Assembly (NCBI GenBank): GCA_028708845.1 | Contig: JAQVXZ010000007.1 | Span: 20,898 to 84,897, forward strand | Direction: 5' to 3' | From: Bacteroidales bacterium | Lineage (GTDB): Bacteria; Bacteroidota; Bacteroidia; Bacteroidales; P3 | Length of the DNA stretch: 64,000 nt | Notes under the pieces: generated by a model | Seen by the model: the letters and a program-made list of their open reading frames with translations, nothing else | Database searches by the model: none | Told to the model about the DNA's origin: nothing | Made by a program: the position numbers and the translations under genes | Shown: piece after piece, positions 1 to 64,000 of the stretch | Layout of the letters: every line of letters begins with the position of its first letter | How positions within the stretch are numbered: the stretch's first letter is position 1

Positions 1-1272
1 GTTTTCTGGTAAACAACCGTTGTCAGTTCTTATTGCTAGTCCTAAGTCAGCTCCTCCAGCGTGAGTAAAGTGTTTTAATATTGTATTTTGTCCGTTTGGG
101 CATACTACTTCTATACTAATGTCTCCTATAAACGAATGTTCCATATTTGTGCATATACTTAGGATGTCGTCTTTGCTTGTTATTAATTCACCAGATGGAT
201 ATTCATCAATGGTTATAGGGATTTCCAAACAAAGAGGAGCACAATTAGGACCGTCAGGAATAAAAAATGCGCCTTCATAATTATATCCTCTTATTTCATC
301 ATAATCGCCAACCACAATGGTGCTACCATCTTCGTTCCCTACTGATAGGTAAAAGACTTCTCCAGAACATACTTTTAAATCCTCTTGTATTTCCCTGATT
401 TTATTTACTGATATTCTAACCTTTGTGTTTATTTTGTTTATGCTTGAGCATTTAGAAACGGTATCGTAAGCAATTAGATTGAGGTCTAATATTGATCCTT
501 TTGTGAACCTATGTCCTACGGTATTATTATAATCTATTGTTTGGGTTTGCCCATCTCCAAATGACCAAAAATATTGACAAGTATTTGGGGATTGAGGCGA
601 CGGCATAACAACATTTGAGAATGATGGGTTTGCTCTAAGAATTATTGAATCACCCATGCATATATCTATGCTCTTATAATGTTTTAAAGAATAGTTGCCT
701 GAAGGAGCATAAATTGTGTCTGTTATGTCTTTGATTGGGAAGTTCTGCATATTGCCTTGTGCATCTACTTTTGTGAAAAAAGAATCTAATTGAGCAACTA
801 GGTGTTGACAAAAGTCTACGCATTCTATATTTGCCTTAAATCCAAGGGCAGTATTCAGTGTATCTGCAACAAGACGAACGGTAAGACAACCTGTGGTGTC
901 AGTGAAATGAGGTTGAACTGTTTGGTTAAGTAGTTCTTGGTTTGTGAAAAAGGGTTGAGAATTGCTATTATAAAGAGGAACGCCGTTAAGACCTTTTCCT
1001 GAATAAATTTCAAGCTTATCGGAAGGATGAATATCAAATTCTACAAAAGTTAAGGTTAGTTTCTTATCTGGTGTAGCTGGGCATATTGTTCTCCAATAGC
1101 TAGTATTGTTTTTATAATTACTAGCACTTCCGCCACCATCATATAGAGTTCCTCCACATTTGAAAAATATAGACCCATTGGATAAGCTATCTAATAGGTA
1201 TGTTTGTGAGTTTACAATGCTTGGAACGAATAATCCAAGACTAAAAAATACAATAAGTAATGATTTTTTCAT
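1..1272 (-). CDS. secreted multidomain protein with an N-terminal CUB-like domain; C-terminus runs off the window (partial)
   Basis: The minus-strand frame is open from the ATG at 1270-1272 to position 1. It is absent from the ORF track because it has no stop in the window. It starts MKKSLLIVFFSLGLLFVPSIVNSQ (signal peptide). Then comes FKCGGTLYDDGGGSASNYKNNTSYWRTICP...LTLTFVEFDIHPSDKLEIYSG, a CUB-like pattern. Near the window edge, ISIEVVCPNGQNTILKH resembles a convertase P-domain core. Confidence 0.6.
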   Translation of the reverse strand, partial: MKKSLLIVFFSLGLFVPSIVNSQTYLLDSLSNGSIFFKCGGTLYDGGGSASNYKNNTSYWRTICPATPDKKLTLTFVEFDIHPSDKLEIYSGKGLNGVPLYNSNSQPFFTNQELLNQTVQPHFTDTTGCLTVRLVADTLNTALGFKANIECVDFCQHLVAQLDSFFTKVDAQGNMQNFPIKDITDTIYAPSGNYSLKHYKSIDICMGDSIILRANPSFSNVVMPSPQSPNTCQYFWSFGDGQTQTIDYNNTVGHRFTKGSILDLNLIAYDTVSKCSSINKINTKVRISVNKIREIQEDLKVCSGEVFYLSVGNEDGSTIVVGDYDEIRGYNYEGAFFIPDGPNCAPLCLEIPITIDEYPSGELITSKDDILSICTNMEHSFIGDISIEVVCPNGQNTILKHFTHAGGADLGLAIRTDNGCLPEN

Positions 1273-1336
1273 GGTTGCAATATTTATTAAATAACTCCTT
1301 ATAAACTACTAACAGCAGAAGTTAGTAAAAAGTAAG

Positions 1337-1344
1337 CAAAGATA
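1337..1344 (-). promoter_or_regulatory. Bacteroidota -7 box (TATCTTTG) upstream of the CUB-like gene
   Basis: The reverse complement of caaagata matches TAnnTTTG. It lies 64 nt upstream of the ATG at 1272. Confidence 0.4.
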
Positions 1345-1392
1345 TCAAATAAAATGTTTCCAATCCTAATTTTAAGATATTAATTTTGTATT

Positions 1393-1441
1393 ATTTCACT
1401 TTTCACTTTTATCTTTTTACCTCTTACCTTTGACTTCTTAG
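1393..1441 (-). repeat. 7-nt-period purine-rich array directly after the trkH stop codon
   Basis: In gene sense it reads CTAAGAA GTCAAAG GTAAGAG GTAAAAA GATAAAA GTGAAAA GTGAAA. It begins 3 nt after the TAA at 1444-1446. Confidence 0.6.
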
Positions 1442-1443
1442 TT

Positions 1444-2910
1444 TTAATTTTTCCAGAAAGCAGGCATAAACAAACAAAAGACTGTTATTAGCTCTAACCT
1501 TCCGACATACATAAGGGTGGCAAATATTAGCTTAGCTGCTTGTGATAGGTCGGCGTAGTTACCATAAGCTCCTATTTCTCCAAAGCCTGCTCCCATGGTG
1601 CTAAGACAAGAAACAACTCCACCCATTGCTTCATAGAAACCAAGTCCTAGTGCTATTAGAAGAAGTGAGGCAATAAGGAAAGTGAAGAGATAGAGTAGGA
1701 ATATGGTGAGTATGTTATTTACTACTTGCTGGTCTAGTATTTTCTTCTCAAATTTTATTGGTATATGAGCATTGGAGTGAATGGAGCGTTGGAGTATGTT
1801 ATTTGCATTCTTAAATAAAATGATTACCCTAACAAGCTTTAAGCCCCCTGTTGTGGAACTTGCCATGGCTCCTGAAAACATTAGAAGAAAGAGTAGGAAA
1901 GTGGCAGGGGTTACCCAAAGGGTATAGTCGTAGCTTATGAATCCTGCCGAAGACAATATGCTAGATACTTGAAAGAGGGAATGTCGGAAATTGGTTTCAA
2001 GGTTAATGTTGGGGTCGTAGATAAGTAGTCCAATAACAAGGCTACCTATTAAAACTATTGCAAGATAGACCTTAAATTCTTCGTTGTCCCATAGCTTTTG
2101 AAACTGACCTTTTATTGCAAAATATATAAGTGGAAAGCTTATACCCGATATTATCATAAAGACAATAATAACATATTGTATAAGGGGTGAGAACTGACTT
2201 ACGGAATCGTTCTTTGTGGAAAATCCTCCTGAACTAATGGTTGAAAGAGAATGAGCAAGAGAATCAAAGAAATTCATTCCTGCTGCCCAATAGGATAGCA
2301 TTGCAATAATAGTTAATGCAATATATATCTTGATGATTATTAGTGCTGTTTCCTTTGTTCTGGGTGATAGTTTATTCTTGGAGGGTCCTGCAACTTCTGC
2401 CGAAAACAAAGACATGCCTCCTCCTCCAATAAAAGGGATAAAGGATAAGACAATAACAACTATTCCAACTCCACCAATCCAATTGGTAAGTCCTCTCCAA
2501 AAAAGTATGCTTTGGGGTAGTGATTCAACATCTGGAATTATTGTGGCACTAGTTGTGGTAAAGCCTGACATGGTTTCGAAAAAAGCATCCGAAAAGCTTT
2601 CTATATGTCCCCCTAATATATAGGGCAAGGATCCAAAGATTGACATCACTATCCAAATTGAAGATACTATTAGAAGCCCTAGGCGGCGATCTATTTTTAG
2701 CTTCTTGTATCTAAGAAGGGGAATAAGAAATATTATGCCAAAGACTGCGGTTATGGATGAGCTAATAAGTAAGCTTAGGTAGTTATTGTCGTTATAGATA
2801 AGAGATATCAAAAGACTGACTATCATAAAGCCTGCCTCTACTAGTAGAAGCATACCTAATACTCTGGTAATTGTTGCTAACCTCCTTTTAAATAATAATC
2901 TTCTCTCCAT
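1444..2910 (-). CDS. trkH: TrkH/KtrB-family potassium uptake protein (paralog 1)
   Basis: Polytopic membrane protein with repeated selectivity-filter-like segments (MSGFTTTSATI, SSGGFSTKN, SSTTGGLK, STMGAGFG). The start is set at MERRLLF (ATG at 2908-2910) because a TATCTTTG box lies inside the longer track ORF. Confidence 0.9.
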   Translation of the reverse strand: MERRLLFKRRLATITRVLGMLLLVEAGFMIVSLLISLIYNDNNYLSLLISSSITAVFGIIFLIPLLRYKKLKIDRRLGLLIVSSIWIVMSIFGSLPYILGGHIESFSDAFFETMSGFTTTSATIIPDVESLPQSILFWRGLTNWIGGVGIVVIVLSFIPFIGGGGMSLFSAEVAGPSKNKLSPRTKETALIIIKIYIALTIIAMLSYWAAGMNFFDSLAHSLSTISSGGFSTKNDSVSQFSPLIQYVIIVFMIISGISFPLIYFAIKGQFQKLWDNEEFKVYLAIVLIGSLVIGLLIYDPNINLETNFRHSLFQVSSILSSAGFISYDYTLWVTPATFLLFLLMFSGAMASSTTGGLKLVRVIILFKNANNILQRSIHSNAHIPIKFEKKILDQQVVNNILTIFLLYLFTFLIASLLLIALGLGFYEAMGGVVSCLSTMGAGFGEIGAYGNYADLSQAAKLIFATLMYVGRLELITVFCLFMPAFWKN

Positions 2911-2929
2911 TTTCTTTTTTTCGGAAAAA

Positions 2930-2937
2930 CAAAGATA
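2930..2937 (-). promoter_or_regulatory. -7 box TATCTTTG for trkH paralog 1
   Basis: The reverse complement of caaagata lies 19 nt upstream of the ATG at 2910. Confidence 0.45.
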
Positions 2938-2981
2938 CAACTATATAGCCACAGACCTTATATAAGAGGATAACAATAAGC

Positions 2982-4433
2982 TTATCTTTTCCAGAAAGCA
3001 GGCATAAATAAACAAAACACTGTTATTAGTTCTAGTCTTCCAAGATACATAAGGGCAGAAAGTACCCAGGTGGTAGCATCGGAAAAGCCTGAATAGTTGC
3101 CAAATCCTCCACAACTTCCTAGTCCAGGACCAATATTGCTCATGCAAGAAACTGCACCTCCCATAGCTGCTACTATTTCAGTACCAAGAAGAAGTAATAA
3201 CAACACTCCAACAACGTAGGTTGTAATGTATAGGAAAAATATTGTCATTACATTATTCATAACGTTTGGCGGTACTACTTTTTTTTCAAACTTCACTGGC
3301 AGATAACCTCTTGGACTATTGCTATGTTGAATAATATGTATTGCGTTCTTAAATAGTAGAAGAACTCTAATGATCTTTAAGCCTCCTGACGTTGAACCAC
3401 TCATTGCCCCAGAGAACATCAATAAATAAAGAATAAAGATCGCAGGTAATGCCCAATCGGTATAATTAGCGTTTACAAATCCTGTTGAGGTTGAAAGACT
3501 TGAAACTTGAAAAAGTGCATAACGAAATGAAGTCTCTAGACCCAATGTAGGGTCATAAATAAGAAATGTTATTAATGAAGTTGCTGATATAGTTATTAGG
3601 ATATAAGCCTTAAACTCTTCATTAAGCCATACTCTCTTAAATTCTCCTTTTGTGGCATAGTAAATTAATGTGAAATTTGTACCAGCAGGAATCATAAAAG
3701 CAACTAAAACATATTGAGTAAGGGGAGAAAAGGCTGCTCCGGATGCATTTTTTGTTGAGAAACCTCCTGAGGCAAGGGTAGAAAATGAATGACAAATAGC
3801 ATCAAATAAATCCATCCCTGAAAAGAATAAGCTAATTATACATAAGACGGTTAACGAAAAATATATTGAAAGAAGGATTTTTCCTGTTTTCTTAATATGG
3901 GGACTGAGTTTATCTTTCGACGGTCCTGGAACTTCGGCAGAAAACAAAGACATTGCACCTGCTCCAATAAAAGGGATAAAGGAAATAACCATTACAACAA
4001 TACCAATTCCTCCTATCCAATTGGTTAAACTCCTCCAAAATACTATTCCTTTGGGGATAGACTCTATATCTGCAATTACTGAAGCACCTGTTGTGGTAAA
4101 GCCTGACATGGTTTCGAAAAAAGAATCGGTATAAGATAGATAACCTCCAATATAATAGGGGAGTGATCCGAAAATAGTCATTAATATCCAAATAAGTGCT
4201 ACCACAAGGAAACCAAGTCGTCTGTCTATGTTTATAATAGGGCTTTTGAGAAGAGGCACCCTAAGAATAAATCCCACAATAAAAGTTATTATGCTGCTAA
4301 TAAGTAGAGCTTTGATATCGTTGCCGTTATAGAAAAGTGCAACAAAGAAGCTTGATAGCATAAAACCTGCCTCAACCATAAGAAGCATTCCTATGACTCT
4401 GCAAGCTGTTACAAATCTACTTTTAAACATCAT
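2982..4433 (-). CDS. trkH: TrkH/KtrB-family potassium uptake protein (paralog 2)
   Basis: 483 aa, collinear with paralog 1 and sharing its motifs (MSGFTTTGASV, ASGGFSTKN, GSTSGGLK). The C-terminal end is nearly identical (GRLELITVFCLFMPAFWK). Confidence 0.9.
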   Translation of the reverse strand: MMFKSRFVTACRVIGMLLMVEAGFMLSSFFVALFYNGNDIKALLISSIITFIVGFILRVPLLKSPIINIDRRLGFLVVALIWILMTIFGSLPYYIGGYLSYTDSFFETMSGFTTTGASVIADIESIPKGIVFWRSLTNWIGGIGIVVMVISFIPFIGAGAMSLFSAEVPGPSKDKLSPHIKKTGKILLSIYFSLTVLCIISLFFSGMDLFDAICHSFSTLASGGFSTKNASGAAFSPLTQYVLVAFMIPAGTNFTLIYYATKGEFKRVWLNEEFKAYILITISATSLITFLIYDPTLGLETSFRYALFQVSSLSTSTGFVNANYTDWALPAIFILYLLMFSGAMSGSTSGGLKIIRVLLLFKNAIHIIQHSNSPRGYLPVKFEKKVVPPNVMNNVMTIFFLYITTYVVGVLLLLLLGTEIVAAMGGAVSCMSNIGPGLGSCGGFGNYSGFSDATTWVLSALMYLGRLELITVFCLFMPAFWKR

Positions 4434-4451
4434 TTTGAGATTTTGAGGATT

Positions 4452-4459
4452 GCAAAGGT
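4452..4459 (-). promoter_or_regulatory. -7 box TACCTTTG for trkH paralog 2
   Basis: The reverse complement of caaaggta lies 18 nt upstream of the ATG at 4433. Confidence 0.45.
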
Positions 4460-4508
4460 AGATAAAAATTCAATTCAAAGAACTAAAAACAAATCACTGA
4501 AAGAATTT

Positions 4509-4622
4509 ATTAATACGCCACATTAAAAAATTAATACGAAGAGTTAAGAAATTAAAACGAAGAGTTAATAAATTAAAACGAAGAGTTAGTAGATTGAAAC
4601 GAAGAAAGAATAAATTAAAACC
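4509..4622 (-). repeat. 21-bp-period tandem repeat array, locus A (about 5 units; core AAACGAAGA on the + strand)
   Basis: Units are attaatacgaagagttaagaa / attaaaacgaagagttaataa / attaaaacgaagagttagtag / attgaaacgaagaaagaataa. The array lies between the stop of the 4628 gene and the trkH start. Confidence 0.85.
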
Positions 4623-4627
4623 TTGTT

Positions 4628-5494
4628 TTATTGGTAAACTACTGTTGGTTTTGGTTTCTTGTCGTGGAATAGGTAACCAACTTTTATGCTTGTGGTATAG
4701 GTCATTCTATTTCCTCCACCATACAACATACCTATTGCGTTAAATTCTCCAAATTCATCATCTTTTAAGTTTGAAAAACTATATCCAACTCCAAAGCACC
4801 AATCAATTAGGAAACGATTTGAAAAGACCCATTGTTTTCCACCAACTACCATTAGGTTTATTGAAGCCATGTTTTTTTCAATAGGTTTACTCTCATCTAT
4901 AATATTACCATACTGATCATAAGTAACGTTCCATTGATCTACTTTAGCATTTATTAATGACATCTTTATTCTTGGCATTACGTAGCTTCCCTTTAATATA
5001 TGAGCATATTTCAAATTCCTTACATAGTAGTCAGGTGAACGGTAGAAACGATATCCTCCAGATATTGCTAATCCTGTTGCTTCGTAAAGGAAGTTTTGAT
5101 ATCCTAGCCCAATTATTGCAAGTCCTGCTGTCCAGCTTTGTTCTGGCTTTATGCTTCTTTCATAATCAAATTCCATAAATCCAATAATAGGAGAGGTGAA
5201 GTTAAATTTGATTGCGTTATTTGTATTGTCTTGGTAGTTATTCTTGCCAAACATTGAGTGTTCTATTTTTAGTATCTCTCCATTTGCAAACTTTATGTAC
5301 TCAATATTGTTCTTATCTATGGTAAATCGCCTTTCCTGACCTCCCAAATCAGCAGAATAAGAGACTAATTCTTCCCCGATTTCTATGATTTTACAAGATA
5401 TTTCTGCCTTAGGATTTTTTCTAACTATCAAGTCTTGAGCCGATAAGCTTAGGAAAGAAAACATTATTATGCTTATAAAGATTAGCTTTTTCAT
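4628..5494 (-). CDS. hypothetical secreted protein, probably an outer-membrane beta-barrel
   Basis: Signal peptide MKKLIFISIIMFSFLSLSAQ. The rest has alternating aromatic and small residues typical of beta strands. The start is set at 5494 because a -7 box lies inside the longer ORF. Confidence 0.5.
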   Translation of the reverse strand: MKKLIFISIIMFSFLSLSAQDLIVRKNPKAEISCKIIEIGEELVSYSADLGGQERRFTIDKNNIEYIKFANGEILKIEHSMFGKNNYQDNTNNAIKFNFTSPIIGFMEFDYERSIKPEQSWTAGLAIIGLGYQNFLYEATGLAISGGYRFYRSPDYYVRNLKYAHILKGSYVMPRIKMSLINAKVDQWNVTYDQYGNIIDESKPIEKNMASINLMVVGGKQWVFSNRFLIDWCFGVGYSFSNLKDDEFGEFNAIGMLYGGGNRMTYTTSIKVGYLFHDKKPKPTVVYQ

Positions 5495-5519
5495 AATGGA
5501 ATTATTATTTAATATTGAG

Positions 5520-5527
5520 CAAAGATA
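5520..5527 (-). promoter_or_regulatory. -7 box TATCTTTG
   Basis: The reverse complement of caaagata lies 25 nt upstream of the ATG at 5494. Confidence 0.45.
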
Positions 5528-5563
5528 AAAATAAATTTGAATTCTCAAGTTTTTTTCAATTAA

Positions 5564-6529
5564 TTAATCGTTTTCAATTGAAATTATATTCTCAACACTA
5601 AATACAAATGGCTTCTTAGTCTCTTCTTTTCTTAGTTTGCAATCACTCATTCTGCACTCTGAGCAATATTTTTGGTCACATGAATCGCTGTGAACAGTGA
5701 AGTAGAGTTCGAGATTCTCTCTTTGAAGTGATTCTTTGAGTTTGTCGGTAACCTTATGACCCTCTTGAATGGTGTAGAAGCAAGGCAGGGTTATGTCGCA
5801 GTCTATATGTAGTGAGTTTCCGTAGCGAACAGCTCTTAGGTTATGAATGTTTATCCAATCCTCTTGTTTGTTAAGTTCAATGCTCTTTGCTATGATTTTT
5901 AGTTCGTCTTCATCGTTTTCATCAACAAGGTTAGATATTGTCTTACTTAGTATTCTTAGTCCTGTAATGATAATAATTGAGCCATAAACTAAGGCAAGGA
6001 TACTATCTATAATAATAAGCCCAGTGATTTTGATAAGGATTAATCCAACAAGTAGTCCTATTGTGGAATAGGTGTCTGATTGTAGGTGTTTTCCTCCTGC
6101 AACTAAGGCTACGGATGAGGTTTTCTTACCTTTTCTTATGCTCCAAGCTCCAAGTAGGAAGTTCATCACTCCTGCAAATGCAACAATGACCATCCCTATT
6201 TCAAGTTCTGGAAGTTCGGTGGGTGGAATATAAAACCTCTTTATGGCTTCAAAAATAATTAATCCACCTGCAAGTATTATAAGAGAGCCTTCAATGGATG
6301 CTGAAATAAGTTCCATTTTCCCATGTCCAAAGGGATGTTTTTCGTCTCTTGGCTTAGCTGCCCAACGTAACGATATAAGGCTTATAATTCCTGCAACAAC
6401 ATTAACAATGCTTTCCATTGCATCGGAATAGACCCCTACGGAATTTGTTATGAAATAGGCTGTGAACTTAGCAATTAAAAGAAGTGCTGATATGCCTACG
6501 ATTAGTCTTTGAAACTTCCAATTAATCAT
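5564..6529 (-). CDS. cation diffusion facilitator (CDF) family metal efflux transporter
   Basis: Six TM segments with YSDAMESIVN and HLQSDTYSTIG motifs, followed by a C-terminal cytoplasmic domain with a Cys-rich tail. Confidence 0.85.
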   Translation of the reverse strand: MINWKFQRLIVGISALLLIAKFTAYFITNSVGVYSDAMESIVNVVAGIISLISLRWAAKPRDEKHPFGHGKMELISASIEGSLIILAGGLIIFEAIKRFYIPPTELPELEIGMVIVAFAGVMNFLLGAWSIRKGKKTSSVALVAGGKHLQSDTYSTIGLLVGLILIKITGLIIIDSILALVYGSIIIITGLRILSKTISNLVDENDEDELKIIAKSIELNKQEDWINIHNLRAVRYGNSLHIDCDITLPCFYTIQEGHKVTDKLKESLQRENLELYFTVHSDSCDQKYCSECRMSDCKLRKEETKKPFVFSVENIISIEND

Positions 6530-6547
6530 AATTTAGGTTTTATATAA

Positions 6548-6578
6548 TAAAAAAAGAGCCTTCCTAGGAAAGACTCTT
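6548..6578 (-). terminator. intrinsic terminator after the TPR gene
   Basis: On the minus strand: AGAGTCTTTCC-ta-GGAAGGCTCT hairpin followed by a T7 run. Confidence 0.5.
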
Positions 6579-6604
6579 TTTCTAAAAATACTAAAAATAT
6601 TATC

Positions 6605-7273
6605 TTATAAACTTTCTAATCTTGAGATATACTTGTCAATTTCTCTTGCTTCCATTGATGCAGGATAATCTGTTTTTAATTTCTTGTATGTAGATAAGGC
6701 TTTTTTGTTGTCCTTATTCATTTCGTAAGCTAGTCCTAATTTGAAAAGAACAAAAGGTGTTGTCATGTCGTTAGGGTTAGACATTGCTTTTTCATAGTTT
6801 TTGATTGCTTCGCTAACGTTGTTTAGCTCAAGGTAGCAGTCACCAATCATTGCTTTTGCTTGATTTGATAAGAAAACGTCTTTTGAAGAGAATTTCTTAA
6901 GGTGATCTATTGCTTTTTGGAATTCTCCTTTTGAAAGATAAGCACTTCCAGCATAGAAATTAGCTAGTGTCCCACTCTTAGTGCTGCTATATTTATCAGC
7001 AATTGCAATAAATCCCATGTGTTTTCCATCTCCATTAAGAGCTTTGTCCATATCTTCATTCTTAAAGAATTGTTCAGCTGCAAACATTTCAGCAGCAGCA
7101 GACTCTTGACGAGGTTCTGCAATTAATTTCTTGTAAGCGAAAAACCCACCAATCAATACTAAAATTGCAATGATTACAATTAGGATTATCTTTTGATTTT
7201 TCTCAATGAATTGTTCTGATCTTGAGATTGCTTCACCAACAGCAAGGTTCTTAGGTTTTTGTTCTTTACTCAT
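6605..7273 (-). CDS. membrane-anchored tetratricopeptide-repeat protein
   Basis: One N-terminal TM helix (IILIVIIAILVLIGGFFAY), then TPR-like helices (AGSAYLSKGEFQKAIDHLKK, GDCYLELNNVSEAIKNYEKA, LGLAYEMNKDNKKALSTYKK). Confidence 0.7.
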   Translation of the reverse strand: MSKEQKPKNLAVGEAISRSEQFIEKNQKIILIVIIAILVLIGGFFAYKKLIAEPRQESAAAEMFAAEQFFKNEDMDKALNGDGKHMGFIAIADKYSSTKSGTLANFYAGSAYLSKGEFQKAIDHLKKFSSKDVFLSNQAKAMIGDCYLELNNVSEAIKNYEKAMSNPNDMTTPFVLFKLGLAYEMNKDNKKALSTYKKLKTDYPASMEAREIDKYISRLESL

Positions 7274-7305
7274 AATGTACTTATCCTATATTTTAATTTA
7301 GAGTG

Positions 7306-7313
7306 CAAAGATA
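7306..7313 (-). promoter_or_regulatory. -7 box TATCTTTG
   Basis: 32 nt upstream of the ATG at 7273. Confidence 0.45.
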
Positions 7314-7406
7314 CATTTTTCTTTAAAAATACGAAGGAATACTGTCTTTTTTTAAAAACTTTTTAGGATATTTACTATTTTACTTGCAATATTAGATTAA
7401 TATTTG

Positions 7407-7414
7407 TAGTTTTG
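7407..7414 (+). promoter_or_regulatory. -7 box TAGTTTTG
   Basis: 23 nt upstream of the ATG at 7438. Confidence 0.4.
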
Positions 7415-7437
7415 TTGCTTAAAAATACAATGTTTAT

Positions 7438-8424
7438 ATGGGGATTAGTACAAAATTCATGGGGTATAATATCAAAAGCCCTATTGTTGTTGGAAGTTGT
7501 GGTTTGACTTCAAATATTGAAACTTTAAAGAAAATTGAACAAGCAGGTGCAGGTGCCGTTATACTTAAATCTTTGTTTGAGGAACAAATTACTCAAGAGA
7601 TGAATGTTAACGTGAAAGTATATAGCGCTAGTTTTAGTGGATATCCAGAGGCTTACCATTATATAGAAGAACACACTAAAGGAGAAGTTATTTCCAAATA
7701 CATTAAATTGATTAAGGATGCTAAGTCTAATTTATCAATTCCTGTTATTGCAAGTGTAAACTGCATAACTGCTTCCGAATGGTTACCTTTTGTTAAAATG
7801 GCTGAGGAGGCAGGTGCTGACGGAATTGAACTTAATATGTTTATTCTTCCTTCCGATATTAGTCTTTCCCATGAAGATGTTGAAAGGTTTTACGAAGACA
7901 TTGTACATATTATAAAAAGAGCTACCTCACTACCAATTTCCCTTAAAATATCTTATTATTTTTCTTCTCTAACTAGGTTTGCTCAAAAGATTTCTTGGCT
8001 TGGAATATCTAATCTAAACATTTTTAATCGATTCTATCAATCTGATATAAATATAGACACTTTCGACACATTCCCTGTCAATATTAAAAGTAGTCATGAT
8101 GAGCTTTATAACACAATTAGATGGACTGCAATCATTTCTCCTGAAATTAGATGTAGCCTAACGGCAGGAAATGGTGTTCATAAGGCAGATGATATCATTA
8201 AACTACTTCTTGCAGGAGCCGATACTGTTCAGGTTGTTTCGGCACTCTACGATGAGGGATTAAACTTTATAGTTGAGGCTAATAATAAATTAGAGAGTTG
8301 GATGAAGGAAAAGAACTTCACTTCAATTAGTCAGTTTAGAGGAAAGATGGCAGTTAAAAAGAATAAGGATGCTTCGGCATTCTATAGGGTTCAGTTTATG
8401 AGATATTATTCTGGAATTGAATAG
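7438..8424 (+). CDS. dihydroorotate dehydrogenase-like TIM-barrel flavoprotein
   Basis: N-terminal FMGYNIKSPIVVGSCGLT...AGAGAVILKSLFEEQI and GADGIELN segments resemble the PyrD family. Confidence 0.7.
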   Translation: MGISTKFMGYNIKSPIVVGSCGLTSNIETLKKIEQAGAGAVILKSLFEEQITQEMNVNVKVYSASFSGYPEAYHYIEEHTKGEVISKYIKLIKDAKSNLSIPVIASVNCITASEWLPFVKMAEEAGADGIELNMFILPSDISLSHEDVERFYEDIVHIIKRATSLPISLKISYYFSSLTRFAQKISWLGISNLNIFNRFYQSDINIDTFDTFPVNIKSSHDELYNTIRWTAIISPEIRCSLTAGNGVHKADDIIKLLLAGADTVQVVSALYDEGLNFIVEANNKLESWMKEKNFTSISQFRGKMAVKKNKDASAFYRVQFMRYYSGIE

Positions 8425-8504
8425 AACTTAATACGAACTTTATTATATATACATTTATATAACTTGTCGAAAGACGATTTACTAATTAAAAACAAACTGA
8501 AATT

Positions 8505-8951
8505 ATGGAAAATCAAAACAAACCTGTAAGTTTTTTCCGTTTCGAAGATTTGAGGATTTACCACAAGTCCTTAGATTATTTTAACTGGATTATTGAACAA
8601 TCTAAATCAATTAATCATGTTGAACATAAAGTAGTTATTGAGTCATTAACTAAGTCAGCTATGGGGATTGCTGTAAACATTGCAGAAGGGTCATCACGTC
8701 ACAAACTTCAATTCGTTACTTTCCTAAAAGATGCAAAAACTGCTGTAAGAGAATGTGCTGTTTTGTCATCAATGGCTCTCGGCTCTGCTGCTTTTACAGA
8801 AGAACAATACGAACAGTCTAAAGAAACTTTGATTGAAATGACAAAAATGCTTGGAGCAATGATTGTTTCACTTCAAAAAAGCACTCCTCGTGATGCTTCA
8901 GAACCTAGAATTGATTTCAATTCATCCAAAGAAATAGACTTTGAATATTAA
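8505..8951 (+). CDS. four-helix-bundle protein (23S rRNA intervening-sequence protein family)
   Basis: FRFEDLRIYHKSLDY ... NIAEGSSR pattern typical of this family, with an extra C-terminal tail. Confidence 0.65.
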   Translation: MENQNKPVSFFRFEDLRIYHKSLDYFNWIIEQSKSINHVEHKVVIESLTKSAMGIAVNIAEGSSRHKLQFVTFLKDAKTAVRECAVLSSMALGSAAFTEEQYEQSKETLIEMTKMLGAMIVSLQKSTPRDASEPRIDFNSSKEIDFEY

Positions 8952-8999
8952 AAAGCTTTACTTTTAATCTTTTTTTGCCTTTAATTGAGAGAATTGTCG

Positions 9000-9007
9000 T
9001 ACATTTG
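9000..9007 (+). promoter_or_regulatory. -7 box TACATTTG
   Basis: 27 nt upstream of the ATG at 9035. Confidence 0.45.
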
Positions 9008-9034
9008 TTTTTCTAAAAAGGAATAACAAACAAT

Positions 9035-10099
9035 ATGCAGTTCTCTCAAATCATTGAACAACACGACTTAATAAATTCACTTATTCGCATTTATGATAAG
9101 CGAAGACTTAGTCATGCACAATTGTTTTTTGGAGAAGAAGGCTCAAAAAGCTTTGCACTAGCATTAGCTTATGCTCAATTTCTCAATTGTAGCAACAAAA
9201 TAAGATTTAAGCCAGAGGACAATATGCCTATAATTGCAGACTCTTGCGGAATATGTCCCTCATGCAAGAAGTTTAAAATCTTATCTCATCCCGACCTTCA
9301 TTTCATTTTTCCTAACACAACAACCAAAAAGTTTGATTCAAAGAATTCATCGGAGCTTCTTATTGGTGAGTTTAGGGAGTTTGTGCTAAAACAAGAAGGT
9401 ATCATTAAACTTAATGATTGGTATGATTTTTTGGATGTGGGCAATAAACAAGGGACAATAAATGTTAGAGATGCTAATAATATTATTAAGGCTTTAAGTG
9501 TTAAGTCTTATGAGGCAAAATATAAAATTATGATTGTTTGGTGTGTTGATAAGCTCTATTATGACGCTGCACCTAAGCTCCTTAAAATATTAGAAGAGCC
9601 CTACGAGGACACAATATTCTTATTAGTTACTGATGATAGGGAAAACATTTTACCTACTATTCTTTCAAGAACTCAATTGGTTAAAATACCAAAATTAAGA
9701 CAGGAATCAGAAACAGAGAATAAGTATTTGCTTCTTTTTGTTGAATGGCTAAGAGCTTGTTTTTTCTATAAATCTAAAATAGTAGATATTGTTAAGATTA
9801 TTGAGAAAGATATTGTTAAGCTTGGAAGAGAAGAACAAAAACAATTTTTGGGATTTGCCTTAGAAGTCTTCCAAAATAGTTTTGCAATTAAAATAGGATT
9901 AACAACAAGTCTTAACTTGCTGGAAAACACTGACGAAAAGTTTAGAGCTAACTTCCCATCATTTATTAATGAGAACAATATAGAGCAAATATATAAAGAA
10001 TTAGATAAAGCAATTTTACATATAGAACGAAATGGTAATGCCAAGATGATTTTTCTTGACCTATCAATTCAATTAGGATTTTTACTGACGATTAAATAA
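9035..10099 (+). CDS. holB: DNA polymerase III delta-prime subunit
   Basis: SHAQLFFGEEGSKSFALALAYAQFLNC, zinc module CGICPSCKK, and KLLKILEEP / SRTQ motifs. Confidence 0.8.
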   Translation: MQFSQIIEQHDLINSLIRIYDKRRLSHAQLFFGEEGSKSFALALAYAQFLNCSNKIRFKPEDNMPIIADSCGICPSCKKFKILSHPDLHFIFPNTTTKKFDSKNSSELLIGEFREFVLKQEGIIKLNDWYDFLDVGNKQGTINVRDANNIIKALSVKSYEAKYKIMIVWCVDKLYYDAAPKLLKILEEPYEDTIFLLVTDDRENILPTILSRTQLVKIPKLRQESETENKYLLLFVEWLRACFFYKSKIVDIVKIIEKDIVKLGREEQKQFLGFALEVFQNSFAIKIGLTTSLNLLENTDEKFRANFPSFINENNIEQIYKELDKAILHIERNGNAKMIFLDLSIQLGFLLTIK

Positions 10100-10101
10100 T
10101 T

Positions 10102-11460
10102 ATGGATAATAGAAGAAGAGATAATACAAGACGTGATAATAGAAGACGTGATAATAGAAGACCTAATATTATTAAAGAAGAAAAGATAATAGATCAAGAT
10201 CAATTGGATTTAGAAAAAAAAGAGCAGGAGCAAGCAGAAGAGGAGTTTGGTGAGGGTGATGATTTAGCACTATCAGATATTCTCGATAAATATTCTGCCC
10301 TTAAAAAGCAATCTATTTGTTTTACTGCCGATGAAGAGAAAGAGATTATTTATGGAGAGCAGTTTTCTCATCCCTATTATGATGATGACCCTATTGTAGG
10401 AAGAAATACTTTTACCCCTTCAATAATGTTGACAAGGGGTTGCATAAATATTCCTCAATCATATGTTCCTATTGACAAAAATGAACTACAAAGAAATGCA
10501 AAGCTATCTGTTCATGACTGGATGAGTAAAATTAAACCTCCATTTGTTGAAAATAACTTTGACTGTGTAGAGGTTAGGTTTAAGAATTCAAGGAAAGAGT
10601 TTTTCAAGCTTCCTGATGGGTTAGAAATAACCGAGGGAGACGTTGTAGCTGTTGAGGGCTCGCCTGGACACGATATAGGCATTGTAACTTTGGTAGGAGA
10701 GCTATGCAGGGTTCAGATGCATAGAAAGAAATTCAGTCCAAATTCCGATACCATCAAAAAACTATATCGTAGAGCAAAGTCAACAGATATTGAGAAATGG
10801 ATTCAATCAATAGAAAGAGAGGATGAAACAATATTCAAGACAAGAGATTTCGTTAATGAACTTGGACTTGATATGAAGATTAATGATGTTGAATACCAAG
10901 GAGACAACACAAAGGCAATATTCTATTATACTGCTGAAGACAGGGTGGACTTTCGTCAACTAATTAAACTTCTAGCAGATGAATTTAGAATTAGAATTGA
11001 GATGAAACAAATTGGAGCACGTCAAGAGGCTTCTCGTCTTGGTGGAATAGGAACTTGTGGCAGGGAACTATGTTGCAGCTCTTGGTTAAATAATTTCAAT
11101 TCTGTTTCAACTCAAGTTGCAAGAGTACAACAGATTTTCCCTAATCCTCAAAAGCTAGCAGGACAATGTGGTAAATTGAAATGTTGCTTGAACTATGAAT
11201 ATGATGTTTACTTAGATGAGCTTAAGACTTTCCCGGAAATTGGAATACCAATACACACACGAAAGGGTAAGGCAAACTATATAAAGACAGATGTTTTCCG
11301 TAGGCTTATGTGGTATGTTTATGAAGGAACTTCTGAATTTATGACGATTTCAGCAGACACAGTTAAAATGCTATTGCAAATGAATAGAAACCGTGAGCCT
11401 ATTGATAATCTTGAAAAATATCAAATTAAGACAGAACCAAAATCGAAATTAAATATCTAA
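10102..11460 (+). CDS. PSP1 domain protein (RicT/YaaT-like)
   Basis: PSP1 C-terminal domain with the Cys cluster GTCGRELCCSSWL...GQCGKLKCCLNYE. It lies immediately downstream of holB, as is common. Confidence 0.8.
   Translation: MDNRRRDNTRRDNRRRDNRRPNIIKEEKIIDQDQLDLEKKEQEQAEEEFGEGDDLALSDILDKYSALKKQSICFTADEEKEIIYGEQFSHPYYDDDPIVGRNTFTPSIMLTRGCINIPQSYVPIDKNELQRNAKLSVHDWMSKIKPPFVENNFDCVEVRFKNSRKEFFKLPDGLEITEGDVVAVEGSPGHDIGIVTLVGELCRVQMHRKKFSPNSDTIKKLYRRAKSTDIEKWIQSIEREDETIFKTRDFVNELGLDMKINDVEYQGDNTKAIFYYTAEDRVDFRQLIKLLADEFRIRIEMKQIGARQEASRLGGIGTCGRELCCSSWLNNFNSVSTQVARVQQIFPNPQKLAGQCGKLKCCLNYEYDVYLDELKTFPEIGIPIHTRKGKANYIKTDVFRRLMWYVYEGTSEFMTISADTVKMLLQMNRNREPIDNLEKYQIKTEPKSKLNI
10105..10164 (+). 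repeat. 4 x 15-nt in-frame tandem repeat (gataatagaagacgt) encoding (D/R)NxRR units
   Basis: Read directly from the sequence; it encodes DNRRRDNTRRDNRRRDNRRP. Confidence 0.8.
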
Positions 11461-11498
11461 ATTTGTTTTTCAATAATAAACCTAATGTAAATAGATAT

Positions 11499-11981
11499 AT
11501 GAACAAGATATTATTTGGACTTATTTTATTTTCTCTAACAATAATGCTTACAAGCTGTAACCCAGATGTTGTTTATGATAAAAGCCAGAAGGTTGATCCA
11601 AAGGGCTGGAATATGAACAAAAAGCTTGAGTTTGATGTTGCAATAGAAGATACTCTAAGGCTTTATGATTTTGCAATAAACATTCGCAATACAACCGACT
11701 ATCCTAACTGTAATATCTTCTTTTTCATTAAAACAATTTATCCTGATGGCTCAATAACCAAATCAGATACTGTTGAATGTTATCTTTCTTATATGGATGG
11801 ATCGTGGACAGGCAAGGGAAGTGGCAAGATAAAAGATAATAGGTTTTGGTTTACTCAAAGAGTTGTTTTCCCACAAAAGGGAGTATATAAATTTGAAATT
11901 GAGCAAGCAACAAGAGATACCAATTTGGTTGGCATTTCCGATGTTGGTTTACATATAGAATACCATAAAGACAGAAAATAA
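11499..11981 (+). CDS. gldH: gliding-motility/T9SS-associated lipoprotein GldH
   Basis: Lipoprotein signal (LTIMLTSC), then W..N....F.F......YDFAINIRNTTDYPNCNIFFFI...DGSWTGKGSG...GVYKFEIEQATRD. This matches my recollection of the GldH family. The ATG at 11499 is preferred over the TTG at 11463. Confidence 0.75.
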   Translation: MNKILFGLILFSLTIMLTSCNPDVVYDKSQKVDPKGWNMNKKLEFDVAIEDTLRLYDFAINIRNTTDYPNCNIFFFIKTIYPDGSITKSDTVECYLSYMDGSWTGKGSGKIKDNRFWFTQRVVFPQKGVYKFEIEQATRDTNLVGISDVGLHIEYHKDRK

Positions 11982-14275
11982 TGGCTCAAAACAAATCGGC
12001 AAATAAAAACAAAAAGAAGACAGCAGACTTCTCCTCTTATGTGAAAATGATGTGGAAGGCTTTTTTTGGACTTCTTATTTTTATTGTGATATTCTTTTTT
12101 GGACTATCCATGGGTTGGCTTGGCTTCATGCCTTCTTTCGAAGAACTGGAAAACCCTAATTCAAACCTAGCCTCAGAAGTATATTCTGCAGACGGAGAGA
12201 TACTAGGATATATTGGAATTCAAAACCGTTCGAACGTTCAGCATTCAGAACTTCCAAAACACCTTATCGATGCCTTAATTGCAACAGAGGACGTTAGGTT
12301 TTTCAGGCATTCAGGAGTTGACTTAAAAAGTCTTTTTAGAGTTTTAGGCAAAACTATTCTTTCGGGCGATAAAGGTTCGGGAGGAGGTAGCACACTAAGC
12401 CAACAACTAGCAAAGAACCTATTCCCAAGAGAAAGAAAATCAAAGGTAGGTCTTGTATACTCTAAGCTAAAGGAATGGGTTGTAGCAATTAAACTTGAAC
12501 GAAACTATACAAAGGACGAAATACTCACAATGTATCTTAATACTGTTGACTTTGGTTCAAACGCATTTGGAATTAAAACCGCTTCAAAAACCTTTTTCAA
12601 TAAACTACCCTCAGAACTTAAGATTGAAGAGGCTGCTGTTTTGATTGGTATGCTTAAAGCTCCTTCAGCCTATTCACCTGTAAGAAAAACAGAACGATCA
12701 AGAGAAAGAAGAAACGTTGTTTTGCTTCAAATGAATAAATATGGTTTCATTCCAGATGCAGACATCGAGGCATTATTGAAAAAACCACTCGATATTTCTC
12801 GTTATAACCCACAATCACACGATGAAGGTATTGCAACCTATTTCCGTGAATATATAAGAAACTATATGAAGGAATGGGGCAAGACGCATAAGAAACAAAA
12901 TGGAGAGCCTTATGATGTTCATAAAGATGGTTTAAGAATATACACGACAATTGATTATAGGATGCAGAGAAATGCTGAAGAGGCAGTTAAGGAACACTTT
13001 AAAGTTCTTCAAAAACAATTCTTCAACCATACCAAAGGCTATGCATTAGCTCCCTTTACAGGTATATCTAAAGACGAGGTAAACAAATTCTACATTCAAG
13101 CAATGAAGAACTCCGACAGATATCATAATATGCAACAAGAAGGATATAGCGAGAAAGAAATTAGAGATGAGTTTGACAAGAAGGTTGAAATGAGAGTATT
13201 TACTTGGCAAGGATCAAGAGATACCATTATGAGCCCTTGGGATTCATTAAGATATTATAAACACTTCCTCAATACTGCAATGGTTTCAATAGAACCTCAA
13301 ACAGGTCACGTAAAGGTCTATATTGGAGGAATCAACTATAAGTATTTCAAATACGATAACGCAATGTTAGGAAGGCGTCAGGTTGGTTCTACTTTCAAAC
13401 CATTTGTTTATGCATCGGCAATGAAGGAAAATGAATTATCACCTTGCTTCTCACTTCCAAATATCCCGGTTACTTTCGAAAACTACGATGACTGGACACC
13501 TAAGAACTCCAACACAGCAAGAGAAGGGGAGATGATTACCCTTAAATGGGCACTTGCCAATTCTGTCAACTACATTTCTGCAAACCTAATGAAAAACTAT
13601 ACCACTCCTAATTCTGTTATTTCACTAGTAAGGAAAATGGGCATAAAATCACCTATACCTGCCGTTCCTTCAATTTGTTTAGGCACAAGTGACTTATCAG
13701 TAATGGAAATGGCACAAGCAATGGCAACCTTTGCAAATAAAGGAACCCATATAGAGCCTGTATTTATTACTAAAATAACAGACAATAAGGGTGTAGTATT
13801 AGATATCACAGAAACAAAATCAAATGTAGCACTTGACGAACAAACCTCATATATGGTATTAGACCTAATGAAAGGCGTTGTTGAAAGTGGTACAGGAGGA
13901 AGACTAAGATATGTCTATGGGCTAAGAAGTGTAATTGCTGGTAAAACAGGAACAACCGACAATAATTCCGATGGATGGTTTATTGGTATCAATCCTCGCC
14001 TTGCAACTGCCGTTTGGACAGGAGGAGAGGTGCGTTCAATTCACTTCCGCTCAACAGCACTTGGACAAGGAGCCTCAATGGCTCTGCCGGTATATGGTTT
14101 GTTTATGAAAAAATGCGAAAGCGACAATACATTAAAATTCTATCAAGGTGACTTCATTAAACCAGAAGCTATGAATATTGAAATGGATTGTTCAAAATAC
14201 TTAGAGGAAATCAATACCGACTACTCAACCCAATCAAGAAAAACAATAAGTTCCGAATACGAAAAGAACTGGTAG
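11981..14275 (+). CDS. mrcA: penicillin-binding protein 1A (bifunctional glycosyltransferase/transpeptidase)
   Basis: GT51 motifs (EDVRFFRHSGVD, GGSTLSQQLAKN, RKLKE-like) and transpeptidase motifs (STFKP, SVN, KTGTT). Confidence 0.9.
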   Translation: MAQNKSANKNKKKTADFSSYVKMMWKAFFGLLIFIVIFFFGLSMGWLGFMPSFEELENPNSNLASEVYSADGEILGYIGIQNRSNVQHSELPKHLIDALIATEDVRFFRHSGVDLKSLFRVLGKTILSGDKGSGGGSTLSQQLAKNLFPRERKSKVGLVYSKLKEWVVAIKLERNYTKDEILTMYLNTVDFGSNAFGIKTASKTFFNKLPSELKIEEAAVLIGMLKAPSAYSPVRKTERSRERRNVVLLQMNKYGFIPDADIEALLKKPLDISRYNPQSHDEGIATYFREYIRNYMKEWGKTHKKQNGEPYDVHKDGLRIYTTIDYRMQRNAEEAVKEHFKVLQKQFFNHTKGYALAPFTGISKDEVNKFYIQAMKNSDRYHNMQQEGYSEKEIRDEFDKKVEMRVFTWQGSRDTIMSPWDSLRYYKHFLNTAMVSIEPQTGHVKVYIGGINYKYFKYDNAMLGRRQVGSTFKPFVYASAMKENELSPCFSLPNIPVTFENYDDWTPKNSNTAREGEMITLKWALANSVNYISANLMKNYTTPNSVISLVRKMGIKSPIPAVPSICLGTSDLSVMEMAQAMATFANKGTHIEPVFITKITDNKGVVLDITETKSNVALDEQTSYMVLDLMKGVVESGTGGRLRYVYGLRSVIAGKTGTTDNNSDGWFIGINPRLATAVWTGGEVRSIHFRSTALGQGASMALPVYGLFMKKCESDNTLKFYQGDFIKPEAMNIEMDCSKYLEEINTDYSTQSRKTISSEYEKNW

Positions 14276-14353
14276 TCTACTAAAAAAACCATAAAAAAAA
14301 GGTTCGTATTTATGATACAAACCCTTTAGTCTTTTTATTGAAAAACAAAGTCT

Positions 14354-14926
14354 CTATTTGCTTTTTTCTCTTGCTTTTAGAACTTCATTGATTTCTGGTT
14401 CAATTTCCCTAAGCTTGTTAATAGTGGTTCTTGAAACCTTATACTTTTCGTAAACACTATTAAGCGACATTCCTCTTTTAAGGTCTTTAAGGATAGCATC
14501 CTTGCGTCTCTTCATTTTGTTTAACTTAACAGTGCTTCCTTCTTTTCTTCCAAGTTTTATACCCTGATCTTTCATTTTTTGAATATACTCTTTTGATTTC
14601 TTAGAGCGGTATTCACAAAAACTAGTATAAAGTTCGATTAGAATACTTAGATTCTTTGATTTTTTTGCATCAAAACAATGGTCATCCTCAACACTATAAA
14701 TAAGTATATTGTGATGAGCACAGTGTCTTATTACGTTGAAAATACTTTGAGGATCTTCCCCTAACTCATAAATGTTCTTAACAAAAAGAACATCATCAGG
14801 AGTTAAAGTAGTTATCAAATCCTGGTTTTGATAAAACACATTGATGTTCATGCCTAATTCTTTAGCATAGTTAGATATAGCCTCCATTGTAGCGATATCA
14901 TTATTTTTTAAATAAGCTATATTCAT
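14354..14926 (-). CDS. serine-recombinase (resolvase/invertase)-like protein lacking catalytic residues, with a C-terminal HTH
   Basis: Collinear with small resolvases: DDVLFVKNIYELGEDPQSIFNVI..NILIYSVEDD; ...GIKLGRKEG...; HTH LNSVYEKYKVSRTTINKL. The YxRVSTxxQ motif is replaced by YLKNNDIAT, and DRLGR by YELGE. Confidence 0.6.
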   Translation of the reverse strand: MNIAYLKNNDIATMEAISNYAKELGMNINVFYQNQDLITTLTPDDVLFVKNIYELGEDPQSIFNVIRHCAHHNILIYSVEDDHCFDAKKSKNLSILIELYTSFCEYRSKKSKEYIQKMKDQGIKLGRKEGSTVKLNKMKRRKDAILKDLKRGMSLNSVYEKYKVSRTTINKLREIEPEINEVLKAREKSK

Positions 14927-14987
14927 AATAAAATATATAAAATAATTAATTAACCCCCCACCATAAAAAACATAGTGGACAACACGA

Positions 14988-14995
14988 CAAAGTTA
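14988..14995 (-). promoter_or_regulatory. -7 box TAACTTTG
   Basis: 61 nt upstream of the ATG at 14926. Confidence 0.35.
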
Positions 14996-15469
14996 GATAA
15001 AAAAAACGATTATACCAATCAAATAATAAGAAAAGATAGCAATGATTAAATGTTTCAATGCTTATAGTGTTTGTAATCAGTATGTTGTCTTGAAAAATAA
15101 ACTTAGAAACAATTCCACTTATCTCTAATAAATCATATTTTTTGGTCTAAAAACACATATTTTTCTTGATTTAATCAGAATTTATAATTGGTTTTACTGA
15201 TAAAACAACTAAGAAACAGCCAAAATATAGTGTAAATTCACTTTTTTCAATCCTCTTCTTAACTAATTCATATAATGATATATAAATAGTATAAATCATT
15301 TGTTTGAACTTAGACGGATTAATGAATAGTATTTAATGCCTCAAAGACTATCTCAAGACCCTTTTTTTTAGGTATGAGCTTAAAATGTGAACATCTTTCA
15401 TACTAAAAGAAACGCAATATTTGGACTTTAAATATTTCTTTTTTTTATGAATAAATATGATTATGATAA

Positions 15470-15595
15470 AATGAAACGCAGAGTTAGGAAATTAAAACGA
15501 AGAAAGAATTTGCTGAAACGAAGAAAGAGTTTCTTGAAACGAAGAAAGAATTTCTTGAAACGAAGTTTCAGTAACCTAATGCGCAGAGTTGATGA
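15470..15595 (-). repeat. 21-bp-period tandem repeat array, locus B (about 6 units)
   Basis: The + strand reads atgaaacgcagagttaggaa attaaaacgaagaaagaatttgct gaaacgaagaaagagtttctt gaaacgaagaaagaatttctt gaaacgaagtttcag. It ends 20 nt from the stop of the 15615 gene. Confidence 0.85.
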
Positions 15596-15614
15596 CTTTA
15601 GCCTATTTTAGCAC

Positions 15615-16076
15615 TTAGTTGAGCTGGCTTCCATATTCTCTTAGCGATCTTGCAGCGTGCTTGCTTGCAGAATCGATTATGGAATCTAGGCATTTGTTGA
15701 TATGTTCTGAAAAGTCGAGGGATTCGTCTTGAATAACTATTTTATCTAATAATACTTTGCGGTTGAGGTTTACTACCTGTATTATCATAAATAGACTCAT
15801 TGGATTTACTTTTATGGTAATGGTTTTTTCGGTGAATCCATATACTTCGAATGTTTGGGGAGGGGTGAAGTTGTTAATCTCTTTTTCAGATTCTTCAATT
15901 AATGCATCGATGCAATATGTCATTTCTTCTAGTAATGGTTTCACTGTTCCTATGCCTGCTTTATGCATCCATTCTATTAGTACATCCAAATTGGTTTTCA
16001 CTACTTGTGAGAGTGCATATAGGATTGCTGGGGCTGCCTCAATTTTAACTTTTTCTCTAAATAGTATTGCATTCAT
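15615..16076 (-). CDS. hypothetical protein (153 aa) with an internal duplication
   Basis: ORF 24 nt downstream of hemW on the same strand. The segments EAAPAILYALSQVVKTNLDVLIEWM and KVNPMSLFMIIQVVNLNRKVLLDKI look like two copies of one unit. Confidence 0.5.
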   Translation of the reverse strand: MNAILFREKVKIEAAPAILYALSQVVKTNLDVLIEWMHKAGIGTVKPLLEEMTYCIDALIEESEKEINNFTPPQTFEVYGFTEKTITIKVNPMSLFMIIQVVNLNRKVLLDKIVIQDESLDFSEHINKCLDSIIDSASKHAARSLREYGSQLN

Positions 16077-16099
16077 GGTCTTTGGGTTTTAATGATTCG

Positions 16100-17251
16100 T
16101 TATTTCATTAGCTTTAGTGCTACGGTATTTGCTATATGTTCTCCTTCTTGGGTTAAGGTATAGTTGTTATTAGTCTTTTCTATTAGTTTGTCCTTTAGAA
16201 GGCTTTGGGCTTGGTTCTGGAAGTGTTTTGAATAAGAAAGAGGGAAGGTGCTTTCAATATAGCTTGAATCTAGTCCTTCTTTTATCCTTGTGCCTACTAT
16301 TATATATTCATTATACTTATCTTTTATGCTTAGAGATTCTTTTTCGTAATAGGCTTCATTTTTGTTTATCTTTTCTATATATTCATTCAAATCCGATACG
16401 TTCCAGCGTCTTTCTTCTAGGTTATAGCTATGTGCTGATGCTCCAAGTCCTATATAGGGAATGTTATTCCAATAGGATGAATTGTGTTTTGAGCGAAATG
16501 CTGATTCTTTGTTTTTTAATTCTTTGCTTAGAGATGCAAAGCTAGATGTTTCATAATGTTCAAATCCATTCTTAGTTAAATAATCTATCGTTAGGTCGTA
16601 TTGTTCTATTTGTTCTTCTTCTTTTGGAAGTATTAGTTTGCCTTTTTCAATTAGCTTATCTAAGACAGTGTCTTTTTCTACCATTAAACTATAAGCTGAT
16701 ATATGTTGGATATCTAAACCTTTTGCAATTTCTAGATTGTTTAACAATTTCTCGTTATCCATTTGAGGAAGGTTGTAAATTAGATCTATGCTTATATTGT
16801 TTATGCCTAAGTCTTGGGCTTGTTTAACTGCTCTTATTGCATCTTCCTTGCTATGCTTCCTCCCAATTGTTTCTAAATCTTTATTGTCGAAAGACTGTAT
16901 TCCTATGCTTAGTCTATTGATTGGAGTATTATTAACTAGATGCTCAAGATAGTCTTGGCTTAGGTTTTCGGGATTAGCTTCAATTGTTATTTCGCTTAGG
17001 TTAAATAGTTCTTTGTCTTTTAAGATATTAGAAAATAGATAGCTTATCTCTTCTTTTCTTAGGGTAGTGGGTGTTCCTCCTCCTATATATAATGTTGTAA
17101 TTGGCTCTTTTATTTCCTCTTTCCTATGCTCAAACTCTTTTATCAATGCATCAATATATTCTTTCTTCCCCTCTCTTGTTGCAGAGGAATAGAAGTCGCA
17201 ATATATGCACCTTTGTTTGCAATATGGTATATGTATATAGAGTCCTGACAT
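16100..17251 (-). CDS. hemW: radical SAM heme chaperone HemW (HemN-like, oxygen-independent coproporphyrinogen oxidase family)
   Basis: N-terminal LYIHIPYCKQRCIYCDF (CxxxCxxC radical SAM motif), GGGTP, and a HemN C-terminal domain. Confidence 0.85.
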   Translation of the reverse strand: MSGLYIHIPYCKQRCIYCDFYSSATREGKKEYIDALIKEFEHRKEEIKEPITTLYIGGGTPTTLRKEEISYLFSNILKDKELFNLSEITIEANPENLSQDYLEHLVNNTPINRLSIGIQSFDNKDLETIGRKHSKEDAIRAVKQAQDLGINNISIDLIYNLPQMDNEKLLNNLEIAKGLDIQHISAYSLMVEKDTVLDKLIEKGKLILPKEEEQIEQYDLTIDYLTKNGFEHYETSSFASLSKELKNKESAFRSKHNSSYWNNIPYIGLGASAHSYNLEERRWNVSDLNEYIEKINKNEAYYEKESLSIKDKYNEYIIVGTRIKEGLDSSYIESTFPLSYSKHFQNQAQSLLKDKLIEKTNNNYTLTQEGEHIANTVALKLMK

Positions 17252-17255
17252 TGTA

Positions 17256-18761
17256 TTAAAAATCTTCTTTATGGAAGGTTATACGAAATGTAGTGCCTTT
17301 ACCTAGTGAGGATTGTTTTACGAATATTTTCCCTTTATGGTATTCCTCTATTATTCTTTTTGCAAGCGAAAGTCCAAGTCCCCATCCTCTTTTCTTGGAT
17401 GTGAAGCCTGGTTGGAAGATATTCTTTTGGCAGTTCTTAGGTATTCCCTTACCTGTATCGGAAACATCAAGGTGTATTTTCTTTGTTTCATCTATTAACT
17501 CAATACTAAACACGCCTATTCCACCCATTGCATCAATTGCGTTTTTGCATAGGTTTTCTAGCACCCATTCCAAAAGATATTCGTTAAGAGGTAAAATAAT
17601 TGCTTTGTCTTGTGGAAGAATCAACTTGAAATCAACCTTCTTAGAACTCCTTGTCCTTAAGTATTCAACAGCATTATTAATAATTGGAACAAGGTCTTGT
17701 TTTGTTAGCTCTGGATTGGAGCCTATCTTAGAAAACCTTTGAGTTATAGTCTCTAGACGATGAATATCTTTTGTAATCTCCTTGCATGAGGATTCATTCT
17801 CTGGATTAAGCTTTAAGTATTCCACCCATGCCATAAGTGAAGAAATAGGAGTGCCGAGCTGGTGTGCAGTTTCCCTACTCATACCCACCCAAACCGAGTT
17901 TTGTTCAGAGCGTTTTATGGCATTGAAGAGCTGGTAGGCAATAAAGATAATAATTAAGGCAATAACTATAAAGAATATCGGATAATACTTAAGAACTTTT
18001 AGGATATTGGATTCCTCATAGAAAACATAGGCGTTTCTTTTGTCAGGAAGTGTAATAAGTATTGGCTTATTTACAGCCTGCATTTGGTTAAGTGTAAGCT
18101 GAAGATTTCCCTGAGTTATCTTGCTGGGGTTAACATTCCCCGACGAATACACAATGGTTCTGGTAGTGTCGGTAATAATAACAGGAACAAAAACATAGTT
18201 AACCGTTACCTCGTCAATAAGAGATTTGGAAAGGTCTAAAAGCACATTGTGAAGATTAGTATAGACCCTACTTTCGGTGTAGTAGAGCTTAAACTTCATA
18301 CCATAAACCTCATATTCGAGTGGAGGGTTTTGGGAGAATTCCTTATATAAATCACCAACAAGTACCTTATAATTCTTGGGTAAGTTCACATTTTGGGAAA
18401 GAGATATATTATTAAACTCATCCGTTATAATAACAGGAATAGTTCTGTTGTCAGAAATAAAGCGGAAATAGAAATCAAGTTCCTTGTCTAAGGGTTGTTG
18501 TAGGATGATTTTGTGGGCTTCAATAAATTGCTCTACCCTTTTTCTTTCCTCTTCCTTTACCTGCTTAAAGAACTTTTCAGTATGTTGAACAAGGTCTGAT
18601 TTTCTGCTAATGGTATTAGCCCATAATTCAATTTTTTTCTTTTCCTCTATTCTTAGTTGGGAGATTAGTTTGTTAACCTCCCATAGGAAGTATCCTATCA
18701 ATGCAAAGGCAATGATAAAGAGTATCCATTTTAGTTTTGAGTTTTGTTCAAATATCTTCAT
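17256..18761 (-). CDS. sensor histidine kinase (two TM segments, periplasmic domain, HisKA + HATPase_c)
   Basis: H-box SRETAHQLGTPISSL, N-box ENLCKNAIDAM, G-boxes DTGKGI and GWGLGLSLAK. Confidence 0.85.
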   Translation of the reverse strand: MKIFEQNSKLKWILFIIAFALIGYFLWEVNKLISQLRIEEKKKIELWANTISRKSDLVQHTEKFFKQVKEEERKRVEQFIEAHKIILQQPLDKELDFYFRFISDNRTIPVIITDEFNNISLSQNVNLPKNYKVLVGDLYKEFSQNPPLEYEVYGMKFKLYYTESRVYTNLHNVLLDLSKSLIDEVTVNYVFVPVIITDTTRTIVYSSGNVNPSKITQGNLQLTLNQMQAVNKPILITLPDKRNAYVFYEESNILKVLKYYPIFFIVIALIIIFIAYQLFNAIKRSEQNSVWVGMSRETAHQLGTPISSLMAWVEYLKLNPENESSCKEITKDIHRLETITQRFSKIGSNPELTKQDLVPIINNAVEYLRTRSSKKVDFKLILPQDKAIILPLNEYLLEWVLENLCKNAIDAMGGIGVFSIELIDETKKIHLDVSDTGKGIPKNCQKNIFQPGFTSKKRGWGLGLSLAKRIIEEYHKGKIFVKQSSLGKGTTFRITFHKEDF

Positions 18762-18769
18762 TCTGAAAG

Positions 18770-18777
18770 CAAAGGTA
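18770..18777 (-). promoter_or_regulatory. -7 box TACCTTTG only 8 nt from the kinase ATG
   Basis: Reverse complement of caaaggta; the ATG is at 18761. Confidence 0.4.
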
Positions 18778-18821
18778 ATATATTTTAGATAATGATTTGT
18801 ATAAATTATTTGTTTCGTAAG

Positions 18822-18829
18822 TATATTTG
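18822..18829 (+). promoter_or_regulatory. -7 box TATATTTG
   Basis: 41 nt upstream of the ATG at 18871. Confidence 0.4.
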
Positions 18830-18870
18830 TTGTAATTTTACAAATTATTTAAAAGAAATCTTATAGTTCC

Positions 18871-19407
18871 ATGTTAGATAAAATAAGGCGTTTTGTGCAA
18901 TCTTTTGTGTTAAAAGCCAAGCTAAAGCAACATCAAAGAGAGAAGCAAGTTTCCTCTCTAAATTCGGCAAAAACTGTAGGTATTGTTTGTTTGGTAGACA
19001 AAGAAATAAATTGGGATATAATTAAAACCTTGATAAAGGAATTTCAGGATAAGAAAGCCAAAGTTGAGATAATGGGAGTATTTTATGGTAATTTGAAGCC
19101 ACTTTGGTTTATAGAGACCCTTAATATAACACTTTGTACCGATAAGGAACTAGGACTAATGCAAATTCCAACAGGAATGCATGTTAAAGAGTTTTTGTCA
19201 AAGGAGTTTGATTTGCTTGTCAACTTCTCAATAAAAGAAGACTTTGCACCATTCTACATAGCAGCACTATCAAAGGCTAAGTTTAAAATAGCAATCGACA
19301 CAGAGAACAACCGAAAGCATTTTGATTTACTTTTAAAGCTTAATGAAGTTAATATGAAAGAATATAAGAACCAACTAATTCACTATCTTTCTAAGATAAA
19401 TATTTAA
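18871..19407 (+). CDS. hypothetical protein (178 aa)
   Basis: ORF with its own promoter box, 22 nt upstream of dapA. I recognise no motif. Confidence 0.45.
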   Translation: MLDKIRRFVQSFVLKAKLKQHQREKQVSSLNSAKTVGIVCLVDKEINWDIIKTLIKEFQDKKAKVEIMGVFYGNLKPLWFIETLNITLCTDKELGLMQIPTGMHVKEFLSKEFDLLVNFSIKEDFAPFYIAALSKAKFKIAIDTENNRKHFDLLLKLNEVNMKEYKNQLIHYLSKINI

Positions 19408-19429
19408 AATAATAAACAGTATTATTATT

Positions 19430-20320
19430 ATGAACAAGGATTTTAAAGGCACTGGAGTTGCTGTAGTTACTCCATTTCACAAACAAAGAAACGTAGACTT
19501 TACTGCATTAGGTAACATTATTGAACACACTATTAATAATGGAGTCGACTATATTGTTTGCCTAGGAACAACAGCAGAATCTGTAACCCTAACAGAACAA
19601 GAGTCAATGGCAGTTGTTGACTACACCATTGATGCCGTTAACTCCCGAGTTCCAATTGTTGTTGGGATGGGAGGAAACAACACATCACATATAGTAGATA
19701 GAATATCCAAAACAGACTTCGCAGGCATAAGTGCCATATTATCTGTTGCACCATATTATAATAAACCTTCTCAAAAAGGAATTTACGAACACTATAAAGC
19801 AATTGCAGAGGTATGTCCTATTCCACTAATCCTATATAATGTACCAGGAAGAACAGCCTCAAACATATCAGCCGAAACATGTCTTCAACTAGCTAATGAC
19901 TTCCCAAACATAGTAGGGATAAAAGAAGCGTCAGGTGATTTTGCACAATGTATGGAGATAATATCAAAGAAACCAAAGAACTTTAATGTTATATCGGGAG
20001 AAGATGCACTCTTGCTTCCACTAATGAGCATAGGACTAACAGGAGTTATTTCTGTTGTAGCAAATGCTTTTCCAAAACAAATGAGTACAATGGTCAATCA
20101 TTGTTTAAAGGGCGACTTTAAGAAAGCAAGAGAAATTCATTATAAGATATTACCATTTGCAAATGCAGTATTTGAAGAAGGCAACCCAGCAGGAATTAAA
20201 GCAGCATTAGAGATTATGGAACTATCACAAAATCATCTTCGACTACCACTGACTAAAATAGGTAAACCACTATATACTAGAATAGAGAATATAATTAAAG
20301 AAATTATAGATAAGAAGTAA
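19430..20320 (+). CDS. dapA: 4-hydroxy-tetrahydrodipicolinate synthase
   Basis: GTGVAVVTPF, GTTAES, YNVPGRT and IVGIKEASGD motifs. Confidence 0.9.
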   Translation: MNKDFKGTGVAVVTPFHKQRNVDFTALGNIIEHTINNGVDYIVCLGTTAESVTLTEQESMAVVDYTIDAVNSRVPIVVGMGGNNTSHIVDRISKTDFAGISAILSVAPYYNKPSQKGIYEHYKAIAEVCPIPLILYNVPGRTASNISAETCLQLANDFPNIVGIKEASGDFAQCMEIISKKPKNFNVISGEDALLLPLMSIGLTGVISVVANAFPKQMSTMVNHCLKGDFKKAREIHYKILPFANAVFEEGNPAGIKAALEIMELSQNHLRLPLTKIGKPLYTRIENIIKEIIDKK

Positions 20321-20350
20321 ACTTTTTTACAAACCCAAAAATTAATCGAT

Positions 20351-21343
20351 ATGGTAAGTTACAAAGAACTTGGCTTAGTGAATTCGAGAGAAATTTTTAC
20401 TAAAGCCTTTGAAGGTGGATATGCAATACCAGCATTCAACTTCAATAACATGGAACAAATGCAAGCAATTATACAAGCTTGTGTGGAAGTTAAATCTCCA
20501 GTAATACTTCAAATTAGCTCAGGAGCTAGAAAGTACGCAAACCAAACCATCCTTCGCTACCTTGCACAAGGAGCAGTTGAGTATGCAAAAGAACTTGGAT
20601 GCAATATTCCAATAGTACTTCACTTAGACCACGGAGACACGTTTGAGCTTTGTAAATCATGTATTGAATATGGCTTCTCATCAGTAATGATTGATGGATC
20701 ACATCTTCCTTATGATGAAAACGTAGCTCTAACTAAGAGAGTAGTTGATTACGCACACCAATATGATGTTACAGTTGAGGGTGAATTAGGAGTTTTAGCA
20801 GGAGTAGAAGATGATGTTTCTTCTGAACATAGCCACTATACTCGTCCAGAGGAAGTAGAAGACTTTGTTAAGAAAACAGGAGTTGACTCATTAGCAATTT
20901 CCATAGGAACCTCACATGGAGCTAATAAATTCAAACCAGAACAATGTACAAGAGATGCAAATGGAATACTTCTTCCACCACCTCTTCGTTTCGATATATT
21001 AGAAGAAATTGAAAAGCGTATACCAGGATTCCCTATCGTTCTTCACGGCTCTTCATCAGTTCCTCAAAACTTGGTTACAAAAATCAACAAATATGGCGGA
21101 GCAATTAAAGACGCTGTTGGAATTCCAGAAGAACAATTACGCAAGGCTGCTAAATCTGCTGTTTGTAAAGTAAACATTGACTCTGACGGACGTTTAGCAA
21201 TGACTGCTGCAATTAGAGAAGTAATGAATAATAAGCCAGCTGAGTTTGACCCAAGAAAATACTTAGGACCAGCAAGAGATAGCTTAAAGGAACTATATAT
21301 ACATAAATGTAAAAATGTTCTAGGCTCTGATAACAAAGCATAA
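20351..21343 (+). CDS. fba: class II fructose-1,6-bisphosphate aldolase
   Basis: AIPAFNFNN, LHLDHG, FSSVMIDGS, LAISIGTSHG and HGSSSVP motifs. Confidence 0.9.
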   Translation: MVSYKELGLVNSREIFTKAFEGGYAIPAFNFNNMEQMQAIIQACVEVKSPVILQISSGARKYANQTILRYLAQGAVEYAKELGCNIPIVLHLDHGDTFELCKSCIEYGFSSVMIDGSHLPYDENVALTKRVVDYAHQYDVTVEGELGVLAGVEDDVSSEHSHYTRPEEVEDFVKKTGVDSLAISIGTSHGANKFKPEQCTRDANGILLPPPLRFDILEEIEKRIPGFPIVLHGSSSVPQNLVTKINKYGGAIKDAVGIPEEQLRKAAKSAVCKVNIDSDGRLAMTAAIREVMNNKPAEFDPRKYLGPARDSLKELYIHKCKNVLGSDNKA

Positions 21344-21377
21344 GACAACATTAATAATAGGCTAACCAAGGTCTATA

Positions 21378-21427
21378 TAAAAAAAGAAACGACTCATGGT
21401 ATAAATACTTGTGAGTCGTTTTTTTAT
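21378..21427. terminator. bidirectional intrinsic terminator between convergent genes
   Basis: Perfect 10-bp stem AAACGACTCA (21387-21396) / TGAGTCGTTT (21412-21421), flanked by an A-run upstream and a T-run downstream. Confidence 0.75.
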
Positions 21428-21446
21428 ATAGAGGATTTTCTTAACC

Positions 21447-22250
21447 CTATTTCTTTATTAGTTTCTTGGTTGATGTCTCATCTCCATTAAATACTGTTAG
21501 GAAATAAACTCCTGGTTTTAGAGATGAAATATTTATTGAATTTGTAGGTTGATTAATTTCTATTGATTTTTGACCTAAGAAATTTGAAATAACAACCTTT
21601 GTTGCATTTTCTCCTCCAGTAAGATTTACTACGTTAGTAGCAGGGTTGGGATAAATTGAAAGATTTGTTGATGAAATATCACTTAAACCTACAGTTCCCG
21701 TTTTGCCTGCTAATATAGGGGTATTAGGACTTGTTTCGTAAGCTATCTCTTGGAAATTTGCAGTATATCCTATAGCTTCGCTTCCTGTTATAACAACCTT
21801 AGCCCATCCATAATGAGTATTAGCTCCAATTTTGAAACGGAAACCCATATAATTCACACTACCAACTGTGAAAACAGGACTATCATCTAACCAACTCACC
21901 AAAGAGCAATCTCCCATACCTACCCAGTTACCAGAACTACCAATAGATGTATTTAGAGCTAAACTCATTGGAATATCCCAATTCTCATCTTGATTTCCAG
22001 CTGCCCAAATGTTAAATGTAGGGTTTGATGCATTGTATTCGATATAACAGTTAATGTTTTCAACATCGAATCCAGAGTTTGAAAGTTTAAACTCTAATAC
22101 TCCATCATTATTGAAGTCTAATCCAAATCCAACAATTGTTTGGTTGTCCCAACTAACGAAGTTTCCATTGCCAACTCTTCCTACAACAATTCCTGCAAAC
22201 ATTGATGTGCTCAACAATAAAGCAGCACAAAGTGTAATAATTTTTCTCAT
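21447..22250 (-). CDS. secreted protein with a T9SS type A C-terminal sorting domain
   Basis: Signal peptide MRKIITLCAALLLSTSMFA. The C-terminus SIYPNPATNVVNL...LKPGVYFLTV...KKLIKK is typical of a T9SS CTD. Confidence 0.75.
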   Translation of the reverse strand: MRKIITLCAALLLSTSMFAGIVVGRVGNGNFVSWDNQTIVGFGLDFNNDGVLEFKLSNSGFDVENINCYIEYNASNPTFNIWAAGNQDENWDIPMSLALNTSIGSSGNWVGMGDCSLVSWLDDSPVFTVGSVNYMGFRFKIGANTHYGWAKVVITGSEAIGYTANFQEIAYETSPNTPILAGKTGTVGLSDISSTNLSIYPNPATNVVNLTGGENATKVVISNFLGQKSIEINQPTNSINISSLKPGVYFLTVFNGDETSTKKLIKK

Positions 22251-22332
22251 AGTTTTATTTATTTATTTATTATTTGTAATCTAATAACACTAACTCTTTT
22301 TTTTTGTTTACTTTGAAATAAAAAAAAGATAT

Positions 22333-22878
22333 TTAATTATTCTCAACCTCTTCAGCCTCTTCAATTAGGATGTCAATTGCATCAAGCACCTCTTCCTGTA
22401 TCTTTGCCTCCTTAAATACAAATATTTTATTTAGAAAGAAAGTGATAACGGCATTTGGCAAGATAACTATAGCTTGACCCATAACATTTCCTAATTTCCT
22501 AGTATCTATTGGGAGGTTATGTATGAAGCTAAAGCAATCAGTGGAAAGGATTATTTCGTAGAGAGGAGATTGTTTTAGGAAAAATAGTTCAATAACATTA
22601 ATAAGATATACAGCCCCATAAACTAAGAAGAATTTTACTAAGAGTTTATTTGATTTGTTTTGAAAGACAATATATCCTGTTGTTTTGTAATTAAAGAGAA
22701 CACCAATTATTTGAGATACTAAAAGAGCTATTGTGTAGTGAAGACCAATCCAAATTAGGAATATGAATAGAAAATATCCGAAAGCAGTATTTATTCCTCC
22801 AACAAAAAGAAACCTAAGAAATTTATTTTCAATCTTCCATAAAAGATGAATAGGCAGAAGCAGTAAGCGTTTTATCAT
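22333..22878 (-). CDS. GtrA-family membrane protein with an acidic C-terminal tail
   Basis: FLRFLFVGGINTAFGYFLF start and four TM helices. The start is set at MIKRLL (22878) because the -7 box overlaps the longer TTG-initiated ORF. Confidence 0.65.
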   Translation of the reverse strand: MIKRLLLLPIHLLWKIENKFLRFLFVGGINTAFGYFLFIFLIWIGLHYTIALLVSQIIGVLFNYKTTGYIVFQNKSNKLLVKFFLVYGAVYLINVIELFFLKQSPLYEIILSTDCFSFIHNLPIDTRKLGNVMGQAIVILPNAVITFFLNKIFVFKEAKIQEEVLDAIDILIEEAEEVENN

Positions 22879-22896
22879 AAAAAAAGATTTAATATG

Positions 22897-22904
22897 CAAA
22901 AGTA
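22897..22904 (-). promoter_or_regulatory. -7 box TACTTTTG
   Basis: 18 nt upstream of the ATG at 22878. Confidence 0.4.
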
Positions 22905-22917
22905 GTATTTTTATACT

Positions 22918-22925
22918 TATCTTTG
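22918..22925 (+). promoter_or_regulatory. -7 box TATCTTTG
   Basis: 18 nt upstream of the surE ATG at 22944. Confidence 0.45.
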
Positions 22926-22943
22926 TAACTTATTTTGAATTAT

Positions 22944-23702
22944 ATGAGAAGACCATTGATTTTTGTTACCAATGATGATAGCTACCGCTCCAAAGGTATT
23001 GAGTTACTTGTTGGAATGATGAGAAAGCTTGGAGATGTTCTTGTTGTTGCACCCATGACACAGCAAAGCGGTAAGAGCCATTCTATAACCGTTAATGAAC
23101 CCCTAAGATACCATAGGATAGCAGAAGAGGAGGGCTATAATGCATACGTATGTAGTGGAACCCCTGTAGATGCTGTTAAGATAGCATTTAATAAACTTAT
23201 GGTAGAAAGAAAACCTGATTTGCTTGTATCTGGCATAAACCATGGCTCAAATGCATCAATCAACACTATATATTCAGGAACCATGGCAGCAGTCTTTGAG
23301 GGCTGTGCTCTTGGAGTACCTAGCATTGGTTTTTCACTCGACTGCCATAAGTCAGATGCTGATTTCGAGCACTCCATTCCTTTTATTGAGAAAATAACAA
23401 AGGAAGTTTTGGCAAATGGATTAGATGAGGGGACTTGTCTCAATGTTAATATACCAGCCAAAGACATAAAAGGAATAAAGGTATGTCACCAAGCAAAGGC
23501 ATATTGGAATGAAGACTTTGTTGAAAGACAAGACCCAATGGGATATAGTTATTTTTGGCTAACAGGAGTCTATAATATACAAGACGAAAACCAAGGAGCC
23601 GACTACAACGCCCTAACTGATGGCTACATAGCAATAACACCACAGCAGGTAGACTTCACAGCCTATAACGTAATAGAAAAATATAAAAATCGTTTTCAAT
23701 AA
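22944..23702 (+). CDS. surE: 5'/3'-nucleotidase SurE
   Basis: LIFVTNDDSYRSKGI, SGINHGSNAS and YSGTMAAVFEG motifs. Confidence 0.9.
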   Translation: MRRPLIFVTNDDSYRSKGIELLVGMMRKLGDVLVVAPMTQQSGKSHSITVNEPLRYHRIAEEEGYNAYVCSGTPVDAVKIAFNKLMVERKPDLLVSGINHGSNASINTIYSGTMAAVFEGCALGVPSIGFSLDCHKSDADFEHSIPFIEKITKEVLANGLDEGTCLNVNIPAKDIKGIKVCHQAKAYWNEDFVERQDPMGYSYFWLTGVYNIQDENQGADYNALTDGYIAITPQQVDFTAYNVIEKYKNRFQ

Positions 23703-23998
23703 TGATAGACAAACTAAGAAAAGACAATTATGGCTTTGGAGCCTTTGTTGGAATAATATCCATAATCCTAACAACAATCATTTTACTTTTGGGCTTAAGT
23801 CTTTTTTCCAAGGGCTATAATGACGACCCTAAGCTATTCCTATTTTCTTTTATCCCAACCATACTTCTAATGAGATGGTATTTTAAGATAGAATATATCA
23901 AATCAGCAAAAGCAATTGTCCTAGTAATTGTTTTCACCATGATACCATACTTTTTCTACCTATACACATCAGGACTTTTTAACACAATTGCCAAATAG
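23702..23998 (+). CDS. small hypothetical membrane protein (3 TM)
   Basis: The ORF overlaps the surE stop (ATAATG) and has three hydrophobic segments. Confidence 0.5.
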   Translation: MIDKLRKDNYGFGAFVGIISIILTTIILLLGLSLFSKGYNDDPKLFLFSFIPTILLMRWYFKIEYIKSAKAIVLVIVFTMIPYFFYLYTSGLFNTIAK

Positions 23999-24000
23999 AT

Positions 24001-25119
24001 ATGAAATATTACATAATTGCAGGTGAGGTTTCAGGAGATTTACATGCCTCTTTCCTAATAAAAGGCTTAAAAGCAAAGGACGAGGAGGCAGAGTTTAGGT
24101 TTTGGGGCGGTGATAATATGGCAAAAGAGGGCGGAACCCTTGTTAAGCACATCAAAGACCTTAGCTTTATGGGTTTTGTGGAGGTAATAGCAAACCTTAA
24201 AACCATTCTAACCAACTTACGATTTTGTAAGAAAGACATCCTTAACTATAAGCCAGACGCAGTAATATTCGTTGACTACCCAGGTTTCAACCTAAGAATA
24301 GCAACTTTCTGTCACCTTAAAGGCATAAAAACCCTATACTATATATCTCCAAAGGTATGGGCATGGAAAAAGGGAAGAATAAAGCTAATGAAGAAGGTAT
24401 TAACCAAGCTCTATGTAATATTCCCATTCGAACAGGACTTCTTCAAGAAGCACGACTTAGACGTAGAATACTATGGCAATCCACTCCTTGACGAAATACA
24501 AGACTATGCCCAAACCCAAGACAAAGAAGCCTTTTTGGCAGAAAACAAGCTAGGCGACAAACCAATCATAGCACTTTTGCCAGGCAGTAGAGTGCAGGAA
24601 ATAAAGAAAATCCTTTCCATTCAAATGACCCTTATTGAAAAATTTCCAGACTTCGATTTCGTTATAGCAGGACTACAGACCCATAAAGAAGAGTTTTACA
24701 GAAAGTATATGGATGGTAAGGACGTAAAGATAATATACAACCAAATCTATTCCATCCTTAGCGTCTCCTATGCAGCCATTGTATGCTCAGGAACAGCAAC
24801 CCTCGAAACAGCACTATTCAACGTGCCAGAGGTTGTATGCTATAAGGGAAACCCAATATCCTTTGCAATAGGCAAGATGCTAGTTAAACTTAAATACGTA
24901 TCTCTTGTAAACCTAATACTCGACCGCCCAGCAGTGGTTGAACTACTTCAAAAAGACTGGAACGAAGAAAACCTAGAAAAAGAATTTAGAAGAATAGTCT
25001 ACGACGAAGGCTATAGAACAGAGATAGATATGAATTATTCCAACCTAAAGATAATACTAGGCGAAGCAGGAGCAAGCAATAAGATAGCAAAAAGCATTGT
25101 AAACCTACTTAAAAACTAA
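24001..25119 (+). CDS. lpxB: lipid-A-disaccharide synthase
   Basis: MKYYIIAGEVSGDLHAS start, DYPGFNLR, PGSR..EI and SGTATLE motifs. Confidence 0.9.
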   Translation: MKYYIIAGEVSGDLHASFLIKGLKAKDEEAEFRFWGGDNMAKEGGTLVKHIKDLSFMGFVEVIANLKTILTNLRFCKKDILNYKPDAVIFVDYPGFNLRIATFCHLKGIKTLYYISPKVWAWKKGRIKLMKKVLTKLYVIFPFEQDFFKKHDLDVEYYGNPLLDEIQDYAQTQDKEAFLAENKLGDKPIIALLPGSRVQEIKKILSIQMTLIEKFPDFDFVIAGLQTHKEEFYRKYMDGKDVKIIYNQIYSILSVSYAAIVCSGTATLETALFNVPEVVCYKGNPISFAIGKMLVKLKYVSLVNLILDRPAVVELLQKDWNEENLEKEFRRIVYDEGYRTEIDMNYSNLKIILGEAGASNKIAKSIVNLLKN

Positions 25120-25127
25120 AACATAAA

Positions 25128-26282
25128 ATGAAATTTTTAAAGACCATACTACTTATACTATTCACAGTCCTATCCCTGACATTAAGTGCAGAAAAGATAA
25201 ACGTAAGGATATATGCCGATAAACAAATAAAGGAAGCAAGCTTTGTCTCCTCATTTGGAAGATATACCATTAAGTTAGGCGATGAAGAAATAAGCATTCA
25301 GAAAACCGATATAGTAAAAATTAAAGCCAAAGCAGAAAAGGTAGAACTCCAAATAAACGATTCCCTTATTGGCAACTACAAAACCATTAATTTCCTAACC
25401 CAAGGTCTAATGAACTTCTTCCTAATAAGCCCCAAAGAGAATGGAGTGCCAGAAAGACGATACGACGATAACCTAATAGTAAGCAATGAAAAAGGACATC
25501 TCAAACTAATAAACAATATAGAGATAGAAAGCTATATAGCAGGCGTAGTACAGGCAGAAACATGGGGAGCAACCAAAAACGTAGACTTCTTCAAATTGCA
25601 AGCCATCTGCGTAAGGAACTACCTTTTTATGAACCTAAGCAAGCACCAAAAAGACGGCTACCATATGTGCGATGGAGTACATTGCCAGGCATATAAGGGC
25701 AGAGCAAACCAAGTAGAAGTAATACAAGGAGCACATAATAGTAAGTCAGAAGTAGTTGTAGACTCAATGGGCAACCTAATCGAAACCCTTTTTCATGCAA
25801 ATAGTGGAGGACAGACCGTAAACGCCGAAGATGTTTGGAAGAATTCATTCTCACACCTAATAGGCAAACAAGACACCTTTTCAGTAGGAATGAAAGCCTA
25901 CGAATGGGAAAAATACATAAGACTAAGAGATTGGAGGAATTATTTCAGAGAAAAAGGAGTAAACATAAAAGACGACTCAGTGAAAAACGAACTAATAAAC
26001 TTCTCACAAAAGGATGGCAGAAAGAAAACCATGCTAGGCGTACCACTAGTTCAGATAAGAAAAGACTTTGGTCTAAGGTCTACCTTCTTCGATATACAGC
26101 CTTGGGGAGGAGAAGTAAAACTAAGTGGCAAAGGCTACGGACATGGAGTAGGAATGAGCCAAGAGGGAGCAATAAATATGTGCGATCAGGGCTATGAATA
26201 CTGGCAAGTTCTGGAATTCTACTACACAGGTGCTAAAATAAAACGACTTGACGCAGAAAAAATATTAAACGAAACGAATTAG
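25128..26282 (+). CDS. SpoIID/LytB domain protein
   Basis: IESYIAGVVQAE...FKLQAICVRNY...CDGVHCQAYKG...GHGVGMSQEGA. Confidence 0.8.
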   Translation: MKFLKTILLILFTVLSLTLSAEKINVRIYADKQIKEASFVSSFGRYTIKLGDEEISIQKTDIVKIKAKAEKVELQINDSLIGNYKTINFLTQGLMNFFLISPKENGVPERRYDDNLIVSNEKGHLKLINNIEIESYIAGVVQAETWGATKNVDFFKLQAICVRNYLFMNLSKHQKDGYHMCDGVHCQAYKGRANQVEVIQGAHNSKSEVVVDSMGNLIETLFHANSGGQTVNAEDVWKNSFSHLIGKQDTFSVGMKAYEWEKYIRLRDWRNYFREKGVNIKDDSVKNELINFSQKDGRKKTMLGVPLVQIRKDFGLRSTFFDIQPWGGEVKLSGKGYGHGVGMSQEGAINMCDQGYEYWQVLEFYYTGAKIKRLDAEKILNETN

Positions 26283-26305
26283 ATAAATTTTAAATACAGA
26301 CAAAT

Positions 26306-26884
26306 ATGAAAAAAATCAGCCTTTTAGTATTATGCCTTACTATTTTTGTTAGTGTTGGCTATTCTCAAAAGACAATTGAGTGGTTAGAAATAACTGAAGT
26401 TGAAAATGCAATAAAGCAAGACGAGAAAGATGCCAAAAGGGTGTTTATCGATTGTTATACAGATTGGTGTGGATGGTGTAAGAGAATGGACAAAGACACC
26501 TTCTCAGACCCATTAATTGCAGAGCTAATGAACCATTATTTCTATAACGTAAAATTTGATGCAGAATCGAAAGAACCACTTACCTTTGGAGGAAAAGAAT
26601 ACACAAACCCCAACCCAAAGAAAAGAGGATCAGCACATGAGCTAGCAAACTATCTTTTAAACAACCGTCTAGCATACCCATCATTCTCCGTCCTCAACCC
26701 CGACCTAAACATCGTAACAATCATCCCGAGCTATTTCCCACCAAAAGACTTCGAACCAATAGTAGTATTCTTAGGCGGAAAATACGACCTTCAATACAAC
26801 TTCGAAGACTTCAAGAAAGTATACGAAAAGAAGATAAAGCCAGATGTTATGAAAGAAATTGAAAAAGCAAACAAGAAAAAATAA
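26306..26884 (+). CDS. secreted thioredoxin-fold protein (DUF255/thioredoxin_7-like)
   Basis: Signal peptide plus a DCYTDWCGWCKRMDKDTF (CxxC) motif. Confidence 0.75.
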   Translation: MKKISLLVLCLTIFVSVGYSQKTIEWLEITEVENAIKQDEKDAKRVFIDCYTDWCGWCKRMDKDTFSDPLIAELMNHYFYNVKFDAESKEPLTFGGKEYTNPNPKKRGSAHELANYLLNNRLAYPSFSVLNPDLNIVTIIPSYFPPKDFEPIVVFLGGKYDLQYNFEDFKKVYEKKIKPDVMKEIEKANKKK

Positions 26885-26903
26885 CAACCCAAACTGATAA
26901 ATA

Positions 26904-28166
26904 ATGTCAAAGGAAGAAACAATAGAACAGCTATTAAAAGATAATATAATCCTCTCCACAGGATGCACCGAACCAGTAGCAGTAGCACTCTGTGTAGCCA
27001 AAGCAAAAGAAGTTTTAGGACAGACACCCCAACGAATAGAACTACATATAAGCCAAAACATCATCAAGAACGCAATGGGAGTAGGCATACCAGGCACAGG
27101 AATGATAGGCTTGCCAATAGCCATAAGCCTAGGCGTAGTATGTGGAGAAAGCTCAAAAGGCTTAGATGTCCTAAACTGCAAAAAAGAATATATACCAATA
27201 GCCAAAGACTGGCTAAACAACCATAAGATAGAAATCTTTCACGCAAAAGACGTAGACAAACTCTATATCGAATGCATAGCTTATGCAGATAACCAAAGCT
27301 CGAAAGTAATAATAGCAAAGACACATCAAAACATAATACATATCCAAAAGAATGATGAGGTATTATTTAGTGTAGAAATAGAGACAGAAAAGCCAAAAGA
27401 CATAGACAACAACCTAACAATCACCCTAAAAGACGTATATGACTATGCAACCCAAACCCCAATCTCAAGACTAAGTTGGATATTAGAGACAATACCAGTA
27501 ATAGAGGCAGCATCCCTAGAAGGACTAAGAGGCGACTATGGTTTGAAAATAGGCAAAATACTAATGAGCGATGAAGAAACCTCAGTTCGTAAGCGAGTAA
27601 TAGCCAAGACCTGTGCCGCATCCGATGCAAGAATGGGCGGAGCCACAGCACCAGTCTACACCAACTCAGGCTCAGGCAACCAAGGCATAACATGCACCCT
27701 ACCAATATACGAATTTAGCAAAGAAACCTCTAAGACCGAAGAAGAACTAATCAGAGCCCTAATGCTATCCCACCTAAGCTCCACCTACGTAAAACAATAT
27801 ATTGGCAGATTATCAGCCCTTTGTGGACTAGTAAACGCATCCATAGGCGTATCAGCAGGCTTAGTACTCTTACAAGGCGGAAGCTACTCACAAGTTTGTT
27901 ATTCAATCAAAAACATGATAAACACCCTAACAGGCATGATATGTGATGGAGCCAAACCCTCATGTTCCCTCAAGATGTCAGTAGCCTTAGGCTCAGCCTT
28001 CGACTCATCCACCCTAGCCATTCGCAACATAGAAGTAGAACCAACCGATGGCATAAGCGAAAAATCAATCGAACGCTCCATCAAAAACTTAGGCAAAATA
28101 GGACGCTACGGCATGGACTCAATAGATGACTTAATCCTAGAAATCCTAACCAATAAGGAGGTCTAA
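26904..28166 (+). CDS. UPF0597 / L-cysteine desulfidase-like (serine dehydratase alpha-like) protein
   Basis: STGCTEPVAVALCVAKAKE near the N-terminus, SGSGNQG, and CDGAKPSC motifs. Confidence 0.7.
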   Translation: MSKEETIEQLLKDNIILSTGCTEPVAVALCVAKAKEVLGQTPQRIELHISQNIIKNAMGVGIPGTGMIGLPIAISLGVVCGESSKGLDVLNCKKEYIPIAKDWLNNHKIEIFHAKDVDKLYIECIAYADNQSSKVIIAKTHQNIIHIQKNDEVLFSVEIETEKPKDIDNNLTITLKDVYDYATQTPISRLSWILETIPVIEAASLEGLRGDYGLKIGKILMSDEETSVRKRVIAKTCAASDARMGGATAPVYTNSGSGNQGITCTLPIYEFSKETSKTEEELIRALMLSHLSSTYVKQYIGRLSALCGLVNASIGVSAGLVLLQGGSYSQVCYSIKNMINTLTGMICDGAKPSCSLKMSVALGSAFDSSTLAIRNIEVEPTDGISEKSIERSIKNLGKIGRYGMDSIDDLILEILTNKEV

Positions 28167-28215
28167 GGTCGAAGGTCGAAGGTCAAAGGTCGAAGGTCTA
28201 AGGTCGAAGGTCTTT
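28160..28215 (+). repeat. 8 x 7-nt tandem repeat GGTCGAA that contains the stop codon of the preceding gene
   Basis: GGTCTAA GGTCGAA GGTCGAA GGTCAAA GGTCGAA GGTCTAA GGTCGAA GGTCTTT. The first unit holds the TAA at 28164-28166. Confidence 0.9.
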
Positions 28216-28236
28216 AAGCTCCTTTTTTTTAATTGT

Positions 28237-28320
28237 TCCGCCTTTCTTTGTTTCACGCCACTAACTCTTGATTTCAGCAGATTAACTCTTGATTCTAGCA
28301 TTTTCTTTCTTCGTTTCGCT
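28237..28320 (+). repeat. 21-bp-period tandem repeat array, locus C (about 4 diverged units; TTCTTCGTTTC sense on the + strand)
   Basis: ttccgcctttctttgtttcacgcc actaactcttgatttcagcag attaactcttgattctagca ttttctttcttcgtttcgc. Confidence 0.7.
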
Positions 28321-28531
28321 AGCTTTTTGTTGCATTAATAAATCTGCAATATCTAATCCCTTTTCTCTTTGCTCTGGAGTTGCTAAGCGTTCCAAAATAT
28401 CATTAATTATCAAATTACAACCAATAGCTGCAGTATAAATCCATAGTTTTGTTTATTGGTTTGTAATTATTCATTATTCATTTATTCATACCTATATATA
28501 TAGAGTGAATAATAATATTCTATGTATATAT

Positions 28532-28551
28532 CCCCCTCGTAAGCGAGGGGG
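28532..28551. repeat. isolated GC-rich perfect hairpin CCCCCTCG-TAAG-CGAGGGGG
   Basis: Read directly. An 8-bp G/C-rich stem inside an AT-rich spacer at the left edge of the R-M island. Confidence 0.8.
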
Positions 28552-28749
28552 AATACACTATTTACAAGCTTTTAATTATTTATGTTTTTTTGAGATTACT
28601 AATAATCCTTGACACTTTTGATTGAGAAAAAACTTCATCAGGAAACTCCGTCATGGGGGATATGCTATCCCACACGTTATTACTATTAGGATTTACTAAT
28701 CCGATACTTATTCTTATGTCTTTAATGAACTTATCTTAAAATTATTTTG

Positions 28750-28757
28750 TACTTTTG
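28750..28757 (+). promoter_or_regulatory. -7 box TACTTTTG for hsdM
   Basis: 29 nt upstream of the ATG at 28787. Confidence 0.45.
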
Positions 28758-28786
28758 AGGATTGAATTAAAAAATAATATAAAGAT

Positions 28787-30289
28787 ATGGCAGAAGTGAA
28801 TAATGCGGATATAGGTTTTGAGGATAAGATATGGAAGGCGGCAGACCTTTTGAGAGGTAATATGGATGCATCGGAATATAAGTCGGTGGTATTGGGATTG
28901 ATTTTCTTAAAGTATATATCGGATAGGTTTGAGATAAGATATAAGGAACTGGTGGATGAGGGAGAAGGTTTTGAGGAGGACAGGGATGAATATACTTCGG
29001 AATCGGTCTTTTATGTGCCACAAGATTCTAGGTGGGATGTGATTGCAAAAAAGGCAAGAACTCCAGAAATTGGTATTGCTATTGATGATGCTATGAGGCA
29101 TATTGAGAAAGAGAATATTAAACTTAAAGGGATATTGCCTAAGAACTTTTCACGACCAGAGCTTGACAAAAGACGACTTGGAGATGTGGTTGACTTGTTT
29201 ACTAACTTTAAGATGCACACCAAAGACGAGTCAAAGGATGTCTTGGGCAGAGTATATGAGTATTGCCTTTCTAAGTTTGCAGAAGCAGAGGGAAAACTTG
29301 CAGGAGAGTTCTATACCCCAGCTTGCATTGTTCGTACACTTGTTGAGATATTACAACCCCTAAGTGGTAGAGTTTATGACCCTTGCTGTGGAAGTGGTGG
29401 TATGTTTGTTCAGAGTGCAAAGTTTATAGAATCCCATGCAGCAAACATAAATAATATATCGGTCTATGGTCAGGACTCCAACCCAACAACTTGGAAGATG
29501 GCGATGATGAACCTTGCAATACGTGGCATAGAGGCAGACCTTGGCAAGTTTAATGCAGATACATTCTTTAATGATTCACACCCCAACCTAAAGGCAGATT
29601 ACGTGTTAGCAAATCCACCCTTCAACCTTTCCGACTGGGGAGGCGACAAGTTATCATCAGATATACGTTGGAAATATGGCTTACCACCAAACGGAAATGC
29701 CAACTATGCTTGGATACAACATATAATTCACCACCTATCAGAAAACGGAAAAGCAGGTATAGTACTTGCCAACGGATCCCTAAGCACACAGACCTCAGGA
29801 GAAGGAGAGATAAGACGTAAGATGATAGAAGATGATATTGTGGAGGGGATAATAGCAATGCCATCCCAACTATTCTATACAACACAAATCCCTGTTTCAA
29901 TTTGGATACTTAACAAGAATAAAAAACAAAAAGGCAAAACCCTATTTGTTGATGCAAGGAATCTCGGCACAATGGTTACCCGTAAGCTACGACAACTAAC
30001 CGATGAAGACATTAACCTAATAGCCCTAACCTTCAAAGCTTTTCAAGAAGGAATACTAAATAAAGAAAAAGGTTTTAGTGCAATAGCTGATCTAGAAACC
30101 ATAGCAAAACAAGACTATATTCTAACACCAGGCAGATACGTAGGAATAGCAGACCAGGAAGAAGACTCCGAACCATTTGAAGAAAAAATGACACGCCTAA
30201 CCACCGACCTAAAAGATCTATTTAATAAATCCCACGACCTAGAACAAGAAATAAAAACCCAACTAAAAAAGATAGGGTATGAATTATAA
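28787..30289 (+). CDS. hsdM: type I restriction-modification system methyltransferase subunit M
   Basis: HsdM N-terminal domain (IWKAADLLRGNMDASEYKSVVLGLIFLKYISD), AdoMet motif DPCCGSGGMF, and catalytic NPPFN. Confidence 0.95.
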   Translation: MAEVNNADIGFEDKIWKAADLLRGNMDASEYKSVVLGLIFLKYISDRFEIRYKELVDEGEGFEEDRDEYTSESVFYVPQDSRWDVIAKKARTPEIGIAIDDAMRHIEKENIKLKGILPKNFSRPELDKRRLGDVVDLFTNFKMHTKDESKDVLGRVYEYCLSKFAEAEGKLAGEFYTPACIVRTLVEILQPLSGRVYDPCCGSGGMFVQSAKFIESHAANINNISVYGQDSNPTTWKMAMMNLAIRGIEADLGKFNADTFFNDSHPNLKADYVLANPPFNLSDWGGDKLSSDIRWKYGLPPNGNANYAWIQHIIHHLSENGKAGIVLANGSLSTQTSGEGEIRRKMIEDDIVEGIIAMPSQLFYTTQIPVSIWILNKNKKQKGKTLFVDARNLGTMVTRKLRQLTDEDINLIALTFKAFQEGILNKEKGFSAIADLETIAKQDYILTPGRYVGIADQEEDSEPFEEKMTRLTTDLKDLFNKSHDLEQEIKTQLKKIGYEL

Positions 30290-30369
30290 GAAATTAATAT
30301 CAATTTCGCGACCTAACGAAAATGATATTTTTATTGATAAAAACGATGTATATATACGATTCGACAATT

Positions 30370-30397
30370 GTAGAGACGCGATTAATCGCGTCTCTAC
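30370..30397. repeat. perfect 28-nt palindrome GTAGAGACGCGATTAATCGCGTCTCTAC (copy 1), REP-like
   Basis: Read directly. 12-bp GC-rich stem with a TTAA loop, preceded by CGACAATT. Confidence 0.9.
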
Positions 30398-30486
30398 CGA
30401 CGACAACAACACCTACAATAATTAAAATACGGGTAAAATGATATGCGACAATAATTATATTATGGGTAAAATGATATGCGACAATT

Positions 30487-30514
30487 GTAGAGACGCGATT
30501 AATCGCGTCTCTAC
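30487..30514. repeat. perfect 28-nt palindrome (copy 2), identical to copy 1
   Basis: Read directly. Also preceded by GCGACAATT. The 22-nt sequence gggtaaaatgatatgcgacaat is itself duplicated at 30431-30452 and 30464-30485. Confidence 0.9.
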
Positions 30515-30532
30515 CAAGGACAACAATAAATT

Positions 30533-31789
30533 ATGAATAATTGGGAAAAGGTAACATTAGGGGAGATAATAATATCTGCTAATACTGGATTAGATGCAAT
30601 CAAAAGAGCACCAATTGTAGATATTGATACGGGAATAAAATGTATTAGAATACAAGATATATCTCAATCTAAAAAATATGAAAATTGGGGATACACTAAT
30701 GTTGATGAAAAGAATTTTAAAAAATTCCAATTAAAACAAAATGATATAATAATTGCTAGGACAGGTGCTACTATTGGAGTAAATATTAGAATAAAAAATG
30801 ATTTAAATGCGGTCTATAATAATGGACTAATAAGAATCAGAGTAAATAATCAAATATGTAATCCTATTTATTTATATTATAATATTAGAACATCTAATTA
30901 TTATGGTTTTATTGATTCTATTTCAGGGGGCACTTCATCTCAACCAAATATGCAAATAAATGCATTACTAAGATTTGAAATTAATCTTCCACCTCTTGAT
31001 GAGCAAAAACGTATTGCTGATGTTTTGAGTGCTTTGGATGATAAGATTGAGATAAATAATAAGATTAATGAGAACCTTGAAGCACAAGCACAGGCAATAT
31101 TTAAGCAGTGGTTTGTGGATTTTGAATTTCCAGATCAAGAAGGCAAACCATATAAAACAAATGGTGGAAAATTTATTGATTCAGAATTAGGAGAAATCCC
31201 TTTAGGGTGGAAGATTGATTCTGCTGAAAATATTTTTGACATTTCTATTGGCAAAACACCTCCAAGAAAAGAACCAATTTGGTTTTCAAAAGACAAAATG
31301 GATGTTACATGGGTTTCTATTTCAGATATGGGGAGAGAGGGTGTTTATATATCTAATAGTTCAGAATACTTAACACGTGATGCAATAAAGAAATTTAATG
31401 TTGTAGTAGTCCCTGAAAATACAGTGCTACTAAGTTTTAAGCTAACAGTTGGTAGAATATCAATTACAGATGGTGAAGTAACAACAAATGAAGCAATAGC
31501 GCATTTTAAAACAAATAACAAGACATATACAAATTATATTTATCAATATCTTAAAGTTTATGATTATCAATCAATGGGTAATACTTCTTCAATTGCAAAT
31601 GCAGTTAATTCAAAGATTATTAAAGTAATGAAGATAATATTACCTTCTGATAACATACTGAAAGACTTCTATGATATTGTTAATCCAATAATGATGAGCA
31701 TAAAAAGGAATGAACAAGAAAATAAAACCCTTTCAGAGCTTAGGGATAGTTTGTTGATTAAATTAATGAGTGGGGAGGTTAGAGTATGA
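30533..31789 (+). CDS. hsdS: type I restriction-modification system specificity subunit S
   Basis: Two target-recognition domains separated by the conserved central helix LPPLDEQKRIADVLSALDDKIEINNKINENLEAQAQAIF. C-terminal conserved helix ...LSELRDSLLIKLMSGEVRV. Confidence 0.9.
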   Translation: MNNWEKVTLGEIIISANTGLDAIKRAPIVDIDTGIKCIRIQDISQSKKYENWGYTNVDEKNFKKFQLKQNDIIIARTGATIGVNIRIKNDLNAVYNNGLIRIRVNNQICNPIYLYYNIRTSNYYGFIDSISGGTSSQPNMQINALLRFEINLPPLDEQKRIADVLSALDDKIEINNKINENLEAQAQAIFKQWFVDFEFPDQEGKPYKTNGGKFIDSELGEIPLGWKIDSAENIFDISIGKTPPRKEPIWFSKDKMDVTWVSISDMGREGVYISNSSEYLTRDAIKKFNVVVVPENTVLLSFKLTVGRISITDGEVTTNEAIAHFKTNNKTYTNYIYQYLKVYDYQSMGNTSSIANAVNSKIIKVMKIILPSDNILKDFYDIVNPIMMSIKRNEQENKTLSELRDSLLIKLMSGEVRV

Positions 31790-31790
31790 A
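31759..31790 (+). repeat. direct repeat DR1a (functional hsdS 3' end)
   Basis: taaattaatgagtggggaggttagagtatgaa matches 32740-32771 at 28 of 32 positions. Confidence 0.85.
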
Positions 31791-32691
31791 ATATTATTGT
31801 AATATTAAATTAAATAATGATTATCGTTTTTCTAAAGAAATACTGAATTTTATTCTACCTTTAGAAATTAATACAATAAATGGTATAGTAAACGGTAAGT
31901 TAATTATGCCTAATAGAATTTCAAACAGAGATTTATATTTTGAAAATGATTCAATTAAGATGGATATTGTATATTTAGGTACAGAACTTGAGTCTTTTTT
32001 TTTAATTAATGCAATTTATTGCGAGTTTGAATTAGAAAAAAATGATGAATTAGATTTATACTATGGTATAAGTAATAAGTTGTATAGTTTATCAAATATC
32101 CTTAGATGCTATCCGAAAAATATATTAGATAAATGTTGTTGTTCTGATAATAAAATAAATAAAATTGATTTTAAATTATTTTCAGATGATGGAAAAGAAA
32201 TAAAAGATCAAAAGCTTTACGGGGTAGGATATAAAAACGAAAAAGATTGTATTGATATTTTTATAATACGTCGTATATTGCTTCTATTAAAATATAATGC
32301 TAAACCTAGTATTACATATCAATTATTAAATGAAGCAAAAGATATGGAAGATAATAATGATTATAGACATGCAATTATTAATTGTTGTACAATTTGCGAG
32401 ATTGTTTTTTCAAAATTACTCGTTGATAAATTGACTAAAAATGGTTCTAAGAAGAACGACATAGAGAAAATACTTAATAATATTAATGGAATTGCTGCAT
32501 TAGGAAAATTATTAAAAGAATTTGAAATAAAAACAATTAAAGCTGATTTTGGTAATTTAGCAGGATTAAGAAATAAATCAGCACATATGGGAATTTTACC
32601 AAACAGTGAAGACTGTAGTAAGTATATAAAAGTTTGTGAAGAACTTTTAAAATATCATAGAATTAAGTTTTATAAAATAGAAAAATCATAG
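31786..32691 (+). CDS. uncharacterised 301-aa protein: unknown Cys-rich N-terminal domain plus a C-terminal HEPN-like (Rx4H, DUF4145-like) domain
   Basis: Its ATG overlaps the hsdS stop (ATGA at 31786-31789). The C-terminus has YRHAIINCCTICEIVFSKLL ... LAGLRNKSAHMG (R at 32569-32571, H at 32584-32586). No Walker A motif. Confidence 0.5.
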   Translation: MKYYCNIKLNNDYRFSKEILNFILPLEINTINGIVNGKLIMPNRISNRDLYFENDSIKMDIVYLGTELESFFLINAIYCEFELEKNDELDLYYGISNKLYSLSNILRCYPKNILDKCCCSDNKINKIDFKLFSDDGKEIKDQKLYGVGYKNEKDCIDIFIIRRILLLLKYNAKPSITYQLLNEAKDMEDNNDYRHAIINCCTICEIVFSKLLVDKLTKNGSKKNDIEKILNNINGIAALGKLLKEFEIKTIKADFGNLAGLRNKSAHMGILPNSEDCSKYIKVCEELLKYHRIKFYKIEKS

Positions 32692-32739
32692 AATATGCAA
32701 GAAATACGAACTTCTCATAGATTGAAACTTATTATTGCC

Positions 32740-32771
32740 TAAATTGATGGGTGGGGAGGTTAGGGTGTGAA
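32740..32771 (+). repeat. direct repeat DR1b: relic of an hsdS 3' end (reads ...LLLPKLMGGEVRV-stop)
   Basis: taaattgatgggtggggaggttagggtgtgaa. The frame is closed 10 codons upstream, so it is a remnant and not a gene. Confidence 0.8.
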
Positions 32772-32856
32772 TTTAAAATTATAAAAATTGATGCAGATTA
32801 TACTAATGTATTATAGAAAATTAATTCCGCAATTGTACAATTAAAAATATACTATT

Positions 32857-33582
32857 ATGAATGAAGAAAAAATTGAAGAAAAAGTTGAAAAGCTTTTAAA
32901 TTGTAAAGAAACCACGAGAATATTTGGATATTCAGAGAGAGGAATATTAAATTCTTTAATGTTTGAAATTAGCAAAGATAAAAAGTTAATGATTGAGTTT
33001 TTGAAACTGCTCCCTGAAGAAATAGCGGTAAAAATCGGAACTCCAGCTTGTTTTAAAATCCTTCTTGATCATTCTTTATCTGGTTTTGGCAGTCCAGACT
33101 TGATTGTTATTGCTCATTATATTAAGCCTGAAGATAAAAAAGTAATATTTTTGGAAGCAAAGGTGCAAACTTTAGGTCATCAAAATTGGAATTTACAAGC
33201 TCTTTATGATAATTATGTTGGTGTTAGTGTAGATAATTATAAGCAACGGAAAATGGGTTCTAATCTATTTTTTCAATTAAAACTCAAAAGGTCCTTAGTT
33301 GAAAACCTAGATACAATTAGAGAAAATAACCTAATAGAAGTTGGAGTAGTAAGTAAAAAAATAGGTAATAATGCAATAGTGTTAAGGACTGTAGATATGA
33401 TTGATTATGCAGCTGAGTATTTTTATGTTGGAATTGTTCCTCACTGTAATTTTAGTCAAAGTGAGGAGGATAAAGAAAAATATAATTTTTTATTATGGAA
33501 AGATATTGAAAAATTTTGTGAGAAGAATAAATTGCAAAATGTACTGGACATGTTTGATTATAATAAAGGACAGATATATTAG
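32857..33582 (+). CDS. uncharacterised 241-aa protein with a PD-(D/E)xK nuclease-like motif set
   Basis: SERGILNSLMFE (helix Glu) ... GFGSPDLIVIAHY ... KKVIFLEAKVQT (D at about 33097, E-A-K at about 33154). The perfect palindrome AATTGTACAATT sits at 32830-32841 upstream. Confidence 0.45.
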   Translation: MNEEKIEEKVEKLLNCKETTRIFGYSERGILNSLMFEISKDKKLMIEFLKLLPEEIAVKIGTPACFKILLDHSLSGFGSPDLIVIAHYIKPEDKKVIFLEAKVQTLGHQNWNLQALYDNYVGVSVDNYKQRKMGSNLFFQLKLKRSLVENLDTIRENNLIEVGVVSKKIGNNAIVLRTVDMIDYAAEYFYVGIVPHCNFSQSEEDKEKYNFLLWKDIEKFCEKNKLQNVLDMFDYNKGQIY

Positions 33583-33606
33583 TAGCCGATAAATCCAATG
33601 CAACAT

Positions 33607-33636
33607 AACGCTATTTTGGAGATATTCAAAGATAAT
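33607..33636 (+). repeat. direct repeat DR2a: relic of an hsdR 5' end (reads MQHNAILEIFKDN...)
   Basis: aacgctattttggagatattcaaagataat matches 35486-35515 inside the hsdR start at 28 of 30 positions. Confidence 0.85.
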
Positions 33637-33716
33637 AGATGCTTAGTAGTTTAGAGAATGAGCACAATGTTAAAAAAGCTTTATTTTTAGTCGAATATTC
33701 TTTGGTTTTAGCAATC

Positions 33717-33760
33717 AGTCCTAAATATTGGCAAAACTTGGGACTTAAATAATGTTAAAT
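33717..33760 (+). promoter_or_regulatory. 44-nt repeat unit R1 upstream of abiEi (candidate operator)
   Basis: agtcctaaatattggcaaaacttgggacttaaataatgttaaat contains the inverted half-sites AGTCC...GGACT. A related copy lies at 33800-33843 and a partial one at about 33690. Confidence 0.4.
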
Positions 33761-33799
33761 TTGTGAGATTATAGTTTATTTTCGTTGTTTTCATTGGTT

Positions 33800-33843
33800 A
33801 GTCCGAAATATTGTATAAATTTGCGACTTAATAATTGTTAAAT
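33800..33843 (+). promoter_or_regulatory. 44-nt repeat unit R2 overlapping the abiEi promoter (candidate operator)
   Basis: agtccgaaatattgtataaatttgcgacttaataattgttaaat. It ends 3 nt before the abiEi ATG. Confidence 0.4.
33816..33823 (+). promoter_or_regulatory. -7 box TAAATTTG for abiEi-abiEii
   Basis: 23 nt upstream of the ATG at 33847. Confidence 0.45.
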
Positions 33844-33846
33844 ATT

Positions 33847-34458
33847 ATGAGTGTTAGTATTTTTGATACTGTAAGAAAATTAGTTTTGGAGAAAGAAATG
33901 GGAGAAATTCTATTTGTTTCTGATTTTTCTCATCTTAATGATGATGAGTCTGTAAACAAAATTCTATCAAGATTGGTTCATGAAGGGAGATTGGAAAGGA
34001 TATCGAGAGGTATATATTTAAAGGCTAAGAAGACTGATTTCGGTTCTTTAATTCCTTCTTTGGATGAAATTGCACATGCTATTGCTAAGAGGGATAAGGT
34101 TAAGATATTCCCTTCTGGCAATACTGCTCTAAATATGTTAGGCTTAAGCACTCAAGTTCCAATGGTTGCTGAATATATTACAACAGGATCTACAAGAACG
34201 GTTAAGGTTGGAAAAAGAAAAATTGTTTTCTCTAATTCTACTCCTAAAAACTTTGAATATAAAAATGAATTGATTCATCTTATTGTTGTTGCAATGAAGA
34301 AGATTGGGCAGAAAAATATAAGTGATGAGGATATTGAGGTTATTCAGAATTTACTTTCTGATAGGGATAGTATAGAGAACTGGAAAGAGGACATTCAACT
34401 TGCTCCTGTGTGGATAAGGAAGATAATAATAAACTTAATTGAAAATATTGAGCTATGA
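33847..34458 (+). CDS. abiEi: AbiEi-family type IV antitoxin / transcriptional regulator
   Basis: N-terminal winged-helix segment ...VNKILSRLVHEGRLERISRGIYLK. It overlaps the downstream AbiEii gene by 4 nt. Confidence 0.75.
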   Translation: MSVSIFDTVRKLVLEKEMGEILFVSDFSHLNDDESVNKILSRLVHEGRLERISRGIYLKAKKTDFGSLIPSLDEIAHAIAKRDKVKIFPSGNTALNMLGLSTQVPMVAEYITTGSTRTVKVGKRKIVFSNSTPKNFEYKNELIHLIVVAMKKIGQKNISDEDIEVIQNLLSDRDSIENWKEDIQLAPVWIRKIIINLIENIEL

Positions 34459-35447
34459 GTTTGTGGATTAATCTTGGATTGGATGAGAGAAAAGTACTTA
34501 TTCAACAAACAGCAGAAAAAGAAGGAATACCTGATTTGGCAGTGGAAAAAGACTGGTGGGTTACTATTGTTTTGAAAGCTTTGTTTTCTTGTTCTTGCAA
34601 TAAGCATCTATTGTTTAAAGGTGGAACTTCATTAAGTAAGGGCTGGAATATTATAGAAAGGTTTTCAGAAGATATTGATATTGCTTTGGATAGGTCGCGC
34701 TTTGCCTTAGCTTGCGATAACCGTACCCAAATAAATATTCTTAGAAAAGAGTCAAGAGTTTTTATTGAGAAAGAATTAATGCCAGAGTTAAATAAAAATC
34801 TCATAGCTTTGGTGGGAAATGAAACTTTCGAGATTGAATTTATTGAAAATATCAACTCAACAACTGATCCTACTGTGATTAATGTTGTTTATAAAAGTAT
34901 TTTAGATAATAGGGTTGAGTATATTAAGAATATAGTAAAGATTGAAATTAGTTGTTTGTCTCTTTCTGACCCTAATGAAAAGAGGGATATTTCCTCGCTT
35001 ATATATAAGTATTATCCGAATGTTGATAATGATTCTTCTTGTCAGATTAATACCGTTTTACCTCAAAGAACCTTTTTAGAAAAAATCTTTCTACTTCATG
35101 AGGAGTTTCAAAAACCAAACCCCAGAACTGAGAGAATGTCAAGGCATTTATATGATTTAGAGAAGTTGATGCAGATTAAAGAAGTGATAGTGTCCTTGAA
35201 TGATATGGTACTATACAATACTATTGTTGAACATCGAAAGAAGTTTAATAAGATAAGCAGTGTTGTTAATTCTCTTTATTCACCAGAAAAGATTAATATT
35301 ATTCCCCCTGATTTGATTTATAAGGATTGGGAAAAGGATTATTCAGATATGAAAAAATCATTTATTTATGGTGATTCTCTTAGTTTTGCAAAGCTTATTG
35401 AAAGGATAAGAGAGCTTCAAGATATAATACGTAATTTAGAAAACTAA
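34455..35447 (+). CDS. abiEii: AbiEii/AbiGii-family nucleotidyltransferase toxin
   Basis: NTase signature LLFKGGTSLSKGWNIIERFSEDIDIALD, and C-terminal RHLYDL. Confidence 0.85.
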   Translation: MSLWINLGLDERKVLIQQTAEKEGIPDLAVEKDWWVTIVLKALFSCSCNKHLLFKGGTSLSKGWNIIERFSEDIDIALDRSRFALACDNRTQINILRKESRVFIEKELMPELNKNLIALVGNETFEIEFIENINSTTDPTVINVVYKSILDNRVEYIKNIVKIEISCLSLSDPNEKRDISSLIYKYYPNVDNDSSCQINTVLPQRTFLEKIFLLHEEFQKPNPRTERMSRHLYDLEKLMQIKEVIVSLNDMVLYNTIVEHRKKFNKISSVVNSLYSPEKINIIPPDLIYKDWEKDYSDMKKSFIYGDSLSFAKLIERIRELQDIIRNLEN

Positions 35448-35458
35448 ACTAACCGCCT

Positions 35459-38400
35459 ATGACCTTTTCTGAGAACAATTTTGAGAACGCTATTTTGGAG
35501 ATATTTAAGGATAATCTTGGATATCAGTATTTCTATGGTCCTGATGTTAAGAGGGATTTCCAATCTCCATTTCATGAGGATTTGCTTGTGGGGTCTTTGT
35601 TTGAGATAAACTCTATGTTACCTAAGGAAGCCATTAATGAGGCTATTTATAAGCTGAAGAATGTGGAGACTGGCACTTTGGTGCAGAGAAATATTAGGTT
35701 TATGGATATGCTTCAGAATGGGGTGGAGGTTAATTATTATGATGGTAAGGAGCAGAGGTCATCGAGGGTGAAGCTAGTGGATTTTGAGAATGTGGATAGG
35801 AATATCTTTTCGGTAGCTAATCAATGGACTTTTGAGGAGTTTTCTCTTAAGAGGGCAGATATTATTGTTTTTGTTAATGGTCTGCCGCTTGTTGTGGTGG
35901 AACTTAAATCGCCTTCGAGACAGGAAACTGATGTTAGTGCTGCGTATAGGCAACTTAGAAATTATATGAAAGAGATTCCTTCTTTGTTTGCCTTTAATGC
36001 TTTTGTGGTTATGAGTGACCAGGCGTTTTCTAAGGCTGGGACTATTACGGCAAGTGAGGATAGGTTTATGGAGTGGAAGACTGTGGATGGTGGGTATGAG
36101 AATACTAAGCACGCTAGTTTCGATACTTTGTTTGAGGGTATGTTTGAGAAGAGGAGGTTATTGGATATTATTCAAAACTTTATTTGTTTTTCTAAGCAGG
36201 GTAAAGAGGAGGCTAAGATTTTGGCTGGTTATCATCAATATTATGCTGTTCGTAAGGCTATTAGTTCTACGGAAAAGGCTGTATTGTCTGATGGGAAGGG
36301 TGGAGTTTTTTGGCATACTCAAGGGAGTGGTAAGTCGCTGTCGATGGTCTTTTATGCTAAGCTTTTGCAGGAGAGTTTGAACTCGCCTACTATTGTGGTT
36401 ATTACGGATAGGAATGATTTGGATGATCAGCTTTTTTCTCAGTTTGCTTCTTGTCAGGATTTCCTTCGTCAAGTGCCTGTTCAAGCTCAGTCACGATCTC
36501 ATCTTACTCAGCTTTTGAATGGGAGAAAGGCTAATGGGATTTTCTTTTCCACTATGCAGAAGTTTGAGCAGGGGAGTGAACCACTTTCTGAGAGAAGGAA
36601 TATTATTGTTGTGGCTGATGAGGCTCACCGTAGCCAGTATGGTTTGGAGGAGAGGATTACTAAGGAGGGTGAGATTAAGATTGGGGCGGCTCGGATTATT
36701 CGTGATTCTCTGCCTAATGCTACATTTATTGGTTTTACCGGTACTCCTATTTCTTTAAAAGATAGGTCAACTCGTGAGGTATTTGGTGATTATATTGATG
36801 TTTATGATATGACTCAGTCGGTGGAAGATGGGGCAACTCGTCCTGTCTTTTATGAGAGTAGGGTTATTAACTTGAAGCTTAATGACGAGGTTTTAAGGCT
36901 TATTGATGATGAGTATGATAGGCTGGCAGATGAGGCTGAGGGTTATGCTATTGAGAGGAGTAAGAGGAGTTTGGGGCGTTTGGATAGCATATTAGGGAGT
37001 GATAAGACGATTGAGAGTTTGTGTGATGATATTCTTATTCATTATGAGGAGTGTCGTCAGTATGAACAGACAGGTAAGGCTATGATTGTTGCTTATTCGA
37101 GGGAGATTGCACTTAAGATTTATCATAGGTTACTTTTTTTAAGACCTTCTTGGACTGATAAGGTGGCGGTTGTGATGACTTCTTCGAATGATGACCCTGA
37201 AGAGTGGAGGGAGATTATTGGCAATAAAACGCATAAGGATGAGCTTGGAAGGAGGTTTAAGGATAATGAGGATAGCCTGAAAATTGCTATTGTTGTGGAT
37301 ATGTGGCTTACTGGTTTCGATGTTCCTTCGCTTTCTACTATGTATGTTTATAAGCCTATGAGGGGACATAATCTTATGCAGGCTATTGCTAGGGTTAATA
37401 GGGTTTATAAGGATAAGCAAGGGGGTTTGATTGTGGATTATGTTGGGATAGCTTCTGCTTTGAAACAGGCTATGAATGACTATACCAAGAGAGACCAATC
37501 GAATTTTGGAGAACAGGATATTGCTAAGACTGCTTATAGGGAGTTTAGGAATAAGTTAATGGTTTGTAGGGACCTTATGCATGGGTTTGACTTTGGAGGT
37601 TTTCTTACGGCAACAGATCTTGAGAGGGCTAAGCTTATAAGTGGTGCTGTTAACTTTCTGTCTGACAAAAGGAGAGAGGAAACAAAAAAGACATTTATTA
37701 AGGAGGCGCTACTGCTTCATAATTTCTTATCGCTTTGCAAGAGTATTGTTGAGTATGATGATAGGATTGAGGCGGCATATTTTGAGGCTGTGAGGACTTT
37801 GATAACAAGGGTTTTGTCTCCTGGAAAGATTTCTCTAAGGGAGATAAACCAAAGGGTTAATGATCTACTTTCTCAGAGCATTAAGAGTGAGGGGGTGATT
37901 AATTTATTTTCCGATTTTGAGAAAGAGTTTTCGCTTTTCGACCCTAAGTTCTTGGAGGATATTCGAAATATGAAGGAGAGGAATATTGCTATTGAGCTTT
38001 TGAAGAAGTTGATTGCTGAGCAGGTTCATGTTTATCAGAGGACTAATGTTGTTAAGAGTGAGAAGTTTTCGGATATGTTATCTAATGCTATGAGTAATTA
38101 TTTGAAAGGACTACTTACTAATGAAGAGGTTATTCAGGAACTTATTAGTATGGCTCATCAGATTATGAATGCCGATAAGGAAAATTCTGAACTAGGTTTG
38201 AGTAGTGAGGAGCAGGCTTTCTATGACGCCTTAACTAAGCCTGAAAATGTGAAAGATTTCTTTGAAAATGACCAGCTAATTGCTATCACAAAAGAGCTTA
38301 CAGAGGCTTTGCAGAAAAATAAGACAATTGATTGGCAGAAGAAAGAAACAGCAAGAGCAGGTATGAGGAGGATTATTAAGAGGCTTTTGAAGAAATACAA

Positions 38401-38476
38401 CTACCCACCAGAAAAAACCGATGATGCATTGGAAACGATTTATCGTCAGTGTGAGATGTGGGCAGATAATTTGTAA
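35459..38476 (+). CDS. hsdR: type I restriction endonuclease subunit R
   Basis: N-terminal nuclease motif ADIIVFVNGLPLVVVELKS, helicase motif I TQGSGKS, motif II VADEAHRSQ, motif VI QAIARVNR, and a C-terminal HsdR helical domain. Confidence 0.95.
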   Translation: MTFSENNFENAILEIFKDNLGYQYFYGPDVKRDFQSPFHEDLLVGSLFEINSMLPKEAINEAIYKLKNVETGTLVQRNIRFMDMLQNGVEVNYYDGKEQRSSRVKLVDFENVDRNIFSVANQWTFEEFSLKRADIIVFVNGLPLVVVELKSPSRQETDVSAAYRQLRNYMKEIPSLFAFNAFVVMSDQAFSKAGTITASEDRFMEWKTVDGGYENTKHASFDTLFEGMFEKRRLLDIIQNFICFSKQGKEEAKILAGYHQYYAVRKAISSTEKAVLSDGKGGVFWHTQGSGKSLSMVFYAKLLQESLNSPTIVVITDRNDLDDQLFSQFASCQDFLRQVPVQAQSRSHLTQLLNGRKANGIFFSTMQKFEQGSEPLSERRNIIVVADEAHRSQYGLEERITKEGEIKIGAARIIRDSLPNATFIGFTGTPISLKDRSTREVFGDYIDVYDMTQSVEDGATRPVFYESRVINLKLNDEVLRLIDDEYDRLADEAEGYAIERSKRSLGRLDSILGSDKTIESLCDDILIHYEECRQYEQTGKAMIVAYSREIALKIYHRLLFLRPSWTDKVAVVMTSSNDDPEEWREIIGNKTHKDELGRRFKDNEDSLKIAIVVDMWLTGFDVPSLSTMYVYKPMRGHNLMQAIARVNRVYKDKQGGLIVDYVGIASALKQAMNDYTKRDQSNFGEQDIAKTAYREFRNKLMVCRDLMHGFDFGGFLTATDLERAKLISGAVNFLSDKRREETKKTFIKEALLLHNFLSLCKSIVEYDDRIEAAYFEAVRTLITRVLSPGKISLREINQRVNDLLSQSIKSEGVINLFSDFEKEFSLFDPKFLEDIRNMKERNIAIELLKKLIAEQVHVYQRTNVVKSEKFSDMLSNAMSNYLKGLLTNEEVIQELISMAHQIMNADKENSELGLSSEEQAFYDALTKPENVKDFFENDQLIAITKELTEALQKNKTIDWQKKETARAGMRRIIKRLLKKYNYPPEKTDDALETIYRQCEMWADNL
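35486..35515 (+). repeat. direct repeat DR2b (functional hsdR 5' end)
   Basis: aacgctattttggagatatttaaggataat; partner of 33607-33636. Confidence 0.85.
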
Positions 38477-38550
38477 GGGGAGAATGAGGAGAAAAAAAGA
38501 CGACATCGGGTTATGGACATCGTCTAAATTGTAGTCGTTTAGTAAAGCTT

Positions 38551-38802
38551 TTAATTTACTATCAGCTTCTTAGTTTGATTCAATACTTTAACCTGATAAA
38601 TACCTTTTGCAAAGCTTGTTAAATCAATGCTCAACTGTGTTTGGTTTGGTTGTAGGTTATAGGTCTTTACTTTTCTTCCTGTGATATCATATACAAACAC
38701 GTCAGCAGATTTTGTTAGTCCTTCTACTTCTAATATTGCACTGCCTGTGGTTGGGTTAGGGTATAGCTTTGTTTGTGTTTCTGTGATAAGGATATCGTTT
38801 AG
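38551..38802 (-). repeat. near-identical 3' segment shared with the neighbouring LRR paralog (copy 1)
   Basis: About 250 nt encoding the T9SS CTD, almost base-for-base identical to 39688-39939. The LRR bodies are much more diverged. Confidence 0.85.
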
Positions 38803-39666
38803 GTCAGATTCACATGTTATATTGGTAAATTCACTCCAATAATCAGCAGCTTGATATGCAGCTATGGATGCACAAGGTACGTAAACTGGTATTGTCCTGG
38901 ATACAAGCAAAAATGAACTATCTTGAATGCTTGGAGGGATTAAGGCATTGGAGGTTATTGAGCTTAAGCCAGTACATTTATTAAAAGCCAACGTTTTAAT
39001 TGTAGTAACTGAATTAGGAACGATTAAGGATGTTAGTCCAATACATCCTTCAAAAGCTTTTTCTCCAATTGTAATAAGAGAATTAGGAAGAGTTATGGAT
39101 GTTAAACTTCGACAGTTTAAAAAAGTTTGGTATTCAATTGTTGTGAGAGAATTAGGAATATTTATTGATGTTAGTTCTATACAAAACCTAAAAGCTCCGT
39201 CTCCAATTGAAGTAACAGAATTTGGAATTGCTATGGATGATAATTCATAACAGCCTGAAAAAGCATATTTTCCAATTGAAGTAACAGAAATAGGAATGGT
39301 TATTGATGTTAAACCATGACAATCATAAAAGCCCCAAGATCCAATTGAAGTAACAGAATTAGGAATTACAACTGATCTTATGCTATCACAATTATAAAAA
39401 GCTTTCTCTCCAATTGATGTTACAGAATATGTATTTCCATTATGTTCTACTGTATTTGGAATTGTTATATCTCCAACGAGATCTAATAAGTTATAAGGAT
39501 GAGTATTTAATTGATAAGTAACCTCTACCTCATAAGGAGCAGTATCTGATGTTATTTTAAAATAGAAGGTTTGACCATTGCTTACGGCAGAAAAATCATA
39601 AGCTTGAACTTTTGCAGAAACTCCTATTAAGAGAATTGCAAAAATAATAAGTAATCTTTTTTTCAT
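38551..39666 (-). CDS. BspA-type leucine-rich-repeat surface protein with a T9SS C-terminal sorting domain
   Basis: Signal peptide MKKRLLIIFAILLIGVSAKVQA. About 8 repeats of IPNSVTSIG..AF..C..LTSI. CTD KLYPNPTTGSAILEVEG...GIYQVKVLNQTKKLIVN. Confidence 0.85.
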   Translation of the reverse strand: MKKRLLIIFAILLIGVSAKVQAYDFSAVSNGQTFYFKITSDTAPYEVEVTYQLNTHPYNLLDLVGDITIPNTVEHNGNTYSVTSIGEKAFYNCDSIRSVVIPNSVTSIGSWGFYDCHGLTSITIPISVTSIGKYAFSGCYELSSIAIPNSVTSIGDGAFRFCIELTSINIPNSLTTIEYQTFLNCRSLTSITLPNSLITIGEKAFEGCIGLTSLIVPNSVTTIKTLAFNKCTGLSSITSNALIPPSIQDSSFLLVSRTIPVYVPCASIAAYQAADYWSEFTNITCESDLNDILITETQTKLYPNPTTGSAILEVEGLTKSADVFVYDITGRKVKTYNLQPNQTQLSIDLTSFAKGIYQVKVLNQTKKLIVN

Positions 39667-39687
39667 GATGTTTTGATTTTTATGGGT

Positions 39688-39939
39688 TTAATTTATTATC
39701 AGCTTCTTTGTTTGGTTTAATACCTTTACTTGGTAAATGCCTTTTGCAAAGCTTGTTAAATCAATGCTCAAATGTGTTTGGTTTGGTTGTAGGTTATAGG
39801 TCTTTACTTTTCTTCCTGTGATATCATATACAAACACGTCAGCAGATTTTGTTAGTCCTTCTACTTCTAATATTGCACTGCCTGTTGTTGGGTTAGGGTA
39901 TAGCTTTGTTTGTGTTTCTGCACTTAGGATATCGTTTAG
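39688..39939 (-). repeat. near-identical 3' segment shared with the neighbouring LRR paralog (copy 2)
   Basis: See 38551-38802. Confidence 0.85.
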
Positions 39940-40940
39940 TCCAACAAAGCATTGGTAGTTAGTAAATGCAATCCAATTAGCAGCAGCTTGATAAGCATCT
40001 ATAGATTCACAAGGCACATAAACTGGGATTGCACTTGGTATTGAGAAAAATGAATTCCACTGAGCTGTTGGAGGTATAATAGCATTAGAGGTAATTTGGG
40101 TTAAGCCACTACAATTACCGAAAGCAGCATTTCCGATAGAAGTTACTGTGTTTGGAAGGGTGATTGAATCTAAGCTAGTACAGTCTATAAAAGTATTATC
40201 TTCAATTGTAGTAATGCTGTTTGGTAGGGTAACGGATGTTAAACTGCTACAAGCTCTAAAACATTCTAATCCTACTGAAGTAACAGCATTTGGAAATATT
40301 ACTGATGTTAAGTTAGTACAGAACTCAAAAGTTCTTTCACCTATGGTAGTAACAGAACTAGGAATTATTATTGATGTTAAACTAGAACATCTAGAAAATG
40401 TAGCTTTGCCTATGGATGTAATAGCATTAGGTAGTGTAATAGAAGTTAAATCAGAACAGCCTGAAAAAGCCCACTCATCAATTGAAGTAATAGAATTAGG
40501 TAGGGTGATGGATGTTAAGCTGGTGCAACTTGAAAAACAACTACTACCTATTGAGGTAACAGAATTAGGAATTGTTATTGATGTTAAAGCACTGCATAAT
40601 ACAAATGCTCCTTTTCCAATTGAAGTAATAGAGTTTGGAATTACAAATGAGTCAACATTACTATATCCAGAAAAAGCATTGTCTCCAATTGCAGTAACAG
40701 CATATGTGTTTGTATTGTATTCTACTGTTGCTGGAATTATCCTAGATCCTGCGGAATGTATTGGGTTGTAAGGATAGTCTACATTTTGGCTTGCAACCTC
40801 TACCGTATAAGGCGCAGTAGCGGATGTGATTTTAAAATAGAAGGTCTGACCGTCGCTCACGGCAGTGAAATCATAGTTTTGTGCATTTGCTGTAAATCCT
40901 ACCAGGATAATTGCAAGAATAATAAGTAATCTTTTTTCAT
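39688..40940 (-). pseudogene. BspA-type LRR / T9SS-CTD paralog whose start is out of frame because of a 1-nt shorter poly(A) tract (possible phase-OFF state)
   Basis: ATG at 40938-40940 followed by A6 (T6 at 40932-40937) gives MKKDYLLFLQLSW-stop. With A7, as in the paralog at 39659-39665, it would read MKKRLLIILAIILVGFTANAQNYDFTAVSDGQTFYFK in frame with the 390-aa ORF listed at 39688-40860. Confidence 0.7.
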
Positions 40941-40988
40941 GATGTTTTGTTTTTTTAATTCATTTAGATAATCAATTATTTAGACCTG

Positions 40989-40996
40989 CAAATCTA
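40989..40996 (-). promoter_or_regulatory. -7 box TAGATTTG upstream of the LRR gene pair
   Basis: 48 nt upstream of the ATG at 40940. Confidence 0.4.
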
Positions 40997-41113
40997 ATAT
41001 TTATTTCTTAATAACCAAAATAATTTGAAATCTTTTTTAAGAGAGTTACTTAGTATTAGAAAAAGAAATTAATACCAAGCTAAGTGCTACATTAGCTTTG
41101 AGTCAGGTTTGAA

Positions 41114-41146
41114 TAAAAAAAGGGGATAGAAAATTAATCCATCCCT
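41114..41146 (-). terminator. weak intrinsic terminator after glyQS
   Basis: On the minus strand: GGGAT-loop-ATCCC followed by a T8 run. Confidence 0.4.
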
Positions 41147-41176
41147 CGTTCTTTATGTTTAGAATATGCTTGTGTA

Positions 41177-42703
41177 TTATGCAAGGGGTTTTATGCCTTT
41201 TTGTATATATGCTGTAAGTTCAGAGATTGGGATGCGGTCTTGGTGCATGGTGTCTCTTTCACGAATAGTTACTGTTTCGTCTTCTAGGGTTTGGGTGTCT
41301 ACTGTTATGCAATAAGGTGTGCCGATAGCGTCTTGACGGCGGTAGCGTTTGCCGATAGCGTCTTTTTCATCGTATTGTACCATGAAGTCTTGGCGTAGCA
41401 TTTTCTCTATCTCTTTTGCTTTCTCTGGCATATTGTCTTTCCTTACTAGTGGTAGGATTGCTGCTTTGATAGGGGCAAGGACTTTTGGTAGGTTGAGGAC
41501 TGTGCGTATGGTTCCGTCTTCTAGGGTTTCTTCTTTGTAGGCGTATGATAGGATTGCTAAAAATGTTCTATCTAGTCCTATGGAGGTTTCTACTACGTAT
41601 GGGGTATAGTTTTCTTTTAGTTCTGGGTCGAAGTATTGTATTTTCTTGCCTGAAAACTCTTGGTGTTGTTTTAGGTCGAAGTCGCCTCTTGAGTGTATGC
41701 CTTCTAGTTCTTTGAAGCCAAATGGGAATCTGAATTCTATATCTGTTGCTGCTTTTGCATAGTGTGCTAGTTTTTCGTGGTCGTGAAAACGATACTCTGT
41801 TTCTGGTATGCCTAATGATAGATGCCATTTTGCTCTTGTTTCTTTCCAGTATTCAAACCATTTTGCTTCCTCTCCTGGGCGAACAAAGAACTGCATCTCC
41901 ATTTGTTCAAACTCACGCATACGGAATATGAATTGTCTTGCTACTATCTCGTTTCTAAATGCTTTCCCTATCTGTGCTATGCCGAATGGTATTTTCATTC
42001 TTCCTGATTTCTGAACATTTAGGAAGTTAACGAATATGCCTTGTGCTGTTTCTGGTCTTAGATATACTATGTTGGTGTCTTCGCTAAGTGATCCCATCTT
42101 GGTTGAGAACATTAGGTTGAATTGACGTACGTCTGTCCAGTTTTTTGTTCCTGATATTGGGCAAACAATTCCTAGCTCTTCAATCAAGAGTTTAACTCCT
42201 TCAAGGTTTTCTTGATTCATTAGTTCTGCAAAGCGTGAAGATATGTCGTCTATCTTTGCTTGGTTATCTAGTACTCTTTGGTTGGTTGATACAAATTCTT
42301 CTCTGTTGAAGCTGTCTCCATAGCGTTTTTCTGCTTTTTGGACTTCTTTCTCTATCTTGTCTTCTATTTTTGCAATATGGTCTTCTATCAAAACATCTGC
42401 CCTATATCGTTTCTTTGAGTCTTTGTTGTCGATTAATGGGTCATTGAAGGCATCTACGTGTCCTGAGGCTTTCCAAATCTTGGGGTGCATGAATATTGAT
42501 GAGTCAATACCTACTATATTATCGTGCATTTGTACCATCGATTTCCACCAATATTGTTTTATATTATTCTTTAATTCAACGCCATATTGTCCATAGTCAT
42601 AAACGGCAGCCATTCCATCATAGATTTCTGATGAAGGGAAAATGTACCCATATTCTTTTGAGTGTGAGATGATTTTTTTGAATAAGTCTTCGTTTTGTGC
42701 CAT
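41177..42703 (-). CDS. glyQS: glycine--tRNA ligase (homodimeric class II type)
   Basis: FPSSEIYDG start region, class II motifs (YLRPETAQGIF, FRNEI.AR..IFRMREFEQME, GLDR). Confidence 0.95.
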   Translation of the reverse strand: MAQNEDLFKKIISHSKEYGYIFPSSEIYDGMAAVYDYGQYGVELKNNIKQYWWKSMVQMHDNIVGIDSSIFMHPKIWKASGHVDAFNDPLIDNKDSKKRYRADVLIEDHIAKIEDKIEKEVQKAEKRYGDSFNREEFVSTNQRVLDNQAKIDDISSRFAELMNQENLEGVKLLIEELGIVCPISGTKNWTDVRQFNLMFSTKMGSLSEDTNIVYLRPETAQGIFVNFLNVQKSGRMKIPFGIAQIGKAFRNEIVARQFIFRMREFEQMEMQFFVRPGEEAKWFEYWKETRAKWHLSLGIPETEYRFHDHEKLAHYAKAATDIEFRFPFGFKELEGIHSRGDFDLKQHQEFSGKKIQYFDPELKENYTPYVVETSIGLDRTFLAILSYAYKEETLEDGTIRTVLNLPKVLAPIKAAILPLVRKDNMPEKAKEIEKMLRQDFMVQYDEKDAIGKRYRRQDAIGTPYCITVDTQTLEDETVTIRERDTMHQDRIPISELTAYIQKGIKPLA

Positions 42704-42736
42704 ATCTTTATTTTGTTTTATTGAGCCTTGTTTGGT

Positions 42737-43060
42737 TTATAATGTGTTTAAGATTCCAATAACTTCTTCTGCTTGTTTGATTATTGGATATATATCTTTA
42801 ACTTTCTTTTCCTTGAGTTTTATTAGCATATAGAGTATGATTTCTGCCTCTTGCTTTGTAAGAATAATGCTTTCTTTAAGTTCCTTTTCTGTTCTTCCTT
42901 CCGTAATAAACTCTATGCCTAAGCGTAGTTCTGATTCTGAACTTAGGAGTTGTGTGGTCTCTTCTCTATGCTCTTTTGTTAGCATAAAAGGTTTGGAAAG
43001 ATTGCAAATTAGGGTTGAAAGGTGGTCTGCCTTTTCTTGTAGTTCTCTTATCTTATTCAT
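42737..43060 (-). CDS. hypothetical 107-aa helical protein between rho and glyQS
   Basis: ORF tightly packed in the same orientation (3 nt after the rho stop, 33 nt before glyQS). I recognise no motif. Confidence 0.45.
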   Translation of the reverse strand: MNKIRELQEKADHLSTLICNLSKPFMLTKEHREETTQLLSSESELRLGIEFITEGRTEKELKESIILTKQEAEIILYMLIKLKEKKVKDIYPIIKQAEEVIGILNTL

Positions 43061-43063
43061 TAT

Positions 43064-44911
43064 CTAACTATTCATACTTGCGAAAAACTCGTCGTTATTC
43101 CTTGTGTTTTGTACTTGTTTTCTAATAAATTCCATTGCCTCAATAGGGTTCATATCTGCTAAGTAGTTACGCATAATGCCCATTCTTCCAACGATAGAGC
43201 TTTCTAATAATAGGTCTTCTCTACGGGTTGAAGATGAAACAAGGTCAATTGCTGGGTAGATACGTTTGTTTGATATCTTTCTGTCAAGTTGAAGTTCCAT
43301 ATTACCGGTACCCTTAAACTCTTCAAAAATTACTTCGTCCATCTTAGAACCTGTTTCAATAAGAGCTGTTGCAATAATTGTTAGAGATCCTCCTCCTTCA
43401 ATGTTTCTTGCTGCTCCAAAGAATCGTTTTGGTTTTTGAAGTGCATTAGCCTCAACTCCTCCTGAAAGAACTTTTCCAGATGATGGTGCTACGGTATTAT
43501 ATGCTCTTGCTAAACGTGTGATTGAGTCAAGAACAATAACCACATCGTGACCACATTCTGTCATTCTCTTTGCTTTTTCAAGAACTAGGTTAGCAATCTT
43601 TACGTGTCTATCTGCTGGCTCATCGAAGGTTGATGCAATTACTTCTGCATTAACTGTTCTTCGCATATCGGTTACTTCCTCAGGTCTTTCGTCAATAAGT
43701 AGTACTATAAGATATACCTCAGGGTGGTTTGCAGATATTGCGTTTGCTATTTCTTTTAAAAGAGTTGTCTTACCTGTTTTTGGTGGTGCAACAATTAAAG
43801 CACGTTGCCCTTTTCCAATAGGGGTAAATATATCGATTATTCTTGTTGAAATACTTTCTAATTTATGTCCTGTTAGTTGGAATTTCACTTCTGGGAACAA
43901 TGGGGTAAGGTAATCGAAAGGTACCCTATCTCTTATTTGGTCAGTTGTTCTACCATTAATAAGTTCTGCTCTAACAAGTGGGAAGTATTTCTCTCCGTCC
44001 TTTGGTGGACGAATAAATCCTGAAACGGTGTCTCCTGTCTTTAGACCAAATAGCTTAACTTGTGTTTGTGAAACGTAGATATCATCAGGAGAGTTAAGGT
44101 AATTATAGTCAGATGAACGTAGGAAACCATATCCGTCAGGCATTATCTCCAATACTCCTTCAGAATTAATTAGACCTTCTTTTTCGAAGTTATAAGTAAC
44201 TTTAGAAGCTTGGGTTTGTTGTGAAGAGGTATTATCGGAACTTCCTTCTGATCTGTTTCCCTCTGGTACTTCATTTTTCTCAGCCTTAGCAATCTTTGGT
44301 ATTTCTTTCTTAGGTTGAGCCTTGGTAGTATCTTCTTTTTCAATTTCTTTGTTTTCTTCTAATGGCGTTCCTACAGGTAATAGCTTAGTGTTTTCTTTAT
44401 CTATCTCTATTTCCTTTGTTGGAGCCTTGGGCTTAATCTCTGATACCTTTAAGTCCTCAAGAGAAGGAACTTCTGGAATTTCAGGTATAACAAATTCAGA
44501 TATTTCTATACTGGCAATATCCTTGCTTGCTTTTTCAACCTGCTTAGGTTTTTTCTCATCAGTCTTAGTTGTAGTAGTTTTCTTAACTTCTGTCTTCTTT
44601 GTTTCTGTCTTCTTTGCCTCTGTTTTCTTAGGTTCAGCTTTCTTGTCCTCTGTCTTTTCTTTTGGGGTGGTTTTAGATCCACCTACATTTGATTCTGCAA
44701 CTGGCTTTGGTTTTAGCCTCGTTCTTTTTGGTGCCTTTGCTGCCTTTTCTTGTTCAATATCTTCTTTTCTCGGGTTTGCTGCCTGATGATCTAATATTTT
44801 GTAGATAAGGTCTTGTTCCTTAAGTTTATTAGTTTTAGGTATTGATAGCTCCTCAGCAATAGATTTTAACTCTTCTAAAGATTTTGTGTCTAATTGAGAT
44901 TTGTTATACAT
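43064..44911 (-). CDS. rho: transcription termination factor Rho with a long low-complexity N-terminal insertion
   Basis: N-terminal [13 protein letters not shown], an insertion of about 200 aa rich in K/E/T/P, then an RNA-binding domain and an ATPase ([12 protein letters not shown] loops). Confidence 0.95.
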
Positions 44912-45035
44912 ATAAAATTGTATGATAAATAAATTTTGAGATTAAATTTGTCTGTTTAATTAAATGACCATTTTTTTGGAGATTGTCGACTAAGGAGGAT
45001 TAAATTTTTATAGAATAAATCTCTAATCGACACTG

Positions 45036-45043
45036 CAAAATTA
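45036..45043 (-). promoter_or_regulatory. -7 box TAATTTTG; would give rho a leader of about 120 nt
   Basis: Reverse complement of caaaatta. Confidence 0.3.
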
Positions 45044-45084
45044 AAAAAATTTTAGAATAATAACAAACAAAAGGCTTTTTTATA

Positions 45085-45092
45085 TATATTTG
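45085..45092 (+). promoter_or_regulatory. -7 box TATATTTG
   Basis: 28 nt upstream of the ATG at 45121. Confidence 0.45.
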
Positions 45093-45120
45093 TCCTCTTA
45101 TTCAACAGCAAAAAACACAC

Positions 45121-45585
45121 ATGAAAAACTATATTGGTAATCTGAATGGTCTGCATATCAAGTATATAATAATTAATTTGGTCATCGCAGCAGCATCTTA
45201 CCTAACACATTTAATAATTGGAGATATTGGTCTGGAAAACAAAATTATCATATACATATCAGTAATAATGATGATATTGATTTTGACTTTCTTTATTTCA
45301 GGAAGGAAGAAATACCAAAGTCAACTTAATAAAATTAAGACACTTGCCTTGGGCGAAAAGCTCAATATCTACCATGATATTAACAAGAAAAGATTAGTTT
45401 CTTTCACTATAATTACTATTATTTCATCACTAGGTTTCGTCCTATCTTCAAATCCACTTTACTTAGGATTTTCAATACTATCAATATTGCTTATATTTTT
45501 AAACCGCTGTTCCAAAGTTAAAATATCATTCGAACTTAATCTAACAAAAGAAGAGCTTGAAAAGATAGACAAACCTATTAATTAG
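45121..45585 (+). CDS. hypothetical membrane protein (4 TM)
   Basis: ORF with four hydrophobic segments and its own promoter box. Confidence 0.5.
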   Translation: MKNYIGNLNGLHIKYIIINLVIAAASYLTHLIIGDIGLENKIIIYISVIMMILILTFFISGRKKYQSQLNKIKTLALGEKLNIYHDINKKRLVSFTIITIISSLGFVLSSNPLYLGFSILSILLIFLNRCSKVKISFELNLTKEELEKIDKPIN

Positions 45586-45618
45586 AAATTAGAATCAAAA
45601 TAAAATAAGAAAACCATT

Positions 45619-47892
45619 ATGTTTAAAATTAAATCAAAGAATCAACTTACAGAAAATATATATTCAATGGATGTTGAGTCGCCTTGGGTTTCAAGAGCGG
45701 CTAAGCCAGGACATTTTGTTATTGTAATTATTGACGAAAAAGGAGAGAGAATACCTCTTACGATTTGTGATTACGACCAAGAGCAAGGAACTATTAATAT
45801 TGTTTTTCAAGTAATAGGTAAGTCAACCGAGAGAATGGCTAAGCTAAATGTTGGAGATGAGTTCAAAGACATTGTAGGACCTTTGGGTAATGAGAGCGAA
45901 TTTATACATCATAATATAGAAGACTTAAAGAAGAAGAGCATATTATTTGTTGCTGGTGGTGTTGGAACAGCTCCTATATATCCTCAAGTGAAATGGTTCA
46001 AACAAAAAGGTATCGATGTTGATGTTGTTATGGGTGCTAAAACCAAAGACCTAATTATCTTAGAAAAGGAAATGGGTGCGGTATCGAAGAACTTATATAT
46101 ATGTACTGATGACGGCTCGAACGGAAATAAGGGCTTGGTTACTGATGTGATTAGAGATTTAATAGATAATAAGAAAAAACATTATGATGAGGTTATTGCT
46201 ATTGGACCTATGATAATGATGAAGTTTGTTTCTCTTTTAACCAAAGAATATAATATCAAAACAACAGTTAGTTTAAATACTTTGATGGTTGATGGAACAG
46301 GAATGTGTGGAGCTTGTAGGGTAACTATTGGAGGAAAAACTAAATTTACTTGTGTTGATGGACCTGAGTTTGATGCTCACCAAGTGGACTTCGATGAGGC
46401 TATGAGACGTCAAGGAATGTATAGGACACACGAGATTGCAACAGATACCTCATGGCACCACTGTAACTTAACTCATAAGGTTAAGCAATCAGAACAAGCA
46501 GAAATCGTTGTTGAGAAATTTAAAAAGGTAAAGGTAAGAGAGCAAGACCCAGTTGAAAGGTCTCAAAACTTTGAAGAGGTATCTTATGGATATAATGAAA
46601 AGGAAGCAATGGCAGAGGCTTCACGTTGCATTGAATGCAAGAACCCTGGTTGCGTAACCCAATGTCCTGTTAGCATCAAGATTCCTCAGTTTATTTCAAA
46701 AATAAAGGTTGGTGATTTTGAAGCAGCAGCTCATATACTTGCAGAAGACACAGCACTTCCAGCAGTTTGCGGTAGGGTTTGTCCTCAAGAAGTTCAATGT
46801 GAGGAAACATGTATATTAGCTAAGAGGGGAGAGGCTGTGGCTATTGGTAAGCTAGAAAGGTTTGTTGCTGACTGGTCGAGGGAAAACAAAATAGACCTTG
46901 TAAAGAAAGCACCTTCAAATGGTAAGAAAGTAGCAGTTGTTGGAGCAGGTCCAAGTGGACTTACTTGTGCAGGAGATTTAGCAAAACTAGGATATGAGGT
47001 AACAATATTTGAGGCTCTTCATAAATCAGGTGGAGTTTTAGTTTATGGTATACCTGAGTTCCGTTTACCAAAAGAAGAAGTTGTAAAACACGAGATAAAT
47101 AATGTAAAGAAACTAGGTGTAACGATAATCAATGATGTTATTGTTGGTAAGAGTATCACTATTGATGAGCTGTTAGAAGAAGGATTTGAAGCAGTGTATA
47201 TTGGTTCGGGTGCAGGACTTCCTAAGTTTATGGGTATTCCTGGTGAAAACCTTAACGGAGTTCTTTCTGCAAATGAAATCCTAACACGTTCCAACCTAAT
47301 GAAAGCATTTGAGGAAGGATATGAAACACCAATCTTCCCTGGTTCGAAAGCAGTTATTGTTGGAGGAGGAAATGTGGCAATGGACGCAGCAAGAACAGCA
47401 AGACGTTTAGGTTCTGACACACATATTGTTTATAGAAGAAGCGAAAAAGAAATGCCAGCAAGAATAGAAGAGGTTCATCACGCAAAAGAAGAAGGTATTA
47501 TCTTCCACACAATGACTAGCCCTATTGAAATCCTTGGGGATGAGAAAGGATGGGTAAGAGCCATTAAATGTATTAAAATGGAGCTAGGCGAACCTGATGC
47601 AAGTGGTAGAAGAAGACCTCTTGAAATAAAAGGAAGTGAGCACGAAATAGAAACAAAATCTGTTATAATGTCACTTGGCACCAATCCAAACCCACTAATC
47701 ATCAATACAACAAAAGGACTTGATGCAGAGAGTTGGGGAGGTATTATTGCTGATGAAAATGGACAGACATCAAGAAAAGGTATATTTGCAGGAGGAGATG
47801 CTGTAAGTGGCGCTGCAACTGTTATTCTTGCAATGGGAGCAGGTAAACAAGCTGCAAAAGCAATACATGAGTATATTCAGAATAAGAAATAA
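45619..47892 (+). CDS. fusion of a PyrK/NfnA-like FAD/NAD(P)/[2Fe-2S] reductase with a GltD/NfnB-like NADPH-dependent glutamate synthase small-subunit-type oxidoreductase
   Basis: N-terminal half: PGHFVIV, GGVGTAP, C-terminal GMCGACRV cluster. C-terminal half: two 4Fe-4S Cys clusters (CIECKNPGCVTQCP, CGRVCPQEVQCEETC) and two Rossmann motifs (VAVVGAGPSGL, VIVGGGNVAMD). Confidence 0.85.
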   Translation: MFKIKSKNQLTENIYSMDVESPWVSRAAKPGHFVIVIIDEKGERIPLTICDYDQEQGTINIVFQVIGKSTERMAKLNVGDEFKDIVGPLGNESEFIHHNIEDLKKKSILFVAGGVGTAPIYPQVKWFKQKGIDVDVVMGAKTKDLIILEKEMGAVSKNLYICTDDGSNGNKGLVTDVIRDLIDNKKKHYDEVIAIGPMIMMKFVSLLTKEYNIKTTVSLNTLMVDGTGMCGACRVTIGGKTKFTCVDGPEFDAHQVDFDEAMRRQGMYRTHEIATDTSWHHCNLTHKVKQSEQAEIVVEKFKKVKVREQDPVERSQNFEEVSYGYNEKEAMAEASRCIECKNPGCVTQCPVSIKIPQFISKIKVGDFEAAAHILAEDTALPAVCGRVCPQEVQCEETCILAKRGEAVAIGKLERFVADWSRENKIDLVKKAPSNGKKVAVVGAGPSGLTCAGDLAKLGYEVTIFEALHKSGGVLVYGIPEFRLPKEEVVKHEINNVKKLGVTIINDVIVGKSITIDELLEEGFEAVYIGSGAGLPKFMGIPGENLNGVLSANEILTRSNLMKAFEEGYETPIFPGSKAVIVGGGNVAMDAARTARRLGSDTHIVYRRSEKEMPARIEEVHHAKEEGIIFHTMTSPIEILGDEKGWVRAIKCIKMELGEPDASGRRRPLEIKGSEHEIETKSVIMSLGTNPNPLIINTTKGLDAESWGGIIADENGQTSRKGIFAGGDAVSGAATVILAMGAGKQAAKAIHEYIQNKK

Positions 47893-47932
47893 GCTAGTAT
47901 TTAATAAAACATTTGCTTAGAGATTAATATTT

Positions 47933-47962
47933 GGGGACGTAATTAACTGCGTCCCTTTTTTT
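47933..47962 (+). terminator. intrinsic terminator
   Basis: GGGACG-loop-CGTCCC stem followed by T7. It overlaps the stop of the convergent rhomboid gene. Confidence 0.7.
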
Positions 47963-48731
47963 ATTCTTTATATGTATATTTAAATTTCTCCTCTTCTTTA
48001 ATCTCTTTCTCTTTCTTGACCTCTTCTAAGTCTTTTACCTCCTCTGCTTTGTTTTCTTCACCTCTTTTAATATCGCTGTGGTGACCATATTCTAACCAAT
48101 AAGGGTCGTCTTCCGAAAGCTCGTCTTCTTCCTCTATTAAGGGTTCTTGATGAGCTATTGCAATTGCTTTTCTCTTATAATAAATTGCAAATACAAAGCC
48201 TGTTATTGCACCACCTAAATGTCCTTGCCAGCTAATTCTTGGGCTTGATTGGAAGTCTGGGAATATACCCCAAATTACTCCACCATAAAGAAATATAACT
48301 ATTAGGCCAAAAGCTGATTGGGGCTTGTTTCTCTTAATTATTCCACTAAGAATATGAAACCAAGCCATGGCATAAACTAGGCCACTTGCTCCAATATGTA
48401 TTGAACCGCTTCTTCCTATTATCCAAGCTGCAATGCCTGAGAAAAGATAGAAGAGAAGAAAAAGTTTGGTGGCAAATTCTTTGTAGAATATATATAATCC
48501 AAATAATAGAATAAAAGATGCTAGGGTATTGGATGCAAGGTGAGAGAAGCCAGAGTGAAGAAGAGGCATAGTAAATATACCAATTAGTCCCCTAAGTGTT
48601 CTTGGCTCCAAACCGTATTCCGAAAGCGATATGCCGCTTATTGTTTCCATTACCTTAATAGACCAAAGCAAAAAAACAAAGCCTATGGGAACTATTAAAG
48701 CGTTTATAAAATCTTTTCTTTCTCTATCCAT
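47961..48731 (-). CDS. rhomboid-family intramembrane serine protease with a charged C-terminal tail
   Basis: HSGFSHLASN, GASGLVYA (catalytic GxSG) and GHLGGAITG (catalytic His) motifs. The start is set at MDRERK because the -7 box overlaps the TTG start. Confidence 0.8.
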   Translation of the reverse strand: MDRERKDFINALIVPIGFVFLLWSIKVMETISGISLSEYGLEPRTLRGLIGIFTMPLLHSGFSHLASNTLASFILLFGLYIFYKEFATKLFLLFYLFSGIAAWIIGRSGSIHIGASGLVYAMAWFHILSGIIKRNKPQSAFGLIVIFLYGGVIWGIFPDFQSSPRISWQGHLGGAITGFVFAIYYKRKAIAIAHQEPLIEEEDELSEDDPYWLEYGHHSDIKRGEENKAEEVKDLEEVKKEKEIKEEEKFKYTYKE

Positions 48732-48740
48732 TTCTGATTG

Positions 48741-48748
48741 CAAAGATA
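48741..48748 (-). promoter_or_regulatory. -7 box TATCTTTG, 9 nt from the rhomboid ATG
   Basis: Reverse complement of caaagata. Confidence 0.4.
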
Positions 48749-48810
48749 ATAAAACTACTCAATTTTCAATATTTCTTTTCCCTTTTGTGCAATCTTTAAC
48801 AAAGAAATAT

Positions 48811-48818
48811 TATATTTG
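48811..48818 (+). promoter_or_regulatory. -7 box TATATTTG
   Basis: 25 nt upstream of the ATG at 48844. Confidence 0.45.
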
Positions 48819-48843
48819 CAAATTGAACCTATAGTAAGATAAT

Positions 48844-49755
48844 ATGAATAAGAAGAATGTTGTATCATTTATAGCAATTACCTTGTTGCTAATAAGCGGA
48901 CTTAATAGCTTTGCTCAAAGAACTAACAGAGCTCCTGAAAATCGTTTTGGGATAAGGGCCGGTTTTAATATGAGCGATTTGACTCATGCAAGAGGCTTAG
49001 ACGTTTTCAACGGCTTGGCTTTCTACAACAAAAACCTTACTTATGTTGGATTCACCGACACCAAACCTTTTCAATATGGTTTTAACGTTGGAGCCACAGG
49101 ACAGATAAAGCTTTCTGAATCATGGTATCTTCAACCCTCATTATTATTTACATCAAAAGGCTTTAAGTTAAATACACAAAATAAAGGTTATCTTGACCAA
49201 AACGTGGAAATGGATGTTAAGGCATATTATATTCAAATGCCAGTTGATATTGTTTGGAAGTTTTCTTTTAGCCAAGATTTCCGATTTATCGTTCAAGGAG
49301 GAGCTTTCTTAGGGTTTGGAATAGCAGGAGAGAGTCATTTCCTTGACCATTACGGAGAAAAGACCATGCCAAGAAGTCTTCACCAACAAACACCTGATCC
49401 TACAATATCAAATGGATACATAGGTTACGACTATACCGTTCACCAACTTATGAATGAAGACTTCGATGATACCTTTATGACAGAGGGAACAAATCGCTGG
49501 GATGCAGGTCTTGAACTTGGCTTAGGTTTCGAATACAAAAGATTTCAAATATCTCTATCTTACCAATATAGCTTTACACCTTTATATGATTATTCTCACG
49601 ATTATACATTGAGATATAAAGAAAAAGGGATAGCAAATACAGCTAATTCATTTGAATATCTAAAACAAGAAACCCCTAAATCACCTGCTCAACACGTAAT
49701 ATCAATATCCCTAGCATATTATTTAGACCTAATCTCTAATAAAATCAAATATTAG
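48844..49755 (+). CDS. outer-membrane beta-barrel (porin/PorT-like) protein
   Basis: Signal peptide, FGIRAGFNMSDL first strand, and alternating-pattern strands throughout. Confidence 0.65.
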   Translation: MNKKNVVSFIAITLLLISGLNSFAQRTNRAPENRFGIRAGFNMSDLTHARGLDVFNGLAFYNKNLTYVGFTDTKPFQYGFNVGATGQIKLSESWYLQPSLLFTSKGFKLNTQNKGYLDQNVEMDVKAYYIQMPVDIVWKFSFSQDFRFIVQGGAFLGFGIAGESHFLDHYGEKTMPRSLHQQTPDPTISNGYIGYDYTVHQLMNEDFDDTFMTEGTNRWDAGLELGLGFEYKRFQISLSYQYSFTPLYDYSHDYTLRYKEKGIANTANSFEYLKQETPKSPAQHVISISLAYYLDLISNKIKY

Positions 49756-49788
49756 ACTAAATACCTAGGTCTTTTCGTTAGTTATTTA

Positions 49789-50472
49789 ATGATGAAAAAG
49801 ATAATATTATTCTTGGCTCTTGTTTTATCCTCAGCCTCTCTTATGGCTCAGGAAAAGGAAGTGCTTATTTCTGAAGATTCTATAATAAGTAAAGATTATA
49901 CGTATGACTTCATAAATCAAGCCTCTTCACCTCTTCAATATAATATATCAATGGGAGCAAATTTTGGAAGCGGATTCTTCGGTCAGAGTTTTACTTCCAC
50001 CTATGTAGCACCATCACTTAGAATAAGATTAAACCAAAAGACCCATCTTAGAGCAGGAGCTTTGACAGGAGATCTTTGGTTAAATGGTGGCTCAAAAAGA
50101 AATACAGTAAACGATAGAGCACCTTATGCCGATAGATATAAACATAGCGCAGCCTATATGGGGATGGATTTTGAGTTAAGCCCAAAGTTAAATCTTTTTG
50201 TAACTGCATTCTACGACACATATAACCCCTTAAGAACTCAGAGCCTACGTCCACAATCACAAAACATATACACATACGGTTTTGACGCAAGTTTAACTTA
50301 TGAAATTTCTAAGAATAGTTTTTTGAATCTTAGTGTGTCATTTATGGAGACCAATAATCCATATATGTTGTTAATGCCCTATCATCACTCACCCTTCAAC
50401 TCAATGGGGCTGATGAATAATACCCTTTTCCCTGGTTCAAGATTCCCAAACCATAGTCCTTTTTCTTGGTAG
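49789..50472 (+). CDS. hypothetical secreted protein, possibly an outer-membrane beta-barrel
   Basis: Signal peptide MMKKIILFLALVLSSASLMAQ and strand-like segments. Confidence 0.5.
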   Translation: MMKKIILFLALVLSSASLMAQEKEVLISEDSIISKDYTYDFINQASSPLQYNISMGANFGSGFFGQSFTSTYVAPSLRIRLNQKTHLRAGALTGDLWLNGGSKRNTVNDRAPYADRYKHSAAYMGMDFELSPKLNLFVTAFYDTYNPLRTQSLRPQSQNIYTYGFDASLTYEISKNSFLNLSVSFMETNNPYMLLMPYHHSPFNSMGLMNNTLFPGSRFPNHSPFSW

Positions 50473-50494
50473 TTTCTCTTGTTTAAAATAGTTT

Positions 50495-50634
50495 AATGAA
50501 ACGCAGAGTTAGGAAAATGAAACGCTGTAATAAATAATTAAAACTAAGAGTTAGCAAATTAAAACGAAGAGTTAAGAAATTAAAACGAAGAAAGAATTTG
50601 CTGAAACGAAGAAAGAATTTGCTGAAATGAAGAC
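50495..50634 (-). repeat. 21-bp-period tandem repeat array, locus D (about 6.5 units)
   Basis: aatgaaacgcagagttaggaa aatgaaacgctgtaataaata attaaaactaagagttagcaa attaaaacgaagagttaagaa attaaaacgaagaaagaatttgct gaaacgaagaaagaatttgct gaaatgaagac. It lies between convergent genes. Confidence 0.85.
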
Positions 50635-50668
50635 TTAATTATTAAATTCTTCCCAGAAATAATCTTCC

Positions 50669-51325
50669 TTATAGTTTTCTGCCCATCATTAGCCCATCCC
50701 TAATTGGTATTATAACATTTTCTACTCTTGGGTCATGGGTTATTAATTCGTTAAAGTTATTAATGGCAAGGGTTTGCTTGTCTCTTGGCATTGGGTCGAG
50801 TCCTACTTTCCCGTACCAAAGAATATTGTCGGCAATAATTATTCCAGAGGGGCGTAATTTCTCAATGCAGATATTATAATATTCAGGGTAGGAGGCTTTG
50901 TCGGCATCAATAAATATTAAATCAAATTCTTCTTCTATGGTTGGCAGTATATCTAGGGCTTTCCCAATATGTAGTTTAATTTTTTTGTTGGAACGTTTAA
51001 TTAGATTTTCTAAAAGGAAGTCCTCGTATTCTTCTTCTTTCTCTATGGTGTGAATAATTCCTCCTTCTTGTAATCCCTCTGCAAGGCAAAAGGTGGAATA
51101 TCCGCTAAATGTTCCTATTTCAAGAATGTTTTTAGGGTTAACCATTTTAGAAATCAACTTTAAGAAAGTTCCTTGCCAATTACCACTAATCATATGTGGA
51201 TGAACAAATCGCAATTGTGTCTTACGATTAAGCCTTACCAAGTCTTCTGGTTCTTCACTTACATTCTTTTCGCAGTAATCCACTATTCTCTTATCAATAA
51301 ATGGAGATATTTGTAATTCAGTCAT
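50669..51325 (-). CDS. class I SAM-dependent O-methyltransferase (caffeoyl-CoA OMT family)
   Basis: ILEIGTFSGYST (motif I), IFIDADK, and IIADNILW. Confidence 0.85.
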   Translation of the reverse strand: MTELQISPFIDKRIVDYCEKNVSEEPEDLVRLNRKTQLRFVHPHMISGNWQGTFLKLISKMVNPKNILEIGTFSGYSTFCLAEGLQEGGIIHTIEKEEEYEDFLLENLIKRSNKKIKLHIGKALDILPTIEEEFDLIFIDADKASYPEYYNICIEKLRPSGIIIADNILWYGKVGLDPMPRDKQTLAINNFNELITHDPRVENVIIPIRDGLMMGRKL

Positions 51326-51354
51326 AATTTAGTTTTTTTGCCCGCAGATTTTCA

Positions 51355-51362
51355 CAAATTTA
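51355..51362 (-). promoter_or_regulatory. -7 box TAAATTTG
   Basis: 29 nt upstream of the ATG at 51325. Confidence 0.45.
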
Positions 51363-51367
51363 TAGGA

Positions 51368-51398
51368 TTTTACCTTTTACCTTTTCACTTCTAAAACT
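51368..51398 (-). repeat. 7-nt-period array directly after the OmpA-family gene stop
   Basis: In gene sense, after the TAG it reads ...GTGAAAA GGTAAAA GGTAAAA. Confidence 0.55.
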
Positions 51399-52583
51399 CT
51401 AAAGCTCTAAGATTTTAAATTCAACTCTTCTATTTTTTGCTCTTCCTTGGTCGGTGTCGTTGTCAGCAATTGGTTGACTTGCTCCATAGGAACGGTATTG
51501 TAAGCGTTTGGAAGATATACCTTGACTAATTAGATGCTCGTAAACAGCTTTTACTCTGCTATGAGATAGTTTTTGGTTATAGTTGTCAGAACCCTTGTTG
51601 TCGGTATGTCCTGAGAGTTCAATTTTCATATAAGGGTTTTTGTTCAAAAGATTGATTAGGTTATTTAGTTCAACAAATGACTGTGGTAAGATAATGCTTT
51701 TATCAAATTCAAAGAATATATTCTCCATCACAATAACCTGTCCTACCTCGTAACGCTTCTCGTCTTTGGTCTTAGTAATAGTTATATTGTTTTGTATTTC
51801 TTGTTTTTCTTTACAAGTTAAGCAATAAAGCGATACATCATCAATATAATAATAAGCTCCAGGAAGGAGATAAGTCAGATATGGAAGGTCAACACAATTG
51901 CTTTGAGATGCTGGATAGAAATTACCTATTGTAAGAAATCTTTCTCCTCCAAGTGCTGTGTATTCTCCCTCTATCTTCATCCAGTTTTCTGTATCAATAA
52001 GAGGATTCTCGTAAGGGTTAACAATTTGTGGCTTTAAGTAGGTTGATATTGATTGGCTTACTCCATTCTCATACTTAGTTATAACTTGGTCGGTAAGCAT
52101 TTCCCTTGTGTCTTCTTGAATTCTATCTACAGTAAATAAAGCTCCAATTGTAGCAACAGCTCCTGCGCTATACTCCGAAAGGCTTACATAGAATGTTAGT
52201 TTATATGTTTCTCCCTCTTCTAAGTCTTCCTTAAACTCTGTTTGTATATATTCCCTATAACTTGTCTTTGAGGTATAGATGCCAACCATTCCAACTCCTG
52301 TTCTAGGCATTTGAATTCCTAGTTTGTTTTTTGGAACATTACATTGTTTACTACCACATTTATTATAGTAGTCAGCACTTCCTCCTGTTGGTTGCCACCA
52401 AGCCACAGCTTCCGACATATATCCATAAGGTTCTATCTTCTGTGGGCAAGTGTAGTATTCTTCAAAGGAGGGGTTGTATATTAGATTCTCTCCTTTCTGT
52501 CCAATAGCCAAAGTCTGACTTAGAACGAAAAAGGATACAATCAAAATTAACCTAGTCTTTATTTTGTATTTTCTATTAAGCAT
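51399..52583 (-). CDS. OmpA-family protein (N-terminal beta-sandwich-like domain plus C-terminal OmpA/MotB peptidoglycan-binding domain)
   Basis: C-terminus IELSGHTDNKGSDNYNQKLSHSRVKAV...GRAKNRRVEFKI. Confidence 0.85.
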   Translation of the reverse strand: MLNRKYKIKTRLILIVSFFVLSQTLAIGQKGENLIYNPSFEEYYTCPQKIEPYGYMSEAVAWWQPTGGSADYYNKCGSKQCNVPKNKLGIQMPRTGVGMVGIYTSKTSYREYIQTEFKEDLEEGETYKLTFYVSLSEYSAGAVATIGALFTVDRIQEDTREMLTDQVITKYENGVSQSISTYLKPQIVNPYENPLIDTENWMKIEGEYTALGGERFLTIGNFYPASQSNCVDLPYLTYLLPGAYYYIDDVSLYCLTCKEKQEIQNNITITKTKDEKRYEVGQVIVMENIFFEFDKSIILPQSFVELNNLINLLNKNPYMKIELSGHTDNKGSDNYNQKLSHSRVKAVYEHLISQGISSKRLQYRSYGASQPIADNDTDQGRAKNRRVEFKILEL

Positions 52584-53458
52584 TTCCAGTTTATGTTATT
52601 TGATGCCTCTACCCATATTATATCTTTGTCTTTCCTAAACCAAGTCATCTGTCTTTTGGCATAGCGTCTTGTATTGGTCTTAATATCTTCTATGGCCTGC
52701 CTAAGTGTAATTTCTTTATCGAAATACCTAAATATCTCTTTATATCCAACAGTGTTAAGTGCTGATAGGTTTTTGAAAGGATAGAGTGTTCGAGCCTCTT
52801 CCACTAATCCTTCTTCTATCATTATATCAACTCTTCTATGAATTCTTTCTATTAGTTTCTGCCTATCCATATGGAGGGCAAACTTAATTATTTCAAAGTC
52901 TCTCTCTGTTTTCTTTTTAGTTAGGAAGGAAGAAAAGGGTTTTGAGCTCTGACGTATAACTTCCAAAGCACGTATAAGTCTTATATGGTTTTGCGTATCT
53001 ACCTTTGCATAATACTCAGGGTCTTTCTCTTTTAGCTCCATTTGTAAAGGGAGTATGCCTTGTGAAGAGAAAATATGGTTTAGGTCTTCTCTAATTCCTT
53101 TTTCTACATCAGGAAGAGCATCAATACCATTGCAAACAACATCAACATACATTCCACTTCCTCCTGTTAGAACAAGGGTGTCGTAAGTCTCAAAAAGATG
53201 TTTTATTTTCTTTAGGGCGTCTTTCTCATACAAGCCAACATTATACTTATCCTCCACTGATATATGTCCTATGAAATGGTGGTTTGCGGCTTTTAGCTCT
53301 TCATCGGTTGGAGATGCTACGCCAATTTTCATTTCTTTATAAAACTGACGTGAATCAGCAGAAAGGATTTCAGTAGATAGAGTATTAGCCAAAGAAATTG
53401 CCTCAGTGGTTTTTCCTACTGCTGTTGGTCCAACAAGAACGTATAATCTCTTTTTCAT
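52559..53458 (-). CDS. miaA: tRNA dimethylallyltransferase
   Basis: P-loop LVGPTAVGKT, DSRQFYKEM, and TRRYAKRQMTWFR. Confidence 0.9.
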   Translation of the reverse strand: MKKRLYVLVGPTAVGKTTEAISLANTLSTEILSADSRQFYKEMKIGVASPTDEELKAANHHFIGHISVEDKYNVGLYEKDALKKIKHLFETYDTLVLTGGSGMYVDVVCNGIDALPDVEKGIREDLNHIFSSQGILPLQMELKEKDPEYYAKVDTQNHIRLIRALEVIRQSSKPFSSFLTKKKTERDFEIIKFALHMDRQKLIERIHRRVDIMIEEGLVEEARTLYPFKNLSALNTVGYKEIFRYFDKEITLRQAIEDIKTNTRRYAKRQMTWFRKDKDIIWVEASNNINWKCLIENTK

Positions 53459-54882
53459 TTCTTAGGTTTTAATCCAAGCTTTTCTGCTTCCTTATACATT
53501 AATTTAAGTGCCTCTTCTCTATCGTTTGGAATTGTTCCTTCCAAAATAGCATCTTTTATATTAGTCTTTATTATTCCAATTTCCTTGCATGGTGTTATAT
53601 CAAATATATCCATAATATCCTCTCCTGAAACAGGGGGTTGGAATCTTCTTATCTTATCGCTTTCTTCCAAATATATTAGTTTCTGACGCACAATCTCAAA
53701 GTTGCGTTTAAACTTCTGCACCTTATGAAAGTTCTTTGAAGTAATATCAGCCTCACAAAGTGTTATCAAATCATCAACATCATCTCCTGCATCGAAGAGT
53801 AATCGTCTTACTGCTGAGTCGGTAACAATATCTTCTGCAATTATTATTGGCCTAAGGTGCATTCCAACAAGCTTTTCAACATATTTCATATTCTCATTAA
53901 GTGGTAGTCTAAGCCTTTTGAATATATGTTTAACCATTCTAGAGCCTTTTACTTCGTGACCATGGAAAGTAAAGCCTACCTTAGGTTCATATTTCTTGGT
54001 TAGTGGTTTTGCTATATCGTGAAGAATTGCAGCCCAGCGTAGCCAAAGGTTATCCGTATTTGGTGCTATATTATCTAAAACTTCAAGAGTGTGCTTAAAA
54101 TTGTCTTTATGGGTTTTCTCTCCTACGTAATCAATTCCTTTGAGGGCAACTAGTTCAGGAAGGATGAGATTTAAAAGTCCTGACCTCTCCATTAGCTTAA
54201 ATCCATAGGAAGGGGTAGATGAGAGAATCATTTTATTCATTTCATCTATTATCCTTTCTTGGGAGATTATCTCAATCCTATGTGCATTTCTTGTGATTGC
54301 GTCAAAGGTATCGTTATGTATGAAAAACTTAAGCTGGGTTGAAAACCTAATAGCCCTCATCATTCTTAGGGGGTCATCGGAAAAGGTTATATCAGGATCA
54401 AGTGGGGTTTGTATTATCTTGTTCTCAATATCTTGTAATCCATTGAAAGGGTCTATCAAATTGCCATAAGTTGCTTTATTGAGTGATATTGCCATTGCAT
54501 TAATAGTAAAGTCTCTTCTGTTTTGGTCTTCTTCCAAGGTGCCGTCTTCCACAATAGGCTTTCTGCTATCATGGCTATATGATTCTTTTCTAGCTCCCAC
54601 AAACTCTATCTGCCAATTAGTATCACCCTCATAATAATTCACCATAGCTGTTCCAAAGTTCTTAAATATAGATACCTTAGAATGCCTTCCTATCTTGTTA
54701 GCAACGTTTTTTGCTAGTTCAATTCCACTACCAATGCAAACAATATCAACATCCTTACTTTCCCTCTTCAATATCACATCTCTAACCCATCCACCAACAA
54801 CGTAGGTTTCTATTTGCATTTCGTCCGCAACCTGCTGAACAATCTCAAATATTGGGAGGTTTAATTGTTTTTCTAAATTCAT
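53455..54882 (-). CDS. CCA-adding enzyme / poly(A) polymerase-family tRNA nucleotidyltransferase with an HD domain
   Basis: YVVGGWVRD, DVDIVC, RRDFTINAM, and HD motif LHDIAKP. The ATG at 54882 is preferred over the upstream TTG. Confidence 0.85.
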   Translation of the reverse strand: MNLEKQLNLPIFEIVQQVADEMQIETYVVGGWVRDVILKRESKDVDIVCIGSGIELAKNVANKIGRHSKVSIFKNFGTAMVNYYEGDTNWQIEFVGARKESYSHDSRKPIVEDGTLEEDQNRRDFTINAMAISLNKATYGNLIDPFNGLQDIENKIIQTPLDPDITFSDDPLRMMRAIRFSTQLKFFIHNDTFDAITRNAHRIEIISQERIIDEMNKMILSSTPSYGFKLMERSGLLNLILPELVALKGIDYVGEKTHKDNFKHTLEVLDNIAPNTDNLWLRWAAILHDIAKPLTKKYEPKVGFTFHGHEVKGSRMVKHIFKRLRLPLNENMKYVEKLVGMHLRPIIIAEDIVTDSAVRRLLFDAGDDVDDLITLCEADITSKNFHKVQKFKRNFEIVRQKLIYLEESDKIRRFQPPVSGEDIMDIFDITPCKEIGIIKTNIKDAILEGTIPNDREEALKLMYKEAEKLGLKPKK

Positions 54883-54888
54883 ATTATG

Positions 54889-54896
54889 CAAAAGTA
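54889..54896 (-). promoter_or_regulatory. -7 box TACTTTTG only 6 nt from the ATG (leaderless candidate)
   Basis: Reverse complement of caaaagta. Confidence 0.35.
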
Positions 54897-54994
54897 ATAT
54901 ATTTTTTTCAGACCTAATAAATCAGAAACCGAATTAATTTAATTAGTGAATTAATTTATTTAATTTCTTTCCTTGTTGTTTAAAAAATAAGTCT

Positions 54995-55002
54995 TAACTT
55001 TG
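54995..55002 (+). promoter_or_regulatory. -7 box TAACTTTG for serC-serA
   Basis: 64 nt upstream of the ATG at 55067. Confidence 0.45.
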
Positions 55003-55066
55003 CAAAAACATATAGTTGTTATATTAAGAAGATTAATTAAAATAAACCCTTTAAATTAAAAGAAAA

Positions 55067-56152
55067 ATGAAACAAGTACATAACTTTAACGCAGGTCCAT
55101 GCGTTTTGCCAAAACAAGCAGTAGAATCAGCTATCGAAGCTATTCGCAATTTCGACAACACAGGTATTGGTCTACTTGAGATATCTCACCGTACACCAGG
55201 TTGGGAAAGAACAATGGCAGAAACTGAAGCTTTGTGGAGAGAACTATTAAACATCCCAGAAAACTATGAAGTTTTATTCTTAGGTGGTGGTGCTTCAACT
55301 CAATTCTTCCACATTCCAGCTAACTTCTTAAAAACAAAAGCAGCTTTCCTTCAAACAGGTGTTTGGGCAAAAAAGGCAATTAAAGAAGCTAAATTTTATG
55401 GACAAGTTGAAGTAGTTGCTTCATCAGAAGATAAAAACTATACTTATATCCCTAAAAACTACACTATACCAACTGATGTAGATTACTTCCATATCACAAC
55501 TAACAACACTATTTACGGAACAGAATTAAAAACAGATATCGATTGTCCAGTTAATCTTATAGCTGATATGTCTTCTGATATTATGTCTCGTCCGGTTGAT
55601 ATTTCTAAATATGCTATGATTTATGGTGGAGCTCAAAAGAACGTTGGACCAGCAGGTGTAACTTTCGTTATCATCAGAAAAGACCTTATTGGAAATGGAG
55701 TTAGAGAACTTCAATCAATGGTTGATTACAAAACTCACGTTGGTAAAGAAGCTAGAGATAAATCAATGTTCAACACACCTCCTGTATTCCCAATATTCGT
55801 AATGCACGAAACTTTGAAATGGTTAAAAGAAATTGGTGGAGTTGCAGCAATAAACAAAATTAACGTTCACAAAGCAGACCTTCTTTATAACGAAATCGAC
55901 AGAAACAAAATGTTCAAAGGAACAGCTGTTAAAGAAGACCGTTCTATCATGAACGTATGTTTCGTTATGAATGACGAGTACAAAGAAAAAGAAGCAGATT
56001 TTATGGCATTTGCAAAAGAAAGAGGAATGATTGGAATTAAGGGTCACCGTTCAGTAGGTGGATTCCGTGCTTCTATCTACAACGCATGTCCAACAGAATC
56101 AGTTGAAGCATTAGTGGCTTGTATGCAAGAGTTTGAAAAATTAAACGCATAA
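55067..56152 (+). CDS. serC: 3-phosphoserine aminotransferase
   Basis: [22 protein letters not shown] and [12 protein letters not shown] (PLP lysine region) motifs. Confidence 0.95.
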
Positions 56153-56157
56153 TTATT

Positions 56158-57078
56158 ATGACAAAAGTATTAGTAGCAACCGACAAACCATTTGCAAAAG
56201 CAGCGGTTGACGGAATAAGAAATATAGTAGAAGGAGCAGGCTTTGAACTAGCTCTTTTAGAAAAATATACAGACGTTAATGACCTATACAAAGCAGTAGC
56301 TGATGTAGATGCATTAATCGTTCGTTCAGATAACGTTACAAAAGAAGTTATCGATGCAGCAAAAAACCTTAAAATTGTAGTAAGAGCAGGAGCAGGATAC
56401 GATAATCTTGACCTTGAAGCTTGCACAGCAAGAGGAATTGTTGCAATGAACACACCAGGACAAAACTCAAACGCAGTTGCAGAACTTGCAATAGGTATGA
56501 TGATCTATATGGCTCGTACTTGCTTTACACCAGCAACAGGATCAGAACTTATTGGAAAGAAACTTGGTATCCACGCTTACGGTCACGTAGGTCGTTTAGT
56601 GGCTACAAAGGCAAAAGCAATGGGAATGGAAGTTTGGGCATTTGACCCATTCGTACCAGCAGAACAAATGAAAGCAGACGGAATAACAGTAGCTTCAACA
56701 ATAGAAGAACTTTATTCAAACTGTAACTATGTATCTCTTCATATCCCAGCAACAGAACAAACAAAGAAATCAATTAACTTCGACTTGCTTTCAAAAATGC
56801 CTAAGGGTGGATGTTTGATAAACACAGCTCGTAAAGAAGTTATTGACGAACAAGGAATGGTTAAATTGCTAACAGAAAGAACAGATTTAAAATACTGTAC
56901 AGATATTCCTGCTTCAAACCAAGAAGAATTAAATCAATTTGCACCAAGAGTTTTTGCATCACCAAAGAAAATGGGAGCACAAACAGCAGAAGCAAACCTA
57001 AATGCAGGAATTGCAGCTGCAAACCAAATTGTATCTTTCATCAAAGACGGAGTAACTAAATTTAAAGTTAACAAGTAG
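56158..57078 (+). CDS. serA: D-3-phosphoglycerate dehydrogenase (short form, no ACT domain)
   Basis: 2-hydroxyacid dehydrogenase motifs GIHAYGHVGRLVA (NAD-binding), SLHIP, and NTARKEVID. It sits immediately downstream of serC. Confidence 0.85.
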   Translation: MTKVLVATDKPFAKAAVDGIRNIVEGAGFELALLEKYTDVNDLYKAVADVDALIVRSDNVTKEVIDAAKNLKIVVRAGAGYDNLDLEACTARGIVAMNTPGQNSNAVAELAIGMMIYMARTCFTPATGSELIGKKLGIHAYGHVGRLVATKAKAMGMEVWAFDPFVPAEQMKADGITVASTIEELYSNCNYVSLHIPATEQTKKSINFDLLSKMPKGGCLINTARKEVIDEQGMVKLLTERTDLKYCTDIPASNQEELNQFAPRVFASPKKMGAQTAEANLNAGIAAANQIVSFIKDGVTKFKVNK

Positions 57079-57109
57079 TCAATACTTAAACTAAATAACA
57101 CTTAATACT

Positions 57110-57141
57110 AAGGCAATTCATTTATTTGAGTTGCCTTTTTT
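57110..57141 (+). terminator. intrinsic terminator after serA
   Basis: AAGGCAA-loop-TTGCCTT followed by a T-run. It runs straight into the 21-bp array. Confidence 0.65.
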
Positions 57142-57265
57142 CTTTCTTCGTTTCAGCAAATTACTTCTTCGTTTCACGAAATTCTTTCTTCGTTTCAGCA
57201 GATTAGTTCTTCGTTTTAAGAAATCCTTTCTTTGTTTCAGTAAATCCTTTCAGCAATTCAAGAAA
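57140..57265 (+). repeat. 21-bp-period tandem repeat array, locus E (6 units of exactly 21 nt)
   Basis: ttctttcttcgtttcagcaaa ttacttcttcgtttcacgaaa ttctttcttcgtttcagcaga ttagttcttcgttttaagaaa tcctttctttgtttcagtaaa tcctttcagcaattcaagaaa. Confidence 0.9.
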
Positions 57266-57311
57266 ATTGTTTCTTTTTTTGTTTATAATTGTTTATATAA
57301 AATATAATAAG

Positions 57312-57319
57312 TACTTTTG
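57312..57319 (+). promoter_or_regulatory. -7 box TACTTTTG
   Basis: 21 nt upstream of the ATG at 57341. Confidence 0.45.
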
Positions 57320-57340
57320 TTGCCAAATTATATCATAAAT

Positions 57341-60300
57341 ATGAAACACTTACTACTTTCTGTTTTCGCAATTCTATTTGCTCTTAATTCTTTTAGTCAA
57401 TGTACTATCACCACATTGCCTTATCAAGAGAACTTTCAAAGCTATAATAATGGAACAGTTCCTCCTTGTTGGACTTCATTTAATTCTTATTCTGAGATAA
57501 TTCAACTTATGGGCAATAAATATCTTGGTATAAATAATTCATATATGCTATTACCTAAAATTGATACCTCAATTCATATTAATACTTTAAAAATGAATTT
57601 GGATATTCAAGGATCATCAACAATTATTGTAGGTGTTATGAATAATAATTCCGATGCTTCAACATTCGATACAATTGCTACATTTCGACCGATGTCATAT
57701 TCTAATTTTAATAATATTGAGATTAATTTTTCTCAATACCTTGGTAGTGGAAATTACATTGCATTTAAGTCTAGTGGAGTATATATTGATAATATAATTC
57801 TTCAAACTACTCCTGCATGTTCTAAGCCGTTTAATTTCCAAGGAAATATTAATTCTGCATCGGTAGATTTGACATGGACAGAAGGGCATCTTGGAGATTC
57901 TGCATGGTATGTTTTCTATAAAGTTGATACTGCTTCTGTTTTTGATACAGTTAGAGTTATATCAAAACCTTATACTATAAATAACTTATTGCCATTAACT
58001 AATTATAAATTTATGGTGGCAACAGATTGTGGTAATTCAATTTCCTTAAAAAGTGATACATTATCTTTAAGAACTGATTGTAATACAATAGATACAATGC
58101 CATATATAGAAAACTTTGATACTTATGGAAGTGGCAGAACTATTTTCCCTACATGTTGGCATAGATCAGCTCCAGGGTCACAATCTCTATATGTTTATTC
58201 AAGTAAATTAATTTTTTATCATAGCAATAACGCTGCATTAACACCTGCTTTTGATGAATCAATAAATATTAAAGACTTAACTATATCATTTGATATTAGA
58301 AATACTTTAGAAGCGCATTTAGGAAATCAAGGGATGATTGTAGGAGTAATGGATAATGAATCTGATTATTCAACTTTAGATACTATGTTTACTTTGAAAA
58401 CTCCCTATAATGTATTAAAACGTGTAAACTTAAATTTTAATCAATATCAAGGAAGCGGAAAGCATATTGTATTTAGGGCTAGTTACTATAATATTTCTAA
58501 TCTTGTAATTGATTATACCCCATCATGTGCAAGACCATATAACCTAACTTCAAATACTAATTCGACACAAACAGAATTATCTTGGATAAGTGGGAACTCT
58601 TATGATGCAGCATGGTATATTTATTATAAACCTAGTACAAGCACAGTATATGATTCAGTTTATGCAAATACATCAACATTTACATTAACAAACCTCTTGC
58701 CTCAAACCAATTATACTACATTTGTTAGAACAGTTTGTGATACTTCTTTATCAGAAAGTACTGATACAATTGCATTTCGAACATATTGCAATACAATAAA
58801 TAACATACCATATATTGAGAATTTTAATACTTATGGTTCTGGTTCGACAATTTTCCCTCCATGTTGGAAACAAAATAATTCTGATAATAGGGAGCAAACA
58901 ATATATGTTTATAATTTAAATTTATGCTTAACTTCGGCTCATGATGCAACAAGAATAGCAGTAACACCTCGTTTTAACGATTCTTTATCTTTAAATAATA
59001 TGATGTTGAAATTTAAAATGAAGGCTGAATATTACTCAGAAGATACTACATTCAGAAATTTAATAATAGGATCGATGACGGATATTGAAGATATATCTAC
59101 ATTTGATTCCATTACTACAGTATCTGCAAATAGTAATTGGAGAAATATTGATATTAATCTTTCTCAATATGATTTTTCAGGACAGTATATTGCTTTTAAG
59201 TATAGCTATGAAGAAGGAGCCATGTATATTACAAATATATTAATTGATGAAATACCGACTTGTCCAAGACCAATTAATCCGCAAGTAGATAATATAGGTG
59301 GTAAGTCGGTAGATATTAGTTGGGATTTATTTACAGGGGATGAATCAATGTGGAAAGTATATTATAAACCAACTAATAACTTAACTTATGATTCTATAAT
59401 TTCAACAACAAATAATTTTACATTAAACAATTTAATTCCCACTTCAAACTATCAAGCATATATAGTAACCTTATGTGACACTTCAAATTCAGAAGGAAGT
59501 GATATAATATATTTTAGAACAATTTGCGCAACTATTGATACATTTCCTTTTTTAGAAACCTTTACTCGTACAGGAATAAATGCATTCCCAAATTGTTGGG
59601 TTACATCTTCAACAGATATAGTATCTGGAAGATTAGCTTTTAGTAGTAGTGATATTCTTATTAGTCCTGAAATTAATAATGCGACAAATATTAGTGATTT
59701 GATGATTAGATTTAATGCTTCACTTTTTTTTGGCTCTCAAGATGATAATAATATAATATTTACTATTGGGGTAATGAGTGATCAAAATGATATCACAACA
59801 TTTGATTCTGTCACATCAGTAATATTAAACAACTTATCCGCAGAATTTGACATTAGTCTAGAAGGGTATCAAGGTTCAGGGCATTTTATTGCTATACAAG
59901 CAAAAGGAAGTTATTCTTTTCTTTCGATAGATGATTTCTTAATTGACCAAAGAACATCTCGTTGTTTTAGACCAGTTGATATTGTTGCCACTAAAGATAC
60001 AACTAATTTTTTAAGTGTAAATCTTTCTTGGCAAGTATTAGATGCAAATGAATCAGGCTATTGGGTCTATTACCTAACTGAATATGCAACTCAGCACGAT
60101 TCTATTTATTCTGCAACCAATTCAATCACAATTCCAAATTTACTTCCTCACTCTAAGTATTTCTTTTTTCTAAATACATATTGTAGTATTGAAGGGATTT
60201 CTCTTTTATCATCACCGGCATCATATATTACTCCTTGTTATAATGCCACAATAAGTAGCTTCCCTTTTACTGAAGATTTTTCATCAGGTTTTAATTGTTG

Positions 60301-62377
60301 GAGACTAGAAAATAATGGAACATTAAGAGATGTAAATTGGATGGACAATAATGGTAGTGCTAGATATATTAATGATGGTTATACTGTAAGAGATTCCCGA
60401 TTAATAAGTCCAGCCTTTAACTTTACATCTAATATGCAGATTACTTATAATCTTCAAAAAGAATTCATATATAATAATCCAAATAAAAGACTTTACGTCT
60501 ATATTAATTCAAATCCAGACACAATAGGTGCAATATTATTAGGAACAGAATATCCAAATGGAAGAGCTGAACAAACAACTTATTGGGATACTATTAACTA
60601 TCAAATTCCTTTAAATACTTTTGGACTAAGGTATATAATTTTTAAAGGAGGAGGTGAAGGGAATTTTAGAATTGATAATATAGTTGTTGAGCCTGCACTA
60701 ACTTGTCCAATAAATTATATTCCTATCATTGATAAATATAATGAAAACTCTATAACAGTTAAATGGAATAATAGTATTTTAGTACCTCAAAATTGGCAAC
60801 TTGCTTATCAAGCAATAAGTCCTTCAAACTTTAATCCATCTTCACCTTCTGCAACCCAAGTATTAATTTCAGATACATCCCTAACATCATTTACTATTAA
60901 TGGATTAAATCAAGGAACAACATATAGCATAGCTCTAAGACCATTATGTGACACAACTTGGTCAAATACTGTATATGTTTATACTCCAGAGGTTGCTCAA
61001 ATACCTTATACTTGTAATTTTGAAAACACAATTGAGAATAAAAACTGGACAATATCTAATGGAGATGCACTAAATCGTTGGTATATATCCTCAGCCGTAG
61101 ATAATGATACTATTGAAGGTAATTCATTGCTTATATCTCACGATAATGGATTAAGTAACGTTTACACTCATAATGCAATATCTTGCGTAAGTGCAACAAG
61201 ACCATTTGAGTCAACAGGAGCAGATTCATATACTTTAAAATTTGATGTAAGAATGAAAGGTGAGCCTAACTATGATTACCTTAAAGTCTTTGTTGTGGAT
61301 AATGACACAACGTATGCAGGTTCAAATACAATCCAATATTATGGAAGTAAAACCTATTCAAATCAAGTCGTTTTATTTGGAGGAGTAGATGGATCATGTC
61401 CAACTTGTGCCTACAGGAGTAATTATAATACTTCAACCGTAACACATACAATACAATTAGGCAGTCAAGGAGTAGCAGGTAACGTTAGGAAGTTAGTATT
61501 TGTGTGGGTAAATGACTTTGCAATTTCTAATAACCCACCACCTGCAATTGATAATATTTCACTTAAAGAGTATGCTATAATAACAGAAATCTACGACACA
61601 ATATGTCAAGGTAATCATTACACTCAAAACGGTTTTAATGTAGATAGTGCAGGAGTATATACAAGAACAATTCAAGTTTCAAATGGTTATGATACTATAT
61701 TAAATCTAAATTTAATGGTTAATCCTTCATATAATACAAACTATACGGCTTCAATATGTCAAGGAGGAATTTATACCGAACATGGTTTCAATGCAGATAG
61801 TGCTGGAGTTTACACACAAAATCTTCAAACAATAAATTCTTGTGATAGTATAGTAAGTCTTACACTTTCAGTTATTGAACTTGCAACTCCAACAAATATA
61901 TCAATTCAACAAGAAGGAAACGTATTTAATATAAGCTGGCAAGTCCAAGCAGATAGTTCTATCCTTTATCGTAATAATGAATTAATTGCAACACTAACAA
62001 CCAATAACTATCAAGATACTAACCTTATTGATGGAGTGAACTATTGTTATAAGCTAAAAGCAATGATTGGAGATTGTGTAAGTGAAGAAAGTCCAGAAGA
62101 GTGTAAAGCCTTTTTGGGGATTAATGATATTGATAAAGCAAACTACTCAATAAATATTTATCCAAATCCTGCAAGAGTCTATATCATAATAGAAGGAGAT
62201 AATATAGAGAAGATAGAAATATTTAATATTAATGGACAAAAGCTTCAAGAAAAGAAAGTCAACAATTCAAAGCATATAACATTAAATACTAAATCTTTGG
62301 CTAATGGAACATACCATATTAAGATAATCCACCATGACGGACAAATCCTTACTAAGAAACTAATAATAGCAAGATAG
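57341..62377 (+). CDS. giant modular secreted protein (1678 aa): five tandem [lectin/MAM-like + FN3-like] modules, further domains and a T9SS C-terminal sorting domain
   Basis: Signal peptide MKHLLLSVFAILFALNSFSQ. Module starts C-x-TI-x-x-PY-x-ENF...FP-x-CW are at nt 57401, 58079, 58787, 59525 and 60236. Two ICQG..YT..GFN.DSAGVYT repeats lie at about 61601-61880. CTD IYPNPARVYIIIEG...GTYHIKIIH...KKLIIAR. Confidence 0.8.
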   Translation: MKHLLLSVFAILFALNSFSQCTITTLPYQENFQSYNNGTVPPCWTSFNSYSEIIQLMGNKYLGINNSYMLLPKIDTSIHINTLKMNLDIQGSSTIIVGVMNNNSDASTFDTIATFRPMSYSNFNNIEINFSQYLGSGNYIAFKSSGVYIDNIILQTTPACSKPFNFQGNINSASVDLTWTEGHLGDSAWYVFYKVDTASVFDTVRVISKPYTINNLLPLTNYKFMVATDCGNSISLKSDTLSLRTDCNTIDTMPYIENFDTYGSGRTIFPTCWHRSAPGSQSLYVYSSKLIFYHSNNAALTPAFDESINIKDLTISFDIRNTLEAHLGNQGMIVGVMDNESDYSTLDTMFTLKTPYNVLKRVNLNFNQYQGSGKHIVFRASYYNISNLVIDYTPSCARPYNLTSNTNSTQTELSWISGNSYDAAWYIYYKPSTSTVYDSVYANTSTFTLTNLLPQTNYTTFVRTVCDTSLSESTDTIAFRTYCNTINNIPYIENFNTYGSGSTIFPPCWKQNNSDNREQTIYVYNLNLCLTSAHDATRIAVTPRFNDSLSLNNMMLKFKMKAEYYSEDTTFRNLIIGSMTDIEDISTFDSITTVSANSNWRNIDINLSQYDFSGQYIAFKYSYEEGAMYITNILIDEIPTCPRPINPQVDNIGGKSVDISWDLFTGDESMWKVYYKPTNNLTYDSIISTTNNFTLNNLIPTSNYQAYIVTLCDTSNSEGSDIIYFRTICATIDTFPFLETFTRTGINAFPNCWVTSSTDIVSGRLAFSSSDILISPEINNATNISDLMIRFNASLFFGSQDDNNIIFTIGVMSDQNDITTFDSVTSVILNNLSAEFDISLEGYQGSGHFIAIQAKGSYSFLSIDDFLIDQRTSRCFRPVDIVATKDTTNFLSVNLSWQVLDANESGYWVYYLTEYATQHDSIYSATNSITIPNLLPHSKYFFFLNTYCSIEGISLLSSPASYITPCYNATISSFPFTEDFSSGFNCWRLENNGTLRDVNWMDNNGSARYINDGYTVRDSRLISPAFNFTSNMQITYNLQKEFIYNNPNKRLYVYINSNPDTIGAILLGTEYPNGRAEQTTYWDTINYQIPLNTFGLRYIIFKGGGEGNFRIDNIVVEPALTCPINYIPIIDKYNENSITVKWNNSILVPQNWQLAYQAISPSNFNPSSPSATQVLISDTSLTSFTINGLNQGTTYSIALRPLCDTTWSNTVYVYTPEVAQIPYTCNFENTIENKNWTISNGDALNRWYISSAVDNDTIEGNSLLISHDNGLSNVYTHNAISCVSATRPFESTGADSYTLKFDVRMKGEPNYDYLKVFVVDNDTTYAGSNTIQYYGSKTYSNQVVLFGGVDGSCPTCAYRSNYNTSTVTHTIQLGSQGVAGNVRKLVFVWVNDFAISNNPPPAIDNISLKEYAIITEIYDTICQGNHYTQNGFNVDSAGVYTRTIQVSNGYDTILNLNLMVNPSYNTNYTASICQGGIYTEHGFNADSAGVYTQNLQTINSCDSIVSLTLSVIELATPTNISIQQEGNVFNISWQVQADSSILYRNNELIATLTTNNYQDTNLIDGVNYCYKLKAMIGDCVSEESPEECKAFLGINDIDKANYSINIYPNPARVYIIIEGDNIEKIEIFNINGQKLQEKKVNNSKHITLNTKSLANGTYHIKIIHHDGQILTKKLIIAR

Positions 62378-62425
62378 AGATTTCATTATTACTTTTATTA
62401 TATATTGTTAATTCAAACATTTTAC

Positions 62426-62433
62426 TATCTTTG
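62426..62433 (+). promoter_or_regulatory. -7 box TATCTTTG
   Basis: It lies inside the longer track ORF and 97 nt upstream of the ATG at 62531 (MKKLIFTIF...). Confidence 0.4.
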
Positions 62434-62530
62434 CCGAGTTAAAAGATTATTTCTATGTAGGGAATGTCGATCATTAGAAAACAAATATGGTTATTGTACT
62501 CAAGTTGAGGTTATAAATGAAACTTATATT

Positions 62531-63127
62531 ATGAAGAAACTGATTTTTACTATTTTCCTTTTATCCTCTTTCTTGGTTTATTCACAAGAAGAAATGCCTA
62601 TTAAGCAACCCTCTAAGTTTCATCATAGCATAGGTTTAAATCTATCGCCTCTTATGCTGGGAGGATATATTGTTCCTGATATTTTTCAGACATACACGGT
62701 GCCTTTTGGAGGAAAGCATTGGCGTAATTTCATCCCATACTATGAGTTAGATTATAATAATAAGATTTTCTTAGCTTTCAATTATAGATATGATAATATC
62801 GATTATAAGTTTAATGCGGGGATGTACAATCTTCTTCTTAGTTATAATTTTTTTAAGTCTAAATCTTCTCAGGCATTTAAGTTAGGAGCTGGAGGGGTGT
62901 ATTTTAGAGCAGAAAAGAATAGAATTGTTAGTTATAGGATAGGTCATGTTTTAGCTTTAACTTATCATGAAAAGATTAATAAACACTTAGGAGCAGGTAT
63001 AGGTATTGACTTGGCTTTTTTCCCTTCTACTATCATAAAGGAAGATTATGGTGATATAATAGTAGAAAGTAGAGAAAGTGCTCATGGAATATTCCATTTC
63101 TATCTTAAATTCTCCTATACTTTCTAA
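62531..63127 (+). CDS. hypothetical secreted protein, possibly a small outer-membrane beta-barrel
   Basis: Signal peptide MKKLIFTIFLLSSFLVYSQ, and a C-terminal ...FYLKFSYTF (aromatic terminus). Confidence 0.5.
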   Translation: MKKLIFTIFLLSSFLVYSQEEMPIKQPSKFHHSIGLNLSPLMLGGYIVPDIFQTYTVPFGGKHWRNFIPYYELDYNNKIFLAFNYRYDNIDYKFNAGMYNLLLSYNFFKSKSSQAFKLGAGGVYFRAEKNRIVSYRIGHVLALTYHEKINKHLGAGIGIDLAFFPSTIIKEDYGDIIVESRESAHGIFHFYLKFSYTF

Positions 63128-63864
63128 TCTGTAAATATAAGCCAGTTTGTTTGGTTTTTGGTGCTTGATGTTAGTTTGCCAATTGGGATGTAGTTCTCAC
63201 TCTCTGTGCGTATCCAACCATGGCTCCATGTGCCCATATCTAAACAAATAGCAGTGTTAATACCCATTCTGATTAGAGAGGCTGAGAAATCGTTTATCTT
63301 CATCCTTTGCTCTGATTCTACAACGCAGGGCTGGTTGTCAATAATAGCTAATGCTCTACGATAGGTTTCTCTTTCTCCGAAGATTTTGCAATCCATAAGA
63401 ACTGAATCGTGAACTAATAGCATTTGTTGGAATATGTAGCCTTTCTTACGTATTGCTTTTGTCTGCATTGATTTTAGGGAAAGGTCTATTGGTCTTATTG
63501 AAACTTTATTATCAATTATTGAAACATAACCATTGGCTATTGATTTATATCCCCATTTCACTATTCCTTTTTCTATATGCTTACCCATTATGCTTTTAAG
63601 GTCTTTTCCTGTGAAAGCAGCAGCAACGGATAGTTTTATTCTTGTGTCGTTTGAATCAGGACGTGTTGTTGTGAACTCTGCACGAGCATTTATTGGGCGA
63701 TAAACCAAGAGGGTAATAGTTAGGGTGTCTATTTGCTGATATATTGTATCGACCTCAATTCTTGAATTAATCTTATCAGAACTTAATATGGGATTAGAGT
63801 AAAGATTAGAGTATAGGTTTAGGCTAATTATAATGCTTACAAGTAATATTATAGTTTTTCGCAT
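63124..63864 (-). CDS. hypothetical secreted protein, possibly phosphodiester glycosidase (DUF2233/NAGPA)-like
   Basis: Signal peptide MRKTIILLVSIIISLN. The C-terminal part ...RRALAIIDNQPCVVES...MGINTAICLDMGTWSHGW loosely resembles that family. Confidence 0.4.
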   Translation of the reverse strand: MRKTIILLVSIIISLNLYSNLYSNPILSSDKINSRIEVDTIYQQIDTLTITLLVYRPINARAEFTTTRPDSNDTRIKLSVAAAFTGKDLKSIMGKHIEKGIVKWGYKSIANGYVSIIDNKVSIRPIDLSLKSMQTKAIRKKGYIFQQMLLVHDSVLMDCKIFGERETYRRALAIIDNQPCVVESEQRMKINDFSASLIRMGINTAICLDMGTWSHGWIRTESENYIPIGKLTSSTKNQTNWLIFTD

Positions 63865-64000
63865 GCTAGTATAATCTTTTCACCCTCTGCATTGGTTGTG
63901 AAGAAAAGGTAGTCATCTCCTCCATCTTTTATTGCGGTACGTTTTCTAATATCTGCAACCATTTGAGGGAAGTTTCTAATTGTTATATTAGCTTTTGGAT
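63849..64000 (-). CDS. 3' end of an unidentified gene entering from the right edge (partial)
   Basis: Open minus-strand frame ...ANITIRNFPQMVADIRKRTAIKDGGDDYLFFTTNAEGEKIILACEKL-stop. Its stop region overlaps the start of the next gene. Confidence 0.35.
   Translation of the reverse strand, partial: PKANITIRNFPQMVADIRKRTAIKDGGDDYLFFTTNAEGEKIILACEKL

Follow-up and report, generated by a model that had tools for sequence, protein, structure and literature searches.

Probable separately acquired defence cassettes, including predicted HEPN and PD-(D/E)xK proteins, in a type I restriction-modification operon

The space between hsdS and hsdR in this Bacteroidales type I restriction-modification (R-M) operon is best explained as three unrelated and separately acquired defence cassettes, each of them a self-contained second-line effector, a reading to which we assign a probability of roughly 60%. 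In the window (the whole stretch of 64,000 nucleotides that was analysed), this space holds four genes, ORF1, ORF2, AbiEi and AbiEii, and not the two announced in the original prediction. The 301-aa and 241-aa open reading frames that it singled out were both recovered, as was the ATG of ORF1 that overlaps the hsdS TGA as ATGA at 31786-31789. Defence genes nested in R-M operons are a documented pattern (Anantharaman 2013, PMC3710099; Payne 2024, 10.1101/2024.01.29.577857), and new immune systems are known to come from those lodged in type I operons, where the reason for embedding is a standing question (Payne 2024, 10.1101/2024.01.29.577857). ORF1 and ORF2 are further members of this known kind. 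ORF1 is one more HEPN lineage within a well-known theme; what is new enough to invite experiments is the ORF2 family only. The features of the operon are as follows.

28787..30289, + strand: hsdM, type I R-M methyltransferase, 500 aa (Pfam N6_Mtase 5.9e-108, HsdM_N 2.3e-29)
30533..31789, + strand: hsdS, specificity subunit, 418 aa (Pfam Methylase_S 3.6e-30, two stretches)
31786..32691, + strand: ORF1, 301 aa, with a variable N-terminal domain (aa 23-165) and a probable C-terminal HEPN domain (aa ~166-300)
32281..32688, + strand: probable HEPN domain of ORF1, Rx4H motif R262-H267 at nt 32569-32586
32702..32770, + strand: degraded 3' remnant of an earlier hsdS, reading ...LPKLMGGEVRV and then a stop codon, with a stop/frameshift upstream
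32771..32856, + strand: 86-nt spacer 5' of ORF2, containing a palindrome at 32831-32842
32857..33582, + strand: ORF2, 241 aa, predicted PD-(D/E)xK-type nuclease of an unnamed family
32935-32937, 33097-33099, 33154-33156 and 33160-33162, + strand: candidate catalytic residues E27, D81, E100 and K102 of ORF2
33835..34458, + strand: AbiEi-type antitoxin/regulator (DUF6088), 207 aa (Pfam DUF6088 4.6e-53; PADLOC AbiEi 8.7e-64)
34455..35447, + strand: AbiEii nucleotidyltransferase toxin, 330 aa (Pfam AbiEii 1.5e-30; PADLOC AbiEii 1.8e-97)
35459..38476, + strand: hsdR, restriction subunit, 1005 aa (Pfam HSDR_N 1.3e-39, SWI2_SNF2 9.7e-76, T1RH-like_C 4e-89)

The host system is complete, with hsdM, hsdS and hsdR all present and intact by Pfam, and hsdR retains its own N-terminal nuclease domain (HSDR_N). 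AbiEi and AbiEii stand in tandem with a 4-nt overlap and are recognised by PADLOC as an AbiE type IV toxin-antitoxin system. The GC content of the cargo genes is 22-31% (22% in ORF1), and that of hsdM and hsdR 39-40%. In the arrangement that we propose, the first cassette would be ORF1, riding on the hsdS 3' end by its start/stop overlap, the second ORF2, a recurrent extra gene of Bacteroidota type I R-M operons, and the third the AbiEi/AbiEii pair. All would be co-transcribed with the R-M genes, each acting as an effector in its own right: ORF1 as a latent RNase, for which the rapidly evolving N-terminal domain may serve as built-in sensor or regulator, and ORF2 as a metal-dependent DNA endonuclease.

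The junctions of the operon are mosaic. Between ORF1 and ORF2 lies the remnant of an hsdS tail, visible as a 40-nt direct repeat (31751-31790, the live hsdS end, and 32732-32771, 83% identical), and homology to the hsdS ends of two related loci, L062 and L061, begins at 32702 and 32732, respectively. L061, the closest operon, has hsdS, the 86-nt spacer, an ORF2 homologue and AbiE in succession, ORF1 being absent; it is 95.4% identical to window positions 32732-35494, compared with 84.6% in hsdM and 79% in hsdR. Because of this remnant, and because a 95%-identical ORF2-AbiE block exists elsewhere, ORF1 and ORF2 would be independent cassettes. In L061, L062 and L063 this spacer follows an intact hsdS, with a mean column identity of 96% over the aligned region. 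Duplicated end fragments of hsdS or hsdR at sharp junctions were found in the window (32702-32770), in L026 (8641-8754) and in L061 (6787-6912), and in L001 the same kind of remnant borders DarTG, which is cargo other than a nuclease. These leftover hsdS tails and hsdR starts next to the cassettes offer a concrete view of operon cargo swapping.

The distribution of the two families points the same way. The original prediction had joined both genes in one module, and they occur together in this window only: a survey for co-occurrence retrieved an ORF1 homologue in 0 of about 30 ORF2-bearing loci (ORF2 homologues stand without ORF1 in L003, L006, L008, L009 and L061-63), and in L001 the gene after the ORF1 homologue is not ORF2, its place being taken by DarT/DarG. 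What the related loci do bear out is a separate tie of each family to type I R-M operons. Both families occur mostly in metagenome assemblies.

The C-terminal ~135 aa of ORF1 are probably a HEPN (Rx4H) RNase-type domain, an assignment based on transitive homology and a conserved motif, R262-N-K-S-A-H267. E205 and R262 never vary among 62 relatives, and conservation is 98% at R194, N263 and H267 and 90% at G269. An exhaustive HMMER search gave 115 relatives, most of them of ~310 aa and matched full-length, and a search of 5.8e9 sequences gave only three protein clusters. ORF1 itself has no Pfam, NCBIfam or PADLOC match at E<=1 and is labelled 'HEPN domain-containing protein' at NCBI, and its relatives match the Pfam families HEPN_RiboL-PSP (2.4e-6), DUF4145, HEPN, Csm6 HEPN, HEPN_MAE_28990 and Ymh, mostly under the gathering scores; the sole non-HEPN Pfam match is one DUF7014, of uncertain affinity. 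Residues 152-290 are all-helical in the AF2 model (pLDDT 62-74 in that region, 56 overall), and Foldseek searches with this low-confidence model returned no meaningful matches. The invariant R262 and the HEPN families matched by the relatives agree with the earlier guess for this domain.

The ~165-aa N-terminal domain, mixed beta/alpha in the same low-confidence model, has conserved P42 and W/G64-65, and neither Pfam nor PADLOC detects a P-loop or ABC domain in ORF1. Its description as Cys-rich applies to the DKCCCSDNK stretch of ORF1, which even the two closest homologues do not share. Like the families described by Anantharaman 2013 (DUF4145, Abi2/AbiD, ApeA, Ymh, EC042_2821 and others), ORF1 is R-M-embedded and couples a probable Rx4-6H HEPN domain to a family-specific N-terminal domain (PMC3710099); unlike them, ORF1 itself matches none of these families and its N-terminal domain has no named counterpart.

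ORF2 is probably a PD-(D/E)xK-type DNA-cutting protein and belongs to an unnamed family of ~225 aa, as judged from an invariant motif, the topology of its model and the kind of structures that this model retrieves. The search yielded 45 homologous clusters; E27, D81, E100 and K102 are invariant across 43 homologues, and 22 proteins of a sister clade retain the motifs, including a C-terminal GQIY, apart from a few residue changes in its most distant members. The AF2 model (pLDDT 84.7, pTM 0.86) comprises helix 30-38, strands 65-70, 82-87 and 95-101, helix 137-149 and strand 187-194, which follows the alpha-beta-beta-beta-alpha-beta core topology of the superfamily; D81 sits just ahead of strand 82-87 and E100-x-K102 lies where strand 95-101 ends, the canonical placement of the motif. 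The top Foldseek matches are PaqCI, NucS/EndoMS, BamHI, AddB, Shedu, UL24, Cas4 and proteins annotated as 'PD-(D/E)XK nuclease'; none is significant (best E 0.31 in the PDB, 0.012 in BFVD), and the lists consist mostly of PD-(D/E)xK nucleases. The nearest predicted structures in BFVD, herpesvirus UL24 and phage 'PD-(D/E)XK nuclease superfamily' proteins, share a fold-level likeness only (E 0.01-0.1, TM-scores 0.2-0.36, identity 10-16%). The four invariant residues and the confident restriction-endonuclease-like model strengthen the fold originally proposed for this protein.

The family has no Pfam, NCBIfam, PADLOC or PHROG match (ORF2 itself none at E<=1 in the first three), 0/43 members match the Pfam REase-fold families (PDDEXK_1-4, DUF4268, NucS_C and others) at E<=0.1, and ORF2 gave neither a PDB sequence match nor an hhalign match to HsdR nuclease domains. 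DUF4268/NucS_C and PDDEXK_4 proteins are likewise PD-(D/E)xK-type cargo between hsdS and hsdR, and cargo of this type adjoins ORF2 homologues in L015 and L029, but the profile searches reveal no sequence relationship between them and ORF2. In comparison with the 'guilt-by-embedding' HEC/PDC candidates (Payne 2024), neither ORF1 nor ORF2 matches a PADLOC-DB v2.0.0 model at E<=1.

Among the alternatives, one in which ORF2 alone depends on the R-M complex, either as a PrrC-like latent DNase released by an anti-restriction hit on HsdMS(R) or as an accessory fourth subunit, is unlikely. In its favour is gene location. In 24/26 loci the near-clade ORF2 homologue lies within a type I R-M operon or abuts one, mostly between hsdS and hsdR of Bacteroidota operons and always on the strand of the R-M genes, and L008, L009 and L033 read hsdM, hsdS, ORF2 homologue, hsdR with gaps of 4-25 nt. 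Such exclusivity of embedding is what singles out PrrC, which depends on its R-M partner (Payne 2024, 10.1101/2024.01.29.577857), and the idea of a backup effector guarded by R-M is modelled on PrrC/EcoprrI, with RloC (PMC3710099). Ronin (RonA plus an HsdMS decoy) offers a second precedent and, like TgvAB, is a tested example in which additional genes linked to type I R-M supply a second defence layer; neither is homologous to ORF1 or ORF2, RonA being a 61-aa membrane protein of a system usually without hsdR and TgvAB a GmrSD-like type IV enzyme.

Against such dependence, pairwise identities show no co-evolution of ORF2 with HsdM or HsdR: the correlation of ORF2 with HsdM is rho 0.24 and with HsdR rho 0.31, compared with rho 0.95 between HsdM and HsdR, and L006 and L009 share 62% identity in ORF2 versus 26% in HsdM and 25% in HsdR. 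ORF2 homologues are co-located with three HsdR C-terminal types, corresponding to three type I families, the L006 copy lies downstream of hsdR, and the gene is patchy among closely related operons, present in the window and L061 and absent in L001. The sister clade shares the motifs, yet 0/26 of its loci lie near type I R-M genes, its neighbours being HNH, SLFN-type helicase, McrC, BrxL-like, PIN, HD and MBL genes. By these comparisons ORF2 appears autonomous, and it is doubtful that the family is a genuine type I R-M partner, PrrC-like or a fourth subunit, from which the sister clade was freed. If it were, no DNase-type R-M-guarded effector would precede ORF2, and the two clades would form a natural embedded-versus-free pair for asking why defence genes embed. 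With one clade embedded in about 90% of loci, the other never, and the same catalytic motifs in both, the family is a clean test case for embedding as functional dependence versus only co-regulation and co-transfer.

A similarly low probability attaches to the proposal that the ORF1 clade is restrained by, or useful only with, HsdS/HsdM, so that coupling would set its dose and R-M loss would unleash the RNase. All five distinct loci of the narrow clade (5/5) keep the hsdS 3' tail and the ATGA overlap, and the two loci whose R-M operon is whole (the window and L001) both have an undamaged copy of the gene. In the loci that have lost hsdM and hsdS, the ORF1-like gene has been disrupted twice independently, by a frameshift in L066-68 and by an IS insertion in L069, a decay also expected if the RNase is harmful or useless without HsdMS. 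The same loci may however simply be dying, as hsdR is down to about 100 codons there and IS elements are present, and P0002 in L002 is intact despite the same hsdMS-less arrangement, with only a promoter-like stretch and the hsdS tail upstream. The more distant relatives also argue against restraint, being solitary genes or mobile-element cargo, with all motifs preserved and R-M genes absent nearby: those of L011-L014 are solitary amid housekeeping genes, and P0050 and P0051 adjoin a serine recombinase and a tyrosine integrase. PrrC/EcoprrI and RloC, which are HEPN-type nucleases, share with ORF1, a predicted one, the place between hsdS and hsdR in a type I R-M operon (PMC3710099), but they carry an N-terminal ABC-ATPase regulatory domain and ORF1 has no such NTPase domain; unlike them, ORF1 has full-length relatives outside R-M loci.

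It is very improbable that ORF2 is a selfish homing-type nuclease that cuts hsdS-3'/hsdR-5' junctions and spreads by repair-mediated copying. Its stereotyped insertion position across unrelated type I families without co-evolution, the sharp junctions with duplicated gene ends, and the high-identity block flanked by more divergent core genes would suit such an element; hsdS tails and hsdR starts are, however, not alike between type I families, the same remnants surround DarTG, which is no nuclease, and the neighbourhoods of the sister clade are varied rather than stereotyped. Least credible of all is the originally proposed module, an RNase-like ORF1 and a DNase-like ORF2 acting as one backup effector that the type I R-M complex keeps inactive, for which the shared strand and position, the coupling of ORF1 to hsdS and the nuclease-type motifs of both genes speak, and against which stand the single co-occurrence, the ORF1-DarTG pairing of L001, the many ORF2 loci without ORF1, the hsdS remnant between the two genes and the ORF1-free order of L061.

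The palindrome in the spacer upstream of ORF2, AATTGTACAATT, is present and perfect as originally described, at 32831-32842 and not at 32830-32841. It is no evidence of a regulatory site. It is among 20 perfect 12-nt palindromes in the window, 0.81 matches to it with up to one mismatch are expected by chance, and in the three closest loci the same site is imperfect and reads AATCGTACAATT.

The type I R-M operon of the window is laid out as follows:

28787-30289, + strand, hsdM
30533-31789, + strand, hsdS
31786-32691, + strand, ORF1 (301 aa), its start codon overlapping the hsdS stop codon as ATGA
32857-33582, + strand, ORF2 (241 aa)
33835-34458, + strand, AbiEi (DUF6088)
34455-35447, + strand, AbiEii
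35459-38476, + strand, hsdR

The original prediction placed two ORFs in this gap. Both are real, but the gap holds four genes, because an AbiE toxin-antitoxin pair that had been overlooked is also there; this AbiEi (DUF6088)/AbiEii pair is complete and occupies positions 33835-35447, between ORF2 and hsdR. The ATGA overlap, the RNKSAH motif of ORF1 and the E…PD…EAK layout of ORF2 are present as first described. With a probability of roughly 60%, we read the gap as carrying three embedded defence cassettes, each working independently while being transcribed together with the R-M genes. ORF1 would be a latent HEPN RNase, with its divergent N-terminal domain as its own sensor or regulator, and ORF2 a metal-dependent DNA endonuclease acting alone. 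The nuclease activities of both proteins and their defence role are predictions.

The proposal that ORF1 and ORF2 form a two-gene module is not supported, as the survey of relatives finds the pair in the window alone, an hsdS remnant separates the two genes and the ORF2-AbiE block is shared with L061, a comparison locus carrying an ORF2 homologue. The remnant, a decayed hsdS 3' end at 32702-32770, lies directly past the ORF1 stop codon and matches the end of the live hsdS at 83% identity over its final 40 nt. The 86-nt spacer from remnant to ORF2 recurs in L061, L062 and L063, there preceded by an intact hsdS. A 2.76-kb block (32732-35494) comprising the old hsdS tail, ORF2, AbiEi, AbiEii and the start of hsdR is 95.4% identical to L061, against 84.6% for the hsdM genes and 79% for the hsdR genes. 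The ORF1 unit is homologous to L002, a locus with an ORF1 homologue, up to 32706, and the ORF2 unit to L062 from 32702 onwards. GC content is 22% in ORF1, 28% in ORF2, 31% in AbiE and 39-40% in hsdM and hsdR. From the remnant, the shared spacer, the block identity, the junctions and the GC content, the ancestral arrangement is reconstructed as hsdS-ORF2-(AbiE)-hsdR, with the hsdS+ORF1 segment as a later arrival. In L001 (an ORF1-homologue locus) and L061, other cargo is flanked by hsdR 5' remnants, and the comparison suggests that type I operons exchange cargo through recombination at their conserved gene ends, with duplicates left behind at the junctions. Junction remnants of hsdS 3' or hsdR 5' ends are found at window 32702-32770, L001 5300-5345, L061 6787-6912 and L026 8641-8754.

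ORF1 has no match in Pfam, NCBIfam, PADLOC or PHROGs, and its family profile matches no PDB sequence. Word-seeded searches of 5.8 billion proteins gave only three clusters: one is its own, a protein from a Bacteroidales MAG under the NCBI name 'HEPN domain-containing protein', and the other two are homologues with 48-50% identity to it. Across these clusters, identity is 26-47% over residues 23-165, 73% over 166-301 and 83-87% over 195-270; the 'Cys-rich' stretch pointed out earlier is present in the window protein but is not conserved. An exhaustive HMMER search extended the family to 115 relatives, most of them about 310 aa long and matched along their entire length. In 62 relatives, no substitution occurs at E205 or R262; conservation is 98% at R194, N263 and H267 and 90% at G269. 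The Pfam matches of these relatives are to the HEPN families HEPN_RiboL-PSP (best 2.4e-6), DUF4145, HEPN, Csm6 HEPN, HEPN_MAE_28990 and Ymh, plus one to DUF7014, a family of uncertain affinity; most are below gathering scores. These conserved motif residues and Pfam matches bear out the proposed assignment, and the C-terminal domain of ORF1 is very probably a HEPN domain, of a lineage outside every named profile. The AlphaFold model has this region all-helical at low confidence (pLDDT 56), too poor for its Foldseek matches (PII, Cas6 ferredoxin-like) to be kept. No fold could be assigned to the N-terminal domain; an HsdS-like target-recognition domain was rejected at an hhalign probability of 0.2%.

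ORF2 belongs to a family of 45 homologous clusters, all unnamed and mainly from metagenomes and MAGs, with Bacteroidota as the named sources. No match was found for ORF2 in Pfam, NCBIfam, PADLOC or PHROGs, for 43 members against Pfam families (0 matches) or for the family profile against PDB sequences, and the profile has no similarity to HsdR nuclease domains. The invariant positions include GYSERGIxNS (E27), S73, G78, D81, F98, E100, K102 and SNLFxQL. In the confident AlphaFold model (pLDDT 84.7, pTM 0.86), a strand at 82-87 begins after D81 and a strand at 95-101 ends with E100-x-K102, which is the canonical PD-(D/E)xK core. Foldseek gave no significant match with this model, and PD-(D/E)xK nucleases dominate both top lists of non-significant matches: PaqCI, NucS/EndoMS, N.BspD6I, BamHI, AddB, HinP1I, Shedu and SwaI in the PDB, and UL24, 'PD-(D/E)XK nuclease' proteins and Cas4 in BFVD, with probabilities up to 0.95. 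The invariant motif, the model topology and the kind of structures retrieved, none significantly, thus agree with the predicted PD-(D/E)xK nuclease, and ORF2 probably has this fold. It is a member of none of the named restriction-endonuclease-fold families or PADLOC candidates.

Catalogues of HEPN genes located in R-M operons date back to 2013 (PMC3710099), so that the ORF1 lineage adds to a class already on record. Payne et al. (10.1101/2024.01.29.577857) systematically mined type I R-M, BREX and DISARM operons for embedded defence genes and listed 145 candidates in PADLOC; Ronin and TgvAB are tested examples of such genes. ORF1 is not a member of PrrC/RloC, because it lacks their ATPase domain, and is not a scored member of DUF4145.

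The main rival is that ORF1 or ORF2 depends on the R-M system, which we consider unlikely for each gene. All six ORF2 homologues looked up directly belong to type I R-M loci: five lie in the hsdS-hsdR gap and the sixth just past hsdR. Among 46 loci from a metagenome scan, 18 of the 20 closest (L015-L034), some of them compact hsdM-hsdS-ORF2 homologue-hsdR operons, have type I genes. In how exclusively it is embedded, this near clade roughly equals PrrC, which Payne et al. single out as an example; this speaks for dependence. On the other hand, ORF2 does not co-evolve with HsdM or HsdR: in a set of 10 operons, the correlation (rho) of identities is 0.95 between HsdM and HsdR, 0.24 between ORF2 and HsdM and 0.31 between ORF2 and HsdR; in L006 and L009, ORF2 is 62% identical, HsdM 26% and HsdR 25%. 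The host operons represent several type I subfamilies, with 3 different HsdR C-terminal types. Outside R-M loci, too, both families are represented, by relatives that are motif-identical or full-length. None of the 26 more distant loci of the scan, the sister clade, has type I genes, and every ORF2 motif, including the C-terminal GQIY, is retained there. The neighbours in that clade include BrxL-like ATPase/MIT_C, SLFN-type helicase, McrC + PDDEXK_1, HNH, PIN, HD, MBL/RNase-J-like and RmuC genes.

In the narrow clade of ORF1, the hsdS 3' tail with its ATGA overlap is kept in every locus. ORF1-like genes are undamaged in the two operons that are themselves intact, those of the window and L001 (hsdM-DUF3800-148aa-hsdS-ORF1 homologue-DarT-DarG-hsdR), and broken in two of the three lineages that lost hsdMS, which favours dependence. 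In L066-68, the gene after the same hsdS tail is frameshifted (72 + 223 aa, alike in 3 independent assemblies), and in L069 it is split by a Y1-transposase (IS200/IS605-type) insertion; around both, hsdM and hsdS are lost, and all that is left of hsdR is its final ~100 codons. Against dependence, the homologue of L002 is intact with no hsdMS upstream, where only a stretch like that upstream of hsdM and a 12-codon hsdS tail are found, and an ATPase domain of the PrrC type is absent. Distant full-length relatives stand alone among housekeeping genes (L011-L014), and others are cargo adjoining a serine recombinase or tyrosine integrase. A 43-sequence ORF1 alignment had no conserved stretch for a locus search, and a narrower one yielded only 4 genomic loci. 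That ORF2 is a selfish, homing-type nuclease is a reading to which we give very little credence. The ORF2 family is the most useful product of the analysis, an unnamed predicted nuclease with an embedded and a free clade, and it is therefore suited to bench tests.

Cargo in the other ORF2-bearing operons includes DUF4268/NucS_C, DUF3800, ABC ATPases, radical SAM, PDDEXK_4, KAP NTPase, Abi_2 and GIY-YIG genes. A 171-aa protein ('x171', L003 9463-9975) is encoded beside ORF2 homologues in 7 loci, the other six being L016, L017, L018, L022, L025 and L031, and is absent from the window. It matches no Pfam or PHROG family, was rejected as an ORF1/HEPN equivalent (hhalign probability 0.4%, no Pfam match) and may serve some members of the family as a partner gene. 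In L040, L050, L053 and L056, the gene directly after the ORF2-like one encodes a metallo-beta-lactamase/RMMBL (RNase-J-like) protein; in this clade outside R-M loci, the pair may work as a two-gene system.

The palindrome noted upstream of ORF2 lies at 32831-32842, not at the position first given. The window has 20 perfect palindromes of 12 nt, this one included; it is no rarer than chance and is imperfect in all 3 closest loci. Being common and not conserved, it was ruled out as an operator. A scan for sigma-70-type promoters and terminators, unsuited to Bacteroidota promoters, gave counts no higher than in shuffled sequence, and Rfam has no match in 28000-39000. The motif TTTGTACTTTTGAGGATT is found upstream of hsdM (28748-28765) and twice in L002 (1-20 and 222-240), upstream of the hsdS tail and ORF1 homologue. 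It includes a putative Bacteroidota-type TAnnTTTG element. The recurrence suggests that in L002 the HEPN gene is now the only one under the control of the R-M promoter.

A 7-nt tandem repeat (AGGTCGA, 7.7 copies) lies at 28159-28212, just past the upstream housekeeping gene, and a 33-nt repeat (2.2 copies) at 30415-30485, inside the 243-nt hsdM-hsdS gap, which in L001 and L061 is occupied by DUF3800 and a 148-aa gene. Directly downstream of hsdR, on the - strand at 38551-40860, are two paralogous proteins whose C-terminal ~85 aa are near-identical, putatively leucine-rich-repeat (BspA-like) proteins from reading their sequences.

Follow-up and report, generated by a model that had tools for sequence, protein, structure and literature searches.

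The embedding of defence genes in type I restriction-modification operons is already known, with PrrC in EcoprrI and TgvAB in Vibrio cholerae VPI-2 as examples, and the 'guilt-by-embedding' survey of Payne et al. 2024 (bioRxiv 10.1101/2024.01.29.577857) leaves why and how it arises to be explored. The locus described here bears on how it arises. The window (the whole stretch of 64,000 nucleotides of Bacteroidales DNA that was analysed) includes a chromosomal type I operon, ordered hsdM-hsdS-cargo-hsdR, in whose cargo zone short copies of the hsdS 3′ end and the hsdR 5′ end recur. From comparison with related loci (designated L001, L003 and so on) we read these repeats as recombination scars, marking where defence genes recombined in beside hsdS and hsdR.

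Organization of the operon

The gene map, from a check of open reading frames and annotation across the locus, agrees with that of the initial annotation, and its features are as follows.

28787–30289, + strand: hsdM (Pfam N6_Mtase and HsdM_N), a mosaic by sliding identity
30359–30526, no strand: hsdM-hsdS spacer, with a direct duplication, a tandem repeat and palindromes (families D4 and D11)
30533–31789, + strand: resident hsdS (Pfam Methylase_S, PADLOC Specificity_I)
31751–31790, + strand: repeat copy 1, the conserved 3′ end of the resident hsdS (ending LLIKLMSGEVRV-stop)
31786–32691, + strand: 301-aa gene, with a HEPN-like C-terminal half
32702–32771, + strand: relic of a displaced hsdS allele (its 3′ end), colinear with the intact L084 and L086 hsdS ends
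32777–32863, + strand: relic of a gene resembling that for the L004 227-aa membrane protein (its first ~24 codons), with an in-frame stop and no start codon
32857–33582, + strand: 241-aa gene, a candidate PD-(D/E)xK nuclease
33607–33636, + strand: relic, nt 28–57 of a displaced hsdR, 30/30 identical to L004 hsdR
33637–33667, + strand: unmatched ~31–33 nt between the hsdR relic and the start of AbiE homology to L003
33695–33843, + strand: AbiE upstream region, with two 66-nt direct repeats (73%, family D2)
33847–34458, + strand: abiEi (DUF6088 type), with ATG at 33847 and a possible alternative start, TTG, at 33835
34455–35447, + strand: abiEii nucleotidyltransferase toxin (Pfam, PADLOC)
35445–35515, + strand: repeat copy 2, the conserved 5′ module of the resident hsdR, about −14 to +57
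35459–38476, + strand: hsdR (Pfam, PADLOC), its DNA 92.5% identical to L004 hsdR

The abiEii stop lies 11 nt upstream of the hsdR ATG, and the start of the 301-aa gene overlaps the hsdS stop (ATGA), as it does in L085 and L172. The 301-aa protein has no Pfam or PADLOC match and its structure model is poor; an RNKSAH motif is kept in all three of its homologue clusters. The candidate nuclease assignment of the 241-aa protein is accompanied by residues E27, D81, E100 and K102, invariant in 36 homologues. Each of the AbiE upstream repeats carries AGTCC...GGACT arms and a TAnnTTTG box, and the region, which is conserved in L003, is probably an operator/promoter. The region upstream of hsdS is duplicated directly (30359–30409 and 30476–30526, 94%), enclosing a 2 × 33-nt tandem repeat with a perfect 28-nt palindrome, GTAGAGACGCGATTAATCGCGTCTCTAC, in each of its two copies; this arrangement may be a further junction scar. 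No recombinase or transposase was found in the operon and the 10 kb around it, and the flanks are housekeeping genes.

The hsdS relic and replacement of the left side

The hsdS terminus at 31759–31790 recurs after the 301-aa gene at 32740–32771 with 28/32 identity, and a repeat finder widens the match to 31751–31790 against 32732–32771 (33/40, family D7). A 25-nt core of this repeat, with up to three mismatches allowed, occurs at two sites only in the 64 kb and in none of 100 shuffles. The second copy translates as ELLID-stop-NLLLPKLMGGEVRV-stop, and its frame is therefore closed upstream, so that the initial description holds for both match and frame. Chance similarity in AT-rich DNA was rejected for this copy on the shuffles and on its colinearity with intact sister hsdS genes.

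The copy at 32732–32771 is the last 40–70 nt of a displaced hsdS allele, which survives intact at the equivalent place in L084 and L086, neither of which has the 301-aa gene. In these two loci the last 40–70 nt of the intact hsdS and the sequence downstream run into the window's relic and 241-aa gene with 92–95% identity. The secure core of the relic is 32732–32771, the 30 nt to its 5′ side being more decayed and containing a 3-nt deletion; judged against the intact sister ends, the relic probably starts near 32702, ~10 nt past the 301-aa stop. Window positions 32732–35494 match L084 positions 4069–6822 with 95.4% identity over 2766 nt, compared to 85% in the flanking hsdM and 79% in hsdR, and this block begins 39 nt before the stop of the intact L084 hsdS and ends at +36 of the intact window hsdR. 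In L084 the hsdR sequence that stops at +36 is itself a relic; after it come new cargo, consisting of a HigB-like gene and an HTH/M78 gene, and then a further hsdR. The changes in the window and in L084 are read as mirror-image events. In L086 the intact hsdS is followed directly by the same block (92%).

The left boundary of the replacement falls within hsdM. From 177 nt upstream of hsdM to ~29350 the window is 100% identical to L086, after which identity falls; ~29330–29780 is 93–98% identical to L004, and past that the gene resembles neither. The target-recognition domains of the resident hsdS differ from those of L084 and L086. To the right, identity to L172 spans hsdS and the 301-aa gene (96.9%) and ends at 32697, the ATG of the next gene of L172, a 229-aa gene; L172–L177 and L170 all have the same hsdS and 301-aa gene (96.9–99.6%), followed by 229-aa and 244-aa genes. 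Since the homology gives out at the start codon of a gene other than hsd, the breakpoint on the donor side is arbitrary and outside the hsd ends; a 30-nt stub of the 3′ end of a non-hsd gene just before the hsdR relic of L001 counts in the same direction. The 301-aa gene thus arrived as a passenger of a whole new hsdS allele, not as a free cassette, in a replacement that extends from inside hsdM to 6 nt beyond the 301-aa stop, up to ~3.3 kb. The drop in identity to L086 within hsdM and the match to L172 contradict the earlier proposal that the HEPN-like gene entered as a cassette via the hsdS end.

A third relic, missed initially, lies at 32777–32863 and reads DADYTNVL-stop-KINSAIVQ, compared to MDYTKVLEEINSATVQ of the L004 227-aa protein. 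It separates the hsdS relic from the 241-aa gene, which is the oldest cargo of the window still intact, and the ancestral order was not simply the hsdS-241-hsdR that had been proposed; this exact order was seen in no single locus among those compared.

The hsdR relic and the AbiE cassette

The second repeat (35486–35515 against 33607–33636, 28/30, family D12) has these two matches only in the window and none in 100 shuffles. The initial annotation described it as a copy of the hsdR start; the 28/30 match stands, but the copy is of internal nt 28–57, not the true gene start. The copy lies 24 nt, not 25, from the stop of the 241-aa gene. The small frame over it reads MQHNAILEIFKDNRCLVV-stop, with therefore five further codons between the hsdR-like part and the stop, so that it does stop, as had been stated, but not at once.

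This copy, too, is a relic, of a displaced hsdR. L004 has an undisturbed junction between a homologue of the 241-aa gene and hsdR, with no AbiE, and its intact hsdR matches the relic at 30/30 positions; the flanks of the two loci are colinear except for a deletion of ~50 nt, including the start codon, immediately 5′ of the window relic. Chance similarity was rejected here on the shuffles and on colinearity with the intact L004 hsdR and its flanks. The one AbiE cassette has two left junctions, at +57 plus ~33 nt in the window and at +39 in L003. A gain of AbiE in the window would account for the difference from L004, the alternative being loss in L004 by deletion between repeats; no donor for the AbiE event was found among the related loci.

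Recurrence in related operons

Scars of this kind recur ~14 times across ~11 type I operons that are related to this one and come from Bacteroidota and Bacillota, and are of three classes: ~10 hsdR 5′ relics (the window, L001/L085, L003, two in L004, two in L007, L047, L053 and L084), four hsdS 3′ relics (the window, L170/L172, L009 and L021), and a single hsdM 3′ relic (L005). The comparators are mostly metagenome contigs, and L170 is visibly error-prone. Assembly artefact was rejected: the 301-aa/relic/241-aa junction is found again in contigs of other samples (L082, L083), and the 241-aa/relic/AbiE junction in L081, L084 and L086–L089.

Relic identity, allelic series and breakpoint positions are observed directly in these comparisons. 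Variants that lack one cargo unit, with junctions at the repeats, exist for both the 301-aa gene (L084, L086) and AbiE (L004), and the repeated motif is not general, being confined in the window to the sites described and in scans of the other loci to hsd ends or to positions between hsd genes. The hsdR-side junctions lie at +22, +36, +36, +39, +45, +57, ~+42–100, ~+53–78 and +550, and the hsdS-side junctions at −38, −72, −75 and at least −105, with unrelated sequence beyond every one; eight or nine of ten recipient-side joins are in the first 100 nt of the 3-kb hsdR, and all four in the last ~105 nt of the 1.25-kb hsdS. Microhomology was demonstrated at no junction in the family. Wherever polarity can be read from an allelic comparison, the most recent cargo adjoins hsdM, hsdS or hsdR, and what is older lies mid-zone. 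The cargo of the family is all of defence type, including AbiE, DarTG, OLD-like ATPase-TOPRIM, SMODS+SLATT, PD-Lambda-3 and -4, PDC-S31 and -S50, and an ABC ATPase with DUF4276. The relics across the family uphold the initial idea that hsd ends are places of cargo exchange. As to their being landing pads, there are genuine relics at the cargo borders, but the evidence points to a combination of homologous and illegitimate joins.

How defence genes may have entered

We infer that the outer crossover is homologous, in an hsd gene, and the inner join non-homologous, in the resident hsd end, with modules shuffled later, and we hold this reading to be rather probable. Incoming DNA would enter from one side as a module of an hsd gene and the adjoining defence gene or genes. 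The outer crossover would fall in hsdM or hsdS on the left, in hsdR on the right, or beyond, and the inner end would join the resident hsd gene within its terminal part, with no extended homology, so that this gene would be displaced and leave a stub, either the last ~40–105 nt of hsdS or hsdR from roughly −13 to between +22 and +57. Repeated rounds would give layers, with the oldest cargo central and the newest adjoining hsdS or hsdR. The old core of the window would be the 227-like fragment and the 241-aa gene; the left side would have been overwritten by the 3′ part of hsdM, the spacer, the new hsdS and the 301-aa gene, and on the right AbiE and hsdR would have been added. The conserved ends of ~50 nt and the relics could then serve as short homologies for module exchange and possibly for deletion of cargo between them. 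Such later exchange is supported by the DarT-DarG-hsdR block shared by L001 and L085 (99.25% alike from the right edge of the relic, with 26 mismatches in 3484 nt), which sits on 58-nt relics differing at 10 sites, with everything upstream unrelated.

The joins cluster far more tightly than unbiased illegitimate joining predicts, which requires either that long stubs are selected against or that homology guides the joins. The ends of four independent hsdR relics fall in a range of 10 nt (+36 to +45), and the identical relic/DarT junction in L001 and L085 is a prediction of homologous out-of-register crossover. To our knowledge, experimental proof of one-sided homologous and illegitimate integration comes only from naturally transformable bacteria, and not from Bacteroidales.

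Guidance by homology is the essence of the landing-pad reading first proposed. In its pure form, circulating cargo units would carry the inner hsd-end repeat and a donor relic would pair out of register with the true hsdS 3′ or hsdR 5′ end of the recipient, both crossovers being homologous and RecA-dependent and cargo being added, not swapped; in a variant, recombination between copies could free a cargo circle that re-enters elsewhere by a single crossover. The L001/L085 junction and the narrow range of the four relic ends speak for this, as do the apparent swapping of relic and resident alleles between L001 and L085 at two variable sites, the ending of high-identity shared blocks inside the conserved ends (−39 and +36), and the greater likeness of the two L004 relics to each other than to the resident hsdR. 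It cannot produce the first relic, however, and the 301-aa module of the window ends at the ATG of a non-hsd gene, the left junction in L001 is inside a non-hsd gene, and the AbiE left junctions of the window and L003 are unlike. Furthermore, repeats of 30–70 nt with 83–93% identity are a poor RecA substrate, and no circular forms were observed. As a complete explanation we consider it rather unlikely.

The stubs could instead be what later deletions left of complete second copies of hsdS and hsdR, with an additional hsd gene or an entire operon first lying in tandem, in which case they would be uninformative on the positions of joins. L007 retains a 550-nt hsdR 5′ fragment 93% identical to the resident gene, hsdS is present two to four times, in direct order and with intervening cargo, in family members such as L072, L077 and L080, the window hsdR relic is itself short of ~50 nt, and the hsdS stub of L172 measures at least 105 nt compared to ~70 nt in the window. 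But with the exception of L007 no hsdR stub extends beyond the first ~100 nt, and every hsdS stub starts in the last ~105 nt; intermediates of 150–500 nt or longer are absent among ~14 stubs, although the scans can detect long ones, and each stub abuts an incoming module and not hsd-derived sequence. We regard this origin as improbable.

A dedicated site-specific system, with hsd ends as recombinase attachment sites or the repeats as target-site duplications in the manner of integrons or transposons, is close to refuted. It would fit the uniform orientation of the cargo and the position of the newest cargo next to the 'site', as in integron arrays; against it, there is no integrase, transposase or terminal inverted repeat in or near the operon, junction coordinates span +22 to +550 on one side and −38 to −105 on the other, and the repeats, besides having diverged, greatly exceed known target duplications in length. 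Least probable of all, and readily dismissed, is chance similarity or a short functional motif unrelated to hsd, for despite the AT-rich window (22–33% G+C across the cargo) neither repeat has a match in 100 shuffles, and sister loci contain intact hsd genes with which both copies and their flanks are colinear.

Comparison with known systems

The window family resembles the systems of the embedding surveys in having defence or toxin-antitoxin genes between hsdS and hsdR in operon orientation, and its AbiE, DarTG, OLD-like ATPases and nucleases are the same types of cargo; the surveys cover what is embedded and the protection given, and the papers searched have no account of hsd-end stubs, layering or allelic series. 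In type I families, homologous recombination within the conserved central and C-terminal regions of hsdS shuffles its target-recognition domains. Breakpoints in the window family lie in the same segments: the window hsdS is 90–95% identical to its relatives only in the central conserved region and the 3′ end, and L084 is like L086 throughout, once the central conserved region is reached. Domain shuffling, being in register, does not give rise to stubs, whereas these exchanges carry non-hsd genes and duplicate gene ends.

Homology-facilitated illegitimate recombination, with a one-sided anchor and an illegitimate join, has been demonstrated experimentally in Acinetobacter, Pseudomonas stutzeri and Streptococcus pneumoniae. 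The homologous switch in the window's hsdM and the inner join without extended donor-side homology are alike, but the clustering of recipient joins in short conserved segments is not predicted classically. Integron cassette arrays share the single orientation, serial accretion with the newest unit at a fixed site, and short repeats that separate the units (two relics and a resident end in L004, and likewise two relics in L084); the window differs in having no integrase or structured attC-like site, in its variable junctions, and in a repeat that is a piece of the neighbouring gene.

In the E. coli immigration control region (Sibley and Raleigh 2004, cited in PMC12707154), restriction genes are replaced in cassette-like fashion between conserved flanks, and alternative defence sets are similarly exchanged, by recombination in those flanks, at a fixed chromosomal site; the anchors in that region are housekeeping flanks and whole systems are swapped, whereas here the anchors are hsd ends and cargo accumulates in one operon. 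Fragments of hsdS close to a complete hsdS also occur in phase-variable type I systems that combine partial hsdS genes with a recombinase (pneumococcal SpnIII/tvr and the 'epigenetic invertons'; PMC7672463, PMC6265443). In those loci the fragments are usually inverted, contain recognition domains and are used by an invertase, whereas the window stub is direct, 40–70 nt long, without a recognition domain and with no recombinase nearby.

No prior description of bracketing hsd-end stubs, of the layered order or of the allelic series was found in the literature searched. The scars give a testable account of how defence genes come into type I operons.

Organization of the operon and its embedded genes

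The locus is a type I restriction-modification operon with the gene order hsdM-hsdS-...-hsdR, its activity being predicted, and forms a cluster of seven genes on the forward strand:

28787–30289, +, hsdM; N6 adenine methylase domain (PF02384, 5.9e-108) and HsdM_N (PF12161, 2.3e-29)
30533–31789, +, hsdS; PF01420 in two stretches, PADLOC Specificity_I over the full length
31786–32691, +, 301-aa gene; no PADLOC, Pfam or NCBIfam match
32857–33582, +, 241-aa gene; no PADLOC, Pfam or NCBIfam match
33847–34458, +, abiEi; DUF6088/AbiEi_3_N/AbiEi_4, PADLOC 8.7e-64
34455–35447, +, abiEii; PF08843, PADLOC 1.8e-97
35459–38476, +, hsdR; HSDR_N (PF04313), SWI2/SNF2 (PF18766) and C-terminal helical (PF11867) domains, PADLOC REase_I 1.4e-294

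The hsdM, hsdS and hsdR genes are all intact open frames, and HsdS combines two recognition domains with an LLPKLMSGE motif that is conserved at its C-terminus, as seen from comparison of the C-termini at 80 loci. Four non-hsd genes, referred to here as cargo, lie between hsdS and hsdR, all on the forward strand as in embedded type I operons, and the G+C content is about 40% in hsdM and hsdR and 22–33% in hsdS and the cargo. Housekeeping genes flank the operon, with aldolase, SurE, LpxB, thioredoxin and serine dehydratase on one side and, on the other, a pair of T9SS-sorted leucine-rich-repeat proteins together with a class II aminoacyl-tRNA synthetase and Rho. No recombinase, integrase or transposase was found in the operon or the flanking genes scanned, and a repeat search of the window revealed neither inverted hsdS repeats nor terminal inverted repeats. 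At 28159–28212 about eight tandem AGGTCGA/AGGTCTA heptamers overlap the serine dehydratase stop codon, and are followed by 570 nt without a long open frame and then by hsdM.

Remnants of hsdS and hsdR ends among the cargo genes

The initial annotation described copies of the hsdS 3′ end and the hsdR 5′ end bracketing the cargo, and both repeats are confirmed. The end of hsdS (31751–31790) recurs at 32732–32771 with identity at 33 of 40 positions, the 28/32 core described initially being correct, and nucleotides 28–57 of hsdR (35486–35515) recur at 33607–33636 (28/30). Both copies, which we call stubs, are direct, 30–70 nt long and 83–93% identical to the resident genes, with the hsdS stub spanning 40–70 nt. 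The hsdS-like copy reads ELLID-stop-NLLLPKLMGGEVRV-stop, and the hsdR-like copy lies in a small frame reading MQHNAILEIFKDNRCLVV-stop. Either pattern occurs at just its two sites within 64 kb, and in none of 100 shuffles. A chance or low-complexity repeat is rejected by these shuffles together with the colinearity of the stubs with intact hsd genes of sister loci, and an assembly artefact by the recurrence of the junctions in independent samples.

An allelic series of related loci

Eighty loci were fetched with HsdM, and further contigs by way of homologues of the two orphan cargo proteins; the comparators are mostly metagenome contigs, some of them short, and one (L170) is error-prone. Three of the related loci have the following gene orders:

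L084: hsdM, DUF3800, 148 aa, hsdS, 241-aa homologue (90%), abiEi, abiEii, 41-aa frame, HigB-like, HTH-M78, hsdR
L086: hsdM, hsdS, 241-aa homologue (85%), the same hsdR stub, AbiE upstream region (contig end)
L004: hsdS, SMODS, SLATT_4, 227-aa membrane protein, 241-aa homologue (46%), hsdR

Positions 4069–6822 of L084 align with 32732–35494 of the window at 95.4% identity over 2766 nt, compared to 85% in the flanking hsdM and 79% in hsdR. The shared block begins 39 nt before the stop codon of the intact L084 hsdS, and the hsdS-like copy in the window is thus the end of that gene. The block ends at position +36 of the window's intact hsdR (counted from the hsdR start), where L084 has a stub, the 41-aa frame, beyond which are new cargo and a different hsdR. 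A stub in the one locus is therefore the end of an intact gene in the other, such that the two are mirror images.

L086 is without the 301-aa gene, and the end of its intact hsdS aligns to 32702–32771. Between 28610 and about 29350 it shows 100% identity with the window, so it probably represents the same species and site. The HsdR of L004 is 95% identical to that of the window (92.5% at the DNA level), and AbiE is absent from this locus. The window's hsdR stub matches nucleotides 28–57 of the L004 hsdR at all 30 positions, and the 3′ end of the 241-aa gene and its downstream spacer are colinear with L004, apart from a loss in the window of about 50 nt in which the hsdR start codon lay. A third relic (32777–32863), between the hsdS stub and the start of the 241-aa gene, consists of the decayed first ~24 codons of a gene like the 227-aa gene of L004; its position points to an older core of hsdS, 227-aa-like gene, 241-aa gene and hsdR, in an order still present in L004. 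The window's own junctions are reproduced in L089, from another MAG, and in L081–L083.

The hsdM gene is a mosaic, with 100% identity to L086 up to about 29350, 93–98% identity to L004 from about 29330 to 29780, and proximity to neither thereafter. The 244-nt spacer between hsdM and hsdS (30290–30532) contains 51-nt direct repeats (30359–30409 and 30476–30526, 94%) flanking two tandem copies of a 33-nt repeat (30415–30480), and each 51-nt repeat holds a perfect G+C-rich palindrome of 28 nt, GTAGAGACGCGATTAATCGCGTCTCTAC. One near-identical copy of the spacer is present in each of L001 and L003; in L004 and L086 the spacer is absent and hsdS almost abuts hsdM. The exact palindrome was not found in any fetched locus. 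Possible explanations for the spacer are a further junction scar, a regulator site and a small mobile hairpin element.

Recurrence of stubs in related loci

We scanned 170 loci with DNA probes of all hsdR 5′ ends and a peptide pattern for hsdS ends, and then aligned the junctions. For hsdR, DNA probes covering every allele replaced peptide regular expressions, which missed the window's own relic, a copy without the FE residues; the signal from probes directed at hsdS 5′ ends and hsdR 3′ ends was too noisy to read, hsdS starts not being anchored. Stub events were taken as independent from their differing adjoining sequences.

Stubs of the hsdR 5′ end, with the right boundary relative to the hsdR start and the sequence that follows
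Window: +57; AbiE
L084: +36; HigB-like and HTH/M78
L003: +39; AbiE
L001 and L085: +45; DarT-DarG
L004 (two stubs): +22 and +36; 227-aa gene and 241-aa homologue
L007 (two stubs): +550, then −40 to +3; ABC ATPase and DUF4276
L047 (Lachnospiraceae): about +53–78; Schlafen/AlbA_2, PDC-S50
L053 (Anaeromassilibacillus): about +42–100; PD-Lambda-3

Most hsdR stubs begin 8–13 nt before the hsdR ATG, immediately behind the stop codon of the preceding gene, and wherever the cargo can be named it is of the defence type. Stubs of the hsdS 3′ end are present in the window, L170/L172, L009 (~75–83 nt) and L021 (~38–46 nt). In both L009 and L021 the stub includes the stop codon and extends as far as the ATG of a 250-aa gene, homologous between the two loci, and the genes inserted behind the resident hsdS show no relationship between L009 and L021. 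L005 has an 89-nt stub of the hsdM 3′ end (3294–3382, about 90% identical to the resident copy at 2720–2808 and confirmed by hand) that follows a small membrane-protein gene inserted behind hsdM, and the same type of scar thus occurs also at the hsdM boundary. A metagenome scan with HsdR recovered relatives at 66–70%, largely on human-gut contigs, which added almost no stubs and say little about frequency; with these distant relatives nearly devoid of them, the scars are not universal.

A conserved piece, TACCTTTGTAA(n)AACTAACCGTCAAA with a TAnnTTTG box, precedes hsdR in L005, L009, L017, L020–L022, L026 and L030 whatever the upstream gene, and isolated copies of this piece alone are located inside the cargo of L007, L010, L011 and L110.

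The 301-aa gene and its probable mode of arrival

The 301-aa protein has just two further clusters among 5.8 billion clustered proteins, and NCBI holds the exact protein from an uncultured Bacteroidales MAG. A homologue (48%) follows hsdS in L085 with the same ATGA overlap as in the window. In L172–L177 and L170 a near-identical 301-aa gene accompanies the same hsdS allele (96.9–99.6% DNA identity), and is followed by a 229-aa gene (encoding a relative of the 227-aa protein), a 244-aa gene and then an hsdS stub of at least 105 nt whose allele is unlike the window's. The homology between the window and L172 ends at 32697, 6 nt past the 301-aa stop codon and at the ATG of the L172 229-aa gene, and past this point the window runs into the old hsdS stub. 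On the other side, the identity to L086 ends inside hsdM near 29350. These two breakpoints limit the incoming piece to no more than about 3.3 kb, which would have comprised part of hsdM, the palindrome spacer and the new hsdS together with the 301-aa gene. The outer crossover of this piece would have been homologous, and its inner end, cut at an arbitrary donor position, would have been joined about 40–70 nt before the end of the old hsdS. Copies of the hsdS terminus do lie on either side of the 301-aa gene, as initially described, but the L086 and L172 breakpoints indicate that the gene came with a new hsdS rather than as a cassette; the termini lie on both sides because the new hsdS is on one side and the old hsdS stub on the other. 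Derivation of the window from the L172 type by simple deletion is rejected, as the stubs are different alleles and the downstream sequences are unrelated.

The 301-aa protein is predicted to be HEPN-like, as judged from its sequence. An Rx4-6H motif (R262-N-K-S-A-H267) is invariant in the three homologue clusters, the C-terminal half is predicted to be helical, and in one source entry the protein is annotated as 'HEPN domain-containing'; it matches no profile in Pfam, NCBIfam or PADLOC, and a structure model from three sequences (mean pLDDT 56) is too poor for a fold search. Comparison with the homologues P0002 and P0003 shows a HEPN-like half, the ~110 residues at the C-terminus, with almost no variation and an N-terminal part of 190 residues that is far less conserved, which suggests that the C-terminal half is either under strong constraint or recently exchanged. 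A wrecked locus, L171 1–3000 (GCA_028685225.1, JAQUEH010000011.1), contains in order a stretch like the hsdS 3′ end, a 301-aa gene homologue truncated to 202 aa, a 183-aa gene, a Y1 transposase of the IS200 type and a 268-nt stretch that is 78% identical to the hsdR 3′ end.

The 241-aa gene and the AbiE cassette

The 241-aa protein is a candidate PD-(D/E)xK nuclease, a function predicted from four residues (E27, D81, E100 and K102) that are invariant in 36 sequences, and from a structure model (pLDDT 85.5) whose best fold matches, although weak (E 0.35–1.6), are restriction enzymes, EndoMS and a Shedu nuclease. No fold match was significant, and a profile search of solved structures gave no match.

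The abiEi and abiEii genes, which overlap by 4 nt (34455–34458), are assigned from their sequence similarities to the AbiE type IV toxin-antitoxin systems, the antitoxin/regulator preceding the nucleotidyltransferase. The window cassette (from about 33668) is 73% identical to its homologue in L003, which likewise lies directly before hsdR and after an hsdR stub (L003 16704–16746). The L003 stub ends at +39 and abuts AbiE, whereas that of the window ends at +57 and is followed by about 33 unmatched nt, and each stub resembles the hsdR family of its own locus; the two look like separate captures of related cassettes. As to direction, the L004 state could be ancestral, with AbiE gained in the window, or it could have arisen by deletion between the repeats in an AbiE-bearing ancestor with an intact stub. 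No donor for the AbiE event was recovered among the compared loci.

Upstream of abiEi (33695–33843) are two 66-nt direct repeats, each containing AGTCC and GGACT arms in inverted orientation, separated by about 20 nt, together with a TAnnTTTG promoter box of Bacteroidetes type. Both repeats are conserved in L003 (16770–16940), though the AbiE genes are just 73% identical, and are probably a double operator for AbiEi autoregulation.

Proposed processes of stub creation and exchange through gene ends

Two processes would be needed to account for these patterns, the creation of stubs and exchange through the hsd ends. In stub creation, one side of the incoming DNA would be anchored by homology and the opposite side joined without it. 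The donor-side ends are arbitrary (the next gene's ATG, a site 33 nt ahead of a cassette, or, in L001, 30 nt before the stop codon of a non-hsd gene), the recipient-side coordinates vary from +22 to +550 in hsdR, and no recombinase is present, a combination that fits one-sided homologous integration. Shared ATG/AATATG and A-rich runs at the illegitimate joint are compatible with microhomology but are not distinctive at 25% G+C. There is nonetheless strong clustering of the recipient joins, in the 5′ ~60 nt of hsdR and the 3′ ~105 nt of hsdS, and the probes are able to detect long stubs, L007 being an example. Long stubs may be lost through selection or erosion, or else the join may be guided by the conserved short ends; it is plausible that a stub with a recognition domain, or a fragment of the HsdR N-terminus, would do harm.

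Exchange through the ends is illustrated by L001 and L085, in which the DarT-DarG-hsdR segments are 99.25% identical starting exactly at the right edge of the hsdR stub, the 58-nt stubs differ at 10 sites, and all upstream sequence is unrelated. This pattern places a crossover within or at the stub, and the stub or a paired true gene end thus served as a short homology. The high-identity blocks of the window and L084 end inside conserved hsd ends, and those of L084 and L086 begin in the hsdS central conserved region. These three comparisons support that part of the initial 'landing pad' proposal in which cargo is swapped through hsd ends.

Stub and resident hsdR carry opposite alleles in L001 (resident T,T; stub C,C) and L085 (resident C,C; stub T,T) at two variable sites, one in CGC[T/C]T ahead of the ATG and one in TTT[T/C]GAG, although the sites are very few. 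Exchange between the stub and the resident copy would give this arrangement.

Alternatively, the ~40–60 nt hsdS 3′ and hsdR 5′ ends could form a recombinase-free cassette system, in which units with one end copy are released as circles and re-inserted at matching ends of related type I operons. We regard this as improbable. Were it true, type I operons would be integron-like for defence genes, by host homologous recombination alone.

Relationship to known systems

Recombination of hsdS in register, within conserved regions, is known. Phase-variable hsdS shufflons contain inverted partial hsdS copies with recognition domains and an adjacent site-specific recombinase, whereas the window stub is direct and 40–70 nt long, with no recombinase in the operon or scanned flanks. 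Integron-like arrays have their newest unit beside the insertion site, as does the series formed by the window, L084, L086, L004 and L172, but integrons have an integrase and a fixed, structured attachment site; here there is no integrase and the junctions range from +22 to +550. Transposon target-site duplications are short and identical, unlike these diverged repeats, which are without a transposase or terminal inverted repeats. The arrangement resembles the outcome of homology-facilitated illegitimate recombination, with a one-sided homologous anchor (100% identity to L086 to about 29350, then a drop) and another end without extended homology (divergence from L172 at 32697).

Type I operons are established hosts of embedded defence genes (PrrC, TgvAB, and the survey of Payne et al. 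2024, bioRxiv 10.1101/2024.01.29.577857), although how embedding arose and what it means were explicitly left open in that survey. Restriction systems are also known to be replaced, in cassette-like fashion, between conserved flanks (Sibley and Raleigh 2004, cited in PMC12707154). The openly accessible literature that was searched describes embedding and domain shuffling, but no hsd-end stubs bracketing cargo, layered order, or cargo travelling with a new hsdS or hsdR. We class the locus as an ordinary member of the type I operons that carry embedded defence genes, and the scars as a form of known recombination-driven turnover, not as a system of a new kind.

Many anti-phage genes are now found through their position inside restriction-modification, BREX or similar operons, and the scars are a direct physical record that cargo accretes at hsd gene boundaries, with the ~50-nt conserved hsd gene ends as repeated recombination breakpoints. 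They yield testable predictions as to junction positions, RecA dependence and circular intermediates, and provide a search rule by which hsd-end stubs delimit and date embedded defence modules in genome surveys. Cargo may travel with a new specificity or nuclease subunit, and the gene order of an operon can be read as its history.

Follow-up and report, generated by a model that had tools for sequence, protein, structure and literature searches.

The window analysed here (i.e., the whole stretch of 64,000 nt, from an uncultured Bacteroidales genome) carries five tandem arrays of a 21-nt unit, located next to genes which include those for TrkH, an O-methyltransferase and a D-3-phosphoglycerate dehydrogenase-like (serA-like) protein (Table 1). 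All five had been proposed as intergenic arrays in a first-pass annotation of this DNA, and an in-register reading of the units recovered all of them at the proposed places. The strand of an array was defined as the strand on which the core AAACGAAGA reads, and array limits were read in register. From locus 1 to locus 5, the distance between the stop codon of the upstream gene (i.e., the gene whose stop faces the array) and the array is about 0-6, 15, 66, 24-35 and 54 nt, respectively.

Table 1 Arrays, neighbouring genes and candidate signals in the 64-kb window.
Feature	Position	Strand	Description
TAnnTTTG match TACCTTTG	4453..4460	-	upstream of TrkH gene (ATG 4433)
Array 1	4492..4638	+	in-register limits 4513-4638, plus degenerate unit 4492-4512
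Array 1, regular units	4513-4617	+	five units of 21 nt
Array 1, terminal palindromic unit TAAAACCTTGTTTTA	4616-4630		contains stop codon of the 4628-5548(-) gene
306-aa gene	4628..5548	-	no Pfam match; stop codon inside last unit of array 1
Array 2	15474..15599	+	six units; ends 15 nt from stop of the 15615-16076(-) gene
153-aa gene	15615..16076	-	no Pfam match; stop faces array 2
SDH_alpha/UPF0597-type gene	26904..28166	+	upstream of array 3; ORF and Pfam
Array 3	28233..28316	-	four degenerate units; family D5
Array 4	50499..50645	+	seven units; between convergent genes 49789-50472(+) and 50669-51325(-)
O-methyltransferase gene	50669..51325	-	stop faces array 4; ORF and Pfam
D-3-phosphoglycerate dehydrogenase-like (serA-like) gene	56158..57078	+	upstream of array 5; ORF and Pfam
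Intrinsic-terminator-like hairpin, AAGGCAATTC...GAGTTGCCTT and T-run	57110..57145	+	serA-like gene
Array 5	57133..57258	-	six units, five with core and one degenerate; 42-nt higher-order period
TAnnTTTG match TACTTTTG	57312..57319	+	21 nt before ATG 57341 of T9SS/fn3 gene (start as in the called genes)

Array 5 starts in or at the T-run of the terminator-like hairpin that follows the serA-like gene. At loci 1-4 no intrinsic terminator was detected between the stop codon and the array (at locus 3 the gene is followed by a run of eight T and then by the array), and three or four of the five upstream genes lack a recognisable one, which therefore leaves room for a local role of the arrays. On the other side of arrays 1 and 5 we found two matches to TAnnTTTG, which we take to be the -7 promoter box of Bacteroidota, making both of them candidate -7 boxes. 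The match upstream of TrkH is conserved in a lineage about 92% identical to that of the window (L241), and array 1 has a stop codon on one side and this box on the other; array 5 would similarly lie between a terminator and the next promoter, given that the hairpin is 5' of it and the box 3'. Within the arrays themselves no sigma-70-type promoter stood out, and no TAnnTTTG box was seen by eye inside the units. Neither tRNA nor tmRNA genes were found in the window, and a tRNA-derived origin was set aside.

The core is strongly over-represented in the window, with 16 exact copies compared to 0.58 expected from 100 dinucleotide shuffles of the same sequence (maximum 2 in any shuffle), and 14 of these 16 fall in the five arrays, spaced exactly 21 nt apart. 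TRF reported a period of 21 with 0% indels at 4523-4621, 15495-15565, 50536-50633 and 57140-57251, offering a period of 42 nt as an alternative for loci 1 and 5. We counted about 27-29 units in total, the core being recognisable in 24 of them, which agrees with the roughly 28 units given in the first-pass annotation; its two unit subtypes (AAACGAAGAGTTAnnAAATTA and AAACGAAGAAAGAATTTGCTG) and its six 21-nt units in the last array were also borne out, one of the six being degenerate. Each unit consists of a box, T(A/G)AAACGAAGA-n-(T)TA, and a variable spacer of 8-9 bp. Arrays often end in a palindromic variant (TRAAAC-N3-GTTTYA) or in an inverted one, and some terminal units are 15-bp palindromes; fully palindromic units (e.g., TGAAACGAAGTTTCA, the fifth unit of array 2) were found inside arrays only. 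Arrays 2 and 4 have the same first unit, AAACGCAGAGTTAGGAAATTA, and their loci have in common a 72-nt block of three units that is 92% identical. The most degenerate of the five is array 3, whose cores read AAACGAAGA, GAATCAAGA, AAATCAAGA and AAACAAAGA, the first being its single exact copy.

Outside the arrays we found no solo units above chance in the window: position-weight matches numbered 6, compared to 5.6 in shuffles, and an all-against-all BLAST of the five spacers returned similarity only inside the unit arrays, with no shared leader or tail. Read as RNA, the T-rich strand of the window arrays contains 0.42-0.51 U, 0.16-0.25 C and 0.08-0.12 G and folds weakly (-2 to -18 kcal/mol, z-scores from -2.2 to +1.8). 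It is thus unstructured and U-rich with more C than G, in keeping with the earlier description of this strand as a U/C-rich, G-poor tract.

The first-pass annotation had also described the arrays as locked in orientation to the 3' side of genes. In the window this is what we saw: judged by ORFs and Pfam, each of the five arrays reads TCTTCGTTT in the sense direction of the gene whose stop faces it, a rule that rests on n = 5 arrays of this species. However, an array in a co-directional or convergent spacer is always 3' of some gene. At locus 4 the flanking genes converge and the rule is followed trivially, and the informative count is therefore four out of four (T-sense hereafter), with a two-sided binomial p = 0.125 for these four arrays and p = 0.0625 for all five. 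As a property of the family the lock did not hold: among the matches listed, the arrays of relatives comprised 16 in which the A-rich strand is the sense strand (A-sense), 8 T-sense, 8 in convergent and 5 in divergent spacers. These counts come from other Bacteroidales MAGs, the window's own genome not being among the matches listed, and use crude gene calls (longest ORFs of at least 70-100 aa). The window's four informative T-sense arrays differ from the mixture in relatives with a Fisher p = 0.024 (among the matches listed).

In these relatives, arrays of T(A/G)AAACGAAGA-n-TTA units with a variable spacer again occupy intergenic DNA, to which the family is confined. Carriers among the matches listed are MAGs of Scybalousia scybalohippi, Onthomorpha, UBA4893, UBA5371, AS08sgBPME_458 and the termite-gut Hm464_bin38; about half of the listed genome-collection matches were set aside as unrelated coding heptad repeats of the NEELQS type in other phyla. 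A subtype-specific metagenome scan added 8 contigs or loci with the family, none of them from the window species. The arrays of relatives contain 3-7 units, and a further one of 11 units was not counted as family by the TRF filter. Across genera, the 11-13-nt box is constant at 1.3-1.9 bits per position, compared to at most 0.7 bits in the lineage-specific spacer, a contrast that is inflated because the loci were found through the core. Four Scybalousia loci share an unusual unit and a leader unit, and two arrays of Hm464_bin38 (L097 and L100) are flanked by an inverted repeat of about 38 nt (GTCGGCAACCGACTTTTATT..CCTAACGGAAGTCTGG). In one pair of orthologous arrays (L216 and L223) the arrays are about 85% similar, compared to 74% in the adjoining coding sequence.

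Comparison of copy number, suggested in the first-pass annotation, gave two answers. Within the species no variation was seen, array 2 being identical in two other assemblies and arrays 4 and 5 in three other assemblies each, which rules out hypervariable contingency loci (loci 2, 4 and 5). Between the window and L241, by contrast, arrays differ by whole units: with flanks that align, L241 is shorter by exactly 42 nt (2 units) at locus 1 and by exactly 84 nt (4 units) at locus 2, the unit numbers being 1 vs. 5 in one case and 3 vs. 5 in the other, and its locus 2 lacks the units common to loci 2 and 4 of the window. The one array gain that we saw between close lineages, located in L241 after a PBP gene, is accompanied by a duplication of about 110 nt of the gene end. 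In sister species with the same gene order the family is absent at loci 1, 4 and 5, the three syntenic sites examined. Specifically, the syntenic 20 kb contains no exact core in L224 (whose serA-like protein is 92% identical) and, in each of L225-L228, a single isolated core and no array, and the family is likewise absent from L239 and L240. At locus 4 the window has a convergent spacer of 196 nt, where L224 has 43 nt and L225 has 21 nt; the hairpin and T-run of the serA-like gene are kept in both of these array-less genomes. In some sister species, other arrays with units of 21-22 nt are found nearby. Arrays, array 5 among them, are places where short-read contigs end, as expected for multi-copy DNA.

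Several other classes of element were excluded. The presence of both orientations within 64 kb rules out a motif oriented by replication, such as KOPS or Chi, and Rfam returned no match at gathering thresholds on either strand of the whole window, arguing against a known RNA family. A search of 2.9 million viral contigs with the periodic pattern gave only coding or low-complexity matches, and array 4 had no BLAST match in the plasmid and phage collections, so a phage or plasmid origin was rejected.

We consider it probable (roughly 60%) that the arrays are a non-coding, dispersed minisatellite family of Bacteroidales for which no host function is required. Given that they are gained, lost, lengthened and shortened between close relatives, they look like tolerated repeat DNA and not like a conserved gene-control signal. 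Under this reading, replication slippage or unequal recombination would change array length by whole units, while ectopic recombination or gene conversion would spread and homogenise units between loci; alternatively, spread might depend on a putative mobilising protein that recognises the box. Arrays would then persist where their insertion is harmless, in the stretch from a stop codon or terminator to the promoter that follows. Effects on neighbours would be secondary, such as those of a phased AT-rich box at every second helical turn, an untranslated U-rich 3' tail or a junction between A-rich and T-rich units that might form a terminator-like hairpin. As to how new loci are seeded, we found no transposase (none among 20 window proteins scanned), terminal repeat or short target duplication. 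Some observations pull in another direction. The constancy of the box points to sequence-specific recognition or selection as opposed to pure drift. The greater similarity of the L216 and L223 arrays than of the coding sequence beside them counts against a reading as a minisatellite and nothing else, and so does the uniform T-sense of the four informative arrays of the window's own lineage, unlike those of relatives.

One alternative that takes up the constancy of the box is that the arrays are phased, iteron-like platforms at the DNA level, on which a putative Bacteroidales protein would bind T(A/G)AAACGAAGA every 21 bp on one face of the helix. The box would then be half of the palindrome TRAAAC-N3-GTTTYA, the bound array would bend or insulate the spacer or regulate a neighbouring promoter, and the same putative protein could also propagate the arrays. 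The strict 21-bp period with no indels, the conservation of the box across genera next to a spacer that is free to vary, and the confinement of fully palindromic units to arrays are all consistent with this, and a DNA-level role would explain why the family as a whole is indifferent to orientation. We nevertheless regard it as rather unlikely, since no candidate binding protein was found, syntenic sites in sister species have no array, the unit number varies between close lineages (1 vs. 5 and 3 vs. 5) and the box/spacer contrast is partly an ascertainment effect. Replicon iterons or centromeres can also be discarded, with five arrays in 64 kb and neither a rep nor a par gene in the neighbourhood, and there was no plasmid or phage match. 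The platform is further favoured by arrays of the same clade which have different unit sequences and return to the same spacing: several repeat families (TTAAGGAAAAAAGTTTTTTA, AAAGAGCCTGATTTTTTGAAG, AAAAAAATCCTAACGCCTATTG and TAGAATCAAGAG, among others), all intergenic, have periods of 21-22 nt, and P. gingivalis has families of 22 and 23 nt. A broader, speculative version, to which we assign a low probability, is that phasing and not sequence matters, in a Bacteroidales-wide system whose dedicated protein makes or maintains two-turn arrays, with the box of each lineage as recognition site and the arrays as chromosomal platforms for bending, insulation or termination.

Termination is also at the heart of the idea, raised in the first-pass annotation, that Rho acts on the arrays. 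The T-strand transcript past the stop codon, as an untranslated and unstructured tract rich in U and C, poor in G and with regularly spaced YC dinucleotides, would then serve as a rut site that loads Rho and ends the transcript. Window arrays are all T-sense for the upstream gene, their T strand is U-rich, G-poor and weakly folded, arrays at loci 1, 2 and 4 begin 0-35 nt after the stop, loci 1-4 have no intrinsic-terminator-like hairpin, and the window encodes Rho (615 aa with an insertion of roughly 200 aa, a protein called unusual in the first-pass annotation that we take to be the ordinary Bacteroidota form). Against this, 16 of 24 co-directional arrays of the family (among the matches listed) read the other way and would yield RNA rich in A and G, others lie between divergent genes, a conserved intrinsic terminator precedes array 5, the same genes have no array in sister species and 1-3 units in L241, the C content is modest, and the four informative window arrays are not significant alone (p = 0.125). 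Hence we judge a general rut function improbable; any role of Rho would at most be a lineage-specific side effect. A different kind of origin, in eroded mobile elements, is suggested by BrickBuilt of Porphyromonas gingivalis (with PgRS/MITE464), a 23-nt minisatellite inside an IS5-type MITE with a leader and tail of up to ~300 nt, 12-bp IS5-like terminal inverted repeats and occasional target duplications (Klein et al. 2015, PMC4596501). If the window arrays were elements of this type, they would have lost leader, tail and terminal repeats through decay in this genome, and BrickBuilt itself is intergenic, often lacks its ends and changes by whole units (PMC4596501); the inverted repeat around the Hm464_bin38 arrays could be read in the same way, but it may be an independent element inserted nearby. 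We give this little credence considering that the five window loci share nothing outside their units, that terminal repeats of the GAGACCTTTGCA type occur at chance level in the window (8 vs. 4.8 expected with at most 2 mismatches, and 0 at arrays) and that the junctions showed no target-site duplications. Finally, frame 1 of the A-rich strand, the sole frame of that strand without a stop in the consensus unit, would encode highly basic heptad peptides (KRRVxKL or KRRKNLL). Loci 2 and 4 have an ATG ahead of the first unit, and KRR is retained in the variants AAACGCAGA and AAACGGCGT; by our own estimate, however, an AT-rich 21-mer is expected to leave one of its six frames open. Since loci 1, 3 and 5 lack a start codon, arrays 4 and 5 are interrupted by in-frame stops, the stop after array 2 is not conserved in L241 and the gene callers of public assemblies place no gene there, coding is close to refuted and hardly credible.

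The dispersed repeat family is real, and we found no earlier description of it in the literature, which gives only an analogue in kind and, when searched by sequence, nothing but primers; this, together with the absence of an Rfam match, upholds the statement that it was not recognised as a described family. If the minisatellite reading is true, uncultured Bacteroidales of guts and digesters would harbour a hitherto undescribed repeat family at high density, and the approximately one array per 13 kb seen in the window would correspond to roughly 200 arrays per 2.7-Mb genome (extrapolated, not counted). Arrays would be predictable break points for short-read assemblies of these organisms and could serve as VNTR-like markers, which separate lineages ~92% identical and are stable within a species. 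They would also offer a tractable case of a minisatellite that has no transposon ends and still appears at new loci, with the conserved box and the recurrent 21-22-nt period of sister families hinting at a trans-acting factor. The finding as it stands does not reveal a new regulatory mechanism.

Known systems resemble these arrays to different degrees. Plasmid iterons and parC-type centromere repeats consist of adjoining 17-22-bp direct repeats with a period of 21-22 bp. They form a single cluster per replicon, beside rep or par genes and an AT-rich or DnaA-box region, and are bound by a cognate initiator or adaptor protein. The window arrays are likewise direct repeats with a period of 21 bp, which puts every box on the same side of the helix, but they occupy five chromosomal loci in 64 kb, where unrelated genes such as those for TrkH, the O-methyltransferase and the serA-like protein adjoin them. 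A rut site is a stretch of about 70-80 nt on the transcribed strand whose untranslated RNA is unstructured, rich in C and poor in G and, to our knowledge, such sites do not form repeat families built on a conserved box. The T-strand RNA of the arrays (85-147 nt, directly after a stop codon) would be unstructured, U/C-rich and G-poor, the difference being that the orientation of the family is not tied to transcription. REP/BIME, ERIC and pneumococcal BOX elements, in turn, are built on stable imperfect palindromes (35-40 nt in REPs, which often occur in alternating orientation and are associated with RAYT transposases, while boxB of BOX is tandemly variable). In common with our arrays they are modular, high-copy extragenic repeats at gene 3' ends or in intercistronic spacers and break short-read assemblies; the arrays differ in being direct repeats with palindromy of at most 6 bp of AT-rich sequence, weak folding (z-scores from -2.6 to +1.8) and no transposase seen.

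Closest in kind, on the best reading and by analogy, would be the mycobacterial MIRUs and BrickBuilt of P. gingivalis. MIRUs have units of 46-101 bp, lie inside operons in gene orientation and contain small ORFs overlapping the stop and start codons of the genes on either side; the family described here has 21-nt units, mixed orientation and no conserved ORF. What it has in common with MIRUs and dispersed VNTR loci is that a single intergenic minisatellite family occupies many loci, in short co-directional spacers, and differs in copy number by whole units between lineages. BrickBuilt exists in about 20 dispersed copies that are always intergenic and often beside terminators, with one or both ends often missing, arrays of up to 22.8 units, and whole-unit expansion and contraction between strains (PMC4596501). 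The window arrays have no leader, tail, terminal repeats or target duplications, fold weakly, comprise (with those of relatives) 3-7 units vs. up to 22.8 and occur at a far higher density (5 arrays in 64 kb). Nevertheless, the likeness, which is one of kind only and leaves unit sequences aside, includes the same bacterial order, head-to-tail, unspaced units of about two helical turns (23 vs. 21 nt), a unit with a conserved and a variable half, a limited host range, the lack of an Rfam match, and length change by whole units at conserved loci (here 42 and 84 nt relative to L241).

The five tandem arrays of 21-nt units proposed by the first-pass annotation proved to be real. Where dinucleotide shuffles predict 0.58 copies of the core AAACGAAGA (largest shuffle value 2), the window contains 16. 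Of these, 14 lie in five clusters at a spacing of exactly 21 nt, and at four loci TRF reported a 21-nt period free of indels (0%), with 42 nt as an alternative period for loci 1 and 5. Array 3 is degenerate (cores GAATCAAGA, AAATCAAGA and AAACAAAGA), and both unit subtypes distinguished earlier, AAACGAAGAGTTAnnAAATTA and AAACGAAGAAAGAATTTGCTG, were recovered. Within the window, a position-weight matrix derived from 24 units detected no solo units above chance outside the arrays (6 matches vs. 5.6 in shuffles), pairwise BLAST detected no similarity outside the units between the five intergenic regions that hold arrays, and the exact palindrome TRAAAC-N3-GTTTYA was found in arrays 1 and 2 only. 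Folding is not strong (minimum free energy -2 to -26 kcal/mol, z-scores -2.6 to +1.8) and the arrays matched no known RNA family. A coding role was rejected: frame 1 of the A-strand reads KRRVxKL, yet three loci have no start codon, in-frame stops interrupt arrays 4 and 5, conservation of the stop following array 2 does not extend to the related lineage L241, and public gene callers call no gene there.

Window arrays (read in register) and 21-22-nt tandem repeats in loci of sister species
Feature	Coordinates	Strand of AAACGAAGA	Unit and remarks
Array 1	4513-4638, plus degenerate unit 4492-4512	+	
Array 2	15474-15599	+	
Array 3	28233-28316	-	
Array 4	50499-50645	+	
Array 5	57133-57258	-	
L225	575-797		AAAAAAATCCTAACGCCTATTG; 22 nt, 8.6 copies
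L225	11559-11636		TAGAATCAA...; variant of core seen in window array 3
L239	14236-14309		TTAAGGAAAAAAGTTTTTTA
L240	14105-14205		AAAGAGCCTGATTTTTTGAAG; begins directly after PBP stop codon
L240	14782-14836		TAGAATCAA...; variant of core seen in window array 3

The window has a G+C content of 30-39%, and T9SS C-terminal sorting domains occur in its proteins; the best matches to the serA-like and RicT-like proteins are in MAGs named Bacteroidales bacterium, and the locus is also present in GCA_028680715.1 and several ENA and Logan assemblies. The arrays lie close to gene ends: the stop codon of the 4628-5548 (-) gene is inside array 1, and the stop-to-array distance is 15 nt for array 2 and about 24-35 nt for array 4. 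A T-run precedes arrays 3 and 5, at locus 5 as part of a clear terminator hairpin (57110-57137); at loci 1-4 no hairpin resembling a terminator was detected. Matches to TAnnTTTG, the -7 promoter box consensus of Bacteroidota, lie downstream of array 1 (4453-4460, -) and array 5 (57312-57319, +), so these two arrays fill the space between a gene end and the next promoter.

Other features were seen near arrays 2 and 3. About 550 nt from array 2, a gene for 190 aa (14354-14926, -) has a weak, below-threshold match to a resolvase N-terminal domain (E = 2.9e-4); we found no link to the arrays. A heptamer repeat (AGGTCGA/AGGTCTA, 7.7 copies, 28159-28212) begins at the stop of the SDH_alpha/UPF0597-type gene (26904-28166) and extends to a T8 tract that immediately precedes array 3. 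Coordinate arithmetic suggests that an assembly of the species (ERZ4218736 NODE_650) stops near this position. Roughly 470 nt past array 3 starts a defence island (28787-38476; type I restriction hsdM, hsdS and hsdR and an AbiEii toxin gene); GC skew is unusually high there (0.29-0.30 in both of the 4-kb windows that span 32001-40000). Between its hsdM and hsdS, two copies of a 51-nt repeat (30359-30526), each holding the perfect 28-nt palindrome GTAGAGACGCGATTAATCGCGTCTCTAC, have a 33-nt tandem repeat between them (30415-30485).

The arrays had been described as orientation-locked to the 3' side of genes, which holds in the window and fails in the family. All five window arrays are T-sense, meaning that the gene with its stop towards the array has the T-rich strand as its sense strand. 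Locus 4 is flanked by convergent genes, which leaves four arrays informative for orientation, all T-sense (two-sided p = 0.125). Outside the window, where genes were called simply as longest ORFs, the matches listed include 16 A-sense (the opposite orientation) and 8 T-sense arrays in co-directional spacers, 8 arrays between convergent genes and 5 between divergent ones. Pooled with the window, the ratio is 16 to 12 (p = 0.57). Orientation is thus not a property of the repeat family, which is indifferent to it. The window's 0 A-sense vs. 4 T-sense differs from the relatives (Fisher p = 0.024, the window having been flagged for this very pattern), which is suggestive of a T-sense bias specific to its lineage.

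Relatives were found by searching a single genome of each species for pairs of cores spaced at 21 nt, which returned at least 114 stretches. Those listed form two classes, namely coding heptad repeats of the NEELQS type in unrelated phyla, which are chance matches, and arrays in Bacteroidales MAGs, confined to intergenic spacers and with many matches per genome. Among the matches listed, Candidatus Scybalousia scybalohippi has at least 12 tiles, the termite-gut Hm464_bin38 at least 13 and Candidatus Onthomorpha at least 8, with others in UBA4893, UBA5371, AS08sgBPME_458 and one Bacteroidaceae MAG. A subtype-specific metagenome scan added 8 loci from other species; the viral contigs, plasmids and phages searched contained nothing comparable. 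The 175 units pooled from the matches listed give the consensus T(A/G)AAACGAAGA-n-(T/A)TA-n-TTT(A)-n-T(A/G), in which the conserved box carries 1.3-1.9 bits per position and most of the variable spacer at most 0.7 bits, a contrast that stems partly from how the loci were found. Arrays of relatives have 3-7 units (one has 11) among the matches listed and frequently carry a bracketing unit that is palindromic (TRAAAC-N3-GTTTYA) or inverted (TCTTCGTTT); their A-to-T unit junction gives an 11-bp hairpin with a T-run behind it. The arrays of four Scybalousia loci have in common an odd unit (GTTACGCCAGCG) as well as one that resembles a leader (ACATCAAAT). A second repeat in Hm464_bin38, GTCGGCAACCGACTTTTATT..CCTAACGGAAGTCTGG, stands in inverted copies either side of 21-nt arrays (L097 1329-1620, L100 1380-1445) and also in tandem, and may be a REP- or MITE-like element.

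The most informative evidence on the arrays is their evolutionary behaviour. Arrays 2, 4 and 5 are identical in same-species assemblies from other samples, and short-read contigs break off inside arrays. Length changes by whole units: in L241 (GCA_947631795.1), which is 90-94% identical to the window across its 20-kb span, array 1 is exactly 42 nt (2 units) and array 2 exactly 84 nt (4 units) shorter with flanks that align, leaving at locus 2 just one unit and the terminal unit. Multi-unit blocks recur between loci; among the extra units of the window at locus 2 are a first unit that exactly matches the one in array 4 and a 72-nt block with 92% identity to array 4, which points to copying of units between loci. 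After the PBP gene, L241 also has an extra 268-nt insert with palindromic-type units and a second 21-nt family, bracketed by a ~110-nt duplication of the penicillin-binding-protein gene 3' end whose downstream copy is more diverged (14058-14546 for insert and duplication together); such an arrangement is not the signature of cut-and-paste transposition.

Between species the family is present or absent. Distant sisters (serA-like protein 92%, 85% or 82% identical, or RicT-like 85% or 81%) keep the gene order and lack the family: L224 has 0 exact cores in 20 kb, L225-L228 no array and one isolated core each, and L239 and L240 no cores. The convergent spacer at locus 4 measures 43 or 21 nt in sisters vs. 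196 nt in the window, and the serA terminator is conserved in them with the next promoter directly after it. An array can also persist, as two orthologous pairs among metagenome loci demonstrate; L216 and L223 have in common an array ~85% identical beside coding sequence 74% identical.

In the sister loci, which were picked by protein homology and are thus unbiased for this period, 5 of 13 tandem repeats (minimum period 12, minimum 2.3 copies) have a period of 21 or 22, all five intergenic. Some sit just past the stop of the same PBP gene, and L241 likewise has an intergenic repeat of 21-22 nt with a different unit sequence (about 14230-14290). At pattern-selected Bacteroidales loci the proportion is 19 of 37 non-family arrays among the matches listed, set and control both being selection-biased. 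Tandem repeats of 22, 23 and 41 nt have been noted in P. gingivalis (PMC4596501). A reading we consider unlikely is that the two-turn period is itself what is selected or generated across several sequence families. Coding repeats also occur in the window: a 15-nt in-frame tandem repeat (GATAATAGAAGACGT, 3.9 copies, 10105-10162) in the 5'-terminal part of the RicT/YaaT (PSP1) gene, whose sister homologues are 21-28 aa shorter (query coverage just 84-92%); 69-nt repeats (12 copies) in a pair of neighbouring BspA-type leucine-rich-repeat proteins that carry T9SS sorting tails (38551-40860, -; ends near-identical over 253 nt at 94%); and two tandem TrkH paralogues (1444-4433, -) with stretches 76-84% identical, an arrangement kept in L241.

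We favour, at a probability of about 60%, a reading of the arrays as minisatellites whose length would be altered by replication slippage or unequal recombination, whose units would be spread and homogenised by ectopic recombination or by a putative box-recognising protein, and which selection would remove where they land in genes or promoters. A DNA-binding platform, which we consider unlikely, would be consistent with the conserved box and the strict phasing. That the arrays are Rho-loading tracts seems quite improbable: composition and position in the window fit, but the family as a whole and the terminator at locus 5 do not, and sister genomes manage without arrays. The Rho of the window (615 aa; 43064-44911, -) has a ~200-aa insertion between its N-terminal (Rho_N) and RNA-binding domains, which we take to be the usual form for Bacteroidota; 15-nt and 30-nt tandem repeats lie in the insertion region (44587-44656).

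Among known elements, REP/BIME and BOX occupy the same niche as the arrays but are palindrome-based, and mycobacterial interspersed repetitive units (MIRUs) behave likewise as dispersed VNTRs but differ in unit size and ORF overlap. The arrays are closest in kind to BrickBuilt, a P. gingivalis minisatellite inside an IS5-type MITE (PMC4596501). They are not a copy of it, having no leader, tail or IS5-type terminal repeat, and BrickBuilt is framed by MITE ends whereas the window arrays are not; both belong to the same bacterial order, have units roughly two helical turns long, lie between genes beside terminators and vary by whole units (PMC4596501).
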